The notes under the pieces are model-generated. The model made no database searches and had not been told where the DNA came from. It was given only the letters and a program-made list of their open reading frames with translations. Position numbers and translations under genes: made by a program. This document shows positions 1 through 64,000 of a stretch of 64,000 nucleotides of DNA, piece by piece. The stretch's first letter is position 1. Every line of letters begins with the position of its first letter. Origin of the DNA: Thermoplasmata archaeon (GTDB lineage: Archaea > Thermoplasmatota > Thermoplasmata > Lutacidiplasmatales > UBA184); assembly GCA_027365105.1 (NCBI GenBank), contig DAHXNZ010000008.1, forward strand, positions 129 to 64,128, written 5' to 3'.

Positions 1-168
1 CCCGACAGTAGTCCGCGAGCTGGAGCGATGGAAGGCCGAAGTAAAATCGTGGCCAATCACTCTTGACCCCCAAGACGCCCGAGAGCTACGGAGACGGCTC
101 CCCTAGTTTTGTCCCAAGGTCCCCCATGCCCCCAAACCTTATGGCGATCAGGGATCGACGGCTGAGAA

Positions 169-1425
169 ATGTCTCTCCGTCTCCGCGACACCCGTACGGG
201 CACGGTCCGCCCCGTGACACCGGGGCAGCGGGGGCCGCTGGCCCTCTATGTCTGCGGCCCGACGGTCTACGAATCTGCCCATGTCGGCCACGGCCGCACC
301 TACCTCTATTTCGACCTCCTCCGCCGGAGCCTGGAAGAGGGAGGAACCCCGGTCCGCCACATCATGAATATCACCGACTTTGAGGACAAGGTCGACGTGC
401 GGGCGGCCGAGCTCGGGCTCACTTGGAAGCAGCTCGCCCGCCAGGAGGAGCGACGGTTCCTCTCCGACCTCCGCCGATTCGGGGCGCGGATGCCCCACGC
501 CACCCCAAGGGCGAGCGACTTCGTTTCCCGGATGGTTGAAGTCGCCCGTCGGCTGGATCGGACGGGCCGGGTCCACCGCCAAGGGGACTCCTGGTTTTAC
601 ACGCCCCCCACCCGGTCGCGGTGGAAGAACTTCCCCATCGCGGGCGAGCTAGCCCAGCACGCGGTTCCCGAGCCCGGCCACCCGCTGACGGAGGCGGACG
701 GTCGGTCCTTCATGGTCTGGAAACTCCAGCGCCCGCCCCTGCCCTCCTGGCCCAGCCCCTGGGGTCCCGGAACCCCTGGCTGGCAGCTGGAGTGCTACGC
801 GATGGCGAGCCGATACCTCGGGATGCCGGTCGATCTTCATGGGGGAGGGCAGGATCTGATCTACCCGCACCACTTTGCGGGCAACGAGATTGCCTTCGCG
901 TTGGACCGGGCCCCCTTCTCGAGGGTCTTCTTCCACGGAGCCTTCGTCCTGCGCGACGGCCGGAAGATGTCGAAATCCCTACGGAACCTGGTCCCCTTGG
1001 CCCGGCCCTTGCGCGAGGTCGGTCCCGGCCCGCTCCGATGGTACCTCGCCGGACCGGCCCCCACGGAGAAGCTCGAATGGGACCCCCGCCGGCTGCGCCG
1101 GGCGGCCGAGAGCTTTGCCATCGTCCGGGAGACCCTGGAGGGGCTCGCCGGACCGGCCCCCGAAGGTGCCGTCGGGGGCGCGGACCTGCATCGGCTCGCG
1201 GACGGGGTCCAACGGGACCTCGAAGGCGGCTTCCGACCCGACCTCGCGCAGCGCCGGATCCTCGCGTTCGTCCAGGCGAGCCGCCGCCGATCCGCCCCGG
1301 GGCTCCGCCGCGGGGATCGACGGGCCGCCCGGAGCGCCATCGCCCGGATCGAGCGGCTGACCGGACTGGTCTTCGGGGCGTCGGACCGACGCCGCCCGGG
1401 GCTCAGAGCCCGGTCCGATCGATGA
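169..1425 (+). CDS. cysS: cysteine--tRNA ligase (class I aaRS)
   Basis: HIGH motif (CGPTVYESAHVGHGRTY) and KMSKS motif (KMSKSLRN). ATG at 169 lies ~28 nt downstream of the TATA-like AAACCTTAT (134-144), suggesting a leaderless start. Confidence 0.9.
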   Translation: MSLRLRDTRTGTVRPVTPGQRGPLALYVCGPTVYESAHVGHGRTYLYFDLLRRSLEEGGTPVRHIMNITDFEDKVDVRAAELGLTWKQLARQEERRFLSDLRRFGARMPHATPRASDFVSRMVEVARRLDRTGRVHRQGDSWFYTPPTRSRWKNFPIAGELAQHAVPEPGHPLTEADGRSFMVWKLQRPPLPSWPSPWGPGTPGWQLECYAMASRYLGMPVDLHGGGQDLIYPHHFAGNEIAFALDRAPFSRVFFHGAFVLRDGRKMSKSLRNLVPLARPLREVGPGPLRWYLAGPAPTEKLEWDPRRLRRAAESFAIVRETLEGLAGPAPEGAVGGADLHRLADGVQRDLEGGFRPDLAQRRILAFVQASRRRSAPGLRRGDRRAARSAIARIERLTGLVFGASDRRRPGLRARSDR

Positions 1426-2614
1426 CGGTCGCGAGACCGTTGCCTCCGCCCATGCAGAGCGTCGCCAGTCCGCAGCGTCCGTGGGCGTGGACCAGTTCGT
1501 GGATCAGGCTGACTACGATCCGGGCCCCGCTCGCCCCGATCGGGTGGCCGAGGGCCACGGCTCCCCCATGGACGTTGAACCGGTCGTCCGGAATATCGAA
1601 GGTCCGCTGGACCGCGAGCGAGGCCGAACTGAACGCCTCGTTATGCTCCACCCGGTCGAACCGGTCGACCGTCCACCCGGTCTGGGCGAGGAGTTTGCGG
1701 ATCGTTGGGATGGGGGCCTCCATGACCTCGGAAGGGTGGACCCCCGACTCGACCCAGGCCTGGATCCACGCCAGTGGTCGGGCCCCGCGACGATCGACCT
1801 CCGCTTCGCTGGCGAGGACGAGGGCCGCGGCGCCGTCCGAGAGCTGGGAGGAGTTGCCCGCGGTGAGGAGCCCATCCGGGCGAAAGACCGGTCGCAGCTG
1901 AGCGAGCCGTTCGAGGCTGGTCGTCGGCCGGGGGCCCTCATCGTGGTCCAACGCGGGGCTGCCGTCGACGATCCCGGCGGGCACGGGGACGATCTCGGAG
2001 GCAAAGCTCCCGTCCCGATGGGCCGCGACCGCCCGCTCGTTGCTCCGCAAGGCGAACCGGTCCAGGTCGGCCCGGGTCAGGTGGAACTTCTGCGCGATCC
2101 GCTCCCCGGTAAGCCCCATGAGCTCGTGTTCCCCGTAGGCGTCCCGGAGCGCGTCGTGCTGGACGGCGTCCTCGAGGGTCTGCGCACCGTACCCGAGCCC
2201 CCGGCGGGCTTCCGGCATGAGGAGATACGGCGACCCGGACATGCTTTCCATGCCACCCACCACGACGAGGTCGGACTCACCGGACCGGACGGCCAGGCTG
2301 CCCCAGTGCAGCGCCTTCATGCCGGAGCCGCAGACCATGTTGACGGTCGCGGCCCCGACGGAGTCGGGGATGCTGGCCCCGCGAAGGACCTGCCGGGCCG
2401 GGTTCTGGCCGGCCCCGGCCTGGATGCCCTGGCCGAAGAGCAGTTCCTCCACTTCATCCGGCCGGACTCCGGCCCGGTCGAGAGCTTCCCGGACCACCAG
2501 GGTGCCGAGCGTGGTCGCCGGCAACGATCGAAGCGCTCCGCCAAACTTCCCGATGGGGGTCCGGACCGCCGAAAGGACGGCGACCCGGGGGTGCGGCTCG
2601 GGCGACTCGACCAT
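1403..2614 (-). CDS. acetyl-CoA C-acetyltransferase (thiolase)
   Basis: Thiolase-type N-terminus (VLSAVRTPIGKFGG), active-site region NMVCGSGMKAL and C-terminal GHPIGASGARI; ~400 aa. Confidence 0.9.
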   Translation of the reverse strand: MVESPEPHPRVAVLSAVRTPIGKFGGALRSLPATTLGTLVVREALDRAGVRPDEVEELLFGQGIQAGAGQNPARQVLRGASIPDSVGAATVNMVCGSGMKALHWGSLAVRSGESDLVVVGGMESMSGSPYLLMPEARRGLGYGAQTLEDAVQHDALRDAYGEHELMGLTGERIAQKFHLTRADLDRFALRSNERAVAAHRDGSFASEIVPVPAGIVDGSPALDHDEGPRPTTSLERLAQLRPVFRPDGLLTAGNSSQLSDGAAALVLASEAEVDRRGARPLAWIQAWVESGVHPSEVMEAPIPTIRKLLAQTGWTVDRFDRVEHNEAFSSASLAVQRTFDIPDDRFNVHGGAVALGHPIGASGARIVVSLIHELVHAHGRCGLATLCMGGGNGLATVIDRTGL

Positions 2615-2643
2615 CGGCCCCTCCTCGGCGGGCGACGACCCCT

Positions 2644-3384
2644 CTACTCCTCTTCGACTCGGGGCGCGAGGAGGAACTCCCCCGTGCCCTTCTGCTGGGC
2701 GACCGGAAACTCGATCTTCAGGGGATACTCATTGCCGACGTGGAGCGTGACCTCGTCGGCCGAGCCGATCGACTTCATCATCGCCGAGAAGAAGTCGAGC
2801 GGGTACATGCTCTTGACCCGGTCCTTCGCCTCGATGCGGACGAGGCCATCCGCCGTCGTGAGACGCATGTCCATCCGGTCGGTCTCGCTCTCGGAATGGA
2901 GGGTAAAGGAGTCCGAGTCCAGTTCGAGGATCACGTTATCGGCGATGCTCTCGCTCCCCCGGATCCCCTGGCGGAGCTCCTCCATCCGGACCACCGCCTT
3001 CGCCGGAGGATTGACCGTGGGAACCTTGGGGTCGGTCAGGCTGGCCGGGTCGACGAGCGACATGGCCCGGACCACCTTGCCCACGCGGGTGACCAGCGGG
3101 TTCTTGCCGCCGTCGTACTGGAGCGAGATCGAGTCGCCCGGCTTGGAGAGGCGGAGCACATCCTTGAACCGCTCCATATCCACGCCGATCTCGGTCGGCT
3201 CGCCGGTGAACTCCTCGAAGGCGGAGGGACTCAACCGGAGGAGGAGCATGGCCACATGGGAGGGGTCGACGGCCTTGACCTCGAGGCCGTCTTTGGAGAT
3301 GGCAAATTTGGCTTCGGAGACGAGGGTGGAAACCGCTTCGACCACCTCGCGCAGGACCTCCATTCGGATTCGAGCCTTGAACAT
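2644..3384 (-). CDS. pcn: DNA polymerase sliding clamp PCNA
   Basis: Archaeal PCNA-like sequence beginning MFKARI; the six-frame ORF extends upstream but the MFKA start (3384) sits ~30 nt below the TATA-like CTAAATAG (3417-3424). ~247 aa. Confidence 0.8.
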   Translation of the reverse strand: MFKARIRMEVLREVVEAVSTLVSEAKFAISKDGLEVKAVDPSHVAMLLLRLSPSAFEEFTGEPTEIGVDMERFKDVLRLSKPGDSISLQYDGGKNPLVTRVGKVVRAMSLVDPASLTDPKVPTVNPPAKAVVRMEELRQGIRGSESIADNVILELDSDSFTLHSESETDRMDMRLTTADGLVRIEAKDRVKSMYPLDFFSAMMKSIGSADEVTLHVGNEYPLKIEFPVAQQKGTGEFLLAPRVEEE

Positions 3385-3544
3385 TGGGAAACCCGGCCGA
3401 CCCACGCAGCCCCGCTCTAAATAGGTTGCCTTGACCGAGGAGAGCGCCCCCTCGGGAACGCCGGCGGCCGACGGCCATGGGCGGCCCCCCGCAAGCGACT
3501 TCCCCCGGCAGTGCTGACGGAGTCCCGCCGGGGCTGAGGCGACC

Positions 3545-4294
3545 ATGCCGACCGAACTTGCCTACCTGTCGGATTTCGACTCGGCTTACCTCCGACAATT
3601 CCGTGCCCGGGTGGTCGGGCGGCCCCCGGGGGCGATCGTCCTCGATCGGACCTACTTCTACCCGACGGGAGGCGGCCAGCCGTCCGACCTCGGTTGGCTC
3701 CGACGCCCGACCGGCGAAGCACTCCCGATCCGCGAGGTCTACCGCCAGGGCGGGGTCGTCTTCCACCGGTACCGGGGCTCTCCCCAGGTCGCCGGGGGAT
3801 TCGTGCCGGGCACCGAGGTCGAAGGGAGCATCGACTGGGACCGGCGGTACGCCCACATGCGCCTCCACACCGGCCAGCACCTGTTGAGTGGGCTCATCTT
3901 TGCCCGGACCGGTCGGAGGACCGTGCGCGCACGGCTGGAGTCGCCGAACGCGACGATCGAACTGGACGCCCCACTCTCCCCCTCCGGGGCCCCCGCGCTC
4001 CAAGATGAGTTCGATCGGATCGCGCGGGAGAATCGCCCCCTCCGGATCCGGCACCTCCCCCGGTCGGAGTGGGATCGCGACCGGACCGGCCGGGCCAGTG
4101 GGATCGAGCTCGCGGCCGCCGTGGACCCGGTCCGAATCATCGAGATCGACGGACTCGATTCGTGCCCCTGCGGTGGCACCCACGTCCGCTCGGTGGCCGA
4201 GGTCGCGCCTGCCGCCGTGGCGGCGCGCTCGGAGACCGGCGACCGATGGGGCCTCAGCCTTTCGGCGCGGCCGCCGACCACTCGGCCCGGGTGA
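3545..4294 (+). CDS. alaX: alanyl-tRNA editing protein AlaX-like (misacylated tRNA-Ala deacylase)
   Basis: HxxxH zinc motif (HTGQHLL) and CPCGGTHV motif of the AlaRS editing / second-additional domain; GAGG Shine-Dalgarno-like element 8 nt upstream of the ATG. Confidence 0.75.
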   Translation: MPTELAYLSDFDSAYLRQFRARVVGRPPGAIVLDRTYFYPTGGGQPSDLGWLRRPTGEALPIREVYRQGGVVFHRYRGSPQVAGGFVPGTEVEGSIDWDRRYAHMRLHTGQHLLSGLIFARTGRRTVRARLESPNATIELDAPLSPSGAPALQDEFDRIARENRPLRIRHLPRSEWDRDRTGRASGIELAAAVDPVRIIEIDGLDSCPCGGTHVRSVAEVAPAAVAARSETGDRWGLSLSARPPTTRPG

Positions 4295-4820
4295 TTCCGT
4301 AGACCAAGACGTCGTGCCAGCCCCCGTGGTGGAAGAGGGCCCGGGCCAGACGACCCTCCTGGCGCAGCTTCAGCCGTTCGAGCAGCCGGAACGACGGGAC
4401 GTTCTCGACGTCGCAGGTGGCGCCGATCCGTTCGATCCTCTGGGTGCGGAACAGGTGATCGATCATGAGCCGGACCGCCTCGGTCCCCAAGCCCCGCCCG
4501 CGCCGCTCCCGATCCCCGACCACATACCACACGTCGAGGAACTCCAGGATCGGGTGGGGCGCGTAGAAGCCGACGAATCCGAGCGTCCGGCCGTCGGTTC
4601 GCTCCTCCACGATCCACCGGGGGGCGACGGACCGGGGGTCCCCGGGGGCCGATTCGATGGCGGCGACGAACGATTCCCAGGTGTCGATCTCGAACCGGTC
4701 AAAGGGCGCGACGATCTCGGCGTCATTGTACCAACGGAACACGGCCAGATAGTCGGCCTCGGTGGGGGGCCGGAGCCGGACTTGAGGACCCTCGAGGGTC
4801 GGTTCGCCCACCTGCGCCAT
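4254..4820 (-). CDS. GNAT family N-acetyltransferase
   Basis: RimL-like architecture with a GNAT acetyl-CoA-binding region (VVGDRERRGRGLGTEAVRLMIDHLF). Start taken at MAQVGEPT rather than the upstream ORF start. Confidence 0.65.
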   Translation of the reverse strand: MAQVGEPTLEGPQVRLRPPTEADYLAVFRWYNDAEIVAPFDRFEIDTWESFVAAIESAPGDPRSVAPRWIVEERTDGRTLGFVGFYAPHPILEFLDVWYVVGDRERRGRGLGTEAVRLMIDHLFRTQRIERIGATCDVENVPSFRLLERLKLRQEGRLARALFHHGGWHDVLVYGITRAEWSAAAPKG

Positions 4821-4900
4821 GCACTTCCTACCGGCCGAGCCGACCCGACCCGGAGGCCACCCTCCCTTAAATACGGCGTCCTCCGTCCGCCTCCCCACTC

Positions 4901-5869
4901 ATGGCCGCAGCCGGAGCGAAGGGACCGGTCGTCGTGACGGGCGGTGCCGGGGCGATCGGGGCCGTTCTGGTCCGGGCCCTCCTGGCCGAGGGACGGGAAG
5001 TCCGGGTCATCGACAACCTTTCGGGGGGACGGATGGAGCACCTCGCCGACATCGCGGCCGATCCTCGATTGTCGTTCCTCCGGGCCGACCTGTCCGACCC
5101 CGACCGCTACCAGGAGCGGTTCCGCGGCGCCTCCGAGGTCTGGCACCTGGCGGCCAACGCCGACATCCAGAAGGGGACGGCCGATCCGGGGATCGATCTG
5201 CGCGAGGGCCTGCTCAACGCCTTCCGGGTAATGGAGGCGGCCCGCAACCACGGGGTGGCCAAGCTCCTCTTTTCCTCCTCGAGCGTCGTCTACGGGCAGC
5301 CGACAGTCTTCCCGACTCCAGAGGGGTATGGGCCTCTCCTCCCCGAGTCGATCTACGGCGCCTCCAAGCTCTCGGTGGAGGCGTTCCTCTCGGCGTTTGC
5401 CCATTCCTACGGGCTCAAGACCTACCTCTTCCGCTTCGCCAACATCATCGGCCCCTTCATGACCCACGGAGTGATCTACGATTTCTTCGAGAAGCTTCGG
5501 CGGGATCCGACTCGGTTGGAGGTGCTCGGCGACGGCCGCCAGGCCAAGAGCTACCTTCGGAGCGAAGACTGCGTCGCCGGGATGATCTTCGTCCGGGACC
5601 GCGCCGCCGCCCCGGTCAACGTGTTCAATCTCGGCGCCCGAGACCGGATCAGCGTACGGGAGATCGCCGAGCGGGTCGTCGCGGTCCATGGAGGCCGGGC
5701 CCGGATCGAGTACACGGGAGGAGATCGCGGCTGGGTCGGGGACGTTCCCCAGCAGCTCCTGGATATCGCCAAGGTCGAACGGCTCGGGTGGGCCCCGACC
5801 CTCACGAGCGCCGGCGCGGTCGACCGGACGATCGCCGAGCTGGCCCGGGAGCGGGGCGTCGGACGCTGA
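4901..5869 (+). CDS. NAD-dependent epimerase/dehydratase (UDP-sugar 4-epimerase family)
   Basis: Rossmann motif VTGGAGAIG and YxxxK motif (YGASK) of SDR-extended enzymes. TATA-like CCTTAAATAC (4865-4874) lies ~30 nt upstream. Confidence 0.85.
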   Translation: MAAAGAKGPVVVTGGAGAIGAVLVRALLAEGREVRVIDNLSGGRMEHLADIAADPRLSFLRADLSDPDRYQERFRGASEVWHLAANADIQKGTADPGIDLREGLLNAFRVMEAARNHGVAKLLFSSSSVVYGQPTVFPTPEGYGPLLPESIYGASKLSVEAFLSAFAHSYGLKTYLFRFANIIGPFMTHGVIYDFFEKLRRDPTRLEVLGDGRQAKSYLRSEDCVAGMIFVRDRAAAPVNVFNLGARDRISVREIAERVVAVHGGRARIEYTGGDRGWVGDVPQQLLDIAKVERLGWAPTLTSAGAVDRTIAELARERGVGR

Positions 5870-5876
5870 GACGATC

Positions 5877-6944
5877 ATGCCGGGACTCCCCCGACGACCC
5901 GGTGCGGTGACGGTGATCGTCACCGTCCTACGGGATCCCAGGGTCGAGCGGACCCTCGACTCCCTGCGGCGGCAGAATCGTCCCCCCGATCGGATCCTGG
6001 TCGACGATGGGGGAGGGGAGGGGCCGGTCCGGGAGATCACCCGACGGCTGGCGGCCGAGGATCCCCGAATCGTCTACCTCGACGCCCCGGGGTCGATTCC
6101 GGAGAGCCGAAACCGGGCGCTCCGCGAGGTCGATACCGAGTGGGTCGCCTTTCTCGACGCGGATGAGGTCGCCCCGGTCGCATGGCTGGAGAAGCTCCTC
6201 GAGCCCTTGACCGACCCCGCGGTGGGGTTCGCGGGCGGGCCGACCCCGGCGTTGGACGGCACCGCCCGGACCGTGGGGGCCCGGTACTACGACGCTTACC
6301 TGCGACGCTTCTACGAGACCGTGGCCCGGAGCCACCCCCACGCCCTTCCCATGGGGAACAGCGCATGGAAGACCGAAGTCTTCGACCGGGTCGGCCTGCT
6401 CGACACGACGCTCTACGAGCGGGCGGCGAGCGAGGACCAGGAGATGGCTCTCCGGGCCCTTCGGGCCGGCTACCAGGGGGTCTACGTGCCCGAGGCGTGG
6501 GTCGCTCACGACTTCTCGGATCTGACCCTCGCTCGCTGGCTCGCCAAGCAGAGCCGCTACGCGCTCGGAGGGTACGTGGTATGGCGGCGGCATGGGTCGA
6601 CCTACGAAGCCCGCCCGGGGGGGCTCCTCCCCTACATCGCCCCCCCCGCGCTGGTCGCCCTAGGAGCCCTGCTTCTTCCTTGGCCGCTGCTCCGGGTCCC
6701 CGGTGAGATCCTCCTGGTGGGGGGCGGACTCCTCTGGCTCGGGGTCGTTGTGGGTCTTGCTCTTCAGGGGTGGATCTGGGAGCGCGTCTACCCCGGGATG
6801 CGGTATCGTCCCGTCGAGTTCCTCCGCCGCTGGGCGACGCTCCTGGGGGCGGCGCGGGGGTTTCTCCGGTACGGGAGGCGCGGCTACGGTCGGAGCCCAC
6901 CGGGCTCCGGCCCTCCGGGGAGATCGACTCCCATGGTCCGGTAA
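5877..6944 (+). CDS. family 2 glycosyltransferase with C-terminal transmembrane segments
   Basis: GT2 features: N-terminal VTVIVTV region, DDGGG and D-A-D (FLDADE) motifs; hydrophobic C-terminus. Start taken at the ATG at 5877, not the upstream ORF start. Confidence 0.75.
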   Translation: MPGLPRRPGAVTVIVTVLRDPRVERTLDSLRRQNRPPDRILVDDGGGEGPVREITRRLAAEDPRIVYLDAPGSIPESRNRALREVDTEWVAFLDADEVAPVAWLEKLLEPLTDPAVGFAGGPTPALDGTARTVGARYYDAYLRRFYETVARSHPHALPMGNSAWKTEVFDRVGLLDTTLYERAASEDQEMALRALRAGYQGVYVPEAWVAHDFSDLTLARWLAKQSRYALGGYVVWRRHGSTYEARPGGLLPYIAPPALVALGALLLPWPLLRVPGEILLVGGGLLWLGVVVGLALQGWIWERVYPGMRYRPVEFLRRWATLLGAARGFLRYGRRGYGRSPPGSGPPGRSTPMVR

Positions 6945-7034
6945 TCGGCCCGGTCGCGAACGGACCCGCGGACGACCCGTACCTGAGGTGGCGCCCTTGG
7001 AAAACCTTAAACCCGAGGGGGTCTCGGCGCGGGG

Positions 7035-7820
7035 ATGACCAGCCCCTCCACAGTAGACCAGACCCCGGTGAAAGCGGGCGAACTGGTTTCGCTGGACTAC
7101 GAGATCTGGGCCGAAGGCGGAGGCCGAACCAACCTCATCGACACGACCCGCGAGGAGGTCGCCCAGCAGGCGGGGGCCGAGCGAGGGGACGGTACCCACT
7201 TTGCCCCGCGACCCCATCTGATCGGGGGCGAGTTCTTCCCCTCAGGGATCGAGAAGGGCCTGGAAGGGCTTGTGCCCGGCCAGGAGGTCACCAAGACCTT
7301 TGCTCCCGCGGAAGCGTTCGGCGAACGGGATCCCAAGCTCATCGAGCTTTTCGGCATGCACGAGATCCAGCGGCTGCCCGAGATGCGCCGGGAGGACGCG
7401 CGGCTTGACATCGGCACGGTGCTGACGATCCGGGGACGCCGCGGCCGCGTGGTCAGCCTGACCGCGGCCCGAGTGCGGGTCGACTTCAATCCCCCGTACG
7501 CCGGCCGGACCGTCCGCGGTACGTTCAAGGTGCTGTCCCGCATCGACAGCGCGGCCGACCAGGCCCGGGCCATGATCGAGCTCCACTACGGCCACGGAGC
7601 CGAGTTCCGGGTCGAGATGGAAGGATCGATCCTCACGGTCCACCTTCCGGACCGGGCCAAGTTCGACCTTGCCTGGGTGGCGACGAAGCCTCGCCTGATC
7701 GAGGCGCTCCGCCGGCAGGTTCACCCCAAGGAGATCCGGATCGTCGAGGAGTTTGTAACCCCGGAACCCCCGGCGACTCCCCCCGTCGAGACCCCTCCGG
7801 CCAGCCCGCCTCCGACCTGA
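7035..7820 (+). CDS. FKBP-type peptidyl-prolyl cis-trans isomerase (archaeal long-type, SlyD-like) with a Pro/Thr-rich tail
   Basis: FKBP fold signatures (GELVSLDYEIWAEGGG, insert-in-flap region). TATA-like AAAACCTTAAAC at 7001-7012 lies ~30 nt upstream of the ATG. Confidence 0.8.
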   Translation: MTSPSTVDQTPVKAGELVSLDYEIWAEGGGRTNLIDTTREEVAQQAGAERGDGTHFAPRPHLIGGEFFPSGIEKGLEGLVPGQEVTKTFAPAEAFGERDPKLIELFGMHEIQRLPEMRREDARLDIGTVLTIRGRRGRVVSLTAARVRVDFNPPYAGRTVRGTFKVLSRIDSAADQARAMIELHYGHGAEFRVEMEGSILTVHLPDRAKFDLAWVATKPRLIEALRRQVHPKEIRIVEEFVTPEPPATPPVETPPASPPPT

Positions 7821-7886
7821 GGCCCCCGCCTCTGCGGACCGGAGTACCAACCGAGGGCTCTTGAACCCGGCCTCCGTCGCCGACGT

Positions 7887-8036
7887 ATGAGTTGGTGGAC
7901 CGAGAACTACACCGCGGAACAGCGTCGCTTCATCCTCGGGGCTTTCGTTGTCGGCTTCGTGGCGGCCGGCCTCATCATCTATCTGGGTCTTTCGGGCATT
8001 CTCCTGGGTGGAATGCCTGGGCCGGTGACGCCGTGA
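7887..8036 (+). CDS. small hydrophobic protein (49 aa, single predicted TM helix)
   Basis: ATG-initiated ORF shorter than the ORF-track cutoff. Hydrophobic core FILGAFVVGFVAAGLIIYLGLSGILLGG; moderately GC3-rich. Confidence 0.3.
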   Translation: MSWWTENYTAEQRRFILGAFVVGFVAAGLIIYLGLSGILLGGMPGPVTP

Positions 8037-8057
8037 GCCGTCGGCCGTCGAAACCGT

Positions 8058-8747
8058 TTAGTGACCGCGCGAGGTGACCGGATCGTGACGCTGGCCTCCG
8101 ACCGAGACGACTGGCGCATCTATGCCGGCTGGATCGCCGGGGCCGTCGTGATCGTGGCGGTCCTCCTGGTCGGGGCCGGATTCTGGATCTACTTCCACGG
8201 CTGACGGCAGGCTCTGGGGAACGACGTACAGGTGCAGCCGGTGGACCGGGTCCACCGCGCGGGCAGTCCATCCAGGGATCGGGTGGAAGTGGCTGACGAT
8301 CCGGAGTCCCGGCGGTAGGCCGGATCCCCACTCGGCCGCAAGCCGTTCCATCGCCCCGGGCCAGAGGAACGCGACGACCACCGTGGCGTCGTTCAGCCGA
8401 ACTCCGAACAGGTTGGCTCGCCGGATCTCGATCGCCTCCGGGCGGGGCGAGAACCGCCGCCGGCACCGCAGGATGGCGACACGCAGCGGCTCGATCTCGA
8501 CGCCCACGACCCTTCGGGCGCCGGCCCGCGCGGCCGCGAAGACCACCGAACCCGTACCGGCACCGAGGTCATAGACGACCTCGCCCGGGCCGATGCCCGC
8601 GAGGGCCAACAAGGCTTCGACCACCCTCCGGCTCGACGGCGCGTAGCCGGCCCCCCAGACGAACGAGAACAGGACGAAGTAGGCCAATAGGAGCGCCCCG
8701 ACGAGAGCTCCCCCCCAGAGGAGCAGGGCTCCCGTCCCGAGCGTCAT
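8058..8747 (-). CDS. membrane-anchored class I SAM-dependent methyltransferase
   Basis: N-terminal TM helix, then SAM-binding motif I (VVYDLGAGTGSVVFAAA). The stop overlaps the meaB start by 4 nt. The last ~50 codons have atypically low GC3. Confidence 0.6.
   Translation of the reverse strand: MTLGTGALLLWGGALVGALLLAYFVLFSFVWGAGYAPSSRRVVEALLALAGIGPGEVVYDLGAGTGSVVFAAARAGARRVVGVEIEPLRVAILRCRRRFSPRPEAIEIRRANLFGVRLNDATVVVAFLWPGAMERLAAEWGSGLPPGLRIVSHFHPIPGWTARAVDPVHRLHLYVVPQSLPSAVEVDPESGPDQEDRHDHDGPGDPAGIDAPVVSVGGQRHDPVTSRGH
8086..8204 (+). CDS. small hydrophobic protein (39 aa, single predicted TM helix)
   Basis: GTG-initiated ORF with strongly GC3-rich codons (VTLASDRDDWRIYAGWIAGAVVIVAVLLVGAGFWIYFHG). 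It overlaps antisense with the low-GC3 C-terminal tail of the methyltransferase ORF. Confidence 0.25.
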
Positions 8748-9721
8748 GTCGTCTTCGATCGGGGCCGGGCCGGGCCCTTCAGCAGGCGGCGGGCGGCCGA
8801 CGGGGGATCCAGGGTACCCCCGACCACGCGGTCGAGCAACCCGCGCACCTCGGGATCACTCTGGGCCCGGGGCAGCAGATCCTGTTCGACCCGGCGCTTC
8901 ATCAGGTCGAGGATCTCCTGGAGGGCCTGGCGACGGCGCAGGGGCCCCCGGAGTTCCTTCTCATCGAGGAACCGCTCGTGCCGCTCGATCGAGTTCCAGA
9001 GTTCCTCGATCCCGGCGGGGAGCGTGGTGGAGGTGGCCGTCACCAACGGCCTCCAGCCGTCCCGGGGCGTGCCGAATGCGACCAGTTCGACCAGGTCGCG
9101 CCGGGCTTGGTCGGCGCCCGGCAGGTCGGACTTGTTGACGCAGAAGACATCGGCAATCTCGAACAGACCGGCCTTGAGGGTCTGGACCTCGTCGCCCAGA
9201 TGGGGGATCAGCACCACCACGCTCGTGGACGCCACGTCCCGGATGTCGACGTCGACCTGGCCGCTGCCGACCGTCTCGACCAGGACGACATCGAACCCCG
9301 CAGCATCGAGGAGGCGGACCGTCCGGCGGGTGGCCAGGGCGATGCCTCCGGAGTAGCCCCGGCTGGCCATCGACCGGATGAACACCCCGGCGTCGCGATC
9401 CCCCCGTTCCATCCGGATCCGATCCCCGAGGACCGAGCCCCCCGAGAAGGGGCTGGAGGGGTCGACCGCGACCACCGCGACGCTCCGATGGATCGCCCGG
9501 AGGTGGGCGATGAGGCGGCTCACGAGGGAGGACTTCCCGACCCCCAACGGGCCGGTGATCCCGACCACGGTCGCCCGTCCGGTCCCCCCGTAGAGCGACC
9601 GCTCGACGGGGGCAAAGGTCGGATCGTCCTGCTCGATGCGGGAGATCGACTGCGCGAGGGTCCGCAGCTCCCGCCGACGGATCGCCCGCGCGGTCGTCGC
9701 TGTCGAATCGGCCCGGCTCAT
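8744..9721 (-). CDS. meaB: methylmalonyl-CoA mutase-associated GTPase MeaB/ArgK
   Basis: P-loop [13 protein letters not shown], Mg-binding region [12 protein letters not shown] and NKSD specificity motif. Start overlaps the upstream B12-binding subunit gene by 4 nt. Confidence 0.85.
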
Positions 9722-10197
9722 GAAGAGCGACCGACGATCGCCCGAACACTCCGGACGATCTCCTCCAGAGAGGTGCCCGGCCCGTAGATCGCCCGGACCC
9801 CAAGTTTCCGCAGCCGCTTCGCGTCCTCGTCCGGGATGATCCCGCCCGCGAAGACCGGGATTCGACCGGCCTTCTGGGACTTGAGCTGCCGTACCACGCG
9901 CGGGATGAGCTCCATGTGGGCGCCGGAGAGGATCGAGAGTCCGACCAGGTCGACGTCCTCTTCGACGGCCGCCCGGACGATCTCTTCGGGAGTCTGGCGG
10001 AGACCCGCATAGATGACCTCCATCCCGGCGTCCCGGAGCGCGCGGGCGACCACCTTCGCCCCGCGATCGTGGCCGTCAAGGCCGGGTTTGGCGATCAGGA
10101 CCCGGATGGGCGGCGCCGCTGGATTCTTGGTCACGAGAGGTTCCCCCGATCGCCGGAACCCTTCCGGGGAGGAAAAGCATTGCCCCCTCCCCTCCAC
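9718..10197 (-). CDS. methylmalonyl-CoA mutase small subunit (B12-binding domain)
   Basis: Cobalamin-binding DxHxxG-type region ([14 protein letters not shown]). An alternative GTG start exists at 10134. Confidence 0.8.
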
Positions 10198-10219
10198 GGC
10201 CGGTCCGGGCCGTGGCGGT

Positions 10220-11137
10220 TCAGAGGATCGCCCAGAACAGAAAGAGCAGATTCCCGACCAGGATCCCGAGGAGCGTGCCCGCGGAGATCAGGACGACCAA
10301 CGGAACCTGGGGCGTGACCCACACTTCCTGGACCCCCTGCCGCTCCAACCGGTCCCGCGCCTGCATCCGGATCTCACGATCCTCCTGGGAGGTCTCGGGA
10401 TCCAGGCCGACCGTGCGGACCCCCGCCTCGGGATCGTCCACCCAGACGAACCGGCGCGGGAGCTCCGTGACGGCGAGCCGGTACCGCCCCACCCCCCGAT
10501 CCCAACGGAACTCGCCGCGACGCAGGTTGCGGAGCCCGAGGTACGCAGGAATGCCCAGGAGGAGGATCCACGCGTTGAGCAGCGCCGTGACCGAAAACGG
10601 GAGCGAAGTGAGGAGCGCGGACGCCACCGTGGGGGTCGGGAGCAGCGGGGCGGTTCCGAAGGGGAGGAAGAGGCCCACGACCATGAGGGCCTTCGCATCG
10701 GCCCCGCCACCGAAGATGCCGGACTCGAAGAGCCCGCGGGCGAGCAGGACCGTGAGGTAGACCGCGACCGCGTTCGCCGGAAGGATCCCGGCCGGGGCGA
10801 CCCCGCCCAGCAGGCCGGCACCCAGCAGAAGGAGCCCCACGCCCAGATAGGCCAGAGGCTCGAGCCATCTCCACCGCGGGTCCGCGGCCGGGGTCCCTAG
10901 CCGATCCCACGGGAGGGCGGGCTCAATCACCAACGCGCCGACCAAGATCCACAGCGCGACCGGCACCGTTCCGAGTGGAGCGAGGGCCGCCGCCCCCAGA
11001 CCGATTCCGGCGACGCCCAAGCCGATCCAGATCCCATCCGGAACCTCACGGTCCCGGAGATCGAACGCGCTGGCGGCGGCCAGCCCCACTCCCAGGATCG
11101 CCAACCCGGCGACCGGCAACCCCCCCATCCCGCCCAT
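10220..11137 (-). CDS. A24-family prepilin/preflagellin peptidase (FlaK/PibD-like) with a long cytoplasmic C-terminal extension
   Basis: Polytopic membrane protein with two Asp-containing motifs ([11 protein letters not shown] and [16 protein letters not shown]) resembling the A24 aspartyl-protease signature. Start placed at MGGMGGL (11137), ~35 nt below the TATA-like GATATAC (11168-11176). Confidence 0.55.
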
Positions 11138-11328
11138 CCTGATGCGAAGGAGGAGCCAGGGGCCGACAGATATACCCGGCCATCGAAGGGAGGGGGGTGC
11201 GCGGGTCCATGAATCGGATCCCTCGGGTCCCTGGGCCCCGGGGCCGCCGCTCAGGTCCGGCCCCCGGGTCTTGGGGAAGGTAAATCTATTTAAAGCGCAC
11301 GTCAATCGGCCGCCCCGGTCGATATCCA

Positions 11329-11706
11329 ATGGTAGAGTACAAGCTCGTCATCTCTGATCAGGGGAAGTCCCTTCAGCGGGCCGTCGCCGACCCGCAGGCT
11401 GCCGGTTTCCTCGGAAAGCGCATCGGCGAGACGGTCGGCGGAGAACTCATCGGGGCCGGCGGGTATACCTTCCGGATCTCCGGGGGGACCGACAAAAGCG
11501 GGTTCCCCATGCGCTCCGACCTCCCCGGCGGGCGCCAGGTCCGCCTGTACGTCGGGAACGGATTTGGATTCCATGCGCCCCGGAACGGGATGCGGAGGCG
11601 CCGCAGCTTCCGGGGCAACACGATCAGCGAGCAGACGGTCCAGATCAACCTCACGGTCGAGCAGTCCGGACCCCAGCCGCTCGCGGAGCTGCTCGGCCCG
11701 GCATGA
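11329..11706 (+). CDS. rps6e: 30S ribosomal protein S6e
   Basis: Typical S6e sequence (KLVISDQGKSLQ...GFPMRSDL...RRRSFRG). TATA-like AAATCTATTTAAAG at 11282-11295. Confidence 0.9.
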   Translation: MVEYKLVISDQGKSLQRAVADPQAAGFLGKRIGETVGGELIGAGGYTFRISGGTDKSGFPMRSDLPGGRQVRLYVGNGFGFHAPRNGMRRRRSFRGNTISEQTVQINLTVEQSGPQPLAELLGPA

Positions 11707-12938
11707 AGGTTCCGCGCCAGCCCGAAGTGAACATCGGCCTGGTGGGCCATGTCGACCACGGCAAGACCACCCTGACCCAGGCGCTGACCGGGGAGTGGAG
11801 CGACCGCCACTCGGAGGAACGCAAGCGCGGGATCTCGATCAAGCTCGGGTACGCGGACGCGGCGTTCTACCTTTGCCCCAACTGTCCGGTGCCGACCGGC
11901 TATTCGGTCAGCCCGGTCTGCCCCGCTTGCGGCGGGGAGGCAAAGTTCCTGAGGGCCGTCTCATTCGTCGACGCGCCCGGCCATGAGACCCTGATGGAGA
12001 CGATGCTCTCCGGCGCGGCAATCATGGACGGCGCCCTCCTTCTCGTGGCCGCCAACGAACGTTGCCCGCAACCCCAGACCCGGGAGCACCTCTACGCCCT
12101 CGACATCATCGGGGTCCGAAAGGTGGTCGTCGTTCAGAACAAGATTGATCTCGTCTCCGAGGCGGCGGCCCTGGCCAACTACCGGGAGATCGAGACCTTC
12201 CTCGAGGGCTCTCCGATCTCAGGAGCCCCGGTCGTGCCGATCAGCGCCAACCACCGGGTCGGACTGGACGGCCTCATCGGCACCCTCGAGGCCGCCATCC
12301 CCACCCCGGCCCGGGACACCCAGAAGCCTCCCCTCCTGTACGTCGCCCGCTCCTTCGACATCAACCGTCCGGGTACGGCCCCGGCCCGGCTGCAAGGTGC
12401 CGTCCTCGGCGGCTCCCTCCTGCAGGGAATCCTCAGGGTCGGCGACGAGATCGAGATCCGGCCCGGCGTGGCGGGCCTCACGGGGGGGCGGGCCGATGCA
12501 CTGACGACCCGGGTGACCTCCCTGGTCTCCGGGGGCCAGGAGTGGGAGGAGCTCCGGCCGGGCGGACTGGCCGCCATCGGCACATCCCTCGATCCGGCCC
12601 TGGCGAAGGGAGACGGGCTCACCGGCCGGCTGGTCGGCTCGGGCGGTTCGCTCCCGCCGGTCAGCCAGAAGCTCCGGATCAAAGTGACCCTTCTCGACCG
12701 CGTCCTCGGGTCCAGCCACGAGATCAAGGTCGAGAAGGTCCGGACCAACGAACTCCTGGCCGTGACGGTCGGAACCACCATCGCCCCCGGAAAGGTCACC
12801 AGCGCCCGCGGCGACGAGGTCGAGCTGACCCTGGCCCGGCCGGTGACCGTCTTTCCGGGTGGTCGCGTGGCGGTCTCGCGGAAGCTCAATGCCTGGCGGC
12901 TCATCGGATACGGCATCGTGGTCGGGGGAGGGAAATGA
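11703..12938 (+). CDS. eif2g: translation initiation factor aIF2 gamma subunit
   Basis: G-domain motifs GHVDHGKTTL, DAPGHE and NKID; zinc-ribbon insert CPNCP...CPACGG. Overlaps the rps6e stop by 4 nt. Confidence 0.95.
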   Translation: MKVPRQPEVNIGLVGHVDHGKTTLTQALTGEWSDRHSEERKRGISIKLGYADAAFYLCPNCPVPTGYSVSPVCPACGGEAKFLRAVSFVDAPGHETLMETMLSGAAIMDGALLLVAANERCPQPQTREHLYALDIIGVRKVVVVQNKIDLVSEAAALANYREIETFLEGSPISGAPVVPISANHRVGLDGLIGTLEAAIPTPARDTQKPPLLYVARSFDINRPGTAPARLQGAVLGGSLLQGILRVGDEIEIRPGVAGLTGGRADALTTRVTSLVSGGQEWEELRPGGLAAIGTSLDPALAKGDGLTGRLVGSGGSLPPVSQKLRIKVTLLDRVLGSSHEIKVEKVRTNELLAVTVGTTIAPGKVTSARGDEVELTLARPVTVFPGGRVAVSRKLNAWRLIGYGIVVGGGK

Positions 12939-13129
12939 GGCGGGACCTTCTGGAAATCCTGCGCTGCCCGGTCTGCCGGGGCGAACTCCGGCTCACCGAG
13001 GCCGATCCCCGGTCCGAGGAGGTCCTGAACGGCCGACTCGACTGCCCGAGGTGCGCGCAGAGCTACCCGATCCGGGACGGGATCCCCGACCTCCTCCCTC
13101 CCGAGCCGGTCCCCCCTACCCGGGGTTGA
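12935..13129 (+). CDS. Trm112-like small zinc-ribbon protein
   Basis: MRRDLLEILRCPVCRGEL...LDCPRCAQSYPIRDGIPDLL matches the Trm112/YcaR family pattern. ATGA start/stop overlap with aIF2-gamma. Confidence 0.7.
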   Translation: MRRDLLEILRCPVCRGELRLTEADPRSEEVLNGRLDCPRCAQSYPIRDGIPDLLPPEPVPPTRG

Positions 13130-13547
13130 GCACGTAGTAACCGAAGATCGCCAGAAACAACAGCGCATCGATCACGATGGAGGGGAGCAGCCATCGGATC
13201 GACCCCCTCGAACGGGCTTGGACCGAGCTACCCACCGTCACGATCGGAATGGCAAAGGCGAGCCAGTACCCCGAGAGGATCGTCCGGTACAGGGCATAGG
13301 AGGTCAGGTCCCCGGAGGGATCGTAGAAGAAGAGGCCGGTGACGATCCCGATTCCGAGCAAGGCGAAGCCGATGTCGATTCCGACCGCATCGAGGTATCC
13401 CTCCAACCCCCGCTTGCGGTGGGGGTAGGCGACCCACAGGTACCAGAGCATCAGCAACAGGAGGAGCAGGACGGCGACGAGCAGGAAGAAGGCGGTCGTG
13501 TCGAGCGAGATCGTGAACGGGCCCGGCCCGGGAGGTGGGAGGGTCAT
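13116..13547 (-). CDS. hypothetical polytopic membrane protein
   Basis: Four predicted TM helices; start taken at MTLPPPG (13547) rather than the upstream ORF start. No recognisable family. Confidence 0.45.
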   Translation of the reverse strand: MTLPPPGPGPFTISLDTTAFFLLVAVLLLLLLMLWYLWVAYPHRKRGLEGYLDAVGIDIGFALLGIGIVTGLFFYDPSGDLTSYALYRTILSGYWLAFAIPIVTVGSSVQARSRGSIRWLLPSIVIDALLFLAIFGYYVLNPG

Positions 13548-13560
13548 GCGGAGTGTCCGG

Positions 13561-14193
13561 TCACGGAGCCCGAAGGTACGCCCGGGCGGGGCCCCCGTCG
13601 CCCCCGGCGATTCTGAGGGGCGCCAGCCGGAGCTCGTAGTCGCCGGGCGCGACCTCCTGGAGGAGCAGGCCCTCGACGATCCGGACCGACTCCGCCAGGA
13701 GCAAGTGGTGAACGGGATACCGGCCGCTCGCATCCCGTTCGATCGACAGGGCATCGACCCCGACCAGCCGGATCCCGCGCCTCAGGAGCTCCCGGGCCCC
13801 GGTTTCGTTCACGGCGACAAAGTCGGGAAAGAACTCGAGCCGCGCGGCCCAGCGACCCGAGTTCCGCGTCCGCAGGAGCACCCGGGTGACCCCGGGCGGC
13901 GTGGGAGGCAGATCGGCGGCGCCGATTGAGTCCACCGCATCGGGGATCTGGAGCACCCGGCACGGACCGTTGAGGTCGTCCAGCGGAACCCGATCGATCG
14001 GTTCTCCCCCCGGCACGAAATGGTTCGGAGGGTCGACATGGGTCCCGGCATGGGAGCCCAACCCCAAGGCCGAAACATTGTAGGCATCTCCCCGGGACAG
14101 ATCGTGCGATCGTTGGCTCTGGAAGACCGGATCGCCGGGAAAGCAGGGCATGCCCTGGAACAACGGCATGGAGATGTCCAGCGTGCGCCCCAT
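13561..14193 (-). CDS. cyclase family protein (kynurenine formamidase-like metal-dependent hydrolase)
   Basis: Conserved HxGTHxDxPxH motif (SHAGTHVDPPNH) characteristic of the putative cyclase / arylformamidase family. Confidence 0.7.
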   Translation of the reverse strand: MGRTLDISMPLFQGMPCFPGDPVFQSQRSHDLSRGDAYNVSALGLGSHAGTHVDPPNHFVPGGEPIDRVPLDDLNGPCRVLQIPDAVDSIGAADLPPTPPGVTRVLLRTRNSGRWAARLEFFPDFVAVNETGARELLRRGIRLVGVDALSIERDASGRYPVHHLLLAESVRIVEGLLLQEVAPGDYELRLAPLRIAGGDGGPARAYLRAP

Positions 14194-14346
14194 CCGGTGC
14201 TCCCGGCCCTCGGAAGGACCTCCCCGATTAAAGGTTCACCGTGCCGGCGCCGGCCGAAGCGCGCCGGAGCGGAAGGAGGAGGACCGGGCCCGGTCGCCAA
14301 TCGAACGTCAGGGTTAAACGACCCGGGGCCCCGGCGCTAGGGTACC

Positions 14347-15747
14347 ATGCCGTCGCGCCCAGCGAAGGGGGACCCGGACGAGCCGGAACGGCTCCGGGTC
14401 GACCGACTGCCCACCTCCGGACGACGGAAGGGAGCCGCGTCGGCCCGACGGCCGATCCAGGGCTGGTCCGAGAAGGCTCCGTCGGCTCCCGCCGCCCGGC
14501 CGTCCCGGCGGTCGGGCCGAACGCCGACGGGGCGATCCAAGAAGAGGGTCTACTTCCGGCTCCGGGACTCCCTCCTCTTCGAGCCTTTGGTGGCGCTCGC
14601 CCTCATCGTGATCCTGGTGGCCGGGGCCTATGCGTACACCCACAATTGGCCCCCCGTCTACATTGTCGAGTCGAACAGCATGCAGCACGGGCCGAACGAT
14701 GTGCTGGGCATCATCAACACCGGGGACATCGTGTTCGCCCAGCAGATCCCGACCGCCTCGATCATCACCTATGTCGACGCCCTGCATCCGGGAACCGCGC
14801 ACTCCGGCTACACGACCTACGGTGAGCTCGGAGATGTCGTGCTGTACCATCCGAACGGGGGCGACGGGACCCCGATCGTGCACCGTGCCCTGCTCTATCT
14901 CGAGTGGAACGCGACCCGCCAGTCGTTTTCGGCGCCCACCTTGGCCGGCCTCCCGTGCGGCTCCGCCCAAGGGGCGGTGTACAGCTACGGGGCCCCGGGT
15001 AGTCCAGACGACTGCCAGTGGACCAACCTGACCGGGACCCTCCACCTCTACCACATCGGCTGGAAATCGGCCGGCGTGACCCTGAGCCTGAGCTCGTCAA
15101 CCGTGGGAACCCACTCGGGCTTCCTGACGATGGGCGACGACAACTGCGACACCTCGTCGGGCCGGTGCTACAGTTGCACCTCCACGGTGCCCTGCAGCGG
15201 AGAGCCGGACCAAGGGCCGATCGGCCTGAGCAGCCTCGTCCGCCCGGCCTGGGTGATCGGAGTTGCCCGGGGGATGATCCCGTGGTTCGGAGCCGTCAAG
15301 CTCCTGCTCACCGGAACCTCCTCGGAGGTGCCGCCCCAGAGTTTTGAGTACATGGGCTTCACTCTGATCGGCGTCGTCCTGGGGGCGGTGGCGATCCACC
15401 TCGGGGTCAAGGCCCTCGGCACCTCCGAGGGCCGCATCGGCTCCCGAGGAACGCCCGATCCGTCGGACGAAGAGACCGAGGAGGAGGACGACCCCCGCCC
15501 CATGAGGCGCCGATCGGCGCGGCGGGCGGACGATGAGGATTTCGAAGACGCAGAGGAGGAGGAGGAAGAACCGGAATCTCCCCGGAGGGTCACCCGGGTG
15601 GCCCGGGCCGCGGTCCGTCCCCCCCGCCCCTCCACCCAGAGATTGAAACCCCCGGGGCCGCAGGCCCGGCCTCCACCCCGACGGGGGCGACCCCGGCCGA
15701 CGGTTCATCGCCGGCATCCGACTTCGGACGAGGACAGCGAGCTGTAG
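14347..15747 (+). CDS. signal peptidase I (S26/Sec11-like) with a large Cys-rich insertion and a charged C-terminal tail
   Basis: Box B (VESNSMQHGP), box D (IVHRALLY, His-type as in archaea/eukarya) and box E (MGDDNCD, GDN-like), with N- and C-terminal TM helices. Insert has 8 Cys; tail is poly-E then Arg/Pro-rich. Confidence 0.6.
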   Translation: MPSRPAKGDPDEPERLRVDRLPTSGRRKGAASARRPIQGWSEKAPSAPAARPSRRSGRTPTGRSKKRVYFRLRDSLLFEPLVALALIVILVAGAYAYTHNWPPVYIVESNSMQHGPNDVLGIINTGDIVFAQQIPTASIITYVDALHPGTAHSGYTTYGELGDVVLYHPNGGDGTPIVHRALLYLEWNATRQSFSAPTLAGLPCGSAQGAVYSYGAPGSPDDCQWTNLTGTLHLYHIGWKSAGVTLSLSSSTVGTHSGFLTMGDDNCDTSSGRCYSCTSTVPCSGEPDQGPIGLSSLVRPAWVIGVARGMIPWFGAVKLLLTGTSSEVPPQSFEYMGFTLIGVVLGAVAIHLGVKALGTSEGRIGSRGTPDPSDEETEEEDDPRPMRRRSARRADDEDFEDAEEEEEEPESPRRVTRVARAAVRPPRPSTQRLKPPGPQARPPPRRGRPRPTVHRRHPTSDEDSEL

Positions 15748-15870
15748 GGTCGAACGGCCGGCCGGCGGGGCCCCGGGCGGCCCGCATCGTCCGAAGCCGG
15801 CCCGCGTCGGCGCGTGGGAACGGGGGGCAACCTTTTTGCCATCGACCGACGCTGGCGCTCGGAGATCGCT

Positions 15871-16749
15871 GTGTACATCATCGGGGGATCGGCCTCCACC
15901 TCCCTGGCCGAACGGGTGTCGCGAGAACTGGACAGCTGCCCCTTCTCCATCCCCTTCAGCAAGCGATTTCCGGACGGCGAGATGTATCTCCGGGTGGGAG
16001 GCAAGCTCGAGGGCGAGGATGTCGTCATCGTCCAGTCCACCCGCAACGACGCCGAAATCGTCGAGCTCCTGCTGCTGAGCGACGCGGCTCGCGAATCGAG
16101 TGCCCGGCGGGTGATCGTCGTGGTGCCCTACTTCGGCTATGCCCGTCAGGACCGGCGGTTTTACCCCGGAGAGGCGGTCAGCGCCCGCGCCCTGGCCCGG
16201 CACATCGAACTCGAGGCCGACGGGGTCATTACCGTCGACCTCCACTCGGCTCGTACCCTGGAGTCGTTCCACAAACCGGTCTACGAGGCCAGCGGCATCC
16301 CGGCGATCGCGCGGCTCCTCGCCCAACGACCGGTCGATCTTCTCGTCTCCCCCGACAAGGGGGGCGTGGACCGGGTCCGGCGGATGGCCGAGATCCTGAA
16401 GAAGCCCTGGATCGCCCTCGAGAAGCGTCGCATCGATAGCGAGCATGTCGAGCTCCGGGTACCCGAAGGTGGCCCCCAGCCCGTCCCCGGGGCCCATCTG
16501 GTCATTGTCGACGACGTCATCTCCACCGGGGGCACGATTGTGGCGGCGGCCCAGCTCCTGGCGCGCGCCGGTGCCGGCTCGGTGGCCGCCGCCTGCACGC
16601 ATGGCCTCTTCCTGAAGGACGCCTTCGAACGGATCAAGGCGGTGACCGACGGCATCTACTCCACCGACACCCTGGTGAACCCGGCGGAGAAGGCCTCGGT
16701 CGCACCGGACATCGCCAAGATCCTCACGGAACGGTTCGGGCCGGCGTAG
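15871..16749 (+). CDS. prs: ribose-phosphate pyrophosphokinase (PRPP synthetase)
   Basis: PRPP-binding loop (VIVDDVISTGGT) and Mg/ribose-5-P region (DLHS). GTG start at 15871 preceded by GGAG; the ORF-track start at 15814 adds a non-prs-like extension. Confidence 0.85.
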   Translation: MYIIGGSASTSLAERVSRELDSCPFSIPFSKRFPDGEMYLRVGGKLEGEDVVIVQSTRNDAEIVELLLLSDAARESSARRVIVVVPYFGYARQDRRFYPGEAVSARALARHIELEADGVITVDLHSARTLESFHKPVYEASGIPAIARLLAQRPVDLLVSPDKGGVDRVRRMAEILKKPWIALEKRRIDSEHVELRVPEGGPQPVPGAHLVIVDDVISTGGTIVAAAQLLARAGAGSVAAACTHGLFLKDAFERIKAVTDGIYSTDTLVNPAEKASVAPDIAKILTERFGPA

Positions 16750-16764
16750 GATCCGGCCGGCACC

Positions 16765-17712
16765 ATGGAGATCCAGCCGACCGACCGGATCCCCGAAGCC
16801 GATCTCGTCGAACGGCTGTACGGGATGTGGAAGGCGCTCCGGTCGCGGGGCGAGTCCCCCCAGGGGGACTGGGTCGAGGGTATCGCGCGGGAGCTGCACC
16901 AAGGCCTCCGGACTGGCCGGCTCGCTCGACGGGGTTCCACCTCGATCCTGGGCTTTCTCTCGATCGCGGACGGGGAGGCGTTCGGCCACCTGCACTGCGA
17001 CGGGCCGTCCGACCCGGAGCTCGGCGCGCGGGTCCTGGCCGATCTGATCGACGGACTCCCCCCCGAGGTGGCGGCCCTCGTGGTCGGGTTCACGGGCCTC
17101 CCTTCGTCCGATGAGACCGCCCTGATCCGAGAGGTGGACCGGCCCGGAGGCCGGACCATCCCGCGCCGGGCCCTCCTCCGGCCCATCGGATCGGGAGACG
17201 AGATCCCCTTGACTCCGCCGGTGGCCAGCGCGCGCCGGCTTCCGGTCCGCGAGGTCCCGCTCTCCGCCCTCGCCCAGTTGGACCAGCGGGCGTATGCGGG
17301 GACGGTGGACGCCCTCCTGACCGGGCCGGAACCCCGGCATCACGAGCGGATTCTGGATGAGCTTCTCCACCACCGGCTGGGCCGGTTTCTGGACGAGGCC
17401 TCCCTGGCCCTGGTCGAGGTCGATACCGGTGCCCTCGTCGGTCTGGCGATGACGGCCGAGCTTTCGGCCCATACCGCCGTCCTCCTCGATGTTGGCGTCG
17501 ACCCGATGGCCCGCGGAAAGGGGTACGGGCGGTTTATCCTCCGGTGGACCTTCCGGGCGCTTCGTGCCCTGGGCTACGAGGAGATCCGGCTCTGGGTCAC
17601 CGACGAGAACCTTCCGGCCCGCCGGCTCTACGAGCAACTCGGCTTTCGGACCGCCGGCCAGGCCACGCTCTACCGCTGGGGCCGGGACCCCGGACAGCCG
17701 CAGTCCGGCTGA
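16765..17712 (+). CDS. GNAT family acetyltransferase (C-terminal GNAT domain)
   Basis: Acetyl-CoA-binding motif (VGVDPMARGKGYGRFIL) and C-terminal LWVTDENLPARRLYEQLGF. Confidence 0.6.
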   Translation: MEIQPTDRIPEADLVERLYGMWKALRSRGESPQGDWVEGIARELHQGLRTGRLARRGSTSILGFLSIADGEAFGHLHCDGPSDPELGARVLADLIDGLPPEVAALVVGFTGLPSSDETALIREVDRPGGRTIPRRALLRPIGSGDEIPLTPPVASARRLPVREVPLSALAQLDQRAYAGTVDALLTGPEPRHHERILDELLHHRLGRFLDEASLALVEVDTGALVGLAMTAELSAHTAVLLDVGVDPMARGKGYGRFILRWTFRALRALGYEEIRLWVTDENLPARRLYEQLGFRTAGQATLYRWGRDPGQPQSG

Positions 17713-19136
17713 TACGGGCAGAGGGGAACCCGCCAGGCGGGGCAGGCGGGAAGCTCCGCGGGCCTCCGTTCGGTTAAGGCCCGGTCCAGTCGTGCGGTCC
17801 GCTCCCGGGCGATCCGGGAGAACACGGTCGGGGAGCCCACCGCGACCTCGAACGCCTGAACCCGCTCGAGGCTCCCTTCCCGGGGCCCGATGCCCACGAG
17901 GAGCCAGGCCGACCGGTCTCCCAGGAAGGCGCACCGGAGTCCGGCCTCGAGGAAGTACTGCGGCGCGGCTTCGACGGCCGCCGTCGACTCGTCCGGGAGC
18001 GGCCGGGTTCGGGTCTTCAGGACCAGGGGGTGCTCCCGGAACAGCCCGCCACCGGAGCCGGTTTCGGACGCGTCGGCGACCCGGGACTCCCCGAGAGGGC
18101 CGGATTCGGTCAGGCTCCGGAGCTCGAGCCACGATTCCGAGATCCCCCGGGGCGCCGCCTCGGCGACCGGACGCTCGCGTCGGAAGTACGCCCACCGGGG
18201 ATAGATGAGGTCCGAGATGTTCCACGGCTCCTCCATCGCCGGCGGGGGCAGCCCCCGGCATCGCGACTCGATGCCGGCCGCTTGGGCCGGAACCTCGCCC
18301 ACGACGCGGATCGAGTCGGCGAGCGGCTCGGGCTCGACCGGCTCGTCGCCCCGGCAGCCACACCGGCCGGCCGCTTGCCAGATGCACCCCCGGTCCCTCC
18401 ATCGGCACCGCGGCAGGCCGGACGGGTCCCCGGAACGGAGGGACGACCGGAGCCGTTCGGCCCGCTTCGCCACGGCCCCCCGGATCGTTCCGGGATCGTC
18501 GATCGCCAGTTCCAGGACCCGCACCTCCTCGACCCGATGGGCCTGGGTTCGCAGCAAGGCCAAGGTCGACCGTCGTGCATCCAGGAGGCCCGCATAGATG
18601 GCCACCTGCTCCAAGTGGTCCGGATGCGCCACGATCGCACCGGAGGCTCGAGCGAAGGGGACGGCGCCGGACTTGATCTCCACCGGGCCGTCCGACCAGC
18701 CATCCAGGCGTCCGGCCACTCCGCCCCGGAAGAAGTTCACTTCGATCCGGGAGACCGGCGCGAGGAGCGGCGCGGCGACCCGGTGGAGGGCGCGGCCCCA
18801 CTGGATCGCCGTCCCCCGGGCCGGATCCTGGGGCTCGGGAAGCCGCCGACGATAGAACGCCGGACGTGGGTCGACCAGATCCGTGGCCGCGACCGGCGGC
18901 CAAGGAACGAGGCCCGGCCGTCGTCCCTCGAGCTCCTGCTCCAGCTGGTTTCGCCGGACCGCGGTGACGGTGGGCTTCCACCCGTACCGCTCGGCCCACG
19001 GACCGTCGTCCACAGTCCCGGTAGGGCGAGCCGCGCGTAAATGCTCCCCCCTCAAGCCAAGGGGCTTTACCCTCGTGTGGCCTTCGGGGAAGGTGGCCGA
19101 CCGACAGCGGGGTCCCCTGATCGTCGGCACCGGCAT
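17670..19136 (-). CDS. PD-(D/E)XK nuclease-like protein (Cas4/RecB-like core, 4-Cys cluster) with an unknown C-terminal domain carrying a second Cys cluster
   Basis: Nuclease-like motifs in order GRLDG...VEIKSG (D...ExK) and LEQVAIYAGL (QxxxY), then CRWRDRGCIWQAAGRCGC. The C-terminus ends CPAWRVPLCPYQPDCGC. An alternative leaderless GTG start at 19013 lies ~25 nt below the TATA-like GCATTTAC. Confidence 0.45.
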   Translation of the reverse strand: MPVPTIRGPRCRSATFPEGHTRVKPLGLRGEHLRAARPTGTVDDGPWAERYGWKPTVTAVRRNQLEQELEGRRPGLVPWPPVAATDLVDPRPAFYRRRLPEPQDPARGTAIQWGRALHRVAAPLLAPVSRIEVNFFRGGVAGRLDGWSDGPVEIKSGAVPFARASGAIVAHPDHLEQVAIYAGLLDARRSTLALLRTQAHRVEEVRVLELAIDDPGTIRGAVAKRAERLRSSLRSGDPSGLPRCRWRDRGCIWQAAGRCGCRGDEPVEPEPLADSIRVVGEVPAQAAGIESRCRGLPPPAMEEPWNISDLIYPRWAYFRRERPVAEAAPRGISESWLELRSLTESGPLGESRVADASETGSGGGLFREHPLVLKTRTRPLPDESTAAVEAAPQYFLEAGLRCAFLGDRSAWLLVGIGPREGSLERVQAFEVAVGSPTVFSRIARERTARLDRALTERRPAELPACPAWRVPLCPYQPDCGCPGSRPQR

Positions 19137-20652
19137 TGCCGGACTCTACATCGCCATCCGGTCTCGGGAACTCGGGCTCAAGCCGCTCCTGGTCACCAAA
19201 GCCCGCCTCGAGGAGTCGAATACCCGGTATGCTCAGGGCGGAATCGCTGCGGCCATCGGCCGTGACGACTCCGTGCAGCGGCATCTCCGCGACACCGTCC
19301 GCGCGGGCGCCGGCCTCGTGAACCGGCCGGCGGCTCGAGTCCTGGCCTTCGAGGCCCCGGCCCGGATTGCCGACCTGGTCCGGCTGGGGGTCCCGTTTGA
19401 CACGATCGACGGCCAGATCCAGCTGGGCCGAGAGGCGGCCCACAGCCGGGCCCGGATCCTCCACGCGGGGGGCGATGCCACCGGCTACTCCATTGAAGAG
19501 AGCCTCCGTCATCGGGTCCTCGAGATGGGCATCGAGGTCCGCGAACGGACGATCCTCCGGGAGATCCGGCCCGGGAGGTCCGGCCTACCGGAGGCGATCG
19601 TGTCGGCGGCGGATGGGACCGCCGTCGAGACGCTGGACCCCCGGCCGCTCGTGCTGGCGACCGGGGGGGCCGGGAGCCTGTACCGGCAGAGCACCAACCC
19701 GTCGGTCACCACCGGCGATGGGGTGGCGGTGGCTTTCCGGGCGGGGGCGATCGTCTCGGACCTGGAGTTCTTCCAATTCCACCCGACGGTCTTCTTCCGG
19801 CCGGGAGCCCCCCGCTTCCTCATCACCGAAGCGCTTCGAGGCGAAGGCGCCCTCCTGCGGAACGTCAAGGGAGACCGGTTCCTTCCTTCGATCCATCCGG
19901 ACGGAGAACTGGCCCCGCGGGATGTGGTGAGCCGGGCCATCGCCGCCGAGATCGATCGGACCGGACACCCGTGCGTCTACCTCGACGCGACCGAGATTCC
20001 CCGGGATCGGTTGTACACCCGGTTTCCCTCGGTGTGCCGGTTTCTCGCCACCTTTGGCCTCGATCCGGCCCGAGACCGGATCCCGGTCGCCCCCGTCGCC
20101 CACTACATGATTGGAGGGGTCACGACCGACACCGACGGCCGGACCAGCCTCGTCGGCGTGTATGCGGGAGGCGAGGTCGCTTCGACCGGAGTGCACGGAG
20201 CGAACCGGCTCGGGAGCAACTCCCTGCTCGAGGGACTGGTCTTCGGCGAGCGGATCGCACGGGACCTGCTCCATCCATCGGCCGGGGGGACCCGCCCTCG
20301 GTTTCCCTCAACGCCGATCGCCTGGCCGCCGGGAGCGGGGGGCCCCGAGGACCCGGCCCGGATCGATGAGCTCCGCAACGACCTCTGGCGGAACGTGGGC
20401 ATCGCCCGCAGCCGGACCGGCCTCAGCTCGGCCGTCCGGGCCTTCGATCGGATCCGCGCCACGGTCGAGCCAGCGGAGGATGGGCGCCCGCCCGGCCCGG
20501 GCGCCAACGCCGCCCTCACCGCCTCGCTGATCGCCCAAGCCGCCCTGGCTCGAACCGAGAGCCGGGGTTCGCACTACCGGTCGGACTTCCCGGGACCGGA
20601 TCCGCGATGGGCTCGCCGCCTCTACTGGGTCCGCGCTGGATCCTCGGCCTGA
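19075..20652 (+). CDS. nadB: L-aspartate oxidase (FAD flavoprotein; NadB / succinate dehydrogenase flavoprotein family)
   Basis: FAD-binding GxGxxG (VGTGIAGL), RYAQGGIAAA, HYMIGG and C-terminal GANRLGSNSLLEGLVFG. Start uncertain: GTG 19075 (used; leaderless relative to TATA 19037-19044), or GTG 19093. Confidence 0.8.
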   Translation: MWPSGKVADRQRGPLIVGTGIAGLYIAIRSRELGLKPLLVTKARLEESNTRYAQGGIAAAIGRDDSVQRHLRDTVRAGAGLVNRPAARVLAFEAPARIADLVRLGVPFDTIDGQIQLGREAAHSRARILHAGGDATGYSIEESLRHRVLEMGIEVRERTILREIRPGRSGLPEAIVSAADGTAVETLDPRPLVLATGGAGSLYRQSTNPSVTTGDGVAVAFRAGAIVSDLEFFQFHPTVFFRPGAPRFLITEALRGEGALLRNVKGDRFLPSIHPDGELAPRDVVSRAIAAEIDRTGHPCVYLDATEIPRDRLYTRFPSVCRFLATFGLDPARDRIPVAPVAHYMIGGVTTDTDGRTSLVGVYAGGEVASTGVHGANRLGSNSLLEGLVFGERIARDLLHPSAGGTRPRFPSTPIAWPPGAGGPEDPARIDELRNDLWRNVGIARSRTGLSSAVRAFDRIRATVEPAEDGRPPGPGANAALTASLIAQAALARTESRGSHYRSDFPGPDPRWARRLYWVRAGSSA

Positions 20653-21337
20653 ACTCCCCTCCGACGCCCCGGTTCGTTCCTCCCTGAGGATGGGGGGGCG
20701 GTCCGCGTCCCGTCGACCGCGGTAGTGCCCGAGATCCTGCGACCGGGTTACCCTCGAAGAGCCCGGTCGGGAACCCTCGCCGTCCTGGGTCGGCCGGCCG
20801 AACCGCACGTCGTTGGGTCCCGCGGCCGCCCGTCCACAGTGTCGAGCGCCGTCGACCGGGTGGGTCCGCGGGCTGCCCATGCCCGCCCGAGGTCCAGTGA
20901 CCGACGGGGTGCCGCTTTCGACGTCGATCGAGACGCGGCCACGGCTTCCCTTCCTGAGCTCTACGTCCGGCGGCGGGAACAAAGGCGTGGTCGACCCCCG
21001 ACCGGAGCTCCGCCGCAACGACCGCGTGGCCGCCACCACCGAGATCTGCCGCGGTCCCCGGTTGGAGATCCCCGACGGCTCACCGACCAGGAGGCCGCCC
21101 GCGGCGGATCCAGGCCGCTCCCCCCTCTTTTGGCCCTCCGATCACCTGGGCCGCCCCCGGTCGGGGGCCGGCTCCCGCGCCGCTTCGGAGGTCACCGGCC
21201 GGGCAGTCCGCGGTCGTGCCCCTGGGGGTTCGGGAGTCTCCGGCTGCCTCCCTGAGCTGAAGGGCGCAAGGCCGACCGGGGCGGAGCCTCCGAACGAACC
21301 CGGCAACGATTATCCCTCCCTGGAGCCTCCCGACGGT

Positions 21338-22492
21338 GTGTCCCACGACCTCACCCTGGAGGAACAGGATCTTGCCTCGGCCGCCCGCCGCTTCGTGCAG
21401 CGCGAGGTCGCTCCGCTGGCCGAACGGATGGATCGGGACGACTACTTCCCACGCGAACTGTTCCGGAAGATGGGGGAGGAAGGGTTCCTCGGGCCCACCG
21501 TCCCGGAGCAGTACGGCGGCTTGGGCTTGTCGTACCGGGCCCAGGCGGTCATCCTGGAGGAGATCGCTCGGGAAAGCCCGGCGCTGGCCCTGAGCGTCGG
21601 GGCCCATTCGAATCTGGCGGTGGACAACCTGGCCCGGAACGGCACCGACGATCAGCGGGCGGAGTTCCTGCCCCCCCTCGTCCGGGGAGAGAGGATTGCG
21701 GCGCTCGCCCTCACCGAGCCGAATGCCGGCTCGGACGCGGTTTCGTTGAGCACCCGGGCCGAGCGGAACGGGGATCACTATATTCTGAACGGTTCCAAGC
21801 AGTTCATCACCAACGGGCCGGTGGCGGACACCCTGCTGGTCTACGCCAAGACCCGCCCCGGCGACGGAGCCCACGGGATCAGCGTCCTGCTGATCTCCCG
21901 GGAGATGGAAGGATTCACGGTCTCCCGGAGCCTCGACAAGATGGGGATGCGCGGCTCCCCGACCGGGGAGCTCGCCTTCCGGAATGTTCGGGTCCCGCTC
22001 GACCGGAGGGTCGGCGAGGAGAACAGGGGCGTGGGCATCCTGATGGGAGGCCTCAACGTCGAGCGGGCGGTCCTCGCGGCGATTCCGGTCGGCATCCTCG
22101 GGGCCTGCCTCGATCGGTCGATCCAGTACGCGCGGGAGCGGGAGCAGTTCGGGGAGAAGATCGGCCGGTTCGAGCTGATCCAGGAGAAGATCGCGAACCT
22201 CTACATGGATCTCGAAGCTTCGCGTCGTCTGCTTTATGGGGCCCTCGAATGCGTGGCGACCGACCCCCGGCGCCTCCGGGACAGCTCGGCCGCGCTGACC
22301 TTCGCCTCCGAAGCCTCGACTCGGGGCGCGCTCCAGGCGATCCAGATCCACGGAGGCTACGGGTACATGCGGGACCTCCCGCTCGAACGGTTGGCCCGGG
22401 ACGCCAAGCTCCTCGAGATCGGCGCCGGGACGAGCGAGATCCGCCGGCTCATCATCGCCCGTGAACTGCTGGGGCCCGGTTTCGGCCGCTGA
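21338..22492 (+). CDS. acyl-CoA dehydrogenase
   Basis: ACAD N-terminus ([15 protein letters not shown]), FAD/substrate motifs (GSKQFITNG, catalytic region [28 protein letters not shown]). GTG start chosen because the upstream ORF extension is low-complexity and not GC3-biased. Confidence 0.85.
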
Positions 22493-22588
22493 ACCCGGAC
22501 CCCCGGAGAGACCGGCGGCCGAGGGACCGGAGGACCCGAGGCACGGGACGACCCGCCCTGATTTGTACCGCGGACGGGTGGGCAGCCC

Positions 22589-23356
22589 ATGACCCAGCTC
22601 TCCCCGAGCCATCCCCGCTACCGGAGCCTCCGGGTCCGGGCGGGGCTCGCGGCGGCGCTGGGGAAGGGCCTCATCGTCCCCGAGGGGCTCATCGCGCAGG
22701 GGCGAGGCGAGACGTTCGACTACTTCCTCGGGGAACGGACGATTCCGAGTGCTCGCCGGGCCGAACGGGTCGCCGCCGCGTGGATCCGCGCGGCCCGGCA
22801 CCCCGTGCTGAGCGTCAATGGGAACGTGGCCGCCCTCGCCGCCGCCGAGATTGCCCGGCTGGTACGAGCGTACCCGCCCTTGGGGGTGGAGATCAATCTC
22901 TTCCACCGGTCTCCGGCCCGGGTCCGGGTCGTGGCCCGAACCCTCCGCTCGGCGGGGATCCGACGTCCCTACGGGCTCCGACCCACCGGTCGGATCGCCG
23001 GGCTCGACTCGGACCGGGCGAGGGTCGACCGCCGGGGGATCGGTTCGGCCGATCTCTGCCTGATCCCGCTCGAAGACGGGGACCGGGCCGAGGCCCTCCG
23101 GGGCGCCGGACGTCGGATCGTCTCGATCGATCTCAACCCGCTCTCCCGGACGAGCCGGGCCGCCCACCTGCCCATCGTCGACGAACTCACCCGGGCCCTC
23201 ACGGAGATCGCTCGGGCCCTCGAGGGTCCGGCTCGACCCTCCCCCCGAGGACCGTCCGCCCGGGCCCTCCTCTCCGACGCGCAGGCCACGATGGCCCGGA
23301 ACCTGCTCAGGGTCCCGCGACCGGTTCCTCGGGGGACGCCTCGACGGCCCCGGTGA
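22589..23356 (+). CDS. 4-phosphopantoate--beta-alanine ligase (archaeal phosphopantothenate synthetase, COG1701-like)
   Basis: N-terminal HPRY motif and GRGExFDYxxGE region resembling the archaeal PPS family. Recognised from memory, not searched. Confidence 0.55.
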   Translation: MTQLSPSHPRYRSLRVRAGLAAALGKGLIVPEGLIAQGRGETFDYFLGERTIPSARRAERVAAAWIRAARHPVLSVNGNVAALAAAEIARLVRAYPPLGVEINLFHRSPARVRVVARTLRSAGIRRPYGLRPTGRIAGLDSDRARVDRRGIGSADLCLIPLEDGDRAEALRGAGRRIVSIDLNPLSRTSRAAHLPIVDELTRALTEIARALEGPARPSPRGPSARALLSDAQATMARNLLRVPRPVPRGTPRRPR

Positions 23357-23801
23357 GCCGCCGCGCGACCTCCTCGAGGAATCGTCGGTCGCTCTCGTCG
23401 AACGCCGCGATTTGCTGGCCGTCGATGTCGATCTCGCCGATCGGCTCGCCCTCCCGGCGGATCGGCACGACGATCTCCGACCGGGTATCTCGGAAGCAGG
23501 CCAGATAGCCCGGGGCGGTGGCGACGTCGTCGACGATCACCGCCCGGTTCTCCCGGACCGCCTGGCCGCAGAGGCCCTGGTCGATCGGAATCCGGACATG
23601 TTCGGTGGGGGCCGGTCCCTCCCAGGCCGCGAGCCGAAGCTCGGCCCCGACCTTGCGGTAGATGCCGACCCAGCCGTACTGCGGGAACTCCATCCGGAGG
23701 AACCGGACGACCTCCCGGAGCGCGTCGGCCCCGGTGAGCCGGCCGAGGATCGAGTCGATGTGCAGCAGGGACGGCGTCACCTGTCGGGGGTGGATCGTCA
23801 T
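23307..23801 (-). CDS. GAF domain-containing protein
   Basis: GAF-like pattern (WVGIYRKVG...LCGQAVRENRAVIVDDVATAP...EIVVPIRREGEPIGEIDIDG). Confidence 0.6.
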   Translation of the reverse strand: MTIHPRQVTPSLLHIDSILGRLTGADALREVVRFLRMEFPQYGWVGIYRKVGAELRLAAWEGPAPTEHVRIPIDQGLCGQAVRENRAVIVDDVATAPGYLACFRDTRSEIVVPIRREGEPIGEIDIDGQQIAAFDESDRRFLEEVARRLTGAVEASPEEPVAGP

Positions 23802-23978
23802 GGCTCACCGGGGGTGGGGGCCGCGCCGAGGGGGAGAATTCCCGTCACGACGGGCCGTCCGTCCCTGACGTTTGAACTCCCGAGGCGTATTCCGCCACGA
23901 GCTTTCCAGACTCGCGCCGTACCGGACTGAGCCACCTCGGCACGCCCTCCGACCGCCGACGGGAAGGGGCCGATAAGC

Positions 23979-24242
23979 TTAGCGGCCGAGGGAACGGACG
24001 CCCCCGAGGGGCCGGGGGGAGAGGCCGCACCGGGGGCAGCCGACGGTACGCTCCTCCCCCGGGATCTCGAACCCGCATCCGGGACAGGCGACGCTCGCGG
24101 GGCCCAGGGGGGAGTAGCAGTCGAAGCAGGCGCCCCGCCGCCGATCATTGGGGAGGACGACCAGGTCCCGGCCGCAGAAGACACAGTGCGAGTAGCGGTC
24201 CTCGGGCACCAAAAAGAGGCGGGAGTCACCGAGAGAAAGCAT
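23979..24242 (-). CDS. small zinc-ribbon protein (8 Cys in four CxxC-type pairs)
   Basis: CVFCG...CFDC...CPGCG...CPRCG spacing typical of double zinc ribbons. Start taken at MLSL (24242). Confidence 0.4.
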   Translation of the reverse strand: MLSLGDSRLFLVPEDRYSHCVFCGRDLVVLPNDRRRGACFDCYSPLGPASVACPGCGFEIPGEERTVGCPRCGLSPRPLGGVRSLGR

Positions 24243-24295
24243 GGAGGGCGAGAGCACCCTACCGGCCGTACATAAGCCCTCGCTCGCCGGATCCG

Positions 24296-25042
24296 CTACG
24301 GCTCCCTCCATCGGGCCTTCGCGCTCGCCAGGAGGAGGAGCGCCACGGTGAACCCCGCCAGGACGGCCCAGTCAATGACCGACGCCGCGAACGAGGGGGC
24401 GACCTGCCCGGCGGCCCCCTGGACCAGCTGGGCGGCGTAGGTCGTAGGGGAGAAGAGCGCCACCTTCTGGGCCCAGCCCGGGAGGGAAGTGATCGGGTAG
24501 TAGACGGGCGGGAGGACGCTCAGGCCGAGGGAGATGAGCGGACTGAACATGAAGGTCTCCCGGACATCCTCGAAGTAGGTCGCTAGGGTGAAGCCCAGGG
24601 TGCTCGCGAACGCCCAGACGAGGATCAGCGCGCCGACGAGGACCAGCGCATTCGACCACGACCACCAGCCCTCGTAGGCCCAGATCCCGAGAAAGACCGC
24701 CATGCCGGGGAGCGAGTAGACGAACTCGGAGAGGGCCATGCCGACCAGGTACGACGGGGCGGCCACCGGGGAGGAAACGATGACATCCTGGAACTTGAGG
24801 TCGTGGCGGTAGTGGGTCAGATCGCTCTGGAGGCCGGTCCCGACGCTCAGCATCGTCAGGATCATGCCGCCCGCGACCCCGTAGCCGAGGAGCCGCCCGC
24901 CCGACGCGATGCTGATGAAGAAGAGGAACGACAGCGGGGAGGCGAGCAGGTTGAGCAGGTAGAGGGGCTGGGCCCGGATCGGGATCAGCCCGTTGAGCCG
25001 GACGAGCGTGCCGATCGCCTGGAACTGCTGACGGAGGGTCAT
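24296..25042 (-). CDS. ABC-2 type transporter permease
   Basis: Six predicted TM helices, ABC-2 family length. Its start overlaps the stop of the upstream ATPase gene by 4 nt. Confidence 0.7.
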   Translation of the reverse strand: MTLRQQFQAIGTLVRLNGLIPIRAQPLYLLNLLASPLSFLFFISIASGGRLLGYGVAGGMILTMLSVGTGLQSDLTHYRHDLKFQDVIVSSPVAAPSYLVGMALSEFVYSLPGMAVFLGIWAYEGWWSWSNALVLVGALILVWAFASTLGFTLATYFEDVRETFMFSPLISLGLSVLPPVYYPITSLPGWAQKVALFSPTTYAAQLVQGAAGQVAPSFAASVIDWAVLAGFTVALLLLASAKARWREP

Positions 25043-25974
25043 CCGGCGGCCGCCTCCTCCCGGTCGTCTTCGATCCGTCGACCGACGACCTCGAGGAAGA
25101 TGTCCTCGAGGTCGACCGGCCCGAACGCGACCCGCGCCCCGCGTTGCAGGGCCTCCTGGGCGAGGGCCCGGGCGCTGCCTTCGCTGGCAAAGACCAGAAA
25201 GCCGTGGTCGACCGCCCGGGCGCTGCCGAACGACCGAAGTTCCTCGATCGTAAACGAACCTTCGACGGTGACCCGGTACGGAGACTGTACGCGCCCCCGA
25301 AGGTCCTGGGGGGTGCCTTCGAGGACCAGACGTCCCCGTTCAATCAGGGCGAGCCGGCTGGACAGCGTCTCAGCCTCGTCCAGGTAATGGGTCGTGAGGA
25401 GCGTCGTGCGGCCCTCGCGCGTGGCCTTCCGGATCGCCCCCCAGACCTCCCGGCGGGCAATCGGATCGAGCCCGGTCGTCGGCTCGTCGAGGAAGATCAG
25501 ATCGGCCTCGGTGCCCAGCACCATCGCCACCATGACCCGCCGGCGCTGTCCGCCGGAGAGCCGGGAGATCGACCGGGAGGCGAGCTCGGTCAGCGAGAGC
25601 TCGGCCAGGACGTCCTGAGTCCGGGACCGGGCGAGACGACGGCTCATTCCCCGGAGGCTCAGGTTGAGGCGGATCGCCTCCTCGACGGTCAGGAAGTACA
25701 GAGGGCGGGACTCCTGAGGCACGCAGGCGATCCGCTCCCGCACCCGGCCGGTCTCGGTCATCACATCGTGACCCAGGATCTCGATCCGGCCGTCGGTCGG
25801 TTCGAGCTGGGTCGCCGCGATCCGGATGAAGGTCGTCTTGCCGGCCCCGTTGCGGCCGATGAGCCCGTAGACCCGGCCCGGCGGGACCGTGAGGGTGAGA
25901 TCGTCCAGCGCCCGGGCGCCGGCCGGGGCGTGGGGGTAGACCCGGGTGAGGTGCGTCGCCCGGATGGCGTCCAC
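25039..25974 (-). CDS. ABC transporter ATP-binding protein (ABC-2 exporter partner)
   Basis: Walker A GRNGAGKTT, signature LSGGQRRRV, Walker B LIFLDEPTTGLD, H-loop. Confidence 0.9.
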   Translation of the reverse strand: MDAIRATHLTRVYPHAPAGARALDDLTLTVPPGRVYGLIGRNGAGKTTFIRIAATQLEPTDGRIEILGHDVMTETGRVRERIACVPQESRPLYFLTVEEAIRLNLSLRGMSRRLARSRTQDVLAELSLTELASRSISRLSGGQRRRVMVAMVLGTEADLIFLDEPTTGLDPIARREVWGAIRKATREGRTTLLTTHYLDEAETLSSRLALIERGRLVLEGTPQDLRGRVQSPYRVTVEGSFTIEELRSFGSARAVDHGFLVFASEGSARALAQEALQRGARVAFGPVDLEDIFLEVVGRRIEDDREEAAAG

Positions 25975-26010
25975 CGAACCCTCCTGCCCGACCGACCCGA
26001 TCCGACCCGA

Positions 26011-27078
26011 TCAGCTCAGGACCTCGGAGAGGCGGCCCGCATCGCGGGCCCGGTGGATCTCCTGGGAGATCCTTCGGCCCATCGAGAGCCCCGGCTCGCG
26101 GAGGTCCGAGTACGGGCTCCCCGAGATGAACAGGCTCGTACCTGCCACGATCCGGGTCGAGATCTCGAAGACCTTGAACTGGAGCTCCTCCGTCATGATC
26201 CCCTCGACGCAGAACGGACCCACCATGCCGCCAAAGAGCTCGATCGAGCGCTCAATGATGCGGGCCCCGATGTCGAAGATCTGCGGGAGCAACGACTCCC
26301 GGAGGATCACCGGGACGTTGCCGGTCACCACGAAGGTGGGCTCGAGTCCGGCCCGGTGCAGTTCCTCCTGGGCCCCGAGCTTGTACAGTTCGTCGATGTT
26401 CGCCTCGTCCCTTCGATCCATCCCGAGCAGTTCGAGCGAGCCGGAGCCGACCCGATACCCGTCCTTCGACAGCGGGGAGTAGAAGAAATGGACATAATAC
26501 CGGGTCCCGAGGACATACTCCTGGATGACGTGAGGGCCGGTCGGATGGAACCGCTCCAGCGCGGCGCGGTTCTTCGCCAGGTAGAATCCCTTTCCGCCCT
26601 TCGCTCCGTAATACTTGACGATCACCGGCCCATCGACTTCGTCCGGGGTTTCGTACCGCTTCGGCATCCGCACGCCGGCCGACTCGAGCCAGGTCCGCTC
26701 CTTGCGCCGATCCGACTCCCACTCGATGACCGCCCGGTTCCCGAAGACCGGCACGTCGAGTCGGGTGAACGCTTCCGGCCCGAGATACTCCACGAAGGAG
26801 CCGTGAGGAACGAGGATGACCCCTTCTTGGCGGAGCTGGTCCGAGTACTCCGGGAGGGCCTTGATGACCGGAACCTCCAGGAACCGGTCGGGCCGGGCCA
26901 ACGGGAAGGCTTCGTAGAACCGGGGCGCGGGGGCCGTCGTGATCCCCAAGGTCCGGAACCCTTCCCGTCGGGCCCCATGAAAGATCTGCAGGGAGGAGTG
27001 GGAGCAGAGGGTCGCAACGGTCGGCGCCTGATCTTCGAGATGGGTGATACGGCTGGGCGGTGCGAGAGAGGTCCCCAT
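26011..27078 (-). CDS. purP: 5-formaminoimidazole-4-carboxamide ribonucleotide (FAICAR) synthetase PurP
   Basis: Archaeal PurP (ATP-grasp, DUF1246/DUF1297) pattern: SHSSLQIF...VIVKYYGAKGGKGFY...FCVEGI. TATA-like TTTATTTTT sits ~27 nt upstream on the minus strand (27098-27112). Confidence 0.85.
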   Translation of the reverse strand: MGTSLAPPSRITHLEDQAPTVATLCSHSSLQIFHGARREGFRTLGITTAPAPRFYEAFPLARPDRFLEVPVIKALPEYSDQLRQEGVILVPHGSFVEYLGPEAFTRLDVPVFGNRAVIEWESDRRKERTWLESAGVRMPKRYETPDEVDGPVIVKYYGAKGGKGFYLAKNRAALERFHPTGPHVIQEYVLGTRYYVHFFYSPLSKDGYRVGSGSLELLGMDRRDEANIDELYKLGAQEELHRAGLEPTFVVTGNVPVILRESLLPQIFDIGARIIERSIELFGGMVGPFCVEGIMTEELQFKVFEISTRIVAGTSLFISGSPYSDLREPGLSMGRRISQEIHRARDAGRLSEVLS

Positions 27079-27217
27079 AGGAACCTACACCGAGGTTCAA
27101 AAATAAACTTTGCCCTCACGGTCCCGGCGGCCGGGCGAAGGACGGCGGCCCTCCGCCGCCGCGGGCTCCGTTCCCCCCCGGGGCGGGACGCGGTACGGAG
27201 GCACGGCCGGGGCCGGC

Positions 27218-28399
27218 CTACTCAAGTTCCCAGTACCACCGGACCTTGCGCGATCCGCTCTCCGCGATCCTCCGACGGACTTCGGCCTCGACGGTGGGGT
27301 CGCGGAGGAGTCGCCGGATCTCCTCCGAGGAACCCGACGGGGCTCGGCGGGAAAGGTCGAACGCCTCGAGGATCGGGCGCACCAGTTCGGGGGGATAGCT
27401 CCAGGCCTCCTCCCGCTTGCGGACCGCCGCCACCCGGTGGCCCTCCACGCGGTGTACCCCCAGCCGTTCCGCGGCCTGGTGGAGCTCCTGGGCCGTGCGC
27501 GAGAGCTCCTCGGAAAGCCGCTCCTCTTCCGCGCGCAGCGACGCGAACCGGTCCACCAGCCCTTCCAGCCGAGGCCGGTCGGCGGTCGGTACCGCCCGGA
27601 ACTCGGGGCACCGGCTTCGGAAGTCGCATCGGGAGCAGTGCCGCCCGGGGGTCGGTTCAAAGGCATCGCCCCGAATGCCGTCGCTGACCTCCCCGACCCG
27701 GATCGACAGCTCGTCGAGCGCCGACCGGGGCCGGGGCGGGGTCGTGAGCGGAGTCAACGAGCGCAGATGGAAGAGCGAAAGGGCCTCCACAGGGTCGGAG
27801 AAATTCTTCTCGACCAGGACCTGGTACAGGCTGAGCTGGTCGGAGGTCGAGGCGTCCCGGGCCGTCAGGTCCCGGGTCGTCTTGTAGTCCAGGACCACCA
27901 GACCCCCCCCTTCGGTCCGGTCGATGCGGTCGATGAAGCCGTGGATCGGGACCCCGTCCCATCGGGCCGTCAGGTGTTCTTCGATGGCGATCGGGCGAGG
28001 GGGATCCCGTTCGAGGGTCTCTCGATACCCGAGAAGGATCTCCCGGCCGAGCGCCCGGTAGCGGGCTTCCTCCTCCTTACTGGTGTACCCGTCCGCGGTC
28101 CAGTGCCGGTCGTATGCCGCAAGCAGTTCCGCTTCGCCCCACGGGGACCGGGGAGGATCGACGGAGCCCCGGGGGAACTCGTCGAGGGTCCGCTGGTGGG
28201 CGCCGTCGGACGAGCGTCGGCCGGCGGGGACGACGAACGGTTGGAGCAGCTCTTCCAGGACCGAGTGGACCGTACGACCGAAGCTGAAGTAGCCTCGAGG
28301 CGCCTCGGGGAGCCGATCGACGTACAGGAACTTCCAGCGGAGCGGACACTCCTCGTACGCCCGGATGGAGGAGTAGCTCAGCTGGGCGATGGCCACCAT
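27218..28399 (-). CDS. Cas4/RecB-like PD-(D/E)XK exonuclease with an Fe-S cluster (DUF83-like), stand-alone
   Basis: N-terminal YSSIRAYEECPLRWKF motif (first Cys), GFIDRID...VVLDYKT (D, ExK), QLSLYQVL (QxxxY) and C-terminal CSRCDFRSRCPE (three Cys). Confidence 0.75.
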   Translation of the reverse strand: MVAIAQLSYSSIRAYEECPLRWKFLYVDRLPEAPRGYFSFGRTVHSVLEELLQPFVVPAGRRSSDGAHQRTLDEFPRGSVDPPRSPWGEAELLAAYDRHWTADGYTSKEEEARYRALGREILLGYRETLERDPPRPIAIEEHLTARWDGVPIHGFIDRIDRTEGGGLVVLDYKTTRDLTARDASTSDQLSLYQVLVEKNFSDPVEALSLFHLRSLTPLTTPPRPRSALDELSIRVGEVSDGIRGDAFEPTPGRHCSRCDFRSRCPEFRAVPTADRPRLEGLVDRFASLRAEEERLSEELSRTAQELHQAAERLGVHRVEGHRVAAVRKREEAWSYPPELVRPILEAFDLSRRAPSGSSEEIRRLLRDPTVEAEVRRRIAESGSRKVRWYWELE

Positions 28400-28448
28400 G
28401 GAGGCGCATCGCCTCCATGGTTCATGTGGTTTCCGGCCCGGGACGGAC

Positions 28449-29546
28449 CTACGGTTCGGCCGGGGCGGCCGGGAGGTTGCCTTCGGCCGCGGCCGAGGCG
28501 GAGACCGGCGCGGCCCCCGGAGCTCGGGCCTGGGGGTTGGCCAGGTTCTTGGGGAGTCCCAGGAGGTCGAGGAGCTCCTTGTAGTGGTTGCGGATGGTGA
28601 CCGGGGTCACATTGGCGACCGCCGCGATCCGGTCTTGGCTCCGGGGTTCGCCCATGAGATTCGACGCGATGTAGATGATCGTCGCCAGAATCCCGTTGGG
28701 AAGGACCCCACTCGTCGAGTAGACCTGCTCCACCTGCTCGAGGAGGCTCAGGACCTTGGCCCGAACCTCCTTGGAGAGATTGAGGTCCTGAGTGAACCGC
28801 ACCAAGTAGTCCCGGGGCTCGACCGGCTTGAGACCGAGCTTGAGTTCGCGCGCCAGGAGGGTGTAGGCCCGGCCCACCTCGATCTTGGAGGCCTTGGAGT
28901 GGGCAATGATCTCCTTCATCGTCCGGGGCACGTGGCACTGCCGGCACGCCGCGTAGACGCTCGCCGCGACCAGCGCGACGATCTTCTTGCCCCGCGTCGC
29001 CTTGTGCTCCAAGGCTCGCCGATAGATGTAGGTCGCCGACTCCTTGACCTCCCGGGAAAGGCCGAGGACCCCCGCCAGCCGGTTCATCTCGCCGAGCGCC
29101 ACCACGAGGTTGCGCTGGTGGGTGCGAGCCGCCCGCAGGCGATGGTTGAGTTTCCGGAGGTGGTAAAACTTGAGCGAGGTGTTCCGCGAGAGGCTATTGC
29201 CCTGGAAATCGCGGGTGGGGACCCCGATCTCGCTGAAGAGCCCCTTGTCGGGCATCAGCGGTGAAATGACCGGGCCCCAGCCCCGGGCCTCCCGCCCGGT
29301 GTCCTCCTTCGAGCCGCGTTGACCGCGGTCGCTGACGAGGGCGCTCTGGTCGACGACCAGCCCACAGTCCGCGCAGACAATCTCCCCCCGGATCTCGTCG
29401 CGGATCAGGTGGGAGGAGCCGCAGTTCGGGCAGGCATCCGCCGAAGCCGGAGTCGGGGAGTCGGGAGACGGGGCCGCTCGGGGCGCCGTGCGCGCGACAT
29501 TCGTCCGATGTCCCGGACTTGTGGCCGGATGCGAGGTGGGCTTCAT
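28449..29546 (-). CDS. tfb: transcription initiation factor IIB (TFB)
   Basis: N-terminal zinc ribbon CPNCGS...CADCG, B-finger/linker and two cyclin folds. TATA TTATATATACA (29574-29584) with upstream GGAAA lies ~30 nt from the ATG, so leaderless. Confidence 0.95.
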   Translation of the reverse strand: MKPTSHPATSPGHRTNVARTAPRAAPSPDSPTPASADACPNCGSSHLIRDEIRGEIVCADCGLVVDQSALVSDRGQRGSKEDTGREARGWGPVISPLMPDKGLFSEIGVPTRDFQGNSLSRNTSLKFYHLRKLNHRLRAARTHQRNLVVALGEMNRLAGVLGLSREVKESATYIYRRALEHKATRGKKIVALVAASVYAACRQCHVPRTMKEIIAHSKASKIEVGRAYTLLARELKLGLKPVEPRDYLVRFTQDLNLSKEVRAKVLSLLEQVEQVYSTSGVLPNGILATIIYIASNLMGEPRSQDRIAAVANVTPVTIRNHYKELLDLLGLPKNLANPQARAPGAAPVSASAAAEGNLPAAPAEP

Positions 29547-29573
29547 GTTCGTAGCGTGAACTACCCGCCACGC

Positions 29574-29584
29574 TTATATATACA
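29574..29584 (-). promoter_or_regulatory. TFB promoter TATA box (TTATATATACA) with purine-rich BRE
   Basis: Minus strand reads GGAAATGTATATATAAGCG ending ~28 nt upstream of the tfb ATG (29546). Confidence 0.6.
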
Positions 29585-29733
29585 TTTCCAGGCCGTTGTA
29601 AGGGTTGTTCCTACAAAATATACACTGTGACCGGTTTTAGCACGGTCACCCGACGCAGCGGTCGGCTTCGGGGGGGTCCGGGCAGGCGGGGGGAGCCTTC
29701 CGGCGGCGACAAACCCTCCGCCCGCCGAGGGGC

Positions 29734-31008
29734 TCAGAGTGGGGTCAGCGTAAAGAGGCAGCCATGGCGGGCGTGCTGACGGGGGTCCGGGCTGGAGACG
29801 GTCCATCGACCGCCGACACGGCTCTCGAAGAGCGTGGCCAACAGGCGGGGGCAGAGCACCCGGCCGATCTCCGGCGAGTCTTTGGTGCAGGCAAAGCAGC
29901 CTCGGGTCCGGAGCGTCAGCGGCCGTTCCTTGACCAGCGTCACGGATGACCCGGGCGGGCCCCCCTGCCTCGCTGCCAGGGAGGCGACGACCTGAGCCGG
30001 CGTCGTTCCCTCCAGCTCCTGGGCCAGCTGGCGGCCCGCCTGCCGCGCCACCGTATCGATCCAGTCGGGCAGGTTGAGATGGATCTCTGGGAGGCCGGTG
30101 GTCTTGAGGCCCAGGAGCGCAACCTCCCGGAGCCGGACCAGGGTGGTGCTGTTCCTCCCCGGCCGAAGGATCAGCGGCACCGGTGACGGAGCCTCGATCT
30201 CCACCAGCCGTTCCTCGAACGGCATCGCCGTGATCCAGCGGCTCCGGTGGTACTCCAGGGCCTGCCGGACAAACTCCGGGGACGTCGACCAGATTCCGAT
30301 GAGGCCCTCGTCGGGCCGGCCCGCCGATGCGGTCCCGCCGATAAACAGCAACGCCCCCGCCCGGTCGACCACGATCGACGGCCGGGCGATCGGCCCGCCC
30401 GCATGCCGGACGGTCGCAATCGCTCCAAAGTGGCGCGCCTCCGGGAGGTTGGAGGCGAGGACTTCGGTCAGCACCCGGACCACGACACCGCGGTCGCGGG
30501 CCGACCGAATCGCCCGGGCGACCGCACCGTCCAGGAACCGGGAGAGTTCGGCCGCCCCAGCCGTCACCTGGATCTCCCGCGAGGCGGCCCCCATCCGTTG
30601 CGAGAGGAACCGGTCGATGGCCCGGGCCCCCTCCAAGATGCCGAACCGTCGGGGGTCGGCGGCGTTCGACTCGAGGCGCTGGTCCTGCCACTCCTGCATC
30701 ACCGGGACCTTCGCCGATTCGAGCCGGCTCAGCTTGTCCCGGGTCCTCTGGATCCAGCGTTCGAAGAGGGACTCCGGGGGTAGCGCGGCCCACCGCATCG
30801 GTCGTCCCCCGACCGCGGAGAGCAATCCCTCCGAGGTCAACTGCCGGATCAGGCGGTAGGCCTCGACCCGATGAAGCGCTGTCATTCGGGCAAGCTCGCT
30901 CGCGGTCTGGGGACCCTCCCGGCAGGCGGCCAGGTAGATCCGGGCGGCGGGCTCAGCGACCCCGTGTTCCACGAGAAGCTCGCGGAGCCCAGACCCCGGT
31001 CGGCCCAT
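29734..31008 (-). CDS. TrmB-family transcriptional regulator with a C-terminal Cys-containing sensory domain (possibly V4R-like)
   Basis: N-terminal winged HTH typical of TrmB (AARIYLAACREGPQTASELARMTALHRVEAYRLIRQL). C-terminal GCFACTKD...CP motif. TATA-like TTTTTTATTCC lies ~30 nt upstream. Confidence 0.65.
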   Translation of the reverse strand: MGRPGSGLRELLVEHGVAEPAARIYLAACREGPQTASELARMTALHRVEAYRLIRQLTSEGLLSAVGGRPMRWAALPPESLFERWIQRTRDKLSRLESAKVPVMQEWQDQRLESNAADPRRFGILEGARAIDRFLSQRMGAASREIQVTAGAAELSRFLDGAVARAIRSARDRGVVVRVLTEVLASNLPEARHFGAIATVRHAGGPIARPSIVVDRAGALLFIGGTASAGRPDEGLIGIWSTSPEFVRQALEYHRSRWITAMPFEERLVEIEAPSPVPLILRPGRNSTTLVRLREVALLGLKTTGLPEIHLNLPDWIDTVARQAGRQLAQELEGTTPAQVVASLAARQGGPPGSSVTLVKERPLTLRTRGCFACTKDSPEIGRVLCPRLLATLFESRVGGRWTVSSPDPRQHARHGCLFTLTPL

Positions 31009-31081
31009 ACCGATACCGAGGGAGAGATGGAATAAAAAACGGAGCTACGGCCGTGCGCTCCTCGCCCGTCGGGCCGGTCGG

Positions 31082-31738
31082 TTAGAGGGCCGCCTCGAAG
31101 TCTTCCATCGTCAGGGAAAACGGAACCTCGACGCCCGGGGACCGCGCCCGGAGTACCTCGCGGGTCAGGAGCCAGTACACCGCGGCCAGGGAGACCCGCC
31201 CCTTGTTGTTGGCCGGAATCACGAGGTCGACGTCCCGGGTCTCGTTGTTGACATCGCACAGGCCCACGACCGGGATGCCGATGGAGACCGCCTCGCTCAG
31301 CGCCTGCTGATCGGTCGCCGGGTCGGTGACCACCAGGACCTTCGGTTCGAAGTATTCCGCCAAGCTTGGGTTGGTGAGGCATCCCGGGACGAACCGGTCG
31401 GCGAAGGAGACGGCACCAATCTGCTTTGCGAAGATCCGGACCGGCTTTTGACCATACTGCCGCTGGGAGACGGTCAGGATCTTGTCGGCCGGGAACCGGG
31501 CCAGGAAAGCGGCCGCGAGCCGGATTCGCCGGTCGGTCTCCCGGATATCGAGGACATGAAGCCCGTCGAAGCGGACCTTGTGGACAAACCGTCGCATGCT
31601 GGCCGACTTTTGCTGGGTCCCGATATGGACCCCCGAGGTCAGATAGGTATCTTCGGGAATCAGGAGCTCGCCGGGAGCGATGTCCTGGCCGTCGCCGGCT
31701 TGGGTAGAACTGGACTGCATCATCTCGTCTTCGGACAT
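31082..31738 (-). CDS. rps2: 30S ribosomal protein S2 (uS2)
   Basis: uS2 pattern (YLTSGVHIGTQQK...ILTVSQRQYGQKPV...PVVGLCDVNNETRDVDLVIPANNKG). Start at MSEDEMMQ (31738), immediately after the enolase stop. Confidence 0.9.
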   Translation of the reverse strand: MSEDEMMQSSSTQAGDGQDIAPGELLIPEDTYLTSGVHIGTQQKSASMRRFVHKVRFDGLHVLDIRETDRRIRLAAAFLARFPADKILTVSQRQYGQKPVRIFAKQIGAVSFADRFVPGCLTNPSLAEYFEPKVLVVTDPATDQQALSEAVSIGIPVVGLCDVNNETRDVDLVIPANNKGRVSLAAVYWLLTREVLRARSPGVEVPFSLTMEDFEAAL

Positions 31739-31739
31739 G

Positions 31740-32957
31740 TTACCCCTGCGAGGTGCCGCGTGCCAGCCGCAGGAGTTCATTTAGCTTTGCCACCCGCTCC
31801 CCGCCGAGAACGCCGCACTTGAGCCCCCGCGAGCCGGCGGCGACCGCCACATGGGTGAGCCAGGCGTCGGGCACCTCGCCGGACCGGTGGGAGGTCACCG
31901 TCAGGATCTCCCGGGATCGGGCGAGATCGACGGTCTCGAAGGTATCGGTCAATGTCCCGACCTGGTTGACCTTCACCAGCACCGCATTCGTCGCCTCACG
32001 TCGGATCCCTTCGGCCAGCCGACCGGCGCGCGTCGCATAGAGGTCGTCCCCGACGATCAGCGCCCGATGGCCGACCGCCCGGGTGAGCCGGGCAAAAGAG
32101 GCCCAGTCATCCTGCTGGAACGGATCCTCGATGTAGCGAAGGTCGTACTTCTCGACCAGTTCCTGGAGAAAGGCGAACTGCCCGTCGGGGTCCAGGGTCC
32201 GGTGACGGTAATGGTAGGCTCCGCCCCGATAAAATTCGCTCGCCGCGAGATCGAGCCCGGGGTGGACCGGCACCTGGAGCGCCTCACGGGTCTCGGCGCA
32301 GGCCCGGGCCAGGAGCTCGACGGCCGCCTCGCTAGTCAAGGGGGCGACCCAGCCGCCCTCGTCCCCGCGCCCCAGCGCGAGGTCCGGGAACTGGGCCCTC
32401 AGGGCGGCTCCGATCCGACGGTGGACCTCCTCCACCGCGGCGATCGATTCGCTCGGGCTCCCGCCCTCCGCGAAGGCGATGAACTCCTGAATCTCGGGGC
32501 CGCCGGTCGCGTGGACCCCGCCGTTCATGCAGTTGCCGACAATGGCCGGGAAACGCCGGCCGTCGACCCCGGGCCGGGCGAGCAGCTTCCACAGCGGGAC
32601 CCCTTGCTCCCGAGCCGCGGCCCGGGCGGACGCGACCGAGACGGCGGTCGCGGTGTTGCCGCCGATGTGCGAGAAGTTCGGCGTTCCGTCCACTTCGTGG
32701 AGGACCCGGTCGATCCCGGCGGTGGTGGAGACCTCGAGCGACTGGAGGGCCGGGCGGACGTGCGCCTCGAACCTCTGGAGGGCGACCGGCACCCCACCCT
32801 CCGGGAACGCGAGCGCCTCGTGGCTGCTCGTGCTCGCCCCGCTCGGCGCGGCCGCCCGACCGACCGACCCGCCCGAGAGCTCGACCGTGGCCTCGACGGT
32901 CAATCGACCGCGGCTATCGTAAACCGGATCCAGACGGACCGACCGGATCGCACTCAT
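31740..32957 (-). CDS. eno: enolase (phosphopyruvate hydratase)
   Basis: Enolase active-site segments (SGASTSSHEA, IVGDDL, LVKVNQVGTLTDTFE, SHRSGE). Start at MSAIRSV (32957). Conserved archaeal eno-rps2 linkage. Confidence 0.9.
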   Translation of the reverse strand: MSAIRSVRLDPVYDSRGRLTVEATVELSGGSVGRAAAPSGASTSSHEALAFPEGGVPVALQRFEAHVRPALQSLEVSTTAGIDRVLHEVDGTPNFSHIGGNTATAVSVASARAAAREQGVPLWKLLARPGVDGRRFPAIVGNCMNGGVHATGGPEIQEFIAFAEGGSPSESIAAVEEVHRRIGAALRAQFPDLALGRGDEGGWVAPLTSEAAVELLARACAETREALQVPVHPGLDLAASEFYRGGAYHYRHRTLDPDGQFAFLQELVEKYDLRYIEDPFQQDDWASFARLTRAVGHRALIVGDDLYATRAGRLAEGIRREATNAVLVKVNQVGTLTDTFETVDLARSREILTVTSHRSGEVPDAWLTHVAVAAGSRGLKCGVLGGERVAKLNELLRLARGTSQG

Positions 32958-33373
32958 GGATGGGCCTCCACGAACTCGACCAGGACCCCGCCGTACGTCG
33001 CCGGGTGCGCAAATCCGACCCGGTGGCCCCCGGCCCCCGGGCGGCTGCGGGTGTCGACCAGCCGGCCCCCGGAGCGGGCGACTTCGGCCAGGGCGGCGTC
33101 CACATCGGGCACCGTGAAGGCGAGATGGTGCAGACCCTCGCCGCGCTGGTCCAAGAACCGCCCGACCGGAGAGTCCGGCTGGGTGGGTTCCAGAAGCTCG
33201 ATCCGGCTCTCGCCGACGCGGAGGAAGGCCACCCGGACCCGCTGGGTCGGGACCTCCTCGAGGGGGTTTGCCGGGGCCCCCAGCCATGGGGTCCAGCGGC
33301 CCAGCGCCTCCTCGATCTTGCGCACGGCAATCCCGACGTGGTCGATTCTTCCAATCGTTGCGGTTCCGTTCAT
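32954..33373 (-). CDS. mce: methylmalonyl-CoA epimerase (glyoxalase/VOC family)
   Basis: VOC-fold metal ligands (HVGIAV ... HHLAF ... E) at ~140 aa, immediately downstream of the mutase large subunit. The stop overlaps the eno start by 4 nt. Confidence 0.75.
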   Translation of the reverse strand: MNGTATIGRIDHVGIAVRKIEEALGRWTPWLGAPANPLEEVPTQRVRVAFLRVGESRIELLEPTQPDSPVGRFLDQRGEGLHHLAFTVPDVDAALAEVARSGGRLVDTRSRPGAGGHRVGFAHPATYGGVLVEFVEAHP

Positions 33374-33380
33374 AGGACCT

Positions 33381-35057
<1,677 letters not shown>

Positions 35058-35080
35058 TGCCCGAAGACGGGCGCGGCGTA

Positions 35081-36772
35081 TTAATGAGTTCCGGACGGGC
35101 GGACCAACGGCCAGAGCGCCGAGAGATCGGCCTCGAACCAGGCGACCGGCACCGGCACGCCCAGCGCCTCAAGCACCCGGGGGTGCAGTTCGCCGAGTTC
35201 GGCGACCTCGACACCGGCGACCCGGACCCGGGCCGATCGCCCCACAATGGCCGAGGAGTGGTCGAAGGGCTCCCGGACCGAACTCACGTCCAGGGCGTCC
35301 AGCAGACAGTCGGAAATCGCGGCGACATCGGAAAACCCGCGGCCCTCTTCGGCCCAGGCCAGCGCGGCGTGGTAGCGCGTCGAACCGGCCGCTCGGCCGG
35401 TTCCGGGGGGGTCCAGGATCGGCCCAATCTCGCTCCAGATCTGAGGGTAACCGTGGCGGGTGTTGCGCCGGAGGGTGCCCGCCATCGACAGAAGCAGCGA
35501 GGGTCGCGCGTAGGCGTATTCCCGCGAGACCGGATTCTCGATCCGGATGGCGGGGGGAGACCCGAGCGCCTCGACCGTATCGGCCGAAACGAGGACGGTG
35601 TTGCACAGCGGCGTCGCTCCGAGGCCGAGGAAGAGCGGAGCCCAGCGTCGCCGGAATCGGACCTCCTCGAGCCGTCCGCCCCGGGTCCGTGAAGGGAGGA
35701 TCCGGCCCTCTTCGGCCGTCAACCCCCGGGCGACCAGCACCTCTTCGGTCAGGTCCACCTCGCCCAGGAGGTCGGGGCGCCACGGGGGGACCTCAACCTC
35801 CCAGCCTCCCGGTACGGCGCGGGCCCCGAGCCGGGCGCGTCGGAGCCATTCCTCGACCTCCGGGGGAGAAAGTGCATAGCCCGTCCGCTCGGCCAACGCA
35901 CGGGATGTGAGGTGGATTCGAATCGGCACATCGCGAGCGGCTCCGGCCGATTCGGCTTCACGGGCGGGGTGGACCGAAACCGGAGACCACGACCATCCGC
36001 GGCCGGCGAACACCACCTCTAGGAGCCCGAGGATCTCCTGCGTGGTCCTTTCCGTCAGGCCCGTCGATTCGAGCAGGAGGTCGAGGTCCCCCGGCCGGGC
36101 CTCTCCGTAGCTGCCCGAGTTCAGGATCGGCGGGAGGCTCAGGAGGTGGCCCTCGGCATCCCTCAGGGTCAGGATACGGTCATCCACCCGGCCGTAGGCA
36201 CCGTACTTTTCGGCGAATGGATGCTGGGCGTAGAACTCCCGCGCCGTCCGGGCGGAGGTCTCACCGAGCGGGGTGAACCGGACTTGATCGATCGGCTCGA
36301 GGGCATAGCGGAGCGGGGAGCGAAGTTCCCGCAACGGGTACATTCCGAGGCTGGCCGCGCGACGATCCCGCCCCACGGTGGCGTGGAGGGTCTCCTGGAA
36401 CCGGATCGCCTCGGCCAGCAGGTCCGAGTCGAGGGGTCGGCCGTGCGGGGCGTGGACCCGGATCGCCGCGAGGGCCGGACGCAGGGGAGCGACCGACCGG
36501 TCGATCTGGACCGCGAACCGCTCAGCGTCCGGCCTCCGGGGCCACGGCGGCGGCCCTCGAGTCCGGTCAAGCGCCCCGGCCAGGGCAAGCGAAAGGCCCG
36601 TCTCGGTCAGGAGATCCAGTCGGTCCGGGGTGACGGAGATGGTCAGGTCGTCTCCGTGGATCCGTTCGAGCTCCGCCTTGGTCGGGAACAGCCACTCGGT
36701 CAGATTCGCTTCGGTCGCGGACGAGCCCAGGAGCCGCTCGAGTCGGCTCAGGGAAAGGTGCTCTTGCGGCAT
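35081..36772 (-). CDS. pheT: phenylalanine--tRNA ligase beta subunit (archaeal type)
   Basis: Archaeal PheT N-terminus (MPQEHLSLSRLERLLG...LTEWLFPTKAELE) with B3/4 and B5 domain pattern. Start taken at 36772; 1-nt overlap with the pheS stop. Confidence 0.85.
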   Translation of the reverse strand: MPQEHLSLSRLERLLGSSATEANLTEWLFPTKAELERIHGDDLTISVTPDRLDLLTETGLSLALAGALDRTRGPPPWPRRPDAERFAVQIDRSVAPLRPALAAIRVHAPHGRPLDSDLLAEAIRFQETLHATVGRDRRAASLGMYPLRELRSPLRYALEPIDQVRFTPLGETSARTAREFYAQHPFAEKYGAYGRVDDRILTLRDAEGHLLSLPPILNSGSYGEARPGDLDLLLESTGLTERTTQEILGLLEVVFAGRGWSWSPVSVHPAREAESAGAARDVPIRIHLTSRALAERTGYALSPPEVEEWLRRARLGARAVPGGWEVEVPPWRPDLLGEVDLTEEVLVARGLTAEEGRILPSRTRGGRLEEVRFRRRWAPLFLGLGATPLCNTVLVSADTVEALGSPPAIRIENPVSREYAYARPSLLLSMAGTLRRNTRHGYPQIWSEIGPILDPPGTGRAAGSTRYHAALAWAEEGRGFSDVAAISDCLLDALDVSSVREPFDHSSAIVGRSARVRVAGVEVAELGELHPRVLEALGVPVPVAWFEADLSALWPLVRPSGTH

Positions 36773-36773
36773 C

Positions 36774-38297
36774 CTACCGGTTCCCTCCACGGAGCCGGAG
36801 GTAGTCGTCGTCGTACAGTTCCCGGATGTCGTTGACCCCCAGCGCGACCATGGCGAGCCGGGCAATTCCGATGCCCCAGGCGGCCACCGGAACCTCGACG
36901 CCAAGCGGGGCGAGTACCTCGGGCCTCAGCAGCCCCCCCGGAAAGACCTCGATCCACCCGAGCAGGGGATGGCGGACGTACCCCTCGATGGACGGTTCGG
37001 TGAACGGGAAGTAGCTGGGCCGGAGTTTGAGCTCCCGTACTCCAATCGCTTCCGCGAGTTCACGGAACATTCCGACGACGTGTCGGATCGACACTCCTTC
37101 CTCCCCAAGAACTCCCTCACACTGGGTGAACTCGAGGTGATGGCGGGCGTCGACCTCCTCCCGGCGGAAATTCCGGTCGATGGAGAACATCCGGAACGGC
37201 GGTCGGGGTCCGTCGGCCAGGAACCGGGCCGACACCGCGGTCGTCTGGGATCGTAGGACCGGCCGCCGGGCGACGGCCGGATCATACCGGTCGCTCCAGC
37301 CCCGGCTCAGCGGCACGGCGAGGCCGGGGAGCGGGCGTCCTTCGTGGGCCGCCGCGACCCGAAGGAGCAGCGGCTCCGGTGGAGGGATCTCCGGCGCGCC
37401 TTCGACGGTCAGGGCGTCATGGATGGAACGGGCCGGGTGGTCCTGGGGCATGAAGAGCACGTCCGCATTCCAGAACTCGGTTTCGAGGAGCGGCCCCTCG
37501 GCCTGTTGGAAGCCGAGTCCCACCAGGATCTCCTCGAACTCCTCCAGCCAGGCCGCGTACGGGTGCGGCCGGGGAGAGAGGCGGTGCGGTGGGGGCGACC
37601 GAACGTCGTAGGGCCGGAAGCTGAGCTCCCGCCACCGTCCCCCGAGAAGCATCCCAGCCGTGACGGGCCCGACCTGAGAGTCGATGTCATCGAGCGGAAG
37701 GCGTCGCCCCGCCTCGGTGGCGGCCCACCGCTTCATCGTGTGGTGCTCGGTCTGGACCAGGCCCCGACGTTCCAGCTGGCGGAACGTCGCCTGATCGTCC
37801 ACGGGCTGAGCCCGATCGATCGCCTCCAGCACCGCTTCTTCGGGGAGTCGGGCGGGCAACGAACCCGAATCGACCTTGAGCCGAAGCGGGGTTGTTCCGT
37901 CCAGGTACCCCGCTCGACGGAGTCGCCCGATCGCGGCCGATCGCTCCTCCCCCGAGAACCCCGCCGCGGGCAGCGCCGAGATGGGGATCCCCGCGGACCC
38001 GGCGGCGTGGAGCAAGTCGAGCAGACGGCGCTCCGGCAGCCGGTCGACAAGGGCGGCCCGCCCCCGGGGGGTGAGGGAGGGCTCGGACCGGTGCAGCTCC
38101 TCCACCACGGCGAGCCGCTTTGACTTGAGCCGCTGGAGAGCGCCACGGATCTGGTCCGGAGAGAGCCCCGTCAACTCGGGGATGGCCCCCTCCTCGATCG
38201 GCATCGATCCGGCCGCCTGGAGGGCCCGGAGAACTGGACGCTCTGGGCCGGCGATGGTGAGGGCGGTCCCTTCAGGGTCGGAGGTCGGACCACTCAC
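36774..38297 (-). CDS. pheS: phenylalanine--tRNA ligase alpha subunit
   Basis: Class II aaRS motifs (FRMFSIDRNFRRE, motif 3 GWGIGIARLAMV) and N-terminal wHTH repeats. Start taken at GTG 38297, ~25 nt below the TATA-like AATAAATG (38321-38330); an alternative ATG is at 38204. Confidence 0.8.
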   Translation of the reverse strand: MSGPTSDPEGTALTIAGPERPVLRALQAAGSMPIEEGAIPELTGLSPDQIRGALQRLKSKRLAVVEELHRSEPSLTPRGRAALVDRLPERRLLDLLHAAGSAGIPISALPAAGFSGEERSAAIGRLRRAGYLDGTTPLRLKVDSGSLPARLPEEAVLEAIDRAQPVDDQATFRQLERRGLVQTEHHTMKRWAATEAGRRLPLDDIDSQVGPVTAGMLLGGRWRELSFRPYDVRSPPPHRLSPRPHPYAAWLEEFEEILVGLGFQQAEGPLLETEFWNADVLFMPQDHPARSIHDALTVEGAPEIPPPEPLLLRVAAAHEGRPLPGLAVPLSRGWSDRYDPAVARRPVLRSQTTAVSARFLADGPRPPFRMFSIDRNFRREEVDARHHLEFTQCEGVLGEEGVSIRHVVGMFRELAEAIGVRELKLRPSYFPFTEPSIEGYVRHPLLGWIEVFPGGLLRPEVLAPLGVEVPVAAWGIGIARLAMVALGVNDIRELYDDDYLRLRGGNR

Positions 38298-39017
38298 GGG
38301 GCTCTGGAGTTCCGGGCGGGAATAAATGTTTCCGAGGAACGTCGTTCGTGGCGCCCTCCCGCCTTTGGATGCGGGACCGTCCGCCCCCTTCATCGTTCGG
38401 ACGCCGAGGTGAGTGGCCGTTCTTGCATCCTCGACCGGATCCGCGGCACTTTTCGGTGGGGTGGAGGTCCCGCCTCCAGCGGCCGCGCTTCCCTGGGGCC
38501 CGGAGTTTGCGCGGGGTGCGCGAACGAGGCCCCGGCGCGAGGAACGCCATGCACCGGTCCGGGTCACGGGCCCCCAGGTGTTCGCGATGGGCCGGAGGAG
38601 CTCCCCCTCCGGAATCGGGGCCGGGTAGAGGAGGCCGACGAATGAAAAATACGTTCTCGGCGCTGCTCCCGAATCCAGGTCCCCGGCCCCGCCAGGCCGG
38701 TTACCCACTCCCAGCGCCTTGGAGGCCGCGCTCGCCGATACCGTCATCCCGGGCGGCTGCGTTCTGGCCACGGCCCTGCCGGAACTCCTCGAGGTCCGCG
38801 ATCCGCGCAGTGACCGGCCCCTCCGGCATGGGCCCGCGCAGGGAGTTGGACGGAGCTCGGGCAACGGATCCAGGGTCCGGATCGGACCCCGCCGCCCGTT
38901 GATCCCTGTGACCCGCCCGGACTACGGCTTTCCGCCCGGCTATGGGACACGGCCCCCGGACAGGCACAAAGGGATATGCGCGACCGGACTACAGCGTGGA
39001 GCAGCGGGAGGGATCGG

Positions 39018-40358
39018 ATGGTGCTGGACTCCCTTGGAAAGTCCCTACGCGGCGTCCTCCAGAAGATCGCCCGGGGATCGACAGTCGACGAGGCCCTTCT
39101 GAGCGAAGTGGTCCGGGACATCCAGCGGGCGCTCCTCCAAGCGGATGTCAATGTCCAGCTGGCGCTCGACCTCACCCAACGAGTCCGACGACGGGCCACC
39201 CAAGAAAAACCTCCGGCCGGGGCGAGCATGCGAGACTTCCTCGTCCGGATCATCTACGAGGAGATCCGGGGCATCTTGGGGAAGGAAGGAGTCTTCGAGC
39301 TTCGGCCCCGACGCATCCTCCTGACCGGCCTCTTCGGCCAAGGGAAAACCACGACGGCGGGGAAGCTGGCCCGTCACTTCCAGAAGAAAGGGGTCCGGGT
39401 CGGTCTGGTGGCGGCCGATGTCCACCGCCCAGCCGCGATCGATCAGCTCCAGCAGCTGGCGCAGCGGGTTGGTTGCGAGTTCTTTGCCGACCGCCACGAG
39501 CCGCGGGCCGAGAAGGTGGTCGAGCGGGCGCTGGCAACGTTCCCGCCCCACCTCGCGGTGATCGTCGACACGGCCGGGCGCAGCGGCATCGACACCGAAC
39601 TCATCGAGGAGCTTCAGAGGGTCCGGGCCGTCCTCCAGCCCGACGCGACTCTCCTAGTCCTTGACGCCGCGATGGGCCAGGCCGCGGGACGGAGTGCCCA
39701 GGCGTTCCACACCGCCGTCGGTGTCACCGGGGTCATCCTCACAAAGCTGGACGGTTCGGCCAAGGGCGGAGGGGCCCTCTCCGCCGTCGCGGTGACCCAA
39801 GCCCCGATCCTTTTCATCGGAACGGGAGAGCATCTCGATGAACTCGAACGGTTCGACCCGACCCGCTTCGTCAGCCGACTCCTCGGGATGGGGGATGTCC
39901 AGACCTTGCTGGAACGGTTCGAAGCCCTATCGAACCAGGAGGAAGCCCAGAAGGCTGCCGAGCATCTGATGACCGGCCGGTTCACCCTCCGCGACATGCG
40001 GGCCCAACTGTCGTCCCTGGGCGAGATGGGCACCTTTTCCAAGCTGTTCAGCTTCCTGCCGGGACTGGGCGGGGCGAAGGTCTCCGATCAGCAGCTCGAC
40101 GCCACCCAGATCCGGATGCGCCGCTACCGGGCCATCCTCGACTCGATGAACTCCACCGAACTGGAGGACGCCCACATCATCAAGGCCGACCGGATCCGGC
40201 GGATCGCGCGGGGCAGCGGTTCCCGCCCCCAGGATGTCCGGGCGCTGCTCAAACATTTCGACCAGACCCGGAAGGCCGCCCACGGCATTGCGTCGAACCG
40301 CAGGTTTCGACGCCAGCTCGAGCGGCAGATGGCCCAAGGGGGCCCTCCATCACCGTAG
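39018..40358 (+). CDS. srp54: signal recognition particle protein SRP54
   Basis: N domain, G domain (GLFGQGKTTTAGKLA, DTAGR, TKLDG) and a Met-rich M domain (LLGMGDVQTLLERF). Start taken at MVLDSLG. Confidence 0.9.
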   Translation: MVLDSLGKSLRGVLQKIARGSTVDEALLSEVVRDIQRALLQADVNVQLALDLTQRVRRRATQEKPPAGASMRDFLVRIIYEEIRGILGKEGVFELRPRRILLTGLFGQGKTTTAGKLARHFQKKGVRVGLVAADVHRPAAIDQLQQLAQRVGCEFFADRHEPRAEKVVERALATFPPHLAVIVDTAGRSGIDTELIEELQRVRAVLQPDATLLVLDAAMGQAAGRSAQAFHTAVGVTGVILTKLDGSAKGGGALSAVAVTQAPILFIGTGEHLDELERFDPTRFVSRLLGMGDVQTLLERFEALSNQEEAQKAAEHLMTGRFTLRDMRAQLSSLGEMGTFSKLFSFLPGLGGAKVSDQQLDATQIRMRRYRAILDSMNSTELEDAHIIKADRIRRIARGSGSRPQDVRALLKHFDQTRKAAHGIASNRRFRRQLERQMAQGGPPSP

Positions 40359-40364
40359 GCCGCC

Positions 40365-40895
40365 ATGGCTTCCAATCCCGTGGAGGTGGTCCTGGGCGTC
40401 CTCGTAGTCTTTTTCCTTCCCGGTTTCGGGGTGGTGGTTGCCACATTCCCCGAGTGGCGCTACCGCGGCCGGAATGCGTTGGAGCGGGGCCTCACCACCC
40501 TGACCCTGTCGGTCGTGCTGAGTGTGGCCCTGACCGTACTGGTAGGCTACGGTCTGTTGGCGCTCTCTCCGTCCGGCTTCGCCGCCTCCTGGACCAACCC
40601 CACCCTCGAAGTCGGCCTGGGGATCATCGCTCTCCTCGGATTGGGGGTGGGATGGCTTCGAGGAGCCTTCGCCAGGACGCCGCCACCCGTGCCGCGGCCG
40701 GAATCGGCCGACGTCGATCCTTACGAACTCGCCCGCGAACTCGACCATCTCCGCCGAGAGTGCCGGGAAATCCGGCGACGAAGGCGTTCCGCGCCCGGTC
40801 CCACCGAGCTGCCGGACATCCGCCAGCAACTCGCAGCCTTGGAGGCTCAGATCCAGCGCATCGAGGTCGAATTGGAGAGAGAATATGTCCAGTAG
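40365..40895 (+). CDS. hypothetical membrane protein with a C-terminal coiled coil
   Basis: Three predicted TM helices, then an Arg/Glu-rich helical tail (LRRECREIRRRRRS...LEAQIQRIEVELEREY). Starts 7 nt after the SRP54 stop. Confidence 0.45.
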   Translation: MASNPVEVVLGVLVVFFLPGFGVVVATFPEWRYRGRNALERGLTTLTLSVVLSVALTVLVGYGLLALSPSGFAASWTNPTLEVGLGIIALLGLGVGWLRGAFARTPPPVPRPESADVDPYELARELDHLRRECREIRRRRRSAPGPTELPDIRQQLAALEAQIQRIEVELEREYVQ

Positions 40896-41265
40896 CCGAC
40901 ATCGGGCCCCGGAGGAATACAAGATGGTGCTGGTCGTCCGTGGGGAGCTTAGGCTGACCCCGGGGAAGGCGGCCGTCCAGGTGGCTCATGCCGCCGTGGC
41001 CCTCGCCCGGGTGGGTGAATCACGCGCTCCGTCAGCGTTCCGATCGTGGTGGGACGCCGGCCAGCGCAAGATCGCACTGGTGGCCCCGACCTTGCAGGAT
41101 CTGGAGGAGCTGGAGCGTCGAGCCCGCCAACGGGGGCTCCCCACGGTCCTGATCGAGGATGCCGGGTTCACCGAGGTCGCCCCCGGGACCAAAACCTGCC
41201 TCGGAATCGGACCGGCACGGTCCTCCGAAATCGACCCTCTGACCGGTGACCTCGCCCTCCTGTGA
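40885..41265 (+). CDS. pth2: peptidyl-tRNA hydrolase, archaeal Pth2 family
   Basis: KMVLVVRGELRLTPGKAAVQVAHAA and the C-terminal GFTEVAPGTKTCLGIGP pattern of PTH2. Confidence 0.8.
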   Translation: MSSSRHRAPEEYKMVLVVRGELRLTPGKAAVQVAHAAVALARVGESRAPSAFRSWWDAGQRKIALVAPTLQDLEELERRARQRGLPTVLIEDAGFTEVAPGTKTCLGIGPARSSEIDPLTGDLALL

Positions 41266-41669
41266 CGGCCGTCGGGCCGGCCAATGCCGCAGGTTTCGGA
41301 GGCCCGAGTTCAACCGTCCCCTGTCCAACCTGAGGCGGACCCAAGGAGTTCGGTAGACGGGGGGGCCCGAGCGATTCCGCATCCGGGGAATCAGGTCGGC
41401 TTCAGGGGTTCTCTCCAGATCCCCCCGGGTGATGGGCTTGCCCTCGGTTACCTCAGGGGAAACGAGAGGGGGGTTGCCGATTCGGCTCCGCCGTCACGGG
41501 ATTGTGCCGCCGTGAGGGAGGAGTGGGTCCACAAGCGTAGGAATCCCGGTTCGCCCCCGACCGATCTTCGGGGGGGCGGTTTGTCAACCCATAAATAGCA
41601 CTGCCGGTGTCGGACGGTAATGCCAAGGTCATCTGGCTACCCAGAGCCAGTGGACGGGAGGCGGGTCCG

Positions 41670-42878
41670 ATGAGGCTTTGGATCTACATCGTGCGTCGGG
41701 CCGCCTTGCTGATCCCGGTGATCGTCGGGGTCATGACCATCACGTTCGTTCTGGTGAGCGCCCTACCCCTCCAGCAACGGCTGGTCTCCTACTACGGACC
41801 GAACCCCAAGGTACCCTACAATCCGGAGGTTTCCTGCCAGAAGTTGGGCATCGACAAACCGGGAAACTGCCGGAACCCGTTCTACTACAACGGGTTGCAT
41901 GCCTTGGGCTTGGATCGACCGATATTTGTCCAATGGGGGATTTACATTTTCAATTCTTTAACGTTCAATTGGGGATTCGTCGGTAATGGCACCGGGGCCG
42001 CCGGCCAGATCCCCTTGGCCGCGGGGCACCCCGTGATCCAAGTCTTGGGCTGGTTCCTCCCCTACACCTTGGAACTCGCGGCACTTTCTCTCATCATCAT
42101 CTTGGCCGTGGCCCTACCGTTGGGAAACCTTTCGGCGGTCAACCGGAACCGACCGATCGACCAAGCGGCCCGGGTGATGTCCTTCTCGGGGTATGCTTTG
42201 CCGCAGTTCCTCCTCGGTACTCTCCTGTTGATGGGGGTCGTGTTGCTCATTGTGGGAACGCTGGGCCATTCGATCTACTGTCCGGGCAGCCCGGGAAATT
42301 CCCCCTACTTCGACTTCTCCGGCTCTTGGCCCCCGTCCAACTGCTTCCCTTCCGGCCAATTCCCGAGTTGGCTTCAGAAGGGTCAGATCAGCAGCCCGAC
42401 AGGATTCCCGACGATCGACGCGATGATTCACGGCCAGTGGATCCTCGCGGGCGACACGCTCCTTCGGATCATCATCCCCGCACTCGTGGTGGCGTTCGGG
42501 ACGATCGCCGTGCTGCTCCGATTTGTCCGCAACAGCATGCTGGAAGTCCTCAACCTCGACTTTGTGCGCACCGCGCGCGCGAAGGGAGTCGCGGAAGCCA
42601 CGGTGGTCCGCAAGCACGCGGGCCGAAACTCCCTCAACGTCACGATCACGATTCTGGGATTGACCTTCGCGGCCTTCATCGGGGGATTTCCGGTGATTGA
42701 GTCGGTGTTCAACCTGAACGGAGTGGGGCGCCTCCTGGCGTATTCGGTCACGCTAACCCCCTACGACTTCGGCCTCATCTTCGGGAGCACGATCCTCTTC
42801 ACGTTCCTGGTGGTCGCCGCGAACATCATAGTGGATGTCCTGTATGCGTATTTGGACCCGCGGGTTCGGTTGGGATAG
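41670..42878 (+). CDS. ABC transporter permease (Opp/Dpp B-type) with a periplasmic insertion
   Basis: OppB-like N-terminus (LWIYIVRRAALLIPVIVGV), EAA-loop region (ARAKGVAEATVVRKHAGRNSL). GGAGG 8 nt upstream of the ATG; TATA-like CATAAATAG at 41590-41598. Confidence 0.85.
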   Translation: MRLWIYIVRRAALLIPVIVGVMTITFVLVSALPLQQRLVSYYGPNPKVPYNPEVSCQKLGIDKPGNCRNPFYYNGLHALGLDRPIFVQWGIYIFNSLTFNWGFVGNGTGAAGQIPLAAGHPVIQVLGWFLPYTLELAALSLIIILAVALPLGNLSAVNRNRPIDQAARVMSFSGYALPQFLLGTLLLMGVVLLIVGTLGHSIYCPGSPGNSPYFDFSGSWPPSNCFPSGQFPSWLQKGQISSPTGFPTIDAMIHGQWILAGDTLLRIIIPALVVAFGTIAVLLRFVRNSMLEVLNLDFVRTARAKGVAEATVVRKHAGRNSLNVTITILGLTFAAFIGGFPVIESVFNLNGVGRLLAYSVTLTPYDFGLIFGSTILFTFLVVAANIIVDVLYAYLDPRVRLG

Positions 42879-42893
42879 AGGGAGAAGAATCAG

Positions 42894-44024
42894 ATGTCCG
42901 CACTTCCATCCCCGTCAGCCGCCCCAACGCCACGGGTTCGCCGACCCAGTCCCAGGATCGCCCAATTCCGCAGGACTTGGTACTTCTTCCGCCGGAACAC
43001 CCTCGCGATGATTGGTCTGGGCATCCTGATCTTCTTCGTGGCCGTCTACGGATTTGCGTTCTTCTATCCGGCCTCGGCCACCCAGTTGCAGACCTACCAG
43101 GCCTCCAACGGGTTGCCGCCGAGCAGTTCCTCGATCTTCCCCGAAATCTGCACCTATACGGTTGGATCCCCGGCCCCGTTGCCGACCGGCTGCTACCCGA
43201 CGCCGCCGGGATTCCCTTCCGTGATAGGTCCGACACCGGCGCTTTCACCCTTGGGGCTGGGCCCCTTGCCGATGGGATCGCTCACGATCAGCGCCGGAGG
43301 CATCCAATTCTACGACATCTTTAATGGACTCATCAAGGGAACCGATTGGTCCCTCACCATCGCCTTCGGGGTCGTCGCCTCAGGGGCCCTGATTGGCGTC
43401 GCCGTCGGCATGGTTTCGGGCTACTTCGGCGGCGTGGTCGACGAGTCCATCATGCGGCTGACCGACATCTTCCTGTCGATCCCGGGCCTGCTCCTGGTCA
43501 TCATTGTCCTGGCCGTGTTTGCCCCGGAGATCACGTCGATCGACACCCGCGTTGCCTTGATCATCGGGGCGTTCGTGGTCATCTGGTGGCCCACGTATGC
43601 CCGCGTCGTACGCGGGCAGGTGCTGGTGATCCGGGAGCAACGGTACGTCGAAGCCGCCCGGGCGGCCGGGGCTCATAGTGGCCGGATCATCCGCAAGCAC
43701 ATCATGCCCAACAGCATCTATCCGGTCTTCGTCCAGATGTCCCTCGACGTCGGCTCGGTCCCGCTTCTGATTGCGGCCATCGTGTTCATCGGCTTCCAGA
43801 TTTTCCCCAATCAGAATTTCCCCGAGTGGGGAACGATTGCGGCGTATTCGGTTTCGTTCAATGTGGTGCAGTCATTCATCACGGCGTGCCAAACGGCATC
43901 CACATGCACCATCCCCTGGTGGCAGTTCTTCTTCCCAGGGCTCGCCCTGTTTCTGTTTGCGATCAGCGTGAACTTCTTCGCCGACGGACTGCGCGATGCG
44001 CTGGACCCGAGGTTGCGGAGGTAG
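42894..44024 (+). CDS. ABC transporter permease (Opp/Dpp C-type)
   Basis: OppC-like topology with an extended first extracellular loop and an EAA-like motif (EAARAAGAHSGRIIRKHIMPN). Confidence 0.85.
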   Translation: MSALPSPSAAPTPRVRRPSPRIAQFRRTWYFFRRNTLAMIGLGILIFFVAVYGFAFFYPASATQLQTYQASNGLPPSSSSIFPEICTYTVGSPAPLPTGCYPTPPGFPSVIGPTPALSPLGLGPLPMGSLTISAGGIQFYDIFNGLIKGTDWSLTIAFGVVASGALIGVAVGMVSGYFGGVVDESIMRLTDIFLSIPGLLLVIIVLAVFAPEITSIDTRVALIIGAFVVIWWPTYARVVRGQVLVIREQRYVEAARAAGAHSGRIIRKHIMPNSIYPVFVQMSLDVGSVPLLIAAIVFIGFQIFPNQNFPEWGTIAAYSVSFNVVQSFITACQTASTCTIPWWQFFFPGLALFLFAISVNFFADGLRDALDPRLRR

Positions 44025-44030
44025 CCCCGC

Positions 44031-45650
44031 GTGTCGGCTGTCACTCCCCGGGTCGCCTCTTCACCATCGGTTCCCGAGGCCACTGCTTTACCGACGACGA
44101 CGCCGTACGAGGGCTCAGAGCCTGCGAAGCCCGGCGACGTCATCCTGGACGTTCGGGACCTGTGCACGTACTTCTACACCTACGACGGGGTGGTCCGCGC
44201 CTTGGACGGAGTCTCCTTCAAAGTCCGGCGTGGCGAAACCGTCGGGATGGCGGGCGAAACCGGCTGCGGCAAGAGCGTCACGATGTTCTCCGCCTTGCGC
44301 CTGATCCCTGACCCCCCCGGCCGAACCGTCAGCGGGAAGGTGCTCTTCCAGGGAGCCAACCTGCTCTGGGGCATCGAGACGGAAGCAAAGATGAAACCGA
44401 TCGGCACGACCGGTCGGGTCAAAGTCAGCCGAAAGTTCCATCGGATCAAGGCGGCCAATGAGCGGATGATGGCCGTTCGGGGTCATGGAATCTCCATGAT
44501 CTTCCAGGAACCTACATCGGCCATGAACCCGCTCTTCCCGATCTACGACCAGATTGGGGAGACCTTGCTCCTGCACCGGGGCACGCGGATTCTGGAAACC
44601 CTCTTGGCCGCGACCCCGCAGGCGGCCGCCGTTCGGCCGGCCGTCGAGCGCCTGGCCGAAGCCGTCGAACGGAGGGCGGAGGTTGGAGAGATCCGGGCAC
44701 TGGCGAAGGCTGTCGGGAAGGCCATCGGGGTTCCCTCGGCCGAAACCCAGTTCTTCTACCGGGCCCGGGACGCCCGTCAGAACCCGGCCGGGGTGGGTCG
44801 CCAGTTGACTCGGATCCTTCACCGTTTTGCGCTCACCCGAGGCCAGCGGGCCTACCTGCACCACCAGCTCAACCTGATCCGGAGTCAGGACCGACTCAAA
44901 CAGATCTACATGACCGAGATGCGGTCCGGGAAGCTCGACCGCACCGCCAAGATCAACCTCCGCAACCGGATGCGGCTCCGGCGCTGGAGCCACTTCTATT
45001 TCGGGCTGTGGGGCATCCGGGGACGGGTCTCCAAGCCCCTCAAGGACGAACTGTTCTGGCAGACGGTCCGACTGCTGGAGGGGGTCCAGATCGCGAACCC
45101 TGTCCAGGTGGCCCGGGGCTACCCCTTCGAACTATCCGGCGGCATGCTCCAGCGGGTCATGATCGCCATGGCTCTCTCTTCCGAGCCGGTCCTCCTCATG
45201 GCCGATGAACCCACCACCGCTCTCGATGTCACCATCCAGGCCCAGATCCTGGATCTGATGCGGGACCTCAAGCACCGGGTCGGAATGGGAATCCTCCTCG
45301 TCACCCACGACCTCGCCGTGATCGCCGAGGTCGCCGATCGAGTCTGTATCATGTATGCCGGTCAGATCGTCGAGAATGCCGCCGTCCGGGATCTGTTCAG
45401 CCACCCGCTTCACCCCTACACCCAGGGACTCCTCGCCTCCATCCCCCGCATGGACCAGCCCGACAAGCGGCTGGACTCCATTCCCGGATCGGTCCCCAAC
45501 CTGATCTCGCCGCCGTCCGGTTGCCGGTTCCACCCCCGCTGTGCCTACGCGATGGAGATTTGCAAGAAGTCTCGGCCTCCGATGACTGACGAGGGGAACG
45601 GCCACCAGGTCGCCTGCTTCCTCTACCACGGCGCTCCGGTGACCGAATAG
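44031..45650 (+). CDS. ABC transporter ATP-binding protein (OppD-like) with a ~190-aa insertion between the Q-loop and the signature motif
   Basis: Walker [10 protein letters not shown]-loop IFQEP, signature LSGGMLQRV, Walker [14 protein letters not shown]-terminal oligopeptide-type CxxxC. At 539 aa it is ~200 aa longer than a typical OppD. Confidence 0.85.
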
Positions 45651-45659
45651 AAGGAACCC

Positions 45660-46826
45660 ATGGAAGACCCGACCTCCGAAACGGTGCTCGCGGCCCGCCA
45701 CATCCGAAAGTACTTTCCGATTCGGGGAGGTTTGCTCTCGAAGAGGGTCGGCGAAGTCCAGGCGGTAGACGGGATCAGCTTCGACATCCACCAGGGAGAG
45801 ACCGTCGGGCTCGTCGGGGAGTCCGGCTGCGGCAAGACGACCGCCGGCCGACTCCTCCTCCGCCTGATCGAGCCGACTTCGGGCCACGCCTTCTACCGCC
45901 CGCCGCCCGAAGTGATGGACCGCATCAACCAGCTCTACGACTCGATGGACGGCGACCCGGATTCGGGACGGCGGAATCCGCTGGCCCTCCAGGAGCTCGA
46001 TAAGCTGGCCGACCAGTATTCGCTGTACCGACGCAACGCGCGACGGATGCAAGAGCTGAGGGGCAAGCTCCAGATCGTCTTCCAGGATCCTTTCGGATCG
46101 TTGAGCCCGAGGATGCTGGTCAAGGACATCATTGCGGAACCCCTTGAGGTCCACCACATCGGGACCCCGAGGGAGCGGCTCCAGCGGGTCTCGGAACTGA
46201 TGCAGGAGGTGGGACTCAACCCGGAGCACCTCTGGCGGTTCCCGCACGAATTCTCGGGGGGGCAACGGCAACGGATCGGCATCGCCCGGGCCCTGGCGCT
46301 TCGCCCGGAGTTCATCGTGCTTGACGAGCCCACGAGCGCCCTCGATGTTTCGGTCCAGGCCCAGATCCTCAACATTCTCCAACGTCTGCAGGCCGACTAT
46401 GGAATCTCCTTCTTGTTCATCTCCCACCACCTTTCGGTGATCCGGGCCGTCAGCCGGCGAGTGGTCGTGATGTACCTGGGCCGGGTCGTCGAGCACGCCG
46501 ACACCGACTCGCTCTTTGCCCGACCGCTCCACCCCTACACGCAGGCCCTGCTCTCGGCCATCCCCATTCCCGATCCTACCCTCAAGCGGGAGCGGATCAT
46601 CCTCTCCGGCGACGTCCCGAGCCCCGCCGCCCCGCCGTCCGGCTGCCGGTTCCATACCCGCTGCCCGGCGGTCATGCCGATCTGCTCGCAGGTCGATCCG
46701 CCGCTGCTGCCCAATGGCCCCAACCATTGGGTCGCCTGCCATCTTTATCCGGGTTCCACGACGCGATCAACCCCGGTCTCGGCCCTCCCCGATGCCCCGA
46801 CGGCAGCGCCGGCGGCCGTCGGGTAA
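45660..46826 (+). CDS. ABC transporter ATP-binding protein (OppF-like) with a ~60-aa insertion after Walker A
   Basis: Walker [11 protein letters not shown]-loop VFQDP, signature FSGGQRQRI, Walker [13 protein letters not shown]-terminal GCRFHTRCP. Confidence 0.85.
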
Positions 46827-46855
46827 CGACGACGGGGCGTGGGGAGGCCGCCCCG

Positions 46856-47281
46856 ATGTTCGGGAAGGAGGACGACCCGGCTTCGGAGGCGTACGACTCC
46901 GATGCCTTGGACGTCGTCCGACGTGAGCGCAAGGCGGCCCTCGAAGATCCCGGCCCCAGTTGGCGCGAATGGTTCCTCTTCAGCGGTGCGAAGTGGTGGA
47001 TCGGGCTCGGATTCCTGATCGTCGATGCCTGGGTCATCACCAGCTGGTTCGATCCCTTCAACCCGGTCGGGATCGGGCTCTCCCTTGCAGGCTGCCTCTA
47101 CCTTGAGTACCTTGCCTATGGCTATCTATGGTACCGCCCGGCCGAACTGAGGCCGTCGGGAAGCCCGCCATTCCGGCCGACCTGGTACCGCCTTCGGGAG
47201 TTTGGTCGCTGGACACCGGAGCAGGCGGAAGCGCTTGCCGGGAACCTCCGCCGACCCACGGTGCACCGGGACGACTTCTAG
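46856..47281 (+). CDS. hypothetical small membrane protein
   Basis: Start at MFGKEDDP (46856); acidic N-terminus then two TM helices (FLFSGAKWWIGLGFLIVDAWVITSWF; VGIGLSLAGCLYLEYLAYGYLWY). Confidence 0.4.
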   Translation: MFGKEDDPASEAYDSDALDVVRRERKAALEDPGPSWREWFLFSGAKWWIGLGFLIVDAWVITSWFDPFNPVGIGLSLAGCLYLEYLAYGYLWYRPAELRPSGSPPFRPTWYRLREFGRWTPEQAEALAGNLRRPTVHRDDF

Positions 47282-47659
47282 GACGGCTCGGCCCGCGTTT
47301 GAATGTGGGCGCCTGCCCATCTCGGCCGATACGGCCGGGCCCTCGTCCCTCGCGGCTGCGCCTTGGGTTGACCTCCGAGCGGCTGGGCCCCCGGTCTCGA
47401 AGCGACCCTTCCGAGCTCGTGGACTGATGACGCCGTGCCCCCCTCCCGGGCTCCAAGGCGGTGGAGCCGGCTGAGCCGGGTCTAGCTATCCAAAGCACGA
47501 GCCGTTCCAGCCCGACCGGACTGAACTGCCTGGAACACGACCTCATTACGTGGAGACCACCGACACACATGGATGCCCAACGAGCAAGCGAGACCCCGGT
47601 GGCAACGCCGGCCATGCTGCCCTCCAGGGAGAGGAAAGCAGCCATCGGACCGGCGTCTG

Positions 47660-47720
47660 AATCGTCCAAAAGAAAAGAGGGATGGAAAGGGTTAGGACCT
47701 CCCCCGAGGGGGAGGTCGGG
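47660..47720 (-). terminator. intrinsic archaeal terminator: GC hairpin followed by a U-tract, downstream of the giant SBP gene
   Basis: On the minus strand: GACCUCCCCC-ucg-GGGGGAGGUCC, then UAACCCUUUCCAUCCCUCUUUUCUUUU. Shares the UAACCCUUUCC...CUUUUCUUU element with the terminator at 56438-56512. Confidence 0.6.
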
Positions 47721-47739
47721 CCCGGATCTTGCTTCCGAC

Positions 47740-50700
47740 CTACAGCATTCCGTTCCCGCTCCACATGAACCAGAGCTGGCCGGGAGCCACGGGGTTCGTG
47801 TCAATGCCCGCAGGGTTGACCCACGAGGCATACGACCCCACGCCGATCGGCTGCGTGTAGTACATGTACAGCGCCAGGTTGTTCGCGATGTGTTCCACCA
47901 GGTTGTAGTAGAGTGTCCGCTCCGCCCCGGTCGGCATGCTGGCCGCGAGCTGGTTGGCCCAGTTCATGACCGAGTACGCCGTTCCCTGGCAGTTGTTCGG
48001 GACCAGGCCAGAGTTCGCCCAGTAGACGAGGCTGGCGAAGGTCAGGGCGTTGTCGGTCGGGCAGTTGTACGAACCGCCGAACTGCTGGCCCACGAAGGTC
48101 TGGTAGAGAGCGGCCGAGTAGGTGTAGCTGCCGTTGGGGTAGTAGTAGGGGGCCATGTAATCGGTGGGGTCGGGGTAGTCGGGCAGCCACCCATCGATCG
48201 CGGAGGTGAACGCGCTGGTTCCCGGGGGCGCCGTCGAGGCCACGACGATCTGGCTGAACGTCGGCTGCCAGAGGCTCGGGCTGATCGCTCCACCCGTCAG
48301 CTTGACGATCTCCGCGTTCCAGGCCTGGATGGCGAGCGCCAAGGTCTGGGCTCCCTGCTCACCGACCATCGGGAAGGTACAGGGGCTCGCGGCGGTGCAG
48401 CTCGCCAGCTCCGGATCGTAGTACGGGTTCCCGGGGGCGTTGGTCGTGATCATCTTCCACCAGTACGCCGCGCTTCCATTCACGCTCGCGTCGAAGCTGG
48501 GATCGTGCCAGGTGTTGGTGGTCAGGTTCAGGCCGGGCCAGCTGATGTTCGTCGGGTAGTAGTTCCCCATGAACTGGGGAATCGCTCCTCCAAAGTTCAG
48601 GTCCAGGTTGATCCCGTCCACCGTGTTGAGCGAGTTCAAACTGTAGGCGTAGGGGAACGCCTGGCTGAAGAACTCACGCAGCCCGACATACGAGAAGAAG
48701 TTCCCGGGTACGTTCACCGGCAGCCCCGACTGCTGGGCGGTCTGGGTGGGATCGAACTGGTAGTAGTAGCCCATCTCGAAGGTCTCCAGTGTCGGCACCG
48801 TCAGGAGGCCCACCTTGCCCTGCTGGACGAGGTTGAGAATGGTCGGGATGTCGGTCGGGTAGAACCCGGCGACATCGGCCTGGCCGGCGATGTACTGCTC
48901 GATCCCTCCGGTGGAGGACGGCTCCCAGGCCACGTTGACATGGGCGGCGTACTTGCCTGGGGCCGGGTAGCAGTTCGGCTGGCCGGCGCAGTTGGGCTGG
49001 GCGTAGGCCGGGTTGGCCTGCAGGATGTAGCCCTCGCCCTGGTCCACGCTCTGGAGGTAGTAGGGGCCGCTGCCCACCGGGTTCCAGCGGACCGACGGCT
49101 GAGGCGCATACGGGCTGGTGGCGCCCAGCTCGATCACATTGTCATACGCCGTCGGGCTGACCGATTTGAGGTAGTTCTGGAAGGCCGATGAGTTCGTGCT
49201 CGTCGCGCCGCCGGGGAGCAGGCAGGGGCCGTCACCGTGCGCGGCGGAGGTGCCGCTGAAGCCCGGAACGCTGGCTCCCTGAGCGGTGTACCAGCCGCAC
49301 GAGACGATGGCTCCGCCGTTGGCATCGCCCACCAGCTGGAGGAAGAACGGCCAGTCCGAGCCGCTTCCGTCCGCCTTGAAGGTGATGCATCCGTGCGCCT
49401 GGGTCATCGCGGTCTGCGGGCAGAACTGGGTGTCGTTGACCAGCATCGATCCGAGGATGTTCTGGGGGGTGTTGTTCCACGGAGCGTGGAGTCCGCCGTC
49501 CCAGTTGGGGTTGCCATACGGAAGCAGCGACTGGCCGATGATCCATCCGTTGTAGACGTACTCGCTCGGAGTCTGCAGCCACAGCAGCGTCCGGGTGATC
49601 GAGAACATCACATCCGAGGGGTAGACTCCCCAGGACGCATGGGTCGCCGGGTCGTAGAAGGAGGCATTGCCGCTGATGACAAAGGTCCAGTAGAGCGGCT
49701 GGTGGTTGACGATGGTCAGGAGGCTGCTGCCGTACTCGTTGACGCACTGCTGGGTCCCGGGAACGCAGTTCGCCAGGACCGGGACGAAGCCCGCCGTGCT
49801 GGTTCCGTTGTAGTTCACCAACGTCTCGAAGACATTGTTCATGACCTCGGCCCCGACCGTCTCGTAATCGACGGCGGGATCCAGGCTGGTGGCTCCACCC
49901 GGGGCAATCTCATAGGCGTCGATTGTTCCAGGGTGAGGGCTCACCGACTGCTTGCCTTGACAGTAGGCGCAGCCCAGGCTCGTACCCGCGGCGCCCACGT
50001 AGACGGTCCAGGTGTAGTTCTGGTAGATCGTCGTGCCACTCGGGGTGGTGATCGGGCCCACGAAGGTGAGCCAGTAGACCCCTGCCGTCGAGAAGGAGTA
50101 GGTCGCGCGCGCCTGGGTCGAGGTGGCGTTGCTCGAAACCAAGGTGCCGCCGGTCGACGTGATGGAGGGAGCGCCGGCCACATATCCCGGCGCGGTCGGC
50201 AGGCTCGAGTAGGACGCGCCCACCGAGATGGGTCCCTGACCGGCTTGGATCCAAGGCCGGGCGACAGTCGTGCCCACCAAGCCGTTCGAGAAGGTCGTGG
50301 CCAGCACGGGGTACTGCCCGCTCGCGCTGTTCGCGAGCGAGGGGACGACCTGTACCGGGAAGAGGTAGCCCGGACCCTGGTGGGTGACGCCGCTCACGTT
50401 CGCCGTGGCGTACATCACGTAGACCCCGAGGCCCGAGTAGGTGTGGGTGAAGGTCGGGGAGGTTTGGGTCGTGGACGTTCCATCGCCCCAGTAGACCGTG
50501 TAGCTCGAAGCCACACCGCCGCCCGAGAGCGAAACCGTCGCCGGAAGAGACTGGCCCTGCTGGAGTTGGATCATGCTCTGCCCGTAGCCTGGCTGGTAGG
50601 CCACGAAGAGCACGACGTTGTTCAGATTGGTCGTGGAGTGGCACACCGGGCTCGTCGCGGGCTGGCAGGTGGAGACGGTATTGCTACCCTGGCCCGCCAA

Positions 50701-50841
50701 CGCTCCGATCCCAACGTACCCGACTCCGCCGACGACGACAATGACCACAATCATGACCACTGCCGCCATCGTTGTCGAGATACCCCTTCGGCCCAAGCCG
50801 CGCGGCTGCGCGGTCGGGCTCTGTTCATCTGCTGTCTGCAT
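47740..50841 (-). CDS. oversized extracellular solute-binding protein (ABC family 5, Opp/Dpp-type) with an N-terminal signal anchor and a ~350-aa N-terminal extension
   Basis: Basic N-terminus plus TM (RRGISTTMAAVVMIVVIVVVGG), then a Ser/Thr/Gly/Tyr-rich beta-like region with paired Cys. A family-5 SBP-like core follows, with many N-x-S/T sequons. Convergent with the Opp permease/ATPase operon. Start taken at 50841, the first ATG after the predicted TSS. Confidence 0.7.
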   Translation of the reverse strand: MQTADEQSPTAQPRGLGRRGISTTMAAVVMIVVIVVVGGVGYVGIGALAGQGSNTVSTCQPATSPVCHSTTNLNNVVLFVAYQPGYGQSMIQLQQGQSLPATVSLSGGGVASSYTVYWGDGTSTTQTSPTFTHTYSGLGVYVMYATANVSGVTHQGPGYLFPVQVVPSLANSASGQYPVLATTFSNGLVGTTVARPWIQAGQGPISVGASYSSLPTAPGYVAGAPSITSTGGTLVSSNATSTQARATYSFSTAGVYWLTFVGPITTPSGTTIYQNYTWTVYVGAAGTSLGCAYCQGKQSVSPHPGTIDAYEIAPGGATSLDPAVDYETVGAEVMNNVFETLVNYNGTSTAGFVPVLANCVPGTQQCVNEYGSSLLTIVNHQPLYWTFVISGNASFYDPATHASWGVYPSDVMFSITRTLLWLQTPSEYVYNGWIIGQSLLPYGNPNWDGGLHAPWNNTPQNILGSMLVNDTQFCPQTAMTQAHGCITFKADGSGSDWPFFLQLVGDANGGAIVSCGWYTAQGASVPGFSGTSAAHGDGPCLLPGGATSTNSSAFQNYLKSVSPTAYDNVIELGATSPYAPQPSVRWNPVGSGPYYLQSVDQGEGYILQANPAYAQPNCAGQPNCYPAPGKYAAHVNVAWEPSSTGGIEQYIAGQADVAGFYPTDIPTILNLVQQGKVGLLTVPTLETFEMGYYYQFDPTQTAQQSGLPVNVPGNFFSYVGLREFFSQAFPYAYSLNSLNTVDGINLDLNFGGAIPQFMGNYYPTNISWPGLNLTTNTWHDPSFDASVNGSAAYWWKMITTNAPGNPYYDPELASCTAASPCTFPMVGEQGAQTLALAIQAWNAEIVKLTGGAISPSLWQPTFSQIVVASTAPPGTSAFTSAIDGWLPDYPDPTDYMAPYYYPNGSYTYSAALYQTFVGQQFGGSYNCPTDNALTFASLVYWANSGLVPNNCQGTAYSVMNWANQLAASMPTGAERTLYYNLVEHIANNLALYMYYTQPIGVGSYASWVNPAGIDTNPVAPGQLWFMWSGNGML

Positions 50842-50888
50842 GCGTTTAGCACCCCTCTCGGGGCCTGAAAACGCCACTCAAAAGGTGG

Positions 50889-50896
50889 TATATATA
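50889..50896. promoter_or_regulatory. palindromic TATA box TATATATA shared by the divergent rpe (+) and giant SBP (-) genes
   Basis: TATATATA is flanked by AAAGGTGG on the plus strand and AAGCC on the minus strand. rpe ATG (50918) lies 22 nt downstream on plus; the first SBP ATG (50841) lies ~48 nt downstream on minus. Confidence 0.6.
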
Positions 50897-50917
50897 GGCT
50901 TACGCGACTCCCTCTTC

Positions 50918-51622
50918 ATGGCCACCCTGCCGACCCGACCAATCCGGATCGCCCCTTCGCTGCTGAGCGCCGACTTCGCCAATCTCGGAGGCGCCATCCG
51001 GGAGGCGGAGGCGGCGGGGGTCCAGGGTTTCCACCTGGATGTGATGGACGGACACTTCGTCCCGAACATCTCCTTCGGCCCGGCCCTGGTCGCGGCCGTT
51101 CGCCGCCGCACCCGGCTGCCGTTGGACATCCATCTCATGGTCGAGCGCCCCGAACGGTTCCTCGAGCCGTTCCGGCGGGCGGGGGGAACCCGGTTCACCT
51201 TCCACGTCGAGGCGACCTCCGAACCGGTGGAGCTGGCGCGATCGATCCGGGCCTTGGGGGGGGAGGCCGGCGCGGCCCTCCGGCCGGAGACCCCGATCGC
51301 CCGGGTCGGGCCTTGGATCCGGGAGGTCGACGCCCTGCTCGTGATGACGGTGAACCCGGGGTTTTCCGGGCAAAAGTTCCTGCCGGAGGGCCTTGCCAAG
51401 ATCCGGGAGGCCCGGGCGGTGTCCGATCGGGCCGGCGGTCGGGTCGACATCGGTGTCGACGGCGGGATCACGCCCGAAACGGGTCGGGATGCGGCCCGGG
51501 CCGGGGGCACGTTCTTCGTCTGCGGGAATGCGGCCTTCGAAGGGGGAGAGATTGCGGCGAACCTGGCCCGACTCCGACAGGCGATCCGCCAGGGGGTCGA
51601 GGAGCGACATGCTCTACCGTAA
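50918..51622 (+). CDS. rpe: ribulose-phosphate 3-epimerase
   Basis: RPE pattern (IAPSLLSADFANLG...HLDVMDGHFVPN...DIHLMV...VMTVNPGFSGQKF...GVDGGI). Palindromic TATATATA at 50889-50896 lies ~22 nt upstream of the ATG, so leaderless. Confidence 0.85.
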   Translation: MATLPTRPIRIAPSLLSADFANLGGAIREAEAAGVQGFHLDVMDGHFVPNISFGPALVAAVRRRTRLPLDIHLMVERPERFLEPFRRAGGTRFTFHVEATSEPVELARSIRALGGEAGAALRPETPIARVGPWIREVDALLVMTVNPGFSGQKFLPEGLAKIREARAVSDRAGGRVDIGVDGGITPETGRDAARAGGTFFVCGNAAFEGGEIAANLARLRQAIRQGVEERHALP

Positions 51623-53390
51623 CCTGGTGGCGGTCTACGAGCAGCTGGAGGGCACCCGGCAGCACTCGGATGTTCGGCAGCTCCTGACCGAGTTATTCCG
51701 GTCCGCGCCGACGAACCTTCTCCCGAGCATCCTCTACCTTTCCCAAGGGCTCCTGCGACCCGAGTTCGAGGGAGTCGAGCTGGGCGTCGGGGGGGCCCTG
51801 GCCCGCAAGGCGGTGGCGCAATCGGCCGGCGTCGACGACCACCAGGTCCATCGGGAGGTGTCCGTCTCCGGTGACCTCGGAATCACCGCGGAGCGACTGC
51901 GCTCGGGACAGCGCCGGCTCGAACCGCTCGAGCCGCTGGAGATCGAGGAGGTCTACGCGGGATTGATGGCAATCGCTGCGGCCCGAGGCAGCGGAGCGCA
52001 GGAGGAACGGCTGCGACGGCTCACCGGGCTTCTCGCCCGCGCCGGGCCGGTCGAAGCACGCTACCTGATCCGATTCGTACTGGGCAGCCTGCGCATCGGG
52101 ATCCGGGAGATGACCCTGATCGACGCCCTGGCCCATGCCTTTGGCGACGGATCGAAGGCCGCCCGGGCCCGGATTGAGAGAGCCTTCAATCTCTGCAGCG
52201 ACCTCGGATGGATCGCCGAGGAGCTGAGCCGGCATGGCCTCGACGCGCTCGATGCCGTGACGATCCAGGTCGGCCGGCCGATCCGGCCGATGCTCGCCGA
52301 ACGGGCGCGGAGCCTCTCCGAGGCGCTGCACCGGATGCACGGGACGGCCGCGCTGGAGTTCAAATACGACGGGCTTCGGGTCCAGGCCCATGTGGCCCGC
52401 GACGGCTCCGTTCGGCTCTTTTCCCGGCGGCTCGAACGGATCGAGGCCCAGTTCCCCGACCTGGTGGATGCGCTTCCGGCGGCCGTACGGCACCGGCCCG
52501 CCGTCCTGGAGGGGGAGTGTGTCCCCATCGACCCGGACACCGACGAGATCCGGCCGTTCCAGGAGATCTCCCGACGGCGGGGAAGGATCTACGACCTCGA
52601 CCGGCTCCGGTCGGAGGTCCCGGTCTGCTTCTTCCTCTTCGATCTGCTGCTCGACGGGACCGAACCGACCCTCGACCGCCCGTTCCCGGAGCGACGGGAG
52701 CGGCTCGAGGCGGCGGTGACCCCGGGCCCCTCGGTTCGCCTGGCGCGGCAGCTGAGGGTCGATTCCGCTGAACCGGCCCGGGACTTCTTCGACCTGGCCT
52801 TAGCGGAAGGAGCCGAAGGGATCATGGTGAAGTCCCTAGCCCCCGAGAGCACCTACCGGGCCGGGGCGAGGGGGTTCTGGTGGATCAAGTACAAGAAGGA
52901 GTACGCCGAAGGGCTCTCCGACTCCCTCGACGGGGTCGTGGTCGGGGCGTTCCATGGTCGGGGTCGCCGGGCGGGCCGGTTCGGGGCGTTCCTCCTCGCG
53001 TGTTACAATCCGGAACGCGACGCGTTCGAGTCGTTCTGCAAGGTGGGGACCGGCTTCGACGATGCGGCCCTCGCGGAGATGCCGCGACGCCTGGAGCCGT
53101 GGGCCAGCGACGCCCGCCCCGCGAAGGTCGATACCGGGCTCGAGCCGGATCGATGGTTCCGGCCCGGCCTCGTCCTCGAGGTCCGAGGGGCCGAACTGAC
53201 CCTGAGCCCGGTCCACCGCGCCGACTTCGGGGCGATCCGGCCCGGCAGCGGCTTCGCGCTCCGGTTCCCGCGCTTCACGGGTCGCATCCGGGAGGAAAAG
53301 GCCCCGACAGATGCCACCTCCAGCGGCGAACTGCGCCGGATGTACCGTCAGCAGGTTCGCCAGAGCCCCGCCGCCTCCGGCCCCGCCTGA
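51609..53390 (+). CDS. lig: ATP-dependent DNA ligase
   Basis: Adenylation motif I KYDGLR (EFKYDGLRVQAH), motifs III-VI (FLFDLL, EGIMVK, WIKYKKEY). Start MLYRNLV with GGAG 5 nt upstream; overlaps the rpe 3' end by 14 nt. Confidence 0.9.
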   Translation: MLYRNLVAVYEQLEGTRQHSDVRQLLTELFRSAPTNLLPSILYLSQGLLRPEFEGVELGVGGALARKAVAQSAGVDDHQVHREVSVSGDLGITAERLRSGQRRLEPLEPLEIEEVYAGLMAIAAARGSGAQEERLRRLTGLLARAGPVEARYLIRFVLGSLRIGIREMTLIDALAHAFGDGSKAARARIERAFNLCSDLGWIAEELSRHGLDALDAVTIQVGRPIRPMLAERARSLSEALHRMHGTAALEFKYDGLRVQAHVARDGSVRLFSRRLERIEAQFPDLVDALPAAVRHRPAVLEGECVPIDPDTDEIRPFQEISRRRGRIYDLDRLRSEVPVCFFLFDLLLDGTEPTLDRPFPERRERLEAAVTPGPSVRLARQLRVDSAEPARDFFDLALAEGAEGIMVKSLAPESTYRAGARGFWWIKYKKEYAEGLSDSLDGVVVGAFHGRGRRAGRFGAFLLACYNPERDAFESFCKVGTGFDDAALAEMPRRLEPWASDARPAKVDTGLEPDRWFRPGLVLEVRGAELTLSPVHRADFGAIRPGSGFALRFPRFTGRIREEKAPTDATSSGELRRMYRQQVRQSPAASGPA

Positions 53391-53472
53391 GGCTCCTCGG
53401 GTCGGCCGGGCCGGCTGCCCCTCCGCCCAAAGGCATATGAAGGCGGCCGCGCGTCCACCGATAGGGAATCCG

Positions 53473-53778
53473 ATGCTCGTCGAAATGACCGAATACCTGG
53501 GACGACAGATCTATACCCCCGACGGACGCCTCCTGGGCGAGGTGGACAACGTCGTCGTCGATGTGGACGGCGCCAAGATCGAGGGGCTCTACGTCGATGA
53601 GACAGCGGCGGTCCTCGTCGAGGAATCCCGACCCGTCAGCGTCCCCTACCGTTGGGTGAGTGCCGTGAACGATGTGATCCTGCTCAAGTACTTCCCTCAG
53701 CGCGTTTCGCTCAAGAAGGGGACGCCCCGGGCGGACGAGGAGCCCGACGCGGAACCGACGCCGACGGCCGCCCGTTAG
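53473..53778 (+). CDS. PRC-barrel domain protein
   Basis: About 100 aa with a PRC-barrel-like pattern (YLGRQIYTPDGRLLGEVDNVVVDVDGAKIEGLYV...). An alternative ATG is at 53437. Confidence 0.55.
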   Translation: MLVEMTEYLGRQIYTPDGRLLGEVDNVVVDVDGAKIEGLYVDETAAVLVEESRPVSVPYRWVSAVNDVILLKYFPQRVSLKKGTPRADEEPDAEPTPTAAR

Positions 53779-53781
53779 GGC

Positions 53782-53898
53782 GCGGGGATAGCCAAGCCGG
53801 GCAACGGCGCAGGACTTAAACGCCGGAGGTCGCCAGCGACCCCGTGCCGAGAGATCCTGTCGCGAAGGCGTTCGCCGGTTCGAATCCGGCTCCCCGCA
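53782..53898 (+). tRNA. tRNA-Leu (anticodon UAA) containing a 33-nt intron (53821-53853) at the canonical 37/38 position; CCA not encoded
   Basis: Acceptor GCGGGGA/UCCCCGC, D-arm GCCAAGCCGGGCAACGGC, anticodon stem CAGGA/UCCUG with loop CUUAAAA, long variable arm UCGCGAAGGCGUUC and T-arm GCCGG-UUCGAAU-CCGGC, discriminator A. The fold matches the archaeal tRNA-Leu consensus arm by arm. Confidence 0.85.
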
Positions 53899-53943
53899 AC
53901 GGATTCGAGCGGGTCCCGGGGGTCGCTCCGGCGCAGCGCCCGT

Positions 53944-54539
53944 TGGTCCTCCGGTTGGCGAAACTGCCCGGACTGCCGCGCCCGGACCCTTCGCTGGAAC
54001 AGGTGCCGACCCCGCCCGAACGGGCGGCGGAGCTCCTCCTCGCCGCGTGGCATCGAGGCGACATCGAAGGACGATCGGTCGCCGATCTGGGGTCCGGGAC
54101 CGGGGTCCTGGCGCTGGGAGCGGCCCTCCTGGGGGCCGGCCGGGTCGAAGGGTGGGAGGTCGATCCGACGGCGGTCGAGATCGCCCGTCAATGGGCGGTC
54201 CGGTGGACCCTGCCGGCCGAGTTCCATGCCGCCGAGGTCCGGGAGGCGAGCGGCCCGGCCGACACGGTCGTCATGAATCCCCCGTTCGGCGCCCAACGGG
54301 CCGGTGCGGACCGGGAGTTCTGGACGGCGGCGTTCCGGCTCCGGCCCCGGCGGGTCTACGCCTTCGCGCTCACCGCGTCGCGAAGCTTTATAGCTCGCAG
54401 AGCCAATGAAGCCGACGCCCGCATCGTCGATCTCCACCCGGTGCCGTGGGAGCTTCCGGCATTGTTCCCGCACCATCGGGCCCCCTCGCGGTCCCTGAAG
54501 GTCGATCTGTGGGTGCTGGAGCAGAGAGCATCCCCATGA
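53944..54539 (+). CDS. N6-adenine-type RNA methyltransferase (COG2263-like predicted RNA methylase)
   Basis: SAM motif I (VADLGSGTGVLALGAA) and NPPF catalytic motif (VMNPPFG). Start uncertain (TTG/GTG just downstream of the tRNA; 53944 TTG used). ATGA overlap with csl4. Confidence 0.6.
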
Positions 54540-55138
54540 GCGGTTCCCCCGAGTCCCCGAAGCTGGTCATTCCCGGAGAGTACCTGGGCGCCGCCGAGGA
54601 GTTTGTCCCCGGCCGCGGAACCTACGAAGATTCGGGCCGGATCTACGCGTCGATCCTGGGGATCTCCCATGTCGACCCGGCGGACCGGAGCGTCCACGTT
54701 GTCCCGCGCAACGGCATCCCCCAGATCTCGGACGGGGATCTGGTCTACGCCCGGGTCGACGAACTCAAGTCGGCGATGGCGATCTGCACGGTCCTCGCGA
54801 CGGCGGGGAGCCGTCGGCCGGTGCCCGGCGATCCCGAGGGGACCGTCCACATCTCGAAGGCGCGGGAGGGATACACCGAGTCGCTCGGGAGCGAGTTTGC
54901 GGTCGGGGACATCCTGCTGGCCCGGGTCCTCCAGTCGACCCCGTCGGTGAAACTCACGACGGCGCCCGCCAATCTGGGGGTCATCTCGGCCCGCTGCCAG
55001 GTCTGTCACGGGTTGATGGGCCGCCAGGCGGATCAGTTCGAGTGCCCGAGATGCGGCCACCGGGAGCATCGCAAGATGGCGCAGGGCCAGCCCCTCCTCC
55101 TCCTCCCGGGCGAAGCTACGCTTCATGGTGACGCGTAG
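54536..55138 (+). CDS. csl4: exosome complex RNA-binding protein Csl4
   Basis: N-terminal domain (KLVIPGEYLG), S1 domain (GDLVYARVDE...) and C-terminal zinc ribbon (CQVCHG...CPRCGH). Confidence 0.8.
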   Translation: MSGSPESPKLVIPGEYLGAAEEFVPGRGTYEDSGRIYASILGISHVDPADRSVHVVPRNGIPQISDGDLVYARVDELKSAMAICTVLATAGSRRPVPGDPEGTVHISKAREGYTESLGSEFAVGDILLARVLQSTPSVKLTTAPANLGVISARCQVCHGLMGRQADQFECPRCGHREHRKMAQGQPLLLLPGEATLHGDA

Positions 55139-56354
55139 CCCCGACGAGCGGGCCCTGGCGCGCTGGGTGCGCGCCCACAACCGTTGGCGGGGGCGGGAGG
55201 TCTTCAACCTGCTCCCGAGCGAGAACGCCGTCTCCCCCACCGCGAAGCGTTACCTGGCCAGCGACCTGGCGGGCCGCTACACGCTGCCGATCTCGACCAC
55301 CTTCCACGGCGAGGCGATCGACAACAGTTATGCCGGCACCCGCTACACCGATCGGATCGAGGAACTGGGGAACCGGGCCGCCGCCCGACTCTTCCACGGG
55401 CGGTTCGCCACGGTGCGCCCCCTCTCCGGGCACATCGCGGCGCTTTCGGCGATGGCGCCGCTGCTTCCCTCGGGATCAAAAATTCTCGCGATTCCACCGG
55501 AGCAGGGTGGGTACGACGGGTACGCCCCCGGTTTCATCCCGGCACTGTTCCAGTGGGAGGTCAAACCGCTACCGGCCGGCGGACCGGGCGGTTCCGTGCG
55601 CCTCGAACCGGCCCTGCAGATGATCCGGCAGGAGCGCCCCGACGCGGTACTGCTGGGGCAGAGCTTCTTTCTCTTTCCGTACCCGGTCCGGGAAATTGCC
55701 GAGGAAGTGCACCGGTCCGGCGGTCTTCTCTTCTACGACGCCTCCCATGTCCTCGGGCTCATCGCCGGGGGGCTCTTCCAGGATCCGATCCGGGAAGGGG
55801 CGGACCTCCTCTTCGGAAGCACGCACAAGTCGTTCTTCGGGCCCCAGGGCGGGCTCCTGGTGACCGACCGGGAGGAGCTCTTCCAGCGGATTGACCCGGC
55901 CCTGGTCTGGAGGATCTTCGACAATGCCCACTGGAACCGCATCGCGGCCCTGACCCAGACCCTGTTGGAGTTCGAACGGGTGGGGGCAGAGTACGCCCGG
56001 ACGGTCGTGGAGAGCAGCCAACGGCTCGGCCATGAGCTCTCCGATCTCGGCTGGCCGATGGTGGCCGAGGCCCAGGGGTTTTCCCGGTCCCACCAGATCC
56101 ACCTGGATCTTAGCCGGTTCCGCGAACGGTTCGGCTGCGGTCCGGGCGAACTGGCCCGAAGGCTCGAACCCCAGGGTCTGATCCTGGACCTCGTCGGCCG
56201 ACTCGGAACGGCCGAGATCAGCCGTCTCGGAGTTCTTCCCGACGAAATGGGGCGGCTGGCCCGGCTCCTCAAGTCGGGAGGGATCGACCGTCGGGACATC
56301 CGCGCCGAGGTTCGGCAGTGGCGGTCGGAGTACCCGACCCTGCGGTTCGAGTGA
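55125..56354 (+). CDS. serine hydroxymethyltransferase-like PLP-dependent enzyme
   Basis: SHMT-like N-terminus (FNLLPSENAVSP), PLP-lysine region (GSTHKSFFGPQGGLLV). Divergent from canonical GlyA, so the call is at family level only. Confidence 0.7.
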   Translation: MVTRSPDERALARWVRAHNRWRGREVFNLLPSENAVSPTAKRYLASDLAGRYTLPISTTFHGEAIDNSYAGTRYTDRIEELGNRAAARLFHGRFATVRPLSGHIAALSAMAPLLPSGSKILAIPPEQGGYDGYAPGFIPALFQWEVKPLPAGGPGGSVRLEPALQMIRQERPDAVLLGQSFFLFPYPVREIAEEVHRSGGLLFYDASHVLGLIAGGLFQDPIREGADLLFGSTHKSFFGPQGGLLVTDREELFQRIDPALVWRIFDNAHWNRIAALTQTLLEFERVGAEYARTVVESSQRLGHELSDLGWPMVAEAQGFSRSHQIHLDLSRFRERFGCGPGELARRLEPQGLILDLVGRLGTAEISRLGVLPDEMGRLARLLKSGGIDRRDIRAEVRQWRSEYPTLRFE

Positions 56355-56437
56355 CCTGGTACCGGCGACTCCCAACTCCGCCCCCCAGGGGGCACCCTGC
56401 ACGACCCCGACCCGCGTGTGACCCAGAGAACCCACGG

Positions 56438-56512
56438 GCTCAAGAAAGAAACAGAAAGAAAAAGGGGGAAGGGAAAGGGTTAGGTCGGTGGAGAGGTCCC
56501 CTCCACCGACAG
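56438..56512 (-). terminator. intrinsic archaeal terminator: 10-bp GC hairpin followed by a long U-tract, downstream of the giant surface-protein gene
   Basis: On the minus strand: GUCGGUGGAG-gggaccu-CUCCACCGAC, then CUAACCCUUUCCCUUCCCCCUUUUUCUUUCUGUUUCUUUCU. Also downstream of the convergent SHMT-like gene. Confidence 0.6.
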
Positions 56513-56533
56513 GGGCTCGCTGGCTCTACTCCC

Positions 56534-59500
56534 CTACGAGCTGATCCCGTGCTCCGTCTTGGCGTGTTCCTTCAGTTCCTCAGGGGTGGCGAAAGACCGG
56601 TTGCAGACGTTGCACTGGTTCGCCGGCGCGGTGCTCGACTGCTGCTGCCAGGCCTGGGCCGGAGTGCTCTTCGGGGTCGCCATCATCGAGCGCGCCAGAA
56701 GGAGCGCCACGATCATGCCGATGATCAGACCAACCACCAGCAGGATGGTTCCCGAGGAGCCGGCGTTGAGTCCCTTGAACAGCGAGCCGTTGCTGTAGAC
56801 TGTGGTGTTCTGGTAGACCGTTCCGCCCGACGAGACCACCGTCAGGTCACCGTGGATGCTCATGGTCCCGTAGCTGGTCACCAAGGTCAGCACCCAGGGG
56901 TAGACACCGGCGTTGGCAGCGTACCAGACCGCCGTCGTCGGAACGGTCGGGCTGGCCCAGGCCAAGCTCGAATTGAACAGGACCACCGTCGTGGTCGGCG
57001 CCGACACCACGATCTCCACGCTTTGGACGTACTGAGCCGTATAGTACGCCGTGAACGAGATGTTTCCGGTCGACATGCTCGTACTGGGGCTCAGCAGGGC
57101 GAGCGCGAGCGGGCTGAAGATGATGGAGGTCGTCTGGCTAGTGGTGGTGTTCAACTCCCCAAAGACGCTCACATAGGTGGTGAGCTGGGCCGCGTGGAGG
57201 GTCAGGAGCGGGCAGTTCAGCAGCGCCTGGGTGCCGATCACGATCGGGGTCACCGCGAACGAGTAGGAGGTGATGCCGGGCGTGATCGAGGCGTTCTCCG
57301 ACGCGAAAGCACAGGTCGAACCGGTCAGACTGTCGCTGATCTGCATCCACAGGCTCACGTTCGCCTGGCTGATCCCGACTCCTACAACGCTGATGGTCAC
57401 GTTGTCGAAGAACGGCAGCATGGTATAGTTCCCGAGCACCGTGGTGGTGACAACGCTGGCATACCCATACGCCACGGACTGAGACGACGGGCCGCTGACG
57501 ACCAGCATCCCCGAGGAGATGTTGACCCCATAGCCGGGCACCGAGTCGATGGTGAACGGATAGGTCCCGTTCTCCTGATAGAGGACCAGCGAAGACGGTC
57601 CGGCCGAAGTCGTCCCGCTCGCACTCACGCCGTCCAGGGTGACCCCCCATCCAATACCCGCCGGAAGGCCGGTCTCGGTGAAGGTCACCGGTTCAAGCGG
57701 AAGGTAGGTCAGCGCCATTGCATCGCCTCCGTAGGTGATGAGTCCGCCATCGGTGTAAACCACGCCGAACGGGTTCGCCGGGGTTCCGTAGTTCGCCCAG
57801 AAATTTCCAGCGACCCCGAAGCCGCCCAGGATGTTCTCGACCGGGAAGACCGACGAGAGGTTCCAACTGTTGGTCGTGAAGAGGGCGAACGCACCCGTGT
57901 AGATGCTGAACGTCGGCATGATCGCGGGCTCCTGGTAGACGCCGAAGTAGTTGTTGATCACCTCAGTGCCGTTCTGGTCGAGGAGCATTCCCATCAACGG
58001 GAAGGTGTAGGGCGGGAAGTTGAGAGGGTTCGGGGCGCTCGGAGCGGAGCCGTTGATAAAGTTGTTTTCAACGAGGTCGTTGGTCCCGCCGAAGAGAATC
58101 AGCGCCTGGCTCTGGGTGTTGAAGGTGTTCCCATAGATGTAGTCCCCGGAAGAGTTCCAGAAGAGCACGTTCGAGTAGGTCGAGAAGAACGGCATGGAGT
58201 AGGCCTCGACGTAGTAGGAGGCCCAACCCGAAATCTGGTAACTGCCCGTCAACTCGAGGTTCTGGACCTCAAAGAACTGCATCTGGAGGTTGTTGGTTGC
58301 CGGGAAGCCGTAGATCTTCTGGTAGAAGAGCGCGTAGACTCCCGAGAACGGCGCGAGGTAAGAGAGCGCCGGAGCGGAGATGATCGTGTAGGCGGTGGTG
58401 TTCACGAAGAAGACCCCGTCAAAGACCGGGTAGGTGTAGTCGTTGACGACCCCGAAGGACGCGTTGAGCAGGCTGCCCTGGGAACTCGGCATCACATAGG
58501 GGCTGGTGGAAGTCCCGCTTCCCGAGACCGCAAGAGCGCCGAGCTGCGCGTTCGAGAACGCATAGAGCGGCGTGTAGACCTCAGTGTTGCTCACGAACAG
58601 GGTCACCGACAAGGTCGCCGGGATTCCCGCCGTCAGGGTGAACGTCCCGGAAGCCTGGCTGTAGCCGGACAGTTCCACGAGGTAGGAGTAGGTGCCCGGG
58701 TTGAGCAGGTAGGTCAGCGACGAAGTCGCACCGGCCACGACCACGCCGGTGGAGGCCGTCGGGGCCCACTGGGCATTCGAGGCATTGACCCCCGCCCCGT
58801 TGTTGACGAGGAAGAGGAACGCGTTGCTCGGGTCGAGCGTCACGGTGAGGGTCGTTGTCGTCTGAGGGGTGCCCCCGACCGCATTCGACACGTTCCAGAG
58901 CCCCTGCACGATCGACGCCCCGGCGTTGATCATCGCCTCGGGCATCCCGTTCGCACCGGTCTCCCAAGAGACCGCGGCACCGGCGACCGTCTCACCGGTC
59001 TCACCCCCGACATTGTAGGCCGAAGGTACTGACTGGTAGGAGGAGGTCGTGGTGTCCCAGTACATGAGCGACATGGTCGCATTGCCGGAGATGACGTTGG
59101 TGCTGCTGCCTCCACCGGGGCCGCCCATGATCATCTCGAAGTCGTTGGGCAGTCCGAGCGGGTTGTACCCGTACCCATCGGCCTGGTACATCGAGGCGGG
59201 AGCGGGGGTCCCGCCGGCCACCGTCGAGTTGAAGACGACGTAGTCGTAGGAGCCGCTGACCGTCTTGCCGGCGCTGTTGGTCACGGAGTAGTTGAAGAAG
59301 ACCGCGTTTCGCCCGCCGATCACTGTCGAATTGAGGTAGGAAGTCAGCGAGAACGGATAGGAGACCGTCATCGGAGCGGAGTAGGCGTAGTAGAACTGAG
59401 TCCCCACCTGGGTCCCGTTGGGCCCGTGAGCGTAGAAGACATTGGGCGAGAGGTAGCTCGCCGGGCTCGAGAAGTTCCAGACATTGTCCTCGAACTGGAG

Positions 59501-60130
59501 CTCGCCCGTGTTGATGTTGTAGGTGACCACATTCTGGGTCCAGAACTGGTAGCTGGCGCTACCAAAGAGTGACACACCGACGTCCACGGCATTCAGCTGA
59601 ACCCCGTAGAGCTGGGGGTTCGCCGTATCGAAGTAGAGCACCTGCAGGTTGCTCGGGGCAAAGGTTCCCGCAACGCTGGTGGTGTTCAGCATGTAGGGGG
59701 TGATCGTCCCGGAGTTGTTCTCCAGACCGAACTCACCGATACCCATCGGGGCCGGGCCGCCCTGGTAGGTGAGGCGCACATGGCCGTTGGCCAGCGTCGG
59801 GTTGAGGTTGTTGAAGTCCGGGAGGTAGACGGCACGTGCCGGAACGCCCAACGAAGCCGCGGTCTTCAGGATCTGCTCGGCCCGCCCGGAAAGGGTCGGG
59901 GCCTTGGTGTTCAAGGCGTGGGTGACGCTCGGGGCCGTCGAGGCCGTGGAGGGTGAGGGAACGGCCGGTCCCGCCGTCGCCCCGGAGGCGGAAGGGAGCG
60001 GCGCAGCCCCGATTCCGGCAACGGGAGTGACGCTGAACGCGGCGACCGACATGATCGCTACGACGGCCACAAGTCCGATCGTTAGCTTCTTCCACGCGCC
60101 CGGCGGTAGTCTATACATGGCGGCTCCCAT
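56534..60130 (-). CDS. giant secreted cell-surface glycoprotein (S-layer-like) with a C-terminal TM anchor and a cytoplasmic C2H2 zinc-finger tail
   Basis: Signal peptide (MGAAMYRLPPGAWKKLTIGLVAVVAIMSVAAF), ~1100 aa of Ser/Thr/Asn/Gly/Tyr-rich sequence with >50 N-x-S/T sequons, then a TM helix (ILLVVGLIIGMIVALLLA). The tail CNVCNRSFATPEELKEHAKTEH fits C-x2-C-x3-F-x5-L-x2-H-x4-H. Start taken at 60130. Confidence 0.8.
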   Translation of the reverse strand: MGAAMYRLPPGAWKKLTIGLVAVVAIMSVAAFSVTPVAGIGAAPLPSASGATAGPAVPSPSTASTAPSVTHALNTKAPTLSGRAEQILKTAASLGVPARAVYLPDFNNLNPTLANGHVRLTYQGGPAPMGIGEFGLENNSGTITPYMLNTTSVAGTFAPSNLQVLYFDTANPQLYGVQLNAVDVGVSLFGSASYQFWTQNVVTYNINTGELQFEDNVWNFSSPASYLSPNVFYAHGPNGTQVGTQFYYAYSAPMTVSYPFSLTSYLNSTVIGGRNAVFFNYSVTNSAGKTVSGSYDYVVFNSTVAGGTPAPASMYQADGYGYNPLGLPNDFEMIMGGPGGGSSTNVISGNATMSLMYWDTTTSSYQSVPSAYNVGGETGETVAGAAVSWETGANGMPEAMINAGASIVQGLWNVSNAVGGTPQTTTTLTVTLDPSNAFLFLVNNGAGVNASNAQWAPTASTGVVVAGATSSLTYLLNPGTYSYLVELSGYSQASGTFTLTAGIPATLSVTLFVSNTEVYTPLYAFSNAQLGALAVSGSGTSTSPYVMPSSQGSLLNASFGVVNDYTYPVFDGVFFVNTTAYTIISAPALSYLAPFSGVYALFYQKIYGFPATNNLQMQFFEVQNLELTGSYQISGWASYYVEAYSMPFFSTYSNVLFWNSSGDYIYGNTFNTQSQALILFGGTNDLVENNFINGSAPSAPNPLNFPPYTFPLMGMLLDQNGTEVINNYFGVYQEPAIMPTFSIYTGAFALFTTNSWNLSSVFPVENILGGFGVAGNFWANYGTPANPFGVVYTDGGLITYGGDAMALTYLPLEPVTFTETGLPAGIGWGVTLDGVSASGTTSAGPSSLVLYQENGTYPFTIDSVPGYGVNISSGMLVVSGPSSQSVAYGYASVVTTTVLGNYTMLPFFDNVTISVVGVGISQANVSLWMQISDSLTGSTCAFASENASITPGITSYSFAVTPIVIGTQALLNCPLLTLHAAQLTTYVSVFGELNTTTSQTTSIIFSPLALALLSPSTSMSTGNISFTAYYTAQYVQSVEIVVSAPTTTVVLFNSSLAWASPTVPTTAVWYAANAGVYPWVLTLVTSYGTMSIHGDLTVVSSGGTVYQNTTVYSNGSLFKGLNAGSSGTILLVVGLIIGMIVALLLARSMMATPKSTPAQAWQQQSSTAPANQCNVCNRSFATPEELKEHAKTEHGISS

Positions 60131-60280
60131 GAGACGCCCCCTTTTTAGGCTTTTCGCCCATTCGCTGTCCGAGTTCGACCCCCGGGACCAATCGGTTCTA
60201 CCGATAGGGAACCAGCCAAGGCAGGCTGTATAACACCACGAAGGGCTTATAGTGTCCTGGGAGAGCGCGAAGCTGTCGAC

Positions 60281-60835
60281 ATGACCTGGCACGTGGCGCT
60301 CTCCGGCACCCCGGGATCCGGCAAGTCCCGGGTGGCCGGTGAACTCCGGGGGCGACCGCCCTCGATCGAAGTCGGACCCCTGGCCGACCGGTTCGGCGCG
60401 GCGACGGCCGTCGGCCGGGGATGGATTGTCGATCTGCCGCGGCTCATCCGCGGCCTCCGCTCCCGGCCGACGGCCGAACCGCTCTGGGTCGGCCACCTCT
60501 CCCACCTGCTCCCGGTCCGTGCGGCGGTCGTGCTCCGATGCCACCCACGAAGGCTCCTGGCCCGCTTGGAAGGGTCGGCACGGCCGCTGCCCCGCCGGCT
60601 CCGCGAGGAGAATGCCGCCGCGGAGGCGCTCGCCGTCATCTCCGGGGAGGCGATCCGCCCCGGGGTCCGGCTCTGGGAGGTCGACACGACCGACCGGTCG
60701 GCCCGGGAGGTTGCCCGGGAGGTGCAGCGCCTTCTCGAGGAGCGGCCGGCGTGCCGGTACGGCGACGTCGACTGGCTCTCCGACTCCTGGGTGACCGAGG
60801 CCCTGCCCGGCTGGACACGGGGGTCGACGCGGTGA
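60281..60835 (+). CDS. P-loop NTPase, adenylate-kinase-like (AK6/Fap7-like) small kinase
   Basis: N-terminal Walker A (LSGTPGSGKSRVA) at ~184 aa. TATA-like GCTTATAG at 60246-60253 lies ~28 nt upstream of the ATG, so leaderless. Family assignment is tentative. Confidence 0.45.
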   Translation: MTWHVALSGTPGSGKSRVAGELRGRPPSIEVGPLADRFGAATAVGRGWIVDLPRLIRGLRSRPTAEPLWVGHLSHLLPVRAAVVLRCHPRRLLARLEGSARPLPRRLREENAAAEALAVISGEAIRPGVRLWEVDTTDRSAREVAREVQRLLEERPACRYGDVDWLSDSWVTEALPGWTRGSTR

Positions 60836-61494
60836 CCCTCAACCGGTACCGCGCCCGGGCGGAGCCGTGGCTGGCGAGGTCCACCCGGCCGTTCCTTCGC
60901 TGGTCACCCTCGACCCTGAGTCTTCTCGCCATCGCGACCGCGGGGCTCGCCGGGGCGATGGCCGCGGCGGTCCGATGGACCACCCCGCTGCTCTTCCTCG
61001 GGGTGGGGGCCTTGGTGATTCTTTCCGGCTTCTGGGACGCCGTGGACGGGGAGGTCGCCCGCCGGACCGGTCGAGCCTCGGTCCGGGGCGACTTCCTGGA
61101 CCATGTCCTCGACCGGTATGCCGACCTCTTCCTGCTCCTCGGGATCGCGGCCTCGGGGTTCGTCGACCCGGCGCTCGCGCTCCTCGCGCTCGTGAGCCTG
61201 CTCCTCACGAGCTATATGGGAACCCAGGCCCAGGCCGTCGGCCAGGGTCGGATGTACGGCGGGATCGTCGGGCGCGCCGATCGGCTCGTGATCCTGGCGG
61301 TCGCCTGCGTCCTGCAGTTCGACTGGTCCCTCCCCTGGCCGTGGGCGCCGACGAGGCCCTGGGAGTCGTTCTCGGCCCTCGGGCTCCGGTTCACGGTCCT
61401 CGACGTCGCGATGGCGCTCCTGGTCGTGACGAGCCAGTGGACCGCGCTCAGTCGGGCGATCCGGACCTACCGGATCCTGCCCCCGTCTCCGTAG
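60832..61494 (+). CDS. CDP-alcohol phosphatidyltransferase (archaeal lipid head-group synthase family)
   Basis: D-G-x2-A-R-x8-G-x3-D-x3-D motif (DAVDGEVARRTGRASVRGDFLDHVLDRYAD) inside a polytopic membrane protein. GTG start overlapping the upstream stop (GTGA). Confidence 0.7.
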   Translation: MTLNRYRARAEPWLARSTRPFLRWSPSTLSLLAIATAGLAGAMAAAVRWTTPLLFLGVGALVILSGFWDAVDGEVARRTGRASVRGDFLDHVLDRYADLFLLLGIAASGFVDPALALLALVSLLLTSYMGTQAQAVGQGRMYGGIVGRADRLVILAVACVLQFDWSLPWPWAPTRPWESFSALGLRFTVLDVAMALLVVTSQWTALSRAIRTYRILPPSP

Positions 61495-62599
61495 CCGGGT
61501 CGACGGGGGGGCGTTCCCTCCCGCCGCGGTTCCGGTAGTACTGGAGCGGGTGCTGAAGCCACGGGTCGAAGCACCGGTCGTCCCGACGGCGATCGTCCGG
61601 CGAGGCCGCCGCCGGATCGCCGTCGCGCACGCAGAGGCCGTGGCTCCGCAGGGTGGCGCACTCGGGAGGCTTGTAGCCTTCCCCTCCGCCGTGCTGGGTG
61701 ATATGCTCGACCTGGTAGCGGGTGATCGACTCGTCGAAATCGGGCGCCCCCCGGAAGGCGTCGACGATCGTCTCCCGGTCGGCGCCAACCCGATGCAGGA
61801 ACGCCGCCAGGGCGAACCGGCCGGCGTGGGAGAGGTTCTCCCCCGCCTCGAGCGTCCGGCGCATCTTCCGCAGGCAGGGAGGGAACCAGTCGGGTCGGAT
61901 CGATCCCAGACCGGGCGCGGGCCCCGCGGACGGAGAGGGGATCCGGTCGAGGAGCTCCGCTTCGAGGGGCGCCTCCGACTCCCGGATCGCGCGGACGATC
62001 GACGGGTCGAGCGGGATCGGCTCGGCGAGGGTCCGCCGGATCCCTTCCTCGAGGATCCGGGCGCCCCGGGCGGGATCGACCCGGACGGTGCCACGACGCA
62101 GCCGCTGGCCGGCGAGCCGGAAGTCGGCCTCACGGATCGGGGTGGCCAGGCGGAGGTAGGCGATGAGGGGCAGCCGGATCTCCCGGTCGACCGCCTCCAG
62201 GGCAAACCCGAGCCGGCGGCCGACCTCGGCGATTTCGTCGGCCCCGGCCCGCTCGAGACGGGCGCTCGCCCGCTTCGACTCGGCGACGGCCCAGCGACGC
62301 CGCGCGGCCGGATGGGCGAAGGCGCTGAGCGCGTACCGCGCGAACAGGAAGGAGAGGAACTTTTCCTCCTCCGACGCGCGGTCCAGTTCTTCGACCGCCG
62401 CGGCACCCCGGGGATCCCCGGCCGCGGCCCGGATCCGGGCCCGGCCGACCAGCCGGCAGAGCTCGAACGCGGGATCCCCCAGCAGCTCCCGGACCGACGC
62501 CCCGAGTCCCGAGGCGATCGTCGCGGCGCCCGGCAAGAACGGGTACGCGGCGAACAGCGTCCGTTCGTCTACCCTAGACGAGGCACGATGAATTGCCAT
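61448..62599 (-). CDS. priL: DNA primase large subunit PriL
   Basis: C-terminal Fe-S domain pattern (HGGGEGYKPPECATLRSHGLC...C) and an N-terminal helical domain. Recognised by motif memory, not searched. Overlaps the upstream S2P gene by 31 nt. Confidence 0.6.
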   Translation of the reverse strand: MAIHRASSRVDERTLFAAYPFLPGAATIASGLGASVRELLGDPAFELCRLVGRARIRAAAGDPRGAAAVEELDRASEEEKFLSFLFARYALSAFAHPAARRRWAVAESKRASARLERAGADEIAEVGRRLGFALEAVDREIRLPLIAYLRLATPIREADFRLAGQRLRRGTVRVDPARGARILEEGIRRTLAEPIPLDPSIVRAIRESEAPLEAELLDRIPSPSAGPAPGLGSIRPDWFPPCLRKMRRTLEAGENLSHAGRFALAAFLHRVGADRETIVDAFRGAPDFDESITRYQVEHITQHGGGEGYKPPECATLRSHGLCVRDGDPAAASPDDRRRDDRCFDPWLQHPLQYYRNRGGRERPPVDPATETGAGSGRSGSPD

Positions 62600-63987
62600 A
62601 CGATCAGCAGCACGACGATCAGCGACGAGGTGACGGCGACCCGGCCCCCGAAGTCGTCAAGCCGGGCCGAACTCCAGCCCTTCCGGAGCCGGGCCATGAG
62701 GGCCGCGGCGTAGTCCCGGACCAGGAGCCCGCCGTCCAAGGGGATCAGCGGGAGCGCGTTCGAGGCGCCCAGGAGGAGGTTCATCCAGCTCAGCCAGTAG
62801 AGGAGGTTGGCCCCGATCCAGAAGGTCCCGGGATCGACCGAGGCCCAGATCCCGGTGAGGTGAAAGAATCCGGTCGTGGGGGCGGCGACCGGCTCGAGGG
62901 TCGCGAGGGGCAGGACGAGCCAGTTGACGAGCCCGGCCTGCGGTGTCGCCGCGCTCGTGAGCGGGCTCACCCACGTCGCCTTGAGCTGGGTCGGGGTCAG
63001 GTAGTTCACCGCGACGCCGAGGAATCCCCGGGTACCGTTGGTGGGATTCCGGGCGAGCGGCACGAGTTCGGTCACCACCCGACCGGCGCGGTCCGAATAG
63101 AACCCCACCGTGACGACCTGGTGCGGGTGGGAGGCGGCCAGTAGGTTCTCGAACTGGAGGGTCGAGGTGATCGGCGTGCCGTTGACCGCGGTGATGATGT
63201 CGCCCGGCGCGAGCGAGGCGTTCGCCGCCGGGGAGTGGGCGACGACCTGGACGACCCCGACCCCGTTCGCGTTCGCCGCGATGCCGCCGCTCAGGACCGC
63301 AGCGAGGAGGAGGAAGAAGACGACCGCCAGGGCGAAGTTCGCGAGGATCCCGGCGGCCGCGATCCGGTCGCGCGATCGGCGCGAGGCGCGCTGCATCTCC
63401 TCGTCGTCCTGCTCGACGAACGCCCCGATCGGAACGACGCACCAGAGGATGCCGAGGCTCTTCACCCCCACCTTCTGGGACCGGGCGAGCACGCCGTGCA
63501 TGAGCTCGTGGAGCACGATCCCGATCACCAACGCGACCAGTCCGTAGCCGATCGGGATGATCGGGTTGATGCCGGGGAGACCGAGCGCCTCCTGGGGGGT
63601 GGGCGCCTGGGCGGCGGTCAACGACAGGGAGACGTAGGCGTCGAGCAGCAGGAGCGCGATCATCGCGACCATCGACGCGGCGGCCAGGAGGATCCCCAGG
63701 TCGCCCGCGGCGCTCCAGAGGCGGCGGAACCGGCCCCAGCGGTCGAGCGCGGCCCGACCGCGTCGGGTCTTGATCATCAGCGCGGGACCGAGGAGCGAGA
63801 GGCTCCGGTCCGCGCCGATGAGGCCGGCCCGGTACAGTCCGTAGACGGCGAGCCCGTAGGCGACGATGACCAGGGCGACGATGAGATAGCCGTTGATGGC
63901 GAACACTCCCGAGCCGCTCCCCCGTTCGGACCGGAAGGCCCCATATGGCGCTTTGCCACCCGGCGGGGGGAGGGACGACCGGGGCAC
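62569..63987 (-). CDS. site-2 protease family (M50) membrane metalloprotease with a PDZ domain
   Basis: HExxH (HELMHG) inside a TM helix, a PDZ-like segment (AHSPAANASLAPGDIITAVNG), and a second zinc-ligand region near LPLIPLDGG. May extend beyond the window end. Confidence 0.75.
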   Translation of the reverse strand: MPRSSLPPPGGKAPYGAFRSERGSGSGVFAINGYLIVALVIVAYGLAVYGLYRAGLIGADRSLSLLGPALMIKTRRGRAALDRWGRFRRLWSAAGDLGILLAAASMVAMIALLLLDAYVSLSLTAAQAPTPQEALGLPGINPIIPIGYGLVALVIGIVLHELMHGVLARSQKVGVKSLGILWCVVPIGAFVEQDDEEMQRASRRSRDRIAAAGILANFALAVVFFLLLAAVLSGGIAANANGVGVVQVVAHSPAANASLAPGDIITAVNGTPITSTLQFENLLAASHPHQVVTVGFYSDRAGRVVTELVPLARNPTNGTRGFLGVAVNYLTPTQLKATWVSPLTSAATPQAGLVNWLVLPLATLEPVAAPTTGFFHLTGIWASVDPGTFWIGANLLYWLSWMNLLLGASNALPLIPLDGGLLVRDYAAALMARLRKGWSSARLDDFGGRVAVTSSLIVVLLIVWQFIVPRLG

Positions 63988-64000
63988 CGGGCGACGCCCC

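Follow-up and report, generated by a model that had tools for sequence, protein, structure and literature searches.

What does a Cas4-like nuclease do in an archaeal chromosome when nothing around it belongs to CRISPR, and when half of its chain looks like nothing familiar? This is the question raised by a gene on the minus strand of the window, i.e., the whole 64,000-nt stretch of Thermoplasmata DNA that was analysed. A preliminary description of the locus had proposed an N-terminal Cas4-like PD-(D/E)XK nuclease with a non-canonical four-cysteine cluster, fused to an unknown C-terminal domain that might serve DNA repair or defence. The gene, its end points and its immediate signals are the following:

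17670..19013, minus strand: the gene, 447 codons plus stop, with a GTG start at 19013 and the stop codon at 17670-17672
19037..19042, minus strand: TATA-like hexamer ATTTAC, 23 nt upstream of GTG 19013
17670..17712: 43-nt overlap of the 3' end of the gene with that of the convergent GNAT gene (16765-17712, plus strand)

The gene and its neighbourhood

In a genome of 70% GC, a long open reading frame (ORF) may be a non-coding antisense or shadow artefact, and the region indeed holds many long spurious ORFs, including one of 1471 aa on the same strand (15097-19512, minus strand). Here, however, GC-frame analysis and full-length homologues identify the ORF 17670-19013 as a genuine gene. Neighbouring genes share its distribution of GC content over codon positions 1/2/3 (0.74/0.59/0.86 in this gene), and the GC3 pattern marks this frame as the coding one; the overlapping 1471-aa ORF (GC1 0.85, GC3 0.69) is the shadow frame. 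Hundreds of full-length homologues with motif-specific conservation and a confident structure model of the protein leave the artefact reading with practically no probability.

The start, first placed at ATG 19136, lay 123 nt too far upstream, inside nadB, the Rossmann motif of which runs from near 19117. GTG 19013 is preferred: a database protein of 447 aa (P0001), 100% identical, begins there, as does conservation in the homologue alignment, and the TATA-like hexamer lies 23 nt ahead. An A/T-containing element occurs at the same distance from the start in four orthologous loci (L001, L003, L004 and L006), and this spacing suggests a leaderless transcript. The motifs originally quoted, GRLDG...VEIKSG, LEQVAIYAG, CRWRDRGCIWQAAGRCGC and the C-terminal CPAWRVPLCPYQPDCGC, are all found in the translation of 17670-19136 (minus strand).

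As had been described, the gene is divergent from nadB. The order nadB, nuclease gene, GNAT, prs recurs in every one of 24 Thermoplasmata loci, with identities as low as about 32%, and the 3' overlap with the GNAT gene measures 43-52 nt across the window, L001, L003 and L004. The context of homologues, which the preliminary description had proposed to consult, is thus a housekeeping block in all 24 of these loci, and synteny with metabolic genes gives no functional clue. A repeat search of the window found no CRISPR-like array and a Pfam scan of about 36 window ORFs no cas domain, in agreement with the initial reading; the scanned ORFs mark the window as core chromosome. A second Cas4/AddB-type nuclease gene, also noted at the outset, lies at 27218-28399 (minus strand) and matches Pfam PDDEXK_1 with an E-value of 7e-40. 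The gene studied here stands alone on the chromosome among housekeeping genes and is inherited vertically; it is not CRISPR-associated.

Two Cas4-like units in one chain

The protein divides into two units, with the following landmarks:

18909..19013, minus strand: residues 1-35 ahead of unit 1, a short strand plus helix in which E27, L28 and R31 are conserved
18336..18908, minus strand: unit 1, residues 36-226, predicted active Cas4/RecB-type PD-(D/E)XK nuclease domain
18672..18704, minus strand: catalytic motifs II-III, D104 ... E112-x-K114, GRLDGWSDGPVEIK, from the family alignment
18594..18608, minus strand: QxxxY motif, Q136-Y140, from the family alignment
18354..18407, minus strand: cysteine cluster 1, C203-x6-C210-x7-C218-x-C220, from the family alignment
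17673..18335, minus strand: linker and unit 2, residues 227-447 (unit 2 about 263-447), a duplicate of unit 1 predicted to be catalytically dead
17694..17744, minus strand: cysteine cluster 2, C424-x7-C432-x5-C438-x-C440, from the family alignment

Structure prediction, one of the checks that had been suggested for both halves, gave Cas4 4ic1 (SSO0001) as the best PDB match of the full-length model and of a separate model of the C-terminal half. In Foldseek, the full-length AF2 model (pLDDT 86, pTM 0.87) matches this protein with an E-value of 3.6e-5 and a TM on target of 0.52-0.54, followed by lambda exonuclease, RecE and a DinG entry, and its matches in a viral library, all of them single-domain Cas4, lambda-exonuclease or YqaJ-type nucleases, span one domain's worth of the model (TMq <= 0.32). 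The C-terminal half, modelled separately (pLDDT 76), retrieves Cas4 (E 2.3e-4), then lambda exonuclease and MGME1. The two halves also align with each other in hhalign over 178 columns (probability 98.9%, E 3.2e-17), and the inter-unit linker (residues 227-262) repeats in the AF2 model the strand-plus-helix pattern of residues 1-35 (strand 16-20 and helix 22-30 vs. strand 235-240 and helix 242-253). Both halves therefore have the Cas4-like fold, and what had been taken for an unknown domain is a degenerate internal duplicate of the same module. The statement that this half lacks recognisable motifs holds for direct profile searches, as nothing meaningful came out of searches against Pfam, NCBIfam, PHROGs and PDB sequences and the A3 profile retrieved only MHC chains (E 0.025), a spurious result; it does not hold for comparison with the N-terminal half, of which the C-terminal half is a recognisable copy. 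A fusion of two different nuclease genes was ruled out, since the halves resemble one another far more than they do the canonical paralogue of the same genome, which has no significant profile similarity to either (E 0.11 and 0.22).

The same searches bear on whether the protein might process RNA, as a 5'-to-3' exoribonuclease or a 5'-end-modifying PD-(D/E)XK enzyme like Rai1/DXO. Both models do give weak Foldseek matches to Rai1/DXO (E 0.013-1), with a probability of up to 0.85 for the C-terminal half, but every significant structural match, the top one included, is to a DNA nuclease (Cas4, lambda exonuclease, MGME1 and RecE), and a QxxxY motif together with a cysteine-cluster module is a hallmark of the RecB/Cas4 branch of DNA nucleases. 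An RNA-processing role is accordingly improbable in our judgment, and DNA rather than RNA would be the substrate.

The early reading of the N-terminal half as a Cas4-like nuclease is borne out by the structural match and by its catalytic residues. D104, E112, K114, Q136 and Y140 are invariant in the 142 full-length family members on which all conservation counts given here are based, and Q136-Y140 aligns with the Q..Y of Cas4 4r5q and 4ic1. With H77, these residues would make up a complete active site, and unit 1 would be the nuclease of the chain, as its sequence motifs predict. In unit 2, on the other hand, the equivalent of E112 is L/I/V and that of D104 is variable or gapped. Judging from the alignment, this unit has thus lost the metal-binding Asp and Glu and is still under selection: the equivalent of K114 is K/R in 132/142 members, and other constrained residues are P272/R273 (135/142), P329 (140/142) and K/R333 (132/142).

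Each half ends with four cysteines gathered in a short stretch. Those of cluster 1 are kept in 141-142 of the 142 members, and the spacing C-x6-C-x7-C-x-C is exact in 122/142 as against the C...CxxCx5C of Cas4, so the spacing is indeed as unusual as first remarked. In cluster 2, C424, C432 and C438 are present in 140/142 and the fourth cysteine shifts position; the pattern in 14 members, C-x4-C-x2-C-x5-C, includes the canonical CxxCx5C, found in unit 2 only. The position of the N-terminal cysteine of Cas4 is N/D/A/E/S in the family, and this ligand is absent from both halves; in each unit, a cysteine shortly before the C-terminal ones may have taken its place. Homology makes an Fe-S identity probable for each putative cluster, and zinc or no metal is possible given that C-x6-C-x7-C-x-C matches no characterised Fe-S nuclease.

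With eight nearly invariant cysteines in two clusters, the protein might also bind DNA or sense redox state with no enzymatic activity, its nuclease fold being no more than a support for two metal clusters. Room for a separate role of the clusters is left by solo-Cas4 and LinCas4, in which the cluster is reported to be dispensable for catalysis (PMC12501428; PMC8610317). Yet five catalytic-motif residues of unit 1 that are invariant in archaeal and bacterial-type members alike are hard to account for without catalysis, and unit 2 illustrates what its loss looks like in the same fold, which makes a purely non-enzymatic protein very improbable.

Comparison with known nucleases and extent of the family

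Cas4 (COG1468, TIGR00372; SSO0001 4ic1 and Pcal_0546 4r5q) shares with both halves the fold seen in the predicted models, and with the protein the N-terminal helix motif V-T-D-L-V-x-P-R-R, the GxxxH, D...ExK and QxxxY motifs (all in unit 1, the D and E being absent from unit 2) and a cysteine cluster at the C-terminal end. The differences are equally clear, as Cas4 has about 200 aa and this protein 447 aa in two units per chain, the second predicted to be dead, and as Cas4 has an N-terminal cysteine where all four are contiguous here. Sequence scores are low, with 13.8 bits (E 0.039) against TIGR00372, the curated cut-off of which is 65 and is not reached, and E-values of 0.08-0.11 against PDB Cas4 sequences. 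CRISPR-associated Cas4 (CAS-Cas4) adjoins cas1/cas2 or an array, whereas all 24 loci here have nadB, GNAT and prs as neighbours. Published work describes solo-Cas4 genes as frequent and inherited vertically, their products being metal-dependent DNA nucleases with [4Fe-4S] clusters (PMC5704561; PMC12501428). Like them, this gene lies outside CRISPR-cas loci and is vertically inherited (PMC5704561); context and inheritance fit, the Cas4 score and the cysteine pattern do not, and the protein is at best a highly derived offshoot of that group.

The AddB/RecB nuclease domain (PDDEXK_1, PF12705), to which the paralogue at 27218-28399 belongs, likewise has a PD-(D/E)XK core followed by a C-terminal cysteine cluster, but the SF1 helicase of these helicase-nucleases is absent from the protein and from the neighbouring genes examined. 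A Pfam search with the protein gave no match at E <= 1, whether to PF12705 or to any other family, and relatives reach 16-22 bits against PF12705, the gathering threshold being 22 bits. The 5'-3' exonucleases of the lambda exonuclease/RecE/YqaJ/MGME1 type form the second tier of structural matches of both halves; they are without cysteine clusters and have no detectable sequence similarity to this protein, and lambda exonuclease and RecE, unlike it, are assembled from identical subunits.

The pairing of an active module with a second, inactivated version of its fold is known from the RecC nuclease-like domain of RecBCD, the inactivated helicase domain of AddB, ERCC1/XPF and the Sau3AI pseudo-dimer. 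In these cases, as apparently here, selection has kept a degenerate copy in the role of a structural or DNA-binding partner; the present protein differs from them in that its two copies are both Cas4-like, share a single polypeptide and have a cysteine cluster each. The likeness would be functional and implies no claim of homology.

At 50% identity the family falls into at least 630 clusters, found both in Thermoplasmata and on contigs of bacterial type; the homologues collected, 16 of them close and at least 630 distant, are nearly all of full length. The metagenome-assembled genome (MAG) labels of the bacterial-type contigs that carry members span several phyla. No informative name was found among the members seen, the only label being the generic "PD-(D/E)XK nuclease family protein"; the Pfam/NCBIfam search with the protein reached no model at threshold, and precomputed Pfam assignments (PF12705) exist for only two of the relatives listed. 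In a literature search, no described tandem or pseudo-dimeric Cas4 was found.

Possible function

Since Cas4-like and other PD-(D/E)XK nucleases often occur in defence systems, the protein could be conceived as a stand-alone anti-virus or anti-plasmid nuclease, with unit 2 sensing or binding foreign DNA for degradation by unit 1. Two distant relatives lend this some colour: P0104 matches the Druantia DruK profile (E 5e-7), and another, on a bacterial-type contig (L029), adjoins a PLD/NgoFVII-like nuclease gene, a possible hint of a defence role in some lineages. The seven distant contexts on bacterial-type contigs have nothing in common. Against defence stand the housekeeping position fixed in all 24 Thermoplasmata loci, neighbours among which no defence, cas, methylase or mobile-element genes were found, a tblastn search of plasmid and phage collections that returned no homologues, and a PADLOC search that yields for this protein only a weak match to Cas4 (E 0.009). 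Defence is in our estimation a poor candidate, and of the initial pair "DNA repair or defence", it is repair or maintenance that appears to be the better guess.

Vertical inheritance and the housekeeping neighbourhood favour a DNA-processing role over CRISPR adaptation or defence. The protein would probably act on DNA ends or single-stranded DNA in repair, recombination or replication; reading of the sequence by eye revealed no PCNA-interaction motif at either terminus. Unit 2 would have arisen by internal duplication and lost its catalytic Asp and Glu while selection persisted. Most likely, it would now serve as a built-in non-catalytic partner, with one chain making up a pseudo-dimer in which DNA is held or positioned for the lone active site. 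Two tandem Cas4/RecB modules that form a pseudo-dimer with one active site and their clusters, at work in chromosomal DNA metabolism, are, as a whole, an explanation that we consider somewhat probable.

A bolder proposal, to which only a modest chance is given, is that the family represents distinct and widespread single-chain asymmetric nucleases, in which the dead unit is dedicated to strand or end recognition, like the dead domains of RecC and AddB, and the clusters have a role of their own. If true, this would amount to a new stand-alone DNA-end-processing activity, and the relocated clusters might serve, e.g., redox or DNA-charge-transfer sensing between two [4Fe-4S] centres.

Short of that, the protein is a familiar enzyme in an unusual arrangement; it neither constitutes a new kind of system nor settles an open question. 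The tandem of a predicted active and a dead Cas4-like module nevertheless provides a testable annotation for an unnamed family and would be a natural case in which an oligomerising nuclease has become locked into a fused, asymmetric pair. It also suggests that the "iron staple" of Cas4 and AddB can be rebuilt with its four ligands all confined to a short C-terminal segment, a point of relevance to the purpose of the cluster.

Reading frame and start of the nuclease gene

Because the GC content of the window is ~70%, long ORFs occur in every one of its frames. GC-frame analysis was applied to the nuclease ORF at 17670-19136(-), for which the preliminary description had raised the possibility of an antisense artefact. 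The frame came out as coding, with GC at codon positions 1/2/3 of 0.74/0.59/0.86, the same signature as in the real genes nearby (prs, GNAT and nadB), and its translation contains all the motifs quoted earlier. An overlapping ORF of 1471 aa (15097-19512(-)), spanning the nuclease gene and three neighbouring genes, was rejected as a gene, its values of 0.85/0.59/0.69 being those of a shadow frame; comparable shadow ORFs lie at 25144-27687(+) and 21080-23167(-). The 5′ end first placed at 19136 was over-called: P0001, the identical database protein, is 447 aa long and starts at GTG 19013, where conservation among homologues also begins in the alignment, and the Rossmann motif of nadB starts near 19117 on the opposite strand. 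The names attached to the closest homologues assign the window to a Thermoplasmata archaeon.

Divergent region between the nuclease gene and nadB
19014-19092, intergenic region of 79 bp with two mirror-image TATA-like hexamers
19037-19042 (-), TATA-like ATTTAC on the nuclease side, 23 nt upstream of GTG 19013
19065-19070, mirror TATA-like hexamer CTTTAC on the nadB side, 22 nt upstream of the probable nadB start
19093, GTG, probable nadB start

The position of its hexamer would fit a leaderless archaeal transcript for the nuclease gene and, with 22-23 nt between each hexamer and a GTG start, the arrangement suggests that both mRNAs are leaderless. An element at the same distance from the start as ATTTAC recurs in orthologous loci, and the GGTAAAGCCCCTTGG element of the intergenic region is kept in two of them (L004 and L006).

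A Cas4-like unit and its internal copy

No Pfam model matches the protein at E ≤ 1, the NCBIfam cas4 model (TIGR00372) reaches only 13.8 bits over ORF residues 90-206 against a curated cut-off of 65, and PADLOC Cas4 gives E 0.009. With the family profile, GxxxH, D...ExK and QxxxY align in hits to the two Cas4 proteins of known structure, 4r5q and 4ic1 (E about 0.1). An AlphaFold2 model of the full-length protein, for which 16 homologues were used, is of high confidence (pLDDT 86, pTM 0.87), and its top Foldseek match in the PDB is the Cas4 protein SSO0001 (4ic1; E 3.6e-5, TM on target 0.52-0.54), followed by lambda exonuclease, a DinG entry and RecE. A search of a viral structure library gave 21 significant matches, each to a single-domain nuclease of Cas4, lambda-exonuclease or YqaJ type and each spanning roughly one domain. 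Given these fold matches and aligned motifs, the earlier reading of the N-terminal half (unit 1, residues 36-226) as a Cas4-like PD-(D/E)XK nuclease holds, albeit below curated profile thresholds.

The C-terminal half (unit 2, residues ~263-447) had been described as an unknown domain, and looked like one because direct sequence-profile searches with it find nothing real. Visual comparison shows ATDLVDPRPAFYRRR and ISDLIYPRWAYFRRER in both halves, each of which ends in LP-x-C-x-x-W...C...C-x-C. Profiles of residues 36-226 and 262-447, built from a 16-sequence alignment, match each other over 178 columns (probability 98.9%, E 3.2e-17). The order of secondary structure also repeats in the model: three helices, three strands, a helix, two strands, a long helix and the Cys stretch. 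Modelled alone (pLDDT 76), the C-terminal half again has Cas4 4ic1 at the top of its PDB matches (E 2.3e-4, probability 1.00), then lambda exonuclease, MGME1 and LHK-Exo, mixed with weak Rai1 hits. The unknown domain is thus, from profile and model alike, an internal duplication of the N-terminal half.

A fusion of two different nucleases was also considered. The same genome encodes a canonical paralogue, correctly recognised in the preliminary description as a second Cas4-like gene (Pfam PDDEXK_1, E 7e-40; phrog_69 exonuclease, E 2e-27):

27218-28399 (-), canonical Cas4/AddB-type nuclease with N-terminal C18, IDRID...LDYK, QLSLYQ and CSRCDFRSRC

Neither half matches this paralogue in profile comparison (E 0.11 and 0.22), whereas the halves match each other, and the fusion was rejected. 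In the C-terminal extension of the paralogue (~120 aa) the sole hit is faint, to Mu Gam/Gp157-like TOTE (E 0.19).

An exhaustive profile search brought the family to at least 630 clusters at 50% identity (318 of them with representatives at E ≤ 1e-10); with few exceptions the representatives measure 430-500 aa and align over their whole length. Among 142 full-length members, D104, E112, K114, Q136 and Y140 of unit 1 are present in every sequence, and C203, C210, C218 and C220 in 141-142, with the spacing C-x6-C-x7-C-x-C in 122. In unit 2, the equivalent of E112 is always hydrophobic (L/I/V), that of D104 falls within a variable, often gapped stretch, and that of K114 is K or R in 132 of the 142. 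Conservation at P272/R273 (135/142) and P329 (140/142) exceeds that of the equivalent unit 1 positions, and C424, C432 and C438 are kept in 140. On this pattern, and with mean pairwise identities of 0.25 for unit 2 against 0.32 for unit 1, unit 2 is predicted to be catalytically dead throughout the family, yet not decaying.

Cas4 and AddB carry one Cys in an N-terminal helix and CxxCx5C at the C-terminus. The helix Cys lies in DLVRCPRR in SSO0001, whereas the present family has N, D, A, E or S at that position; alignment of the ligands places all four Cys together at the C-terminal end, the fourth 6-7 residues upstream of the other three. C432-P-Y-x3-C438 of unit 2 corresponds to Cys two and three in the canonical motif and aligns with C-D-F-R-S-R-C of the paralogue. 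Fourteen members have C-x4-C-x2-C-x5-C in unit 2, i.e., canonical CxxCx5C plus an upstream Cys; most have a trailing C-x-C instead. Our reading is that a ligand has been relocated within a putative metal cluster that is homologous to the Fe-S cluster of Cas4.

In both units, the tyrosine position of QxxxY (Y140 in unit 1) is immediately followed by an additional, semi-conserved Cys: as YC in unit 1 of the bacterial-type P0181 clade and several Thermoplasmata members (A in the present protein), and as C361 of unit 2 in 112/142 members. Its possible roles are those of a fifth ligand or a disulphide partner, or the residue may simply be small and buried.

Genomic setting and distribution

A search with the close patterns found 19 GTDB species representatives, all Thermoplasmata MAGs except one labelled only "bacterium". 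The order nadB (divergent), nuclease, GNAT (convergent), prs is kept in 24/24 Thermoplasmata loci, usually with a 466-aa gene of no known family beyond prs.

Features around the nuclease gene and elsewhere in the window
2644-3546 (-), PCNA, far from the nuclease
14347-15747 (+), 466-aa protein of no Pfam or NCBIfam family
16765-17712 (+), GNAT acetyltransferase, N-terminal ~190 aa without recognised domain
17670-17712, 3′ overlap of nuclease and GNAT (L001 9314-9362; L003 9350-9401; L004 9302-9344; 43-52 nt)
41607-46826, Opp-type ABC transporter, low-GC region
47740-50877 (-), 1045-aa protein with weak SBP_bac_5 match, low-GC region
51393-53390 (+), ATP-dependent DNA ligase, far from the nuclease
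56534-60544 (-), 1336-aa thermopsin-domain protein, low-GC region

Across these loci, identity falls to about 32% for the nuclease, against 63-88% for nadB and 70-90% for prs; GNAT evolves as fast (39-76%, versus 63-90% for nadB and prs), and the 466-aa protein retains 50-86% in the same syntenic block of most Thermoplasmata loci. The 3′ overlap with GNAT measures 43-52 nt in every locus checked, so that the last ~14 codons of both genes are dual-coded, including the final Cys codons and the clade-specific C-terminal ...RSQR tail of the nuclease. That tail may be conserved through an antisense constraint imposed by the ...YRW... C-terminus of GNAT and not as a functional motif.

The window is core chromosome, encoding CysRS, thiolase, PCNA, eIF2-gamma, PurP, TFB, ribosomal protein S2, methylmalonyl-CoA mutase, PheRS, SRP54, an Opp transporter, thermopsin and DNA ligase. 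GC drops to 0.62-0.65 at 40000-50000 and 56000-60000, where the transporter, 1045-aa and 1336-aa genes have a GC1 of only 0.53-0.56; they may encode secreted or surface proteins of biased composition, or be acquired DNA. As noted earlier, the window holds no CRISPR array in a repeat search and no cas domain among the ORFs scanned. The paralogue sits between purP and the TFB gene, which is not a defence context. Neither terminus of the nuclease shows a PIP-box-like motif.

A distant clade of 548 clusters, with the same two-unit architecture and motifs, lies on contigs of up to 4.9 Mb from MAGs labelled Gemmatimonadales, Armatimonadetes and Chloroflexi, beside bacterial-type neighbours (outer-membrane beta-barrel protein, peptide deformylase, GerE-type response regulator). 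The contexts examined there have nothing in common with one another. Only one neighbour in the contexts examined is nuclease- or defence-like, a 672-aa PLDc_2/RE_NgoFVII-like protein directly downstream of a family member on a 2.5-Mb contig of the P0181 clade (L029, 7393-9411). Plasmid and phage collections gave no matches.

Solo-Cas4 genes have been described as having a housekeeping location and vertical inheritance (PMC5704561). The present gene is alike in both. Its fixed housekeeping location and vertical inheritance favour a role in chromosomal DNA metabolism over one in defence, the preliminary description having left repair and defence side by side.

Classification and proposed mechanism

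The protein would work like a nuclease of the Cas4/RecB family. It falls outside Cas4 on curated score, Cys pattern and cas association, lies below the Pfam PDDEXK_1 threshold and, unlike the AddB/RecB type, has no helicase partner. We classify it as a highly derived, duplicated Cas4-like family. In the searchable literature, neither a tandem nor a pseudo-dimeric Cas4 was found described, although a miss there is not proof of absence.

Because its active-site residues are invariant, unit 1 would be a metal-dependent nuclease of RecB/Cas4 type, with unit 2 as its built-in non-catalytic partner. Contacts to phosphate or DNA are suggested by two features of unit 2, the Arg retained in its N-terminal helix and the Lys/Arg where the catalytic lysine used to be. 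Homo-oligomers are the working form of characterised Cas4, solo-Cas4 and lambda exonuclease. The SSO0001 crystal contains many chains (PDB record 4ic1), and for M. mazei Solo-Cas4 a size of about 318 kDa is reported (PMC12501428). Fusing an active to a dead copy would yield a single asymmetric unit with just one active site, and this would suit a substrate that is itself asymmetric, for example a DNA end, overhang or junction. Apart from P0004, which bears the generic label "PD-(D/E)XK nuclease family protein", all family members among the names seen are called "hypothetical protein". Though short of a new principle, the gain is an annotation for a large unnamed family and a neat case of cluster-ligand relocation.

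Follow-up and report, generated by a model that had tools for sequence, protein, structure and literature searches.

A hairpin-and-decamer element behind surface-protein genes of uncultured Thermoplasmata, most likely an undescribed signal for ending transcripts

To our knowledge, current descriptions of transcription termination in archaea rest on a U-tract plus the general factor aCPSF1/FttA, with neither a sequence-specific signal nor a requirement for a hairpin. Oligo-U terminators working with aCPSF1/FttA are documented for Methanococcus maripaludis, Haloferax volcanii, Sulfolobus and Methanosarcina (PMC8716108, PMC7237163), the U-tracts being bound by the KH domains of aCPSF1 (PMC8716108). 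In Haloferax, which is GC-rich, transcription stops at a T-stretch with a C after it, and upstream hairpins assist a subset of the terminators (PMC7237163). In the window (the whole 64-kb stretch of DNA analysed here, whose positions are used throughout), two giant surface-protein genes are followed by a shared element which, judging from comparison of sequences, is most likely a so far undescribed, sequence-specific signal for ending transcripts, and which, by sequence match, is met again at the ends of genes across a group of uncultured soil/peat Thermoplasmata archaea.

Behind both genes, CTAACCCTTTCC lies directly 3′ of a GC hairpin and is followed by a pyrimidine/T tract. At locus A, the stop codon TAG (47742-47740, minus strand) is followed after 22 nt by hairpin A (47696..47717, minus; GACCTCCCC-CTCG-GGGGAGGTC, with a 9-bp stem and a 4-nt loop, the pairing also being written GACCTCCCC(C)/(G)GGGGAGGTC). 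Motif A, CTAACCCTTTCC (47684..47695, minus), abuts this hairpin and is predicted to be single-stranded; its core AACCCTTTCC (47693-47684, minus) is invariant in 69 related sites, and tract A, ATCCCTC TTTT C TTTT, comes next (47668..47683, minus). Locus B repeats this order on the minus strand, with its stop TAG at 56536-56534, hairpin B starting 23 nt later (56484..56510; GTCGGTGGAG(GG)-loop-(CT)CTCCACCGAC, 10-12 bp), an abutting motif B, again CTAACCCTTTCC (56472..56483; core AACCCTTTCC at 56481-56472), and tract B, CTTCCCCC TTTTT C TTT C TG TTTC TTTC TT (56442..56471). Tracts were delineated from the sequence, hairpins from the sequence and RNAfold, and motifs from both of these and a profile HMM; in the RNAfold predictions, both hairpins form and the motif stays unpaired. 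Both copies stand 45-53 nt past the stop on the sense strand, and both are followed by a T4+ run (TTTT C TTTT in A, TTTTT C TTT in B). Within the element, the decamer between hairpin and U-tract can also be written AACCCUUUCC.

The exact 13-mer CCTAACCCTTTCC occurs at two places only in the window, loci A and B, which are 8.8 kb apart. A profile HMM trained on the 69 related sites likewise detected only these two loci in the window (E about 0.03-0.04; next best E = 6). Hairpins A and B are unrelated in sequence, so that the shared block is confined to the 13-mer and a similar pyrimidine/T tract. The first-pass annotation had described a near-identical 3′ element of 60-75 nt with a shared motif of ~25 nt; a hairpin, a common motif and a tract are indeed present at both loci, with identity limited to 10-13 nt of the motif; for the hairpins it gave 9-10 bp at about 23 nt past the stop, where 9-12 bp at 22-23 nt are seen here. 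Among the Rfam 15 covariance models run on the window, only a tRNA reached its gathering score, and meaningful matches were absent from both loci at E<=1.

Gene A (47740..50841, minus) encodes an Opp-type extracellular solute-binding protein (SBP) of 1033 aa, with an N-terminal membrane anchor and PKD and SBP_bac_5 domains (Pfam), whose homologues all come from 'Thermoplasmata archaeon' MAGs; its consensus TATA box, CTATATATAC, is at 50897-50888 (minus). Gene B (56534..60130, minus; ATG at 60130, BRE/TATA GAAAAGCCTAAAAAGG at 60155-60140, minus) encodes a thermopsin-family (PF05317) surface protease/glycoprotein of about 1198 aa, in which a C-terminal TM helix is followed by a cytoplasmic C2H2 zinc-finger tail. 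These identities, drawn from ORFs, translations and Pfam, agree with those first proposed. Both elements lie in convergent intergenic regions, given that a small membrane-protein gene (46856..47281, plus; 82% identical to the gene at 13495-13926 of L001) converges on element A and the SHMT gene (55125..56354, plus; ORF list, Pfam SHMT) on gene B, its stop 88 nt from the end of tract B. The SHMT/gene B arrangement recurs in L001, L006 and L013. About 380 nt of DNA without an assigned feature follow element A.

AACCCTTTCC is strongly enriched in related genomes: 1.04 Mb of their non-redundant DNA contains 49 copies, whereas 200 composition-matched permutations average 1.1. Of the 49 copies, 40 lie within 150 nt 3′-sense of a stop (expected 0.015). 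All convincing instances of the motif are on the sense strand, 9-68 nt past the stop codon. A scan for ACCAACCCTTTCCTNTCCC across one genome per species (185,579 species) returned 15 matches, six of them in Thermoplasmata MAGs, all 3′-sense of genes, and nine in unrelated bacteria without such gene-end context. The module recurs at orthologous positions and behind unrelated genes in many related genomes, with the decamer AACCC(T/C)TTCC retained behind orthologues down to about 40% protein identity and the motif persisting behind those of about 40-45%. When the 3′ regions of relatives are aligned, the motif is essentially the only invariant block in the intergenic region past the SBP gene, even at 59-91% SBP identity; nothing else between the genes can be aligned, and none of the hairpin sequence is retained. 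The motif with its hairpin was also seen in related genomes at the edge of an insertion in tRNA-Ile.

The hairpin is kept as a structure. The 36 nt upstream of the motif fold at a mean of -18.0 kcal/mol versus -10.4 in 299 motif-less 3′ flanks (median z-score -1.94 versus -0.11, P about 1e-16), orthologous stems are wholly different (GACCTCCCC, GGCCTCCCC, GCTCCGCGGC, GCGCCCCGGTC, GGCGGTC), and the gap between stem and motif is 0-3 nt in 55 of the 69 sites. In a minority (L136, L176, L211, L227, L167 and L168), the hairpin lies 3′ of the motif and not 5′, an order that is easier to reconcile with a protein-binding site than with a fixed geometry of hairpin first and release second. The sequence downstream of the motif is 70% pyrimidine across the 69 sites, with a T4+ run within 35 nt in 35 of them; the other sites have only the TTT inside the motif plus C/T-rich sequence, so that conservation is higher for the motif than for the canonical termination signal. 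The lineage has few plain T-tracts, and since a T4+ run occurs in just 19 of 317 motif-less 3′ flanks (five of these 19 being near-variants of the motif), the greater part of its recognisable terminator-like signal resides in the module.

Several independent assemblies contain gene-sized contigs whose promoter is missing, and four of these end 0-19 nt past the motif: L194 exactly at ...AACCCTTTCC, L164 1 nt past the motif, L232 17 nt past it, behind TTCTTTTCT, and L175 inside the pyrimidine tract directly 3′ of a variant motif, AACCCCTTCT. Length, gene-only content and the missing promoter are suggestive of contigs that derive from transcripts.

The first-pass annotation had raised the idea of a common terminator or 3′ UTR module for highly expressed envelope genes, and such a module finds comparative support in position, strand, hairpin, tract and conservation, all of which are observed, as is the gene association. 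From these sequence comparisons, we infer that the element terminates or processes transcripts and is probably a lineage-specific composite terminator or 3′-end-formation signal on the sense transcript. RNA polymerase would first make the stable GC hairpin, starting about 10-45 nt past the stop, then the single-stranded decamer AACCC(U/C)UUCC, usually 0-3 nt past the stem, and then a C/U-rich stretch, often with U4-U9 runs. The invariant decamer is the proposed binding site of a sequence-specific factor, for which the most plausible candidate, by analogy, would be the pair of KH domains at the N terminus of aCPSF1/FttA, the archaeal termination nuclease; C-rich strands of the AACCCTA type are among those that KH domains can read (PMC1885661). 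Factor and U-rich tract would together end the transcript about 0-20 nt past the motif, the hairpin left at the 3′ end would guard the mRNA against 3′-to-5′ decay, and convergent or downstream neighbours would be shielded from read-through. The signal is used by a subset of stand-alone genes, mostly for envelope or secreted proteins made in abundance (Opp-type SBPs, thermopsins, a sedolisin and surface glycoproteins with zinc-finger tails), plus SSB. A bolder proposal, which we advance only tentatively, is that AACCC(U/C)UUCC plus hairpin may be a true sequence-specific archaeal 3′-end signal, read by the aCPSF1 KH domains or a dedicated RNA-binding protein, that defines a post-transcriptional regulon of cell-envelope and protein-scavenging genes (SBPs, thermopsins, sedolisin, surface glycoproteins) in this uncultured clade.

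Of 93 genes for S/T/N-rich, membrane-anchored proteins, 52 have the motif behind them, versus 4 of 437 others, figures biased by the gathering of all sampled loci around SBP genes. At least five unrelated families precede it (SBP, thermopsin/ZnF-tail, sedolisin, PKD protein and Zn-ribbon-tail protein). It also stands behind the gene for cytoplasmic SSB in four genomes, and is therefore not exclusive to envelope genes; its absence behind the ribosomal protein S2 gene in the window and at a ribosomal operon end (L007) shows that it is not simply a mark of high expression. The earlier proposal is partly supported, with a strong enrichment of the motif behind surface and secreted glycoprotein genes. 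Nor is the motif the strong terminator in general use, so that a regulon-type role is conceivable.

This pattern of usage could also be accounted for by a post-transcriptional 3′ UTR element, where the decamer would bind an RNA-binding protein or small RNA that co-regulates stability, translation or membrane localisation of mainly envelope and nutrient-scavenging mRNAs, and hairpin plus U-tract would form a terminator of the ordinary kind, adjacent to it by chance. The first-pass annotation had likewise suggested that the element might be an RNA-stability or localisation signal. Such a role would be in keeping with the strong gene association across unrelated families, the motif-less ribosomal gene ends, the greater conservation of the motif than of the T-tract, its reversible order relative to the hairpin and its predicted single-strandedness. 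However, SSB shows that the motif is no pure secretome tag, the association statistics carry the sampling bias given above, and both the tight coupling to a hairpin and pyrimidine/T tract and the contigs ending right past the motif are predictions of a 3′-end-forming signal. A search of about 1 Mb for a complementary partner, GGAARGGGTT, found none save one unexplained case at L012. We consider a purely post-transcriptional element rather unlikely; the terminator and 3′ UTR-element readings are not mutually exclusive.

The hairpins are equally stable on either strand (mean energy difference -0.01 kcal/mol), so that the hairpin alone does not prove a function in the sense RNA, and the stems are nearly all Watson-Crick (41 G-U among 715 pairs). 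Both properties are compatible with a DNA palindrome, an inverted repeat acting as DNA in the form of a boundary or insulator, a roadblock terminator or a regulator site. The decamer itself, however, is asymmetric and, with essentially no exception, points the same way as the upstream gene, the motif is present inside transcript-like contigs, and no protein could read the palindromes as a shared DNA site because their sequences differ completely between sites, all of which makes a DNA-level element improbable.

An archaeal promoter (BRE/TATA) driving an unannotated downstream or antisense RNA would suit a T-containing, intergenic element and the unassigned stretch past element A, but was rejected as very improbable. 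The promoters of this lineage are CTATATATAC, GCCTAAAAAGG and GGCATAAGAAGG, 20-30 nt before the start, which the motif, without T/A alternation, does not resemble; transcription from it would run antisense into the convergent genes at both loci, and the DNA beyond the element shows no conservation among relatives and has no Rfam match. Finally, a remnant of duplication (also suggested by the first-pass annotation) or gene conversion, or a small mobile repeat (MITE/REP-like) behind both genes, is effectively refuted, for although two nearby copies sharing an identical 13-mer and the copy at the tRNA-Ile insertion could be read in this way, just 10-13 nt are common, hairpins and other flanks are unrelated, the upstream genes encode unrelated proteins, all copies have the same orientation to the gene, terminal repeats and target duplications were not found at the motif copies, and the motif is kept at orthologous positions (SBPs 40-60% identical) amid randomised neighbouring DNA.

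The composite 3′-end signal departs from the accepted picture of archaeal termination in that its decamer does not vary even where the intergenic DNA around it has been wholly replaced, is coupled to a hairpin of freely changing sequence, and is used by only a subset of genes in a GC-rich clade with rare plain T-tracts. An invariant decamer, a variable hairpin and restriction to a gene subset together imply a specific reader, protein or RNA, which would show how GC-rich archaea mark gene ends; one concrete hypothesis, by analogy, is that the aCPSF1 KH domains bind CCAACCCUUUCC. The element could also help annotation in practice, by marking where highly expressed envelope-protein genes end in uncultured soil/peat Thermoplasmata, and, should its limitation to certain gene classes hold across whole genomes, would offer a rare archaeal case of a regulon defined by its 3′ UTRs.

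Compared with described systems, the element resembles archaeal oligo-U terminators in lying on the sense strand past the stop and in its common T/U runs within pyrimidines, sometimes several in succession. Those terminators have no conserved sequence besides the U-run and need no hairpin, whereas the best-conserved parts here are an invariant 10-nt non-U stretch, AACCCYUUCC, and a strong hairpin; only about half of the sites have a T4+ run, and the element is confined to one clade and a gene subset. With bacterial Rho-independent terminators it shares a GC-rich hairpin followed by U-containing sequence, tens of nucleotides past the stop, and a hairpin of varying sequence and constant structure. 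Unlike in those, the host is archaeal, the RNA-DNA hybrid at the motif would be C/G-rich and not weak, and the U-run is set apart from the stem by a conserved C-rich spacer of 12-20 nt (CTAACCCTTTCC and 4-8 further nt up to the first T4 run in the window copies), which is why a standard hairpin+T consensus scan picked up neither window copy.

Neisseria DUS, Haemophilus USS and enterobacterial REP are short genome-wide repeats embedded in terminators, and the present 10-12-nt word is similarly hugely over-represented just behind genes, beside inverted repeats. DUS and USS, however, themselves form the inverted repeat and occur in both orientations, also inside genes, whereas the word described here lies outside the stem, in single copy and always sense-oriented, and follows a limited set of genes. 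Elements of the PCBP/hnRNP K type, C-rich and located in 3′ UTRs, stabilise specific mRNAs in eukaryotes; we know of no archaeal PCBP-like regulator. They are bound by KH-domain proteins (PCBP/hnRNP K), and a KH domain has been described bound to AACCCTA (PMC1885661). The putative likeness lies in a predicted single-stranded AACCC(U)-type motif in the 3′ UTR beside a pyrimidine-rich tract.

Metazoan replication-dependent histone mRNAs end in a stem-loop of conserved sequence followed by ACCCA and are cleaved by CPSF73, the homologue of the archaeal termination nuclease aCPSF1. By analogy, the element may resemble this arrangement in having a conserved hairpin with an A/C-rich single-stranded motif within a few nucleotides (here CC-AACCC-UUUCC), and in marking the 3′ end of a specific mRNA class. 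It differs in that its stem sequence is not conserved; cleavage, a stem-loop-binding protein and a U7-like guide RNA are known for the histone side only. Should the tentative regulon proposal prove true, the signal would play a part like that of the poly(A) signal in eukaryotes or of the stem-loop/ACCCA site in histone mRNAs.

Both elements in the window lie on the minus strand of archaeal DNA with 69% G+C; the nearest relatives of the encoded proteins are found exclusively in MAGs of uncultured 'Thermoplasmata archaeon' from soil and peat. Element A follows gene A (47740–50841), encoding a 1033-aa Opp-type solute-binding protein (SBP) with an N-terminal anchor and a PKD domain; element B follows gene B (56534–60130), encoding a surface protease of the thermopsin family that carries a C-terminal membrane helix and, on its cytoplasmic side, a C2H2 zinc finger. 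At both loci, 22–23 nt of unrelated sequence separate the stop codon from a GC hairpin of 9–12 bp (47717–47696 and 56510–56484), which is directly abutted by CTAACCCTTTCC (47695–47684 and 56483–56472) and, further 3', by a pyrimidine tract with T4–T5 runs. The first-pass annotation had described a near-identical 3' element behind the two giant genes; the position of the hairpin and a common 13-mer, CCTAACCCTTTCC, bear this out, while the stem sequences of the two hairpins proved to be unrelated. No third copy of the 13-mer occurs in the 64 kb, and a profile built from 69 related sites matched the window at elements A and B only. Both are located in convergent intergenic DNA, opposite plus-strand genes for a small membrane protein (46856–47281) and SHMT (55125–56354), respectively.

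Several other features of this region were recorded. The ~380-nt spacer between element A and the convergent membrane-protein gene (47282–47667) contained no convincing ORF and no Rfam match, and showed no conservation against the orthologous spacers of three related loci (L001, L004, and L006). An intron-containing tRNA gene of 117 nt (53782–53898, plus strand), missed by ARAGORN, matched Rfam with 45 bits. The zinc finger of gene B, following its membrane helix (56534–56620, minus strand; C-terminus ...CNVCNRSFATPEELKEHAKTEHGISS), recurs as a tail on many shorter surface glycoproteins of related genomes (L006 3147–4292, L155 1372–2553, L156 1721–4339, L181 5060–6817, and others); for an archaeal surface protein, a C2H2 finger of eukaryotic type facing the cytoplasm is unusual.

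Syntenic loci were retrieved through SBP homologues. In relatives whose SBPs are 91%, 86%, and 59% identical, the decamer AACCCTTTCC is present 3' of both the SBP gene and the thermopsin/zinc-finger-tail gene, always on the sense strand, and a relative with 43% SBP identity carries the variant AACCCCTTCC at both positions. Alignment of the SBP 3' intergenic region from four genomes, one of the checks proposed in the first-pass annotation, yielded essentially a single invariant block, C-AACCCTTTCC, with the remainder unalignable. The orthologous hairpin is retained with its sequence wholly replaced (GACCTCCCC, GGCCTCCCC, GCTCCGCGGC, GCGCCCCGGTC, GGCGGTC). A remnant of duplication, also considered in that annotation, or a mobile repeat is ruled out, given that just 10–13 nt are common and the motif is kept at orthologous sites across deep divergence. 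The 86%-identity relative additionally carries a TnpB/Cas12f-like ORF (OrfB_IS605, Cas12f1-like_TNB; L004 16110–17252, L005 16082–17224) inserted between the genes for DUF1616 and SRP54; L001, L006, and L013 lack it at this position.

A looser 14-mer pattern gave at least 120 chance matches in large collections and was replaced by an 18-base pattern, ACCAACCCTTTCCTNTCCC, which mostly recovers orthologues. Scanned against 185,579 species, each represented by one genome, it returned 15 matches: six in Thermoplasmata MAGs, all in gene-3' context, and nine in unrelated bacteria, within genes or without such context and close to chance expectation. The viral contigs scanned gave two matches, both chance-like.

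A protein-guided scan of metagenomic contigs added 80 loci, resulting in a non-redundant set of 78 loci (1.04 Mb). Here, 49 copies of AACCCTTTCC were counted, whereas 200 letter permutations of it averaged 1.1, and 40 of the 49 copies fall within 150 nt 3' of a called stop codon in the sense orientation (0.015 expected); the other copies mostly reflect crude gene-caller errors, with a long ORF upstream of them as well. The feature is real, strongly non-random, and conserved. The sole exact copy without gene-end context (CCAACCCTTTCC, L012 478–489, minus strand) runs antisense inside an ORF called as a 6-TM membrane protein, whose first 130 aa may be non-coding. A second candidate word, CCACCGATAGG, found in several 5' regions, showed no enrichment over permutations and was dropped.

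Across 69 non-redundant sites, the core reads AACC, C (64/69), T or C (49 and 20), TT, CC, with C favoured at −2 and C or G at −1. Pyrimidines make up 70% of the 25 nt past the motif, where positions +16 to +23 are T-rich; a run of T4 or longer lies within 35 nt at 35 sites, and the last stem base is 0–3 nt before the motif at 55. The 36 nt upstream of the motif fold at a mean of −18.0 kcal/mol, versus −10.4 kcal/mol behind 299 motif-less genes (median shuffle z-score −1.94 versus −0.11, P about 1e − 16). In a minority (L136, L176, L211, L227, L167, and L168) the order is flipped, with the hairpin 3' of the motif. Tandem copies were seen in L155 (9509–9560), where the hairpin that precedes the second copy (AACCCTTTCC) has the first (AACCCCTTCC) as its 5' arm. 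MAFFT and RNAalifold applied to 23 motif-anchored sites gave zero consensus pairs, because the stems differ in length and sequence and are out of register; structural support thus comes from per-sequence folds against shuffles and control flanks, rather than from formal covariation. Hairpin stability was equal on the sense and antisense strands, favouring neither. Of the 370 genes followed by 40 nt or more of non-coding DNA, 53 have the motif, and any T4+ run was found in 19 of 317 motif-less flanks, five of these being near-variants of the motif. In this GC-rich clade, classical T-tract terminators are thus uncommon, most of them being accounted for by the hairpin-motif module.

Besides many Opp-type SBP orthologues and paralogues and the zinc-finger-tailed surface glycoprotein/thermopsin family, the element follows genes for a second thermopsin (L208), a sedolisin-type protease (L013), a PKD surface protein (L007), a zinc-ribbon-tailed surface protein (L171), and a secreted 418-aa protein (L166). 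The association with envelope genes anticipated in the first-pass annotation was apparent in the gene-class comparison: the motif lies behind 52 of 93 genes for S/T/N-rich, mostly membrane-anchored proteins versus 4 of 437 others, proportions that are biased by the sampling of all loci around SBP genes. Three of those four encode SBPs slightly below the S/T/N-rich threshold. Codon bias was somewhat stronger in motif-bearing genes (ENC 34.6 versus 36.6, P about 1e − 3), and GC3 was higher (0.90 versus 0.86, P about 1e − 7).

This association has exceptions. In four genomes (L152 398, L153 426, L154 8686, and L188 1026), a gene for a cytoplasmic SSB (OB fold, long Gly-rich tail) located just upstream of the SBP gene also bears hairpin and motif; among the sampled loci, no other clear non-envelope gene does. 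The motif is absent from the end of the window's ribosomal protein S2 gene and from the RpoN end of the L007 ribosomal operon. The S2 end (31000–31082, minus strand) has no AACCC but a plain T6 run (CCGTTTTTTATTCC), which probably also serves the following gene, encoding a TrmB-family regulator, as its TATA box. Downstream of an RNase P RNA gene (L010 6880–7402, minus strand; Rfam, 182 bits), CTAACCCCTTCC and a hairpin occur at ~149 nt on the same strand, and the element may also end non-coding transcripts. In related genomes a tRNA-Ile lies 3' of the SBP gene; in L167 (12210–17292) it is split by a ~5 kb insertion with AACCCCTTCC, a hairpin, and TTTCTTCC at its left edge, and L168 holds a duplicated SBP C-terminal fragment and a tRNA fragment (8480–8900 and 13080–13156), an arrangement that looks like an integrative element employing the same gene-end motif.

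Several contigs of 3.1–3.3 kb from independent assemblies contain the SBP gene alone, starting within the 5' UTR, 3' of the TATA box known from genomic contigs, and ending shortly past the gene; we infer that they are assembled transcripts. One (L194) ends exactly at ...AACCCTTTCC, another (L164) 1 nt past the motif, and a third (L232) 17 nt past it, behind TTCTTTTCT, while L175 ends inside the pyrimidine tract directly 3' of a variant motif (AACCCCTTCT). In two more (L193 and L204) the sequence doubles back at the hairpin, as an artefact of assembly or cDNA synthesis, and these are therefore uninformative on the 3' end. These ends match the prediction for a 3'-end-forming signal, as hints rather than proof.

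The best-supported reading is that the element acts on the sense transcript as a composite terminator or 3'-end-formation signal, made up of a hairpin, a single-stranded decamer, and a C/U-rich tract. The main rival, compatible with this, is that the decamer marks mainly envelope and protein-scavenging mRNAs post-transcriptionally, for their stability, translation, or localisation. As regards base-pairing with the 16S 3' end, the motif would resemble the anti-Shine-Dalgarno sequence rather than complement it. A DNA-level site is disfavoured by the strictly sense orientation and by palindromes that are not conserved. A promoter is rejected, as lineage promoters are quite unlike the motif and the element faces convergent genes. 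No Rfam family matches the element, which speaks against a known RNA family.

For the terminator or 3'-end-formation signal, a 10-nt word that stays invariant amid changing flanks, and may lie 5' or 3' of the hairpin, suggests a sequence-specific reader and not purely thermodynamic release. In aCPSF1/FttA, the general termination factor of archaea, two KH domains mediate binding to terminator tracts (PMC8716108), and AACCCTA-type C-rich strands are recognised by KH domains in other proteins (PMC1885661); by this analogy, aCPSF1 is proposed as the reader of the decamer. The hairpin would probably assist pausing and shield the finished 3' end.

Archaeal terminators mapped by Term-seq are U-rich tracts that do not require a hairpin; in Haloferax, the reported features are a T-stretch with a final C, a weak intragenic AGATC motif, and hairpins at a subset of sites (PMC8716108, PMC7237163). 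Unlike this U-tract model, the element has an additional invariant non-U motif. It is terminator-like, but departs from the geometry that defines intrinsic terminators in bacteria: its U-run is separated from the stem. A bacterial-type terminator scan missed both window elements. It may be likened to the stem-loop/ACCCA site of histone mRNA, which is cut by CPSF73. A literature search for AACCCYUUCC found no report of the motif, the matches being primers and unrelated items. The element would represent a gene-end signal with a lineage-specific invariant word.
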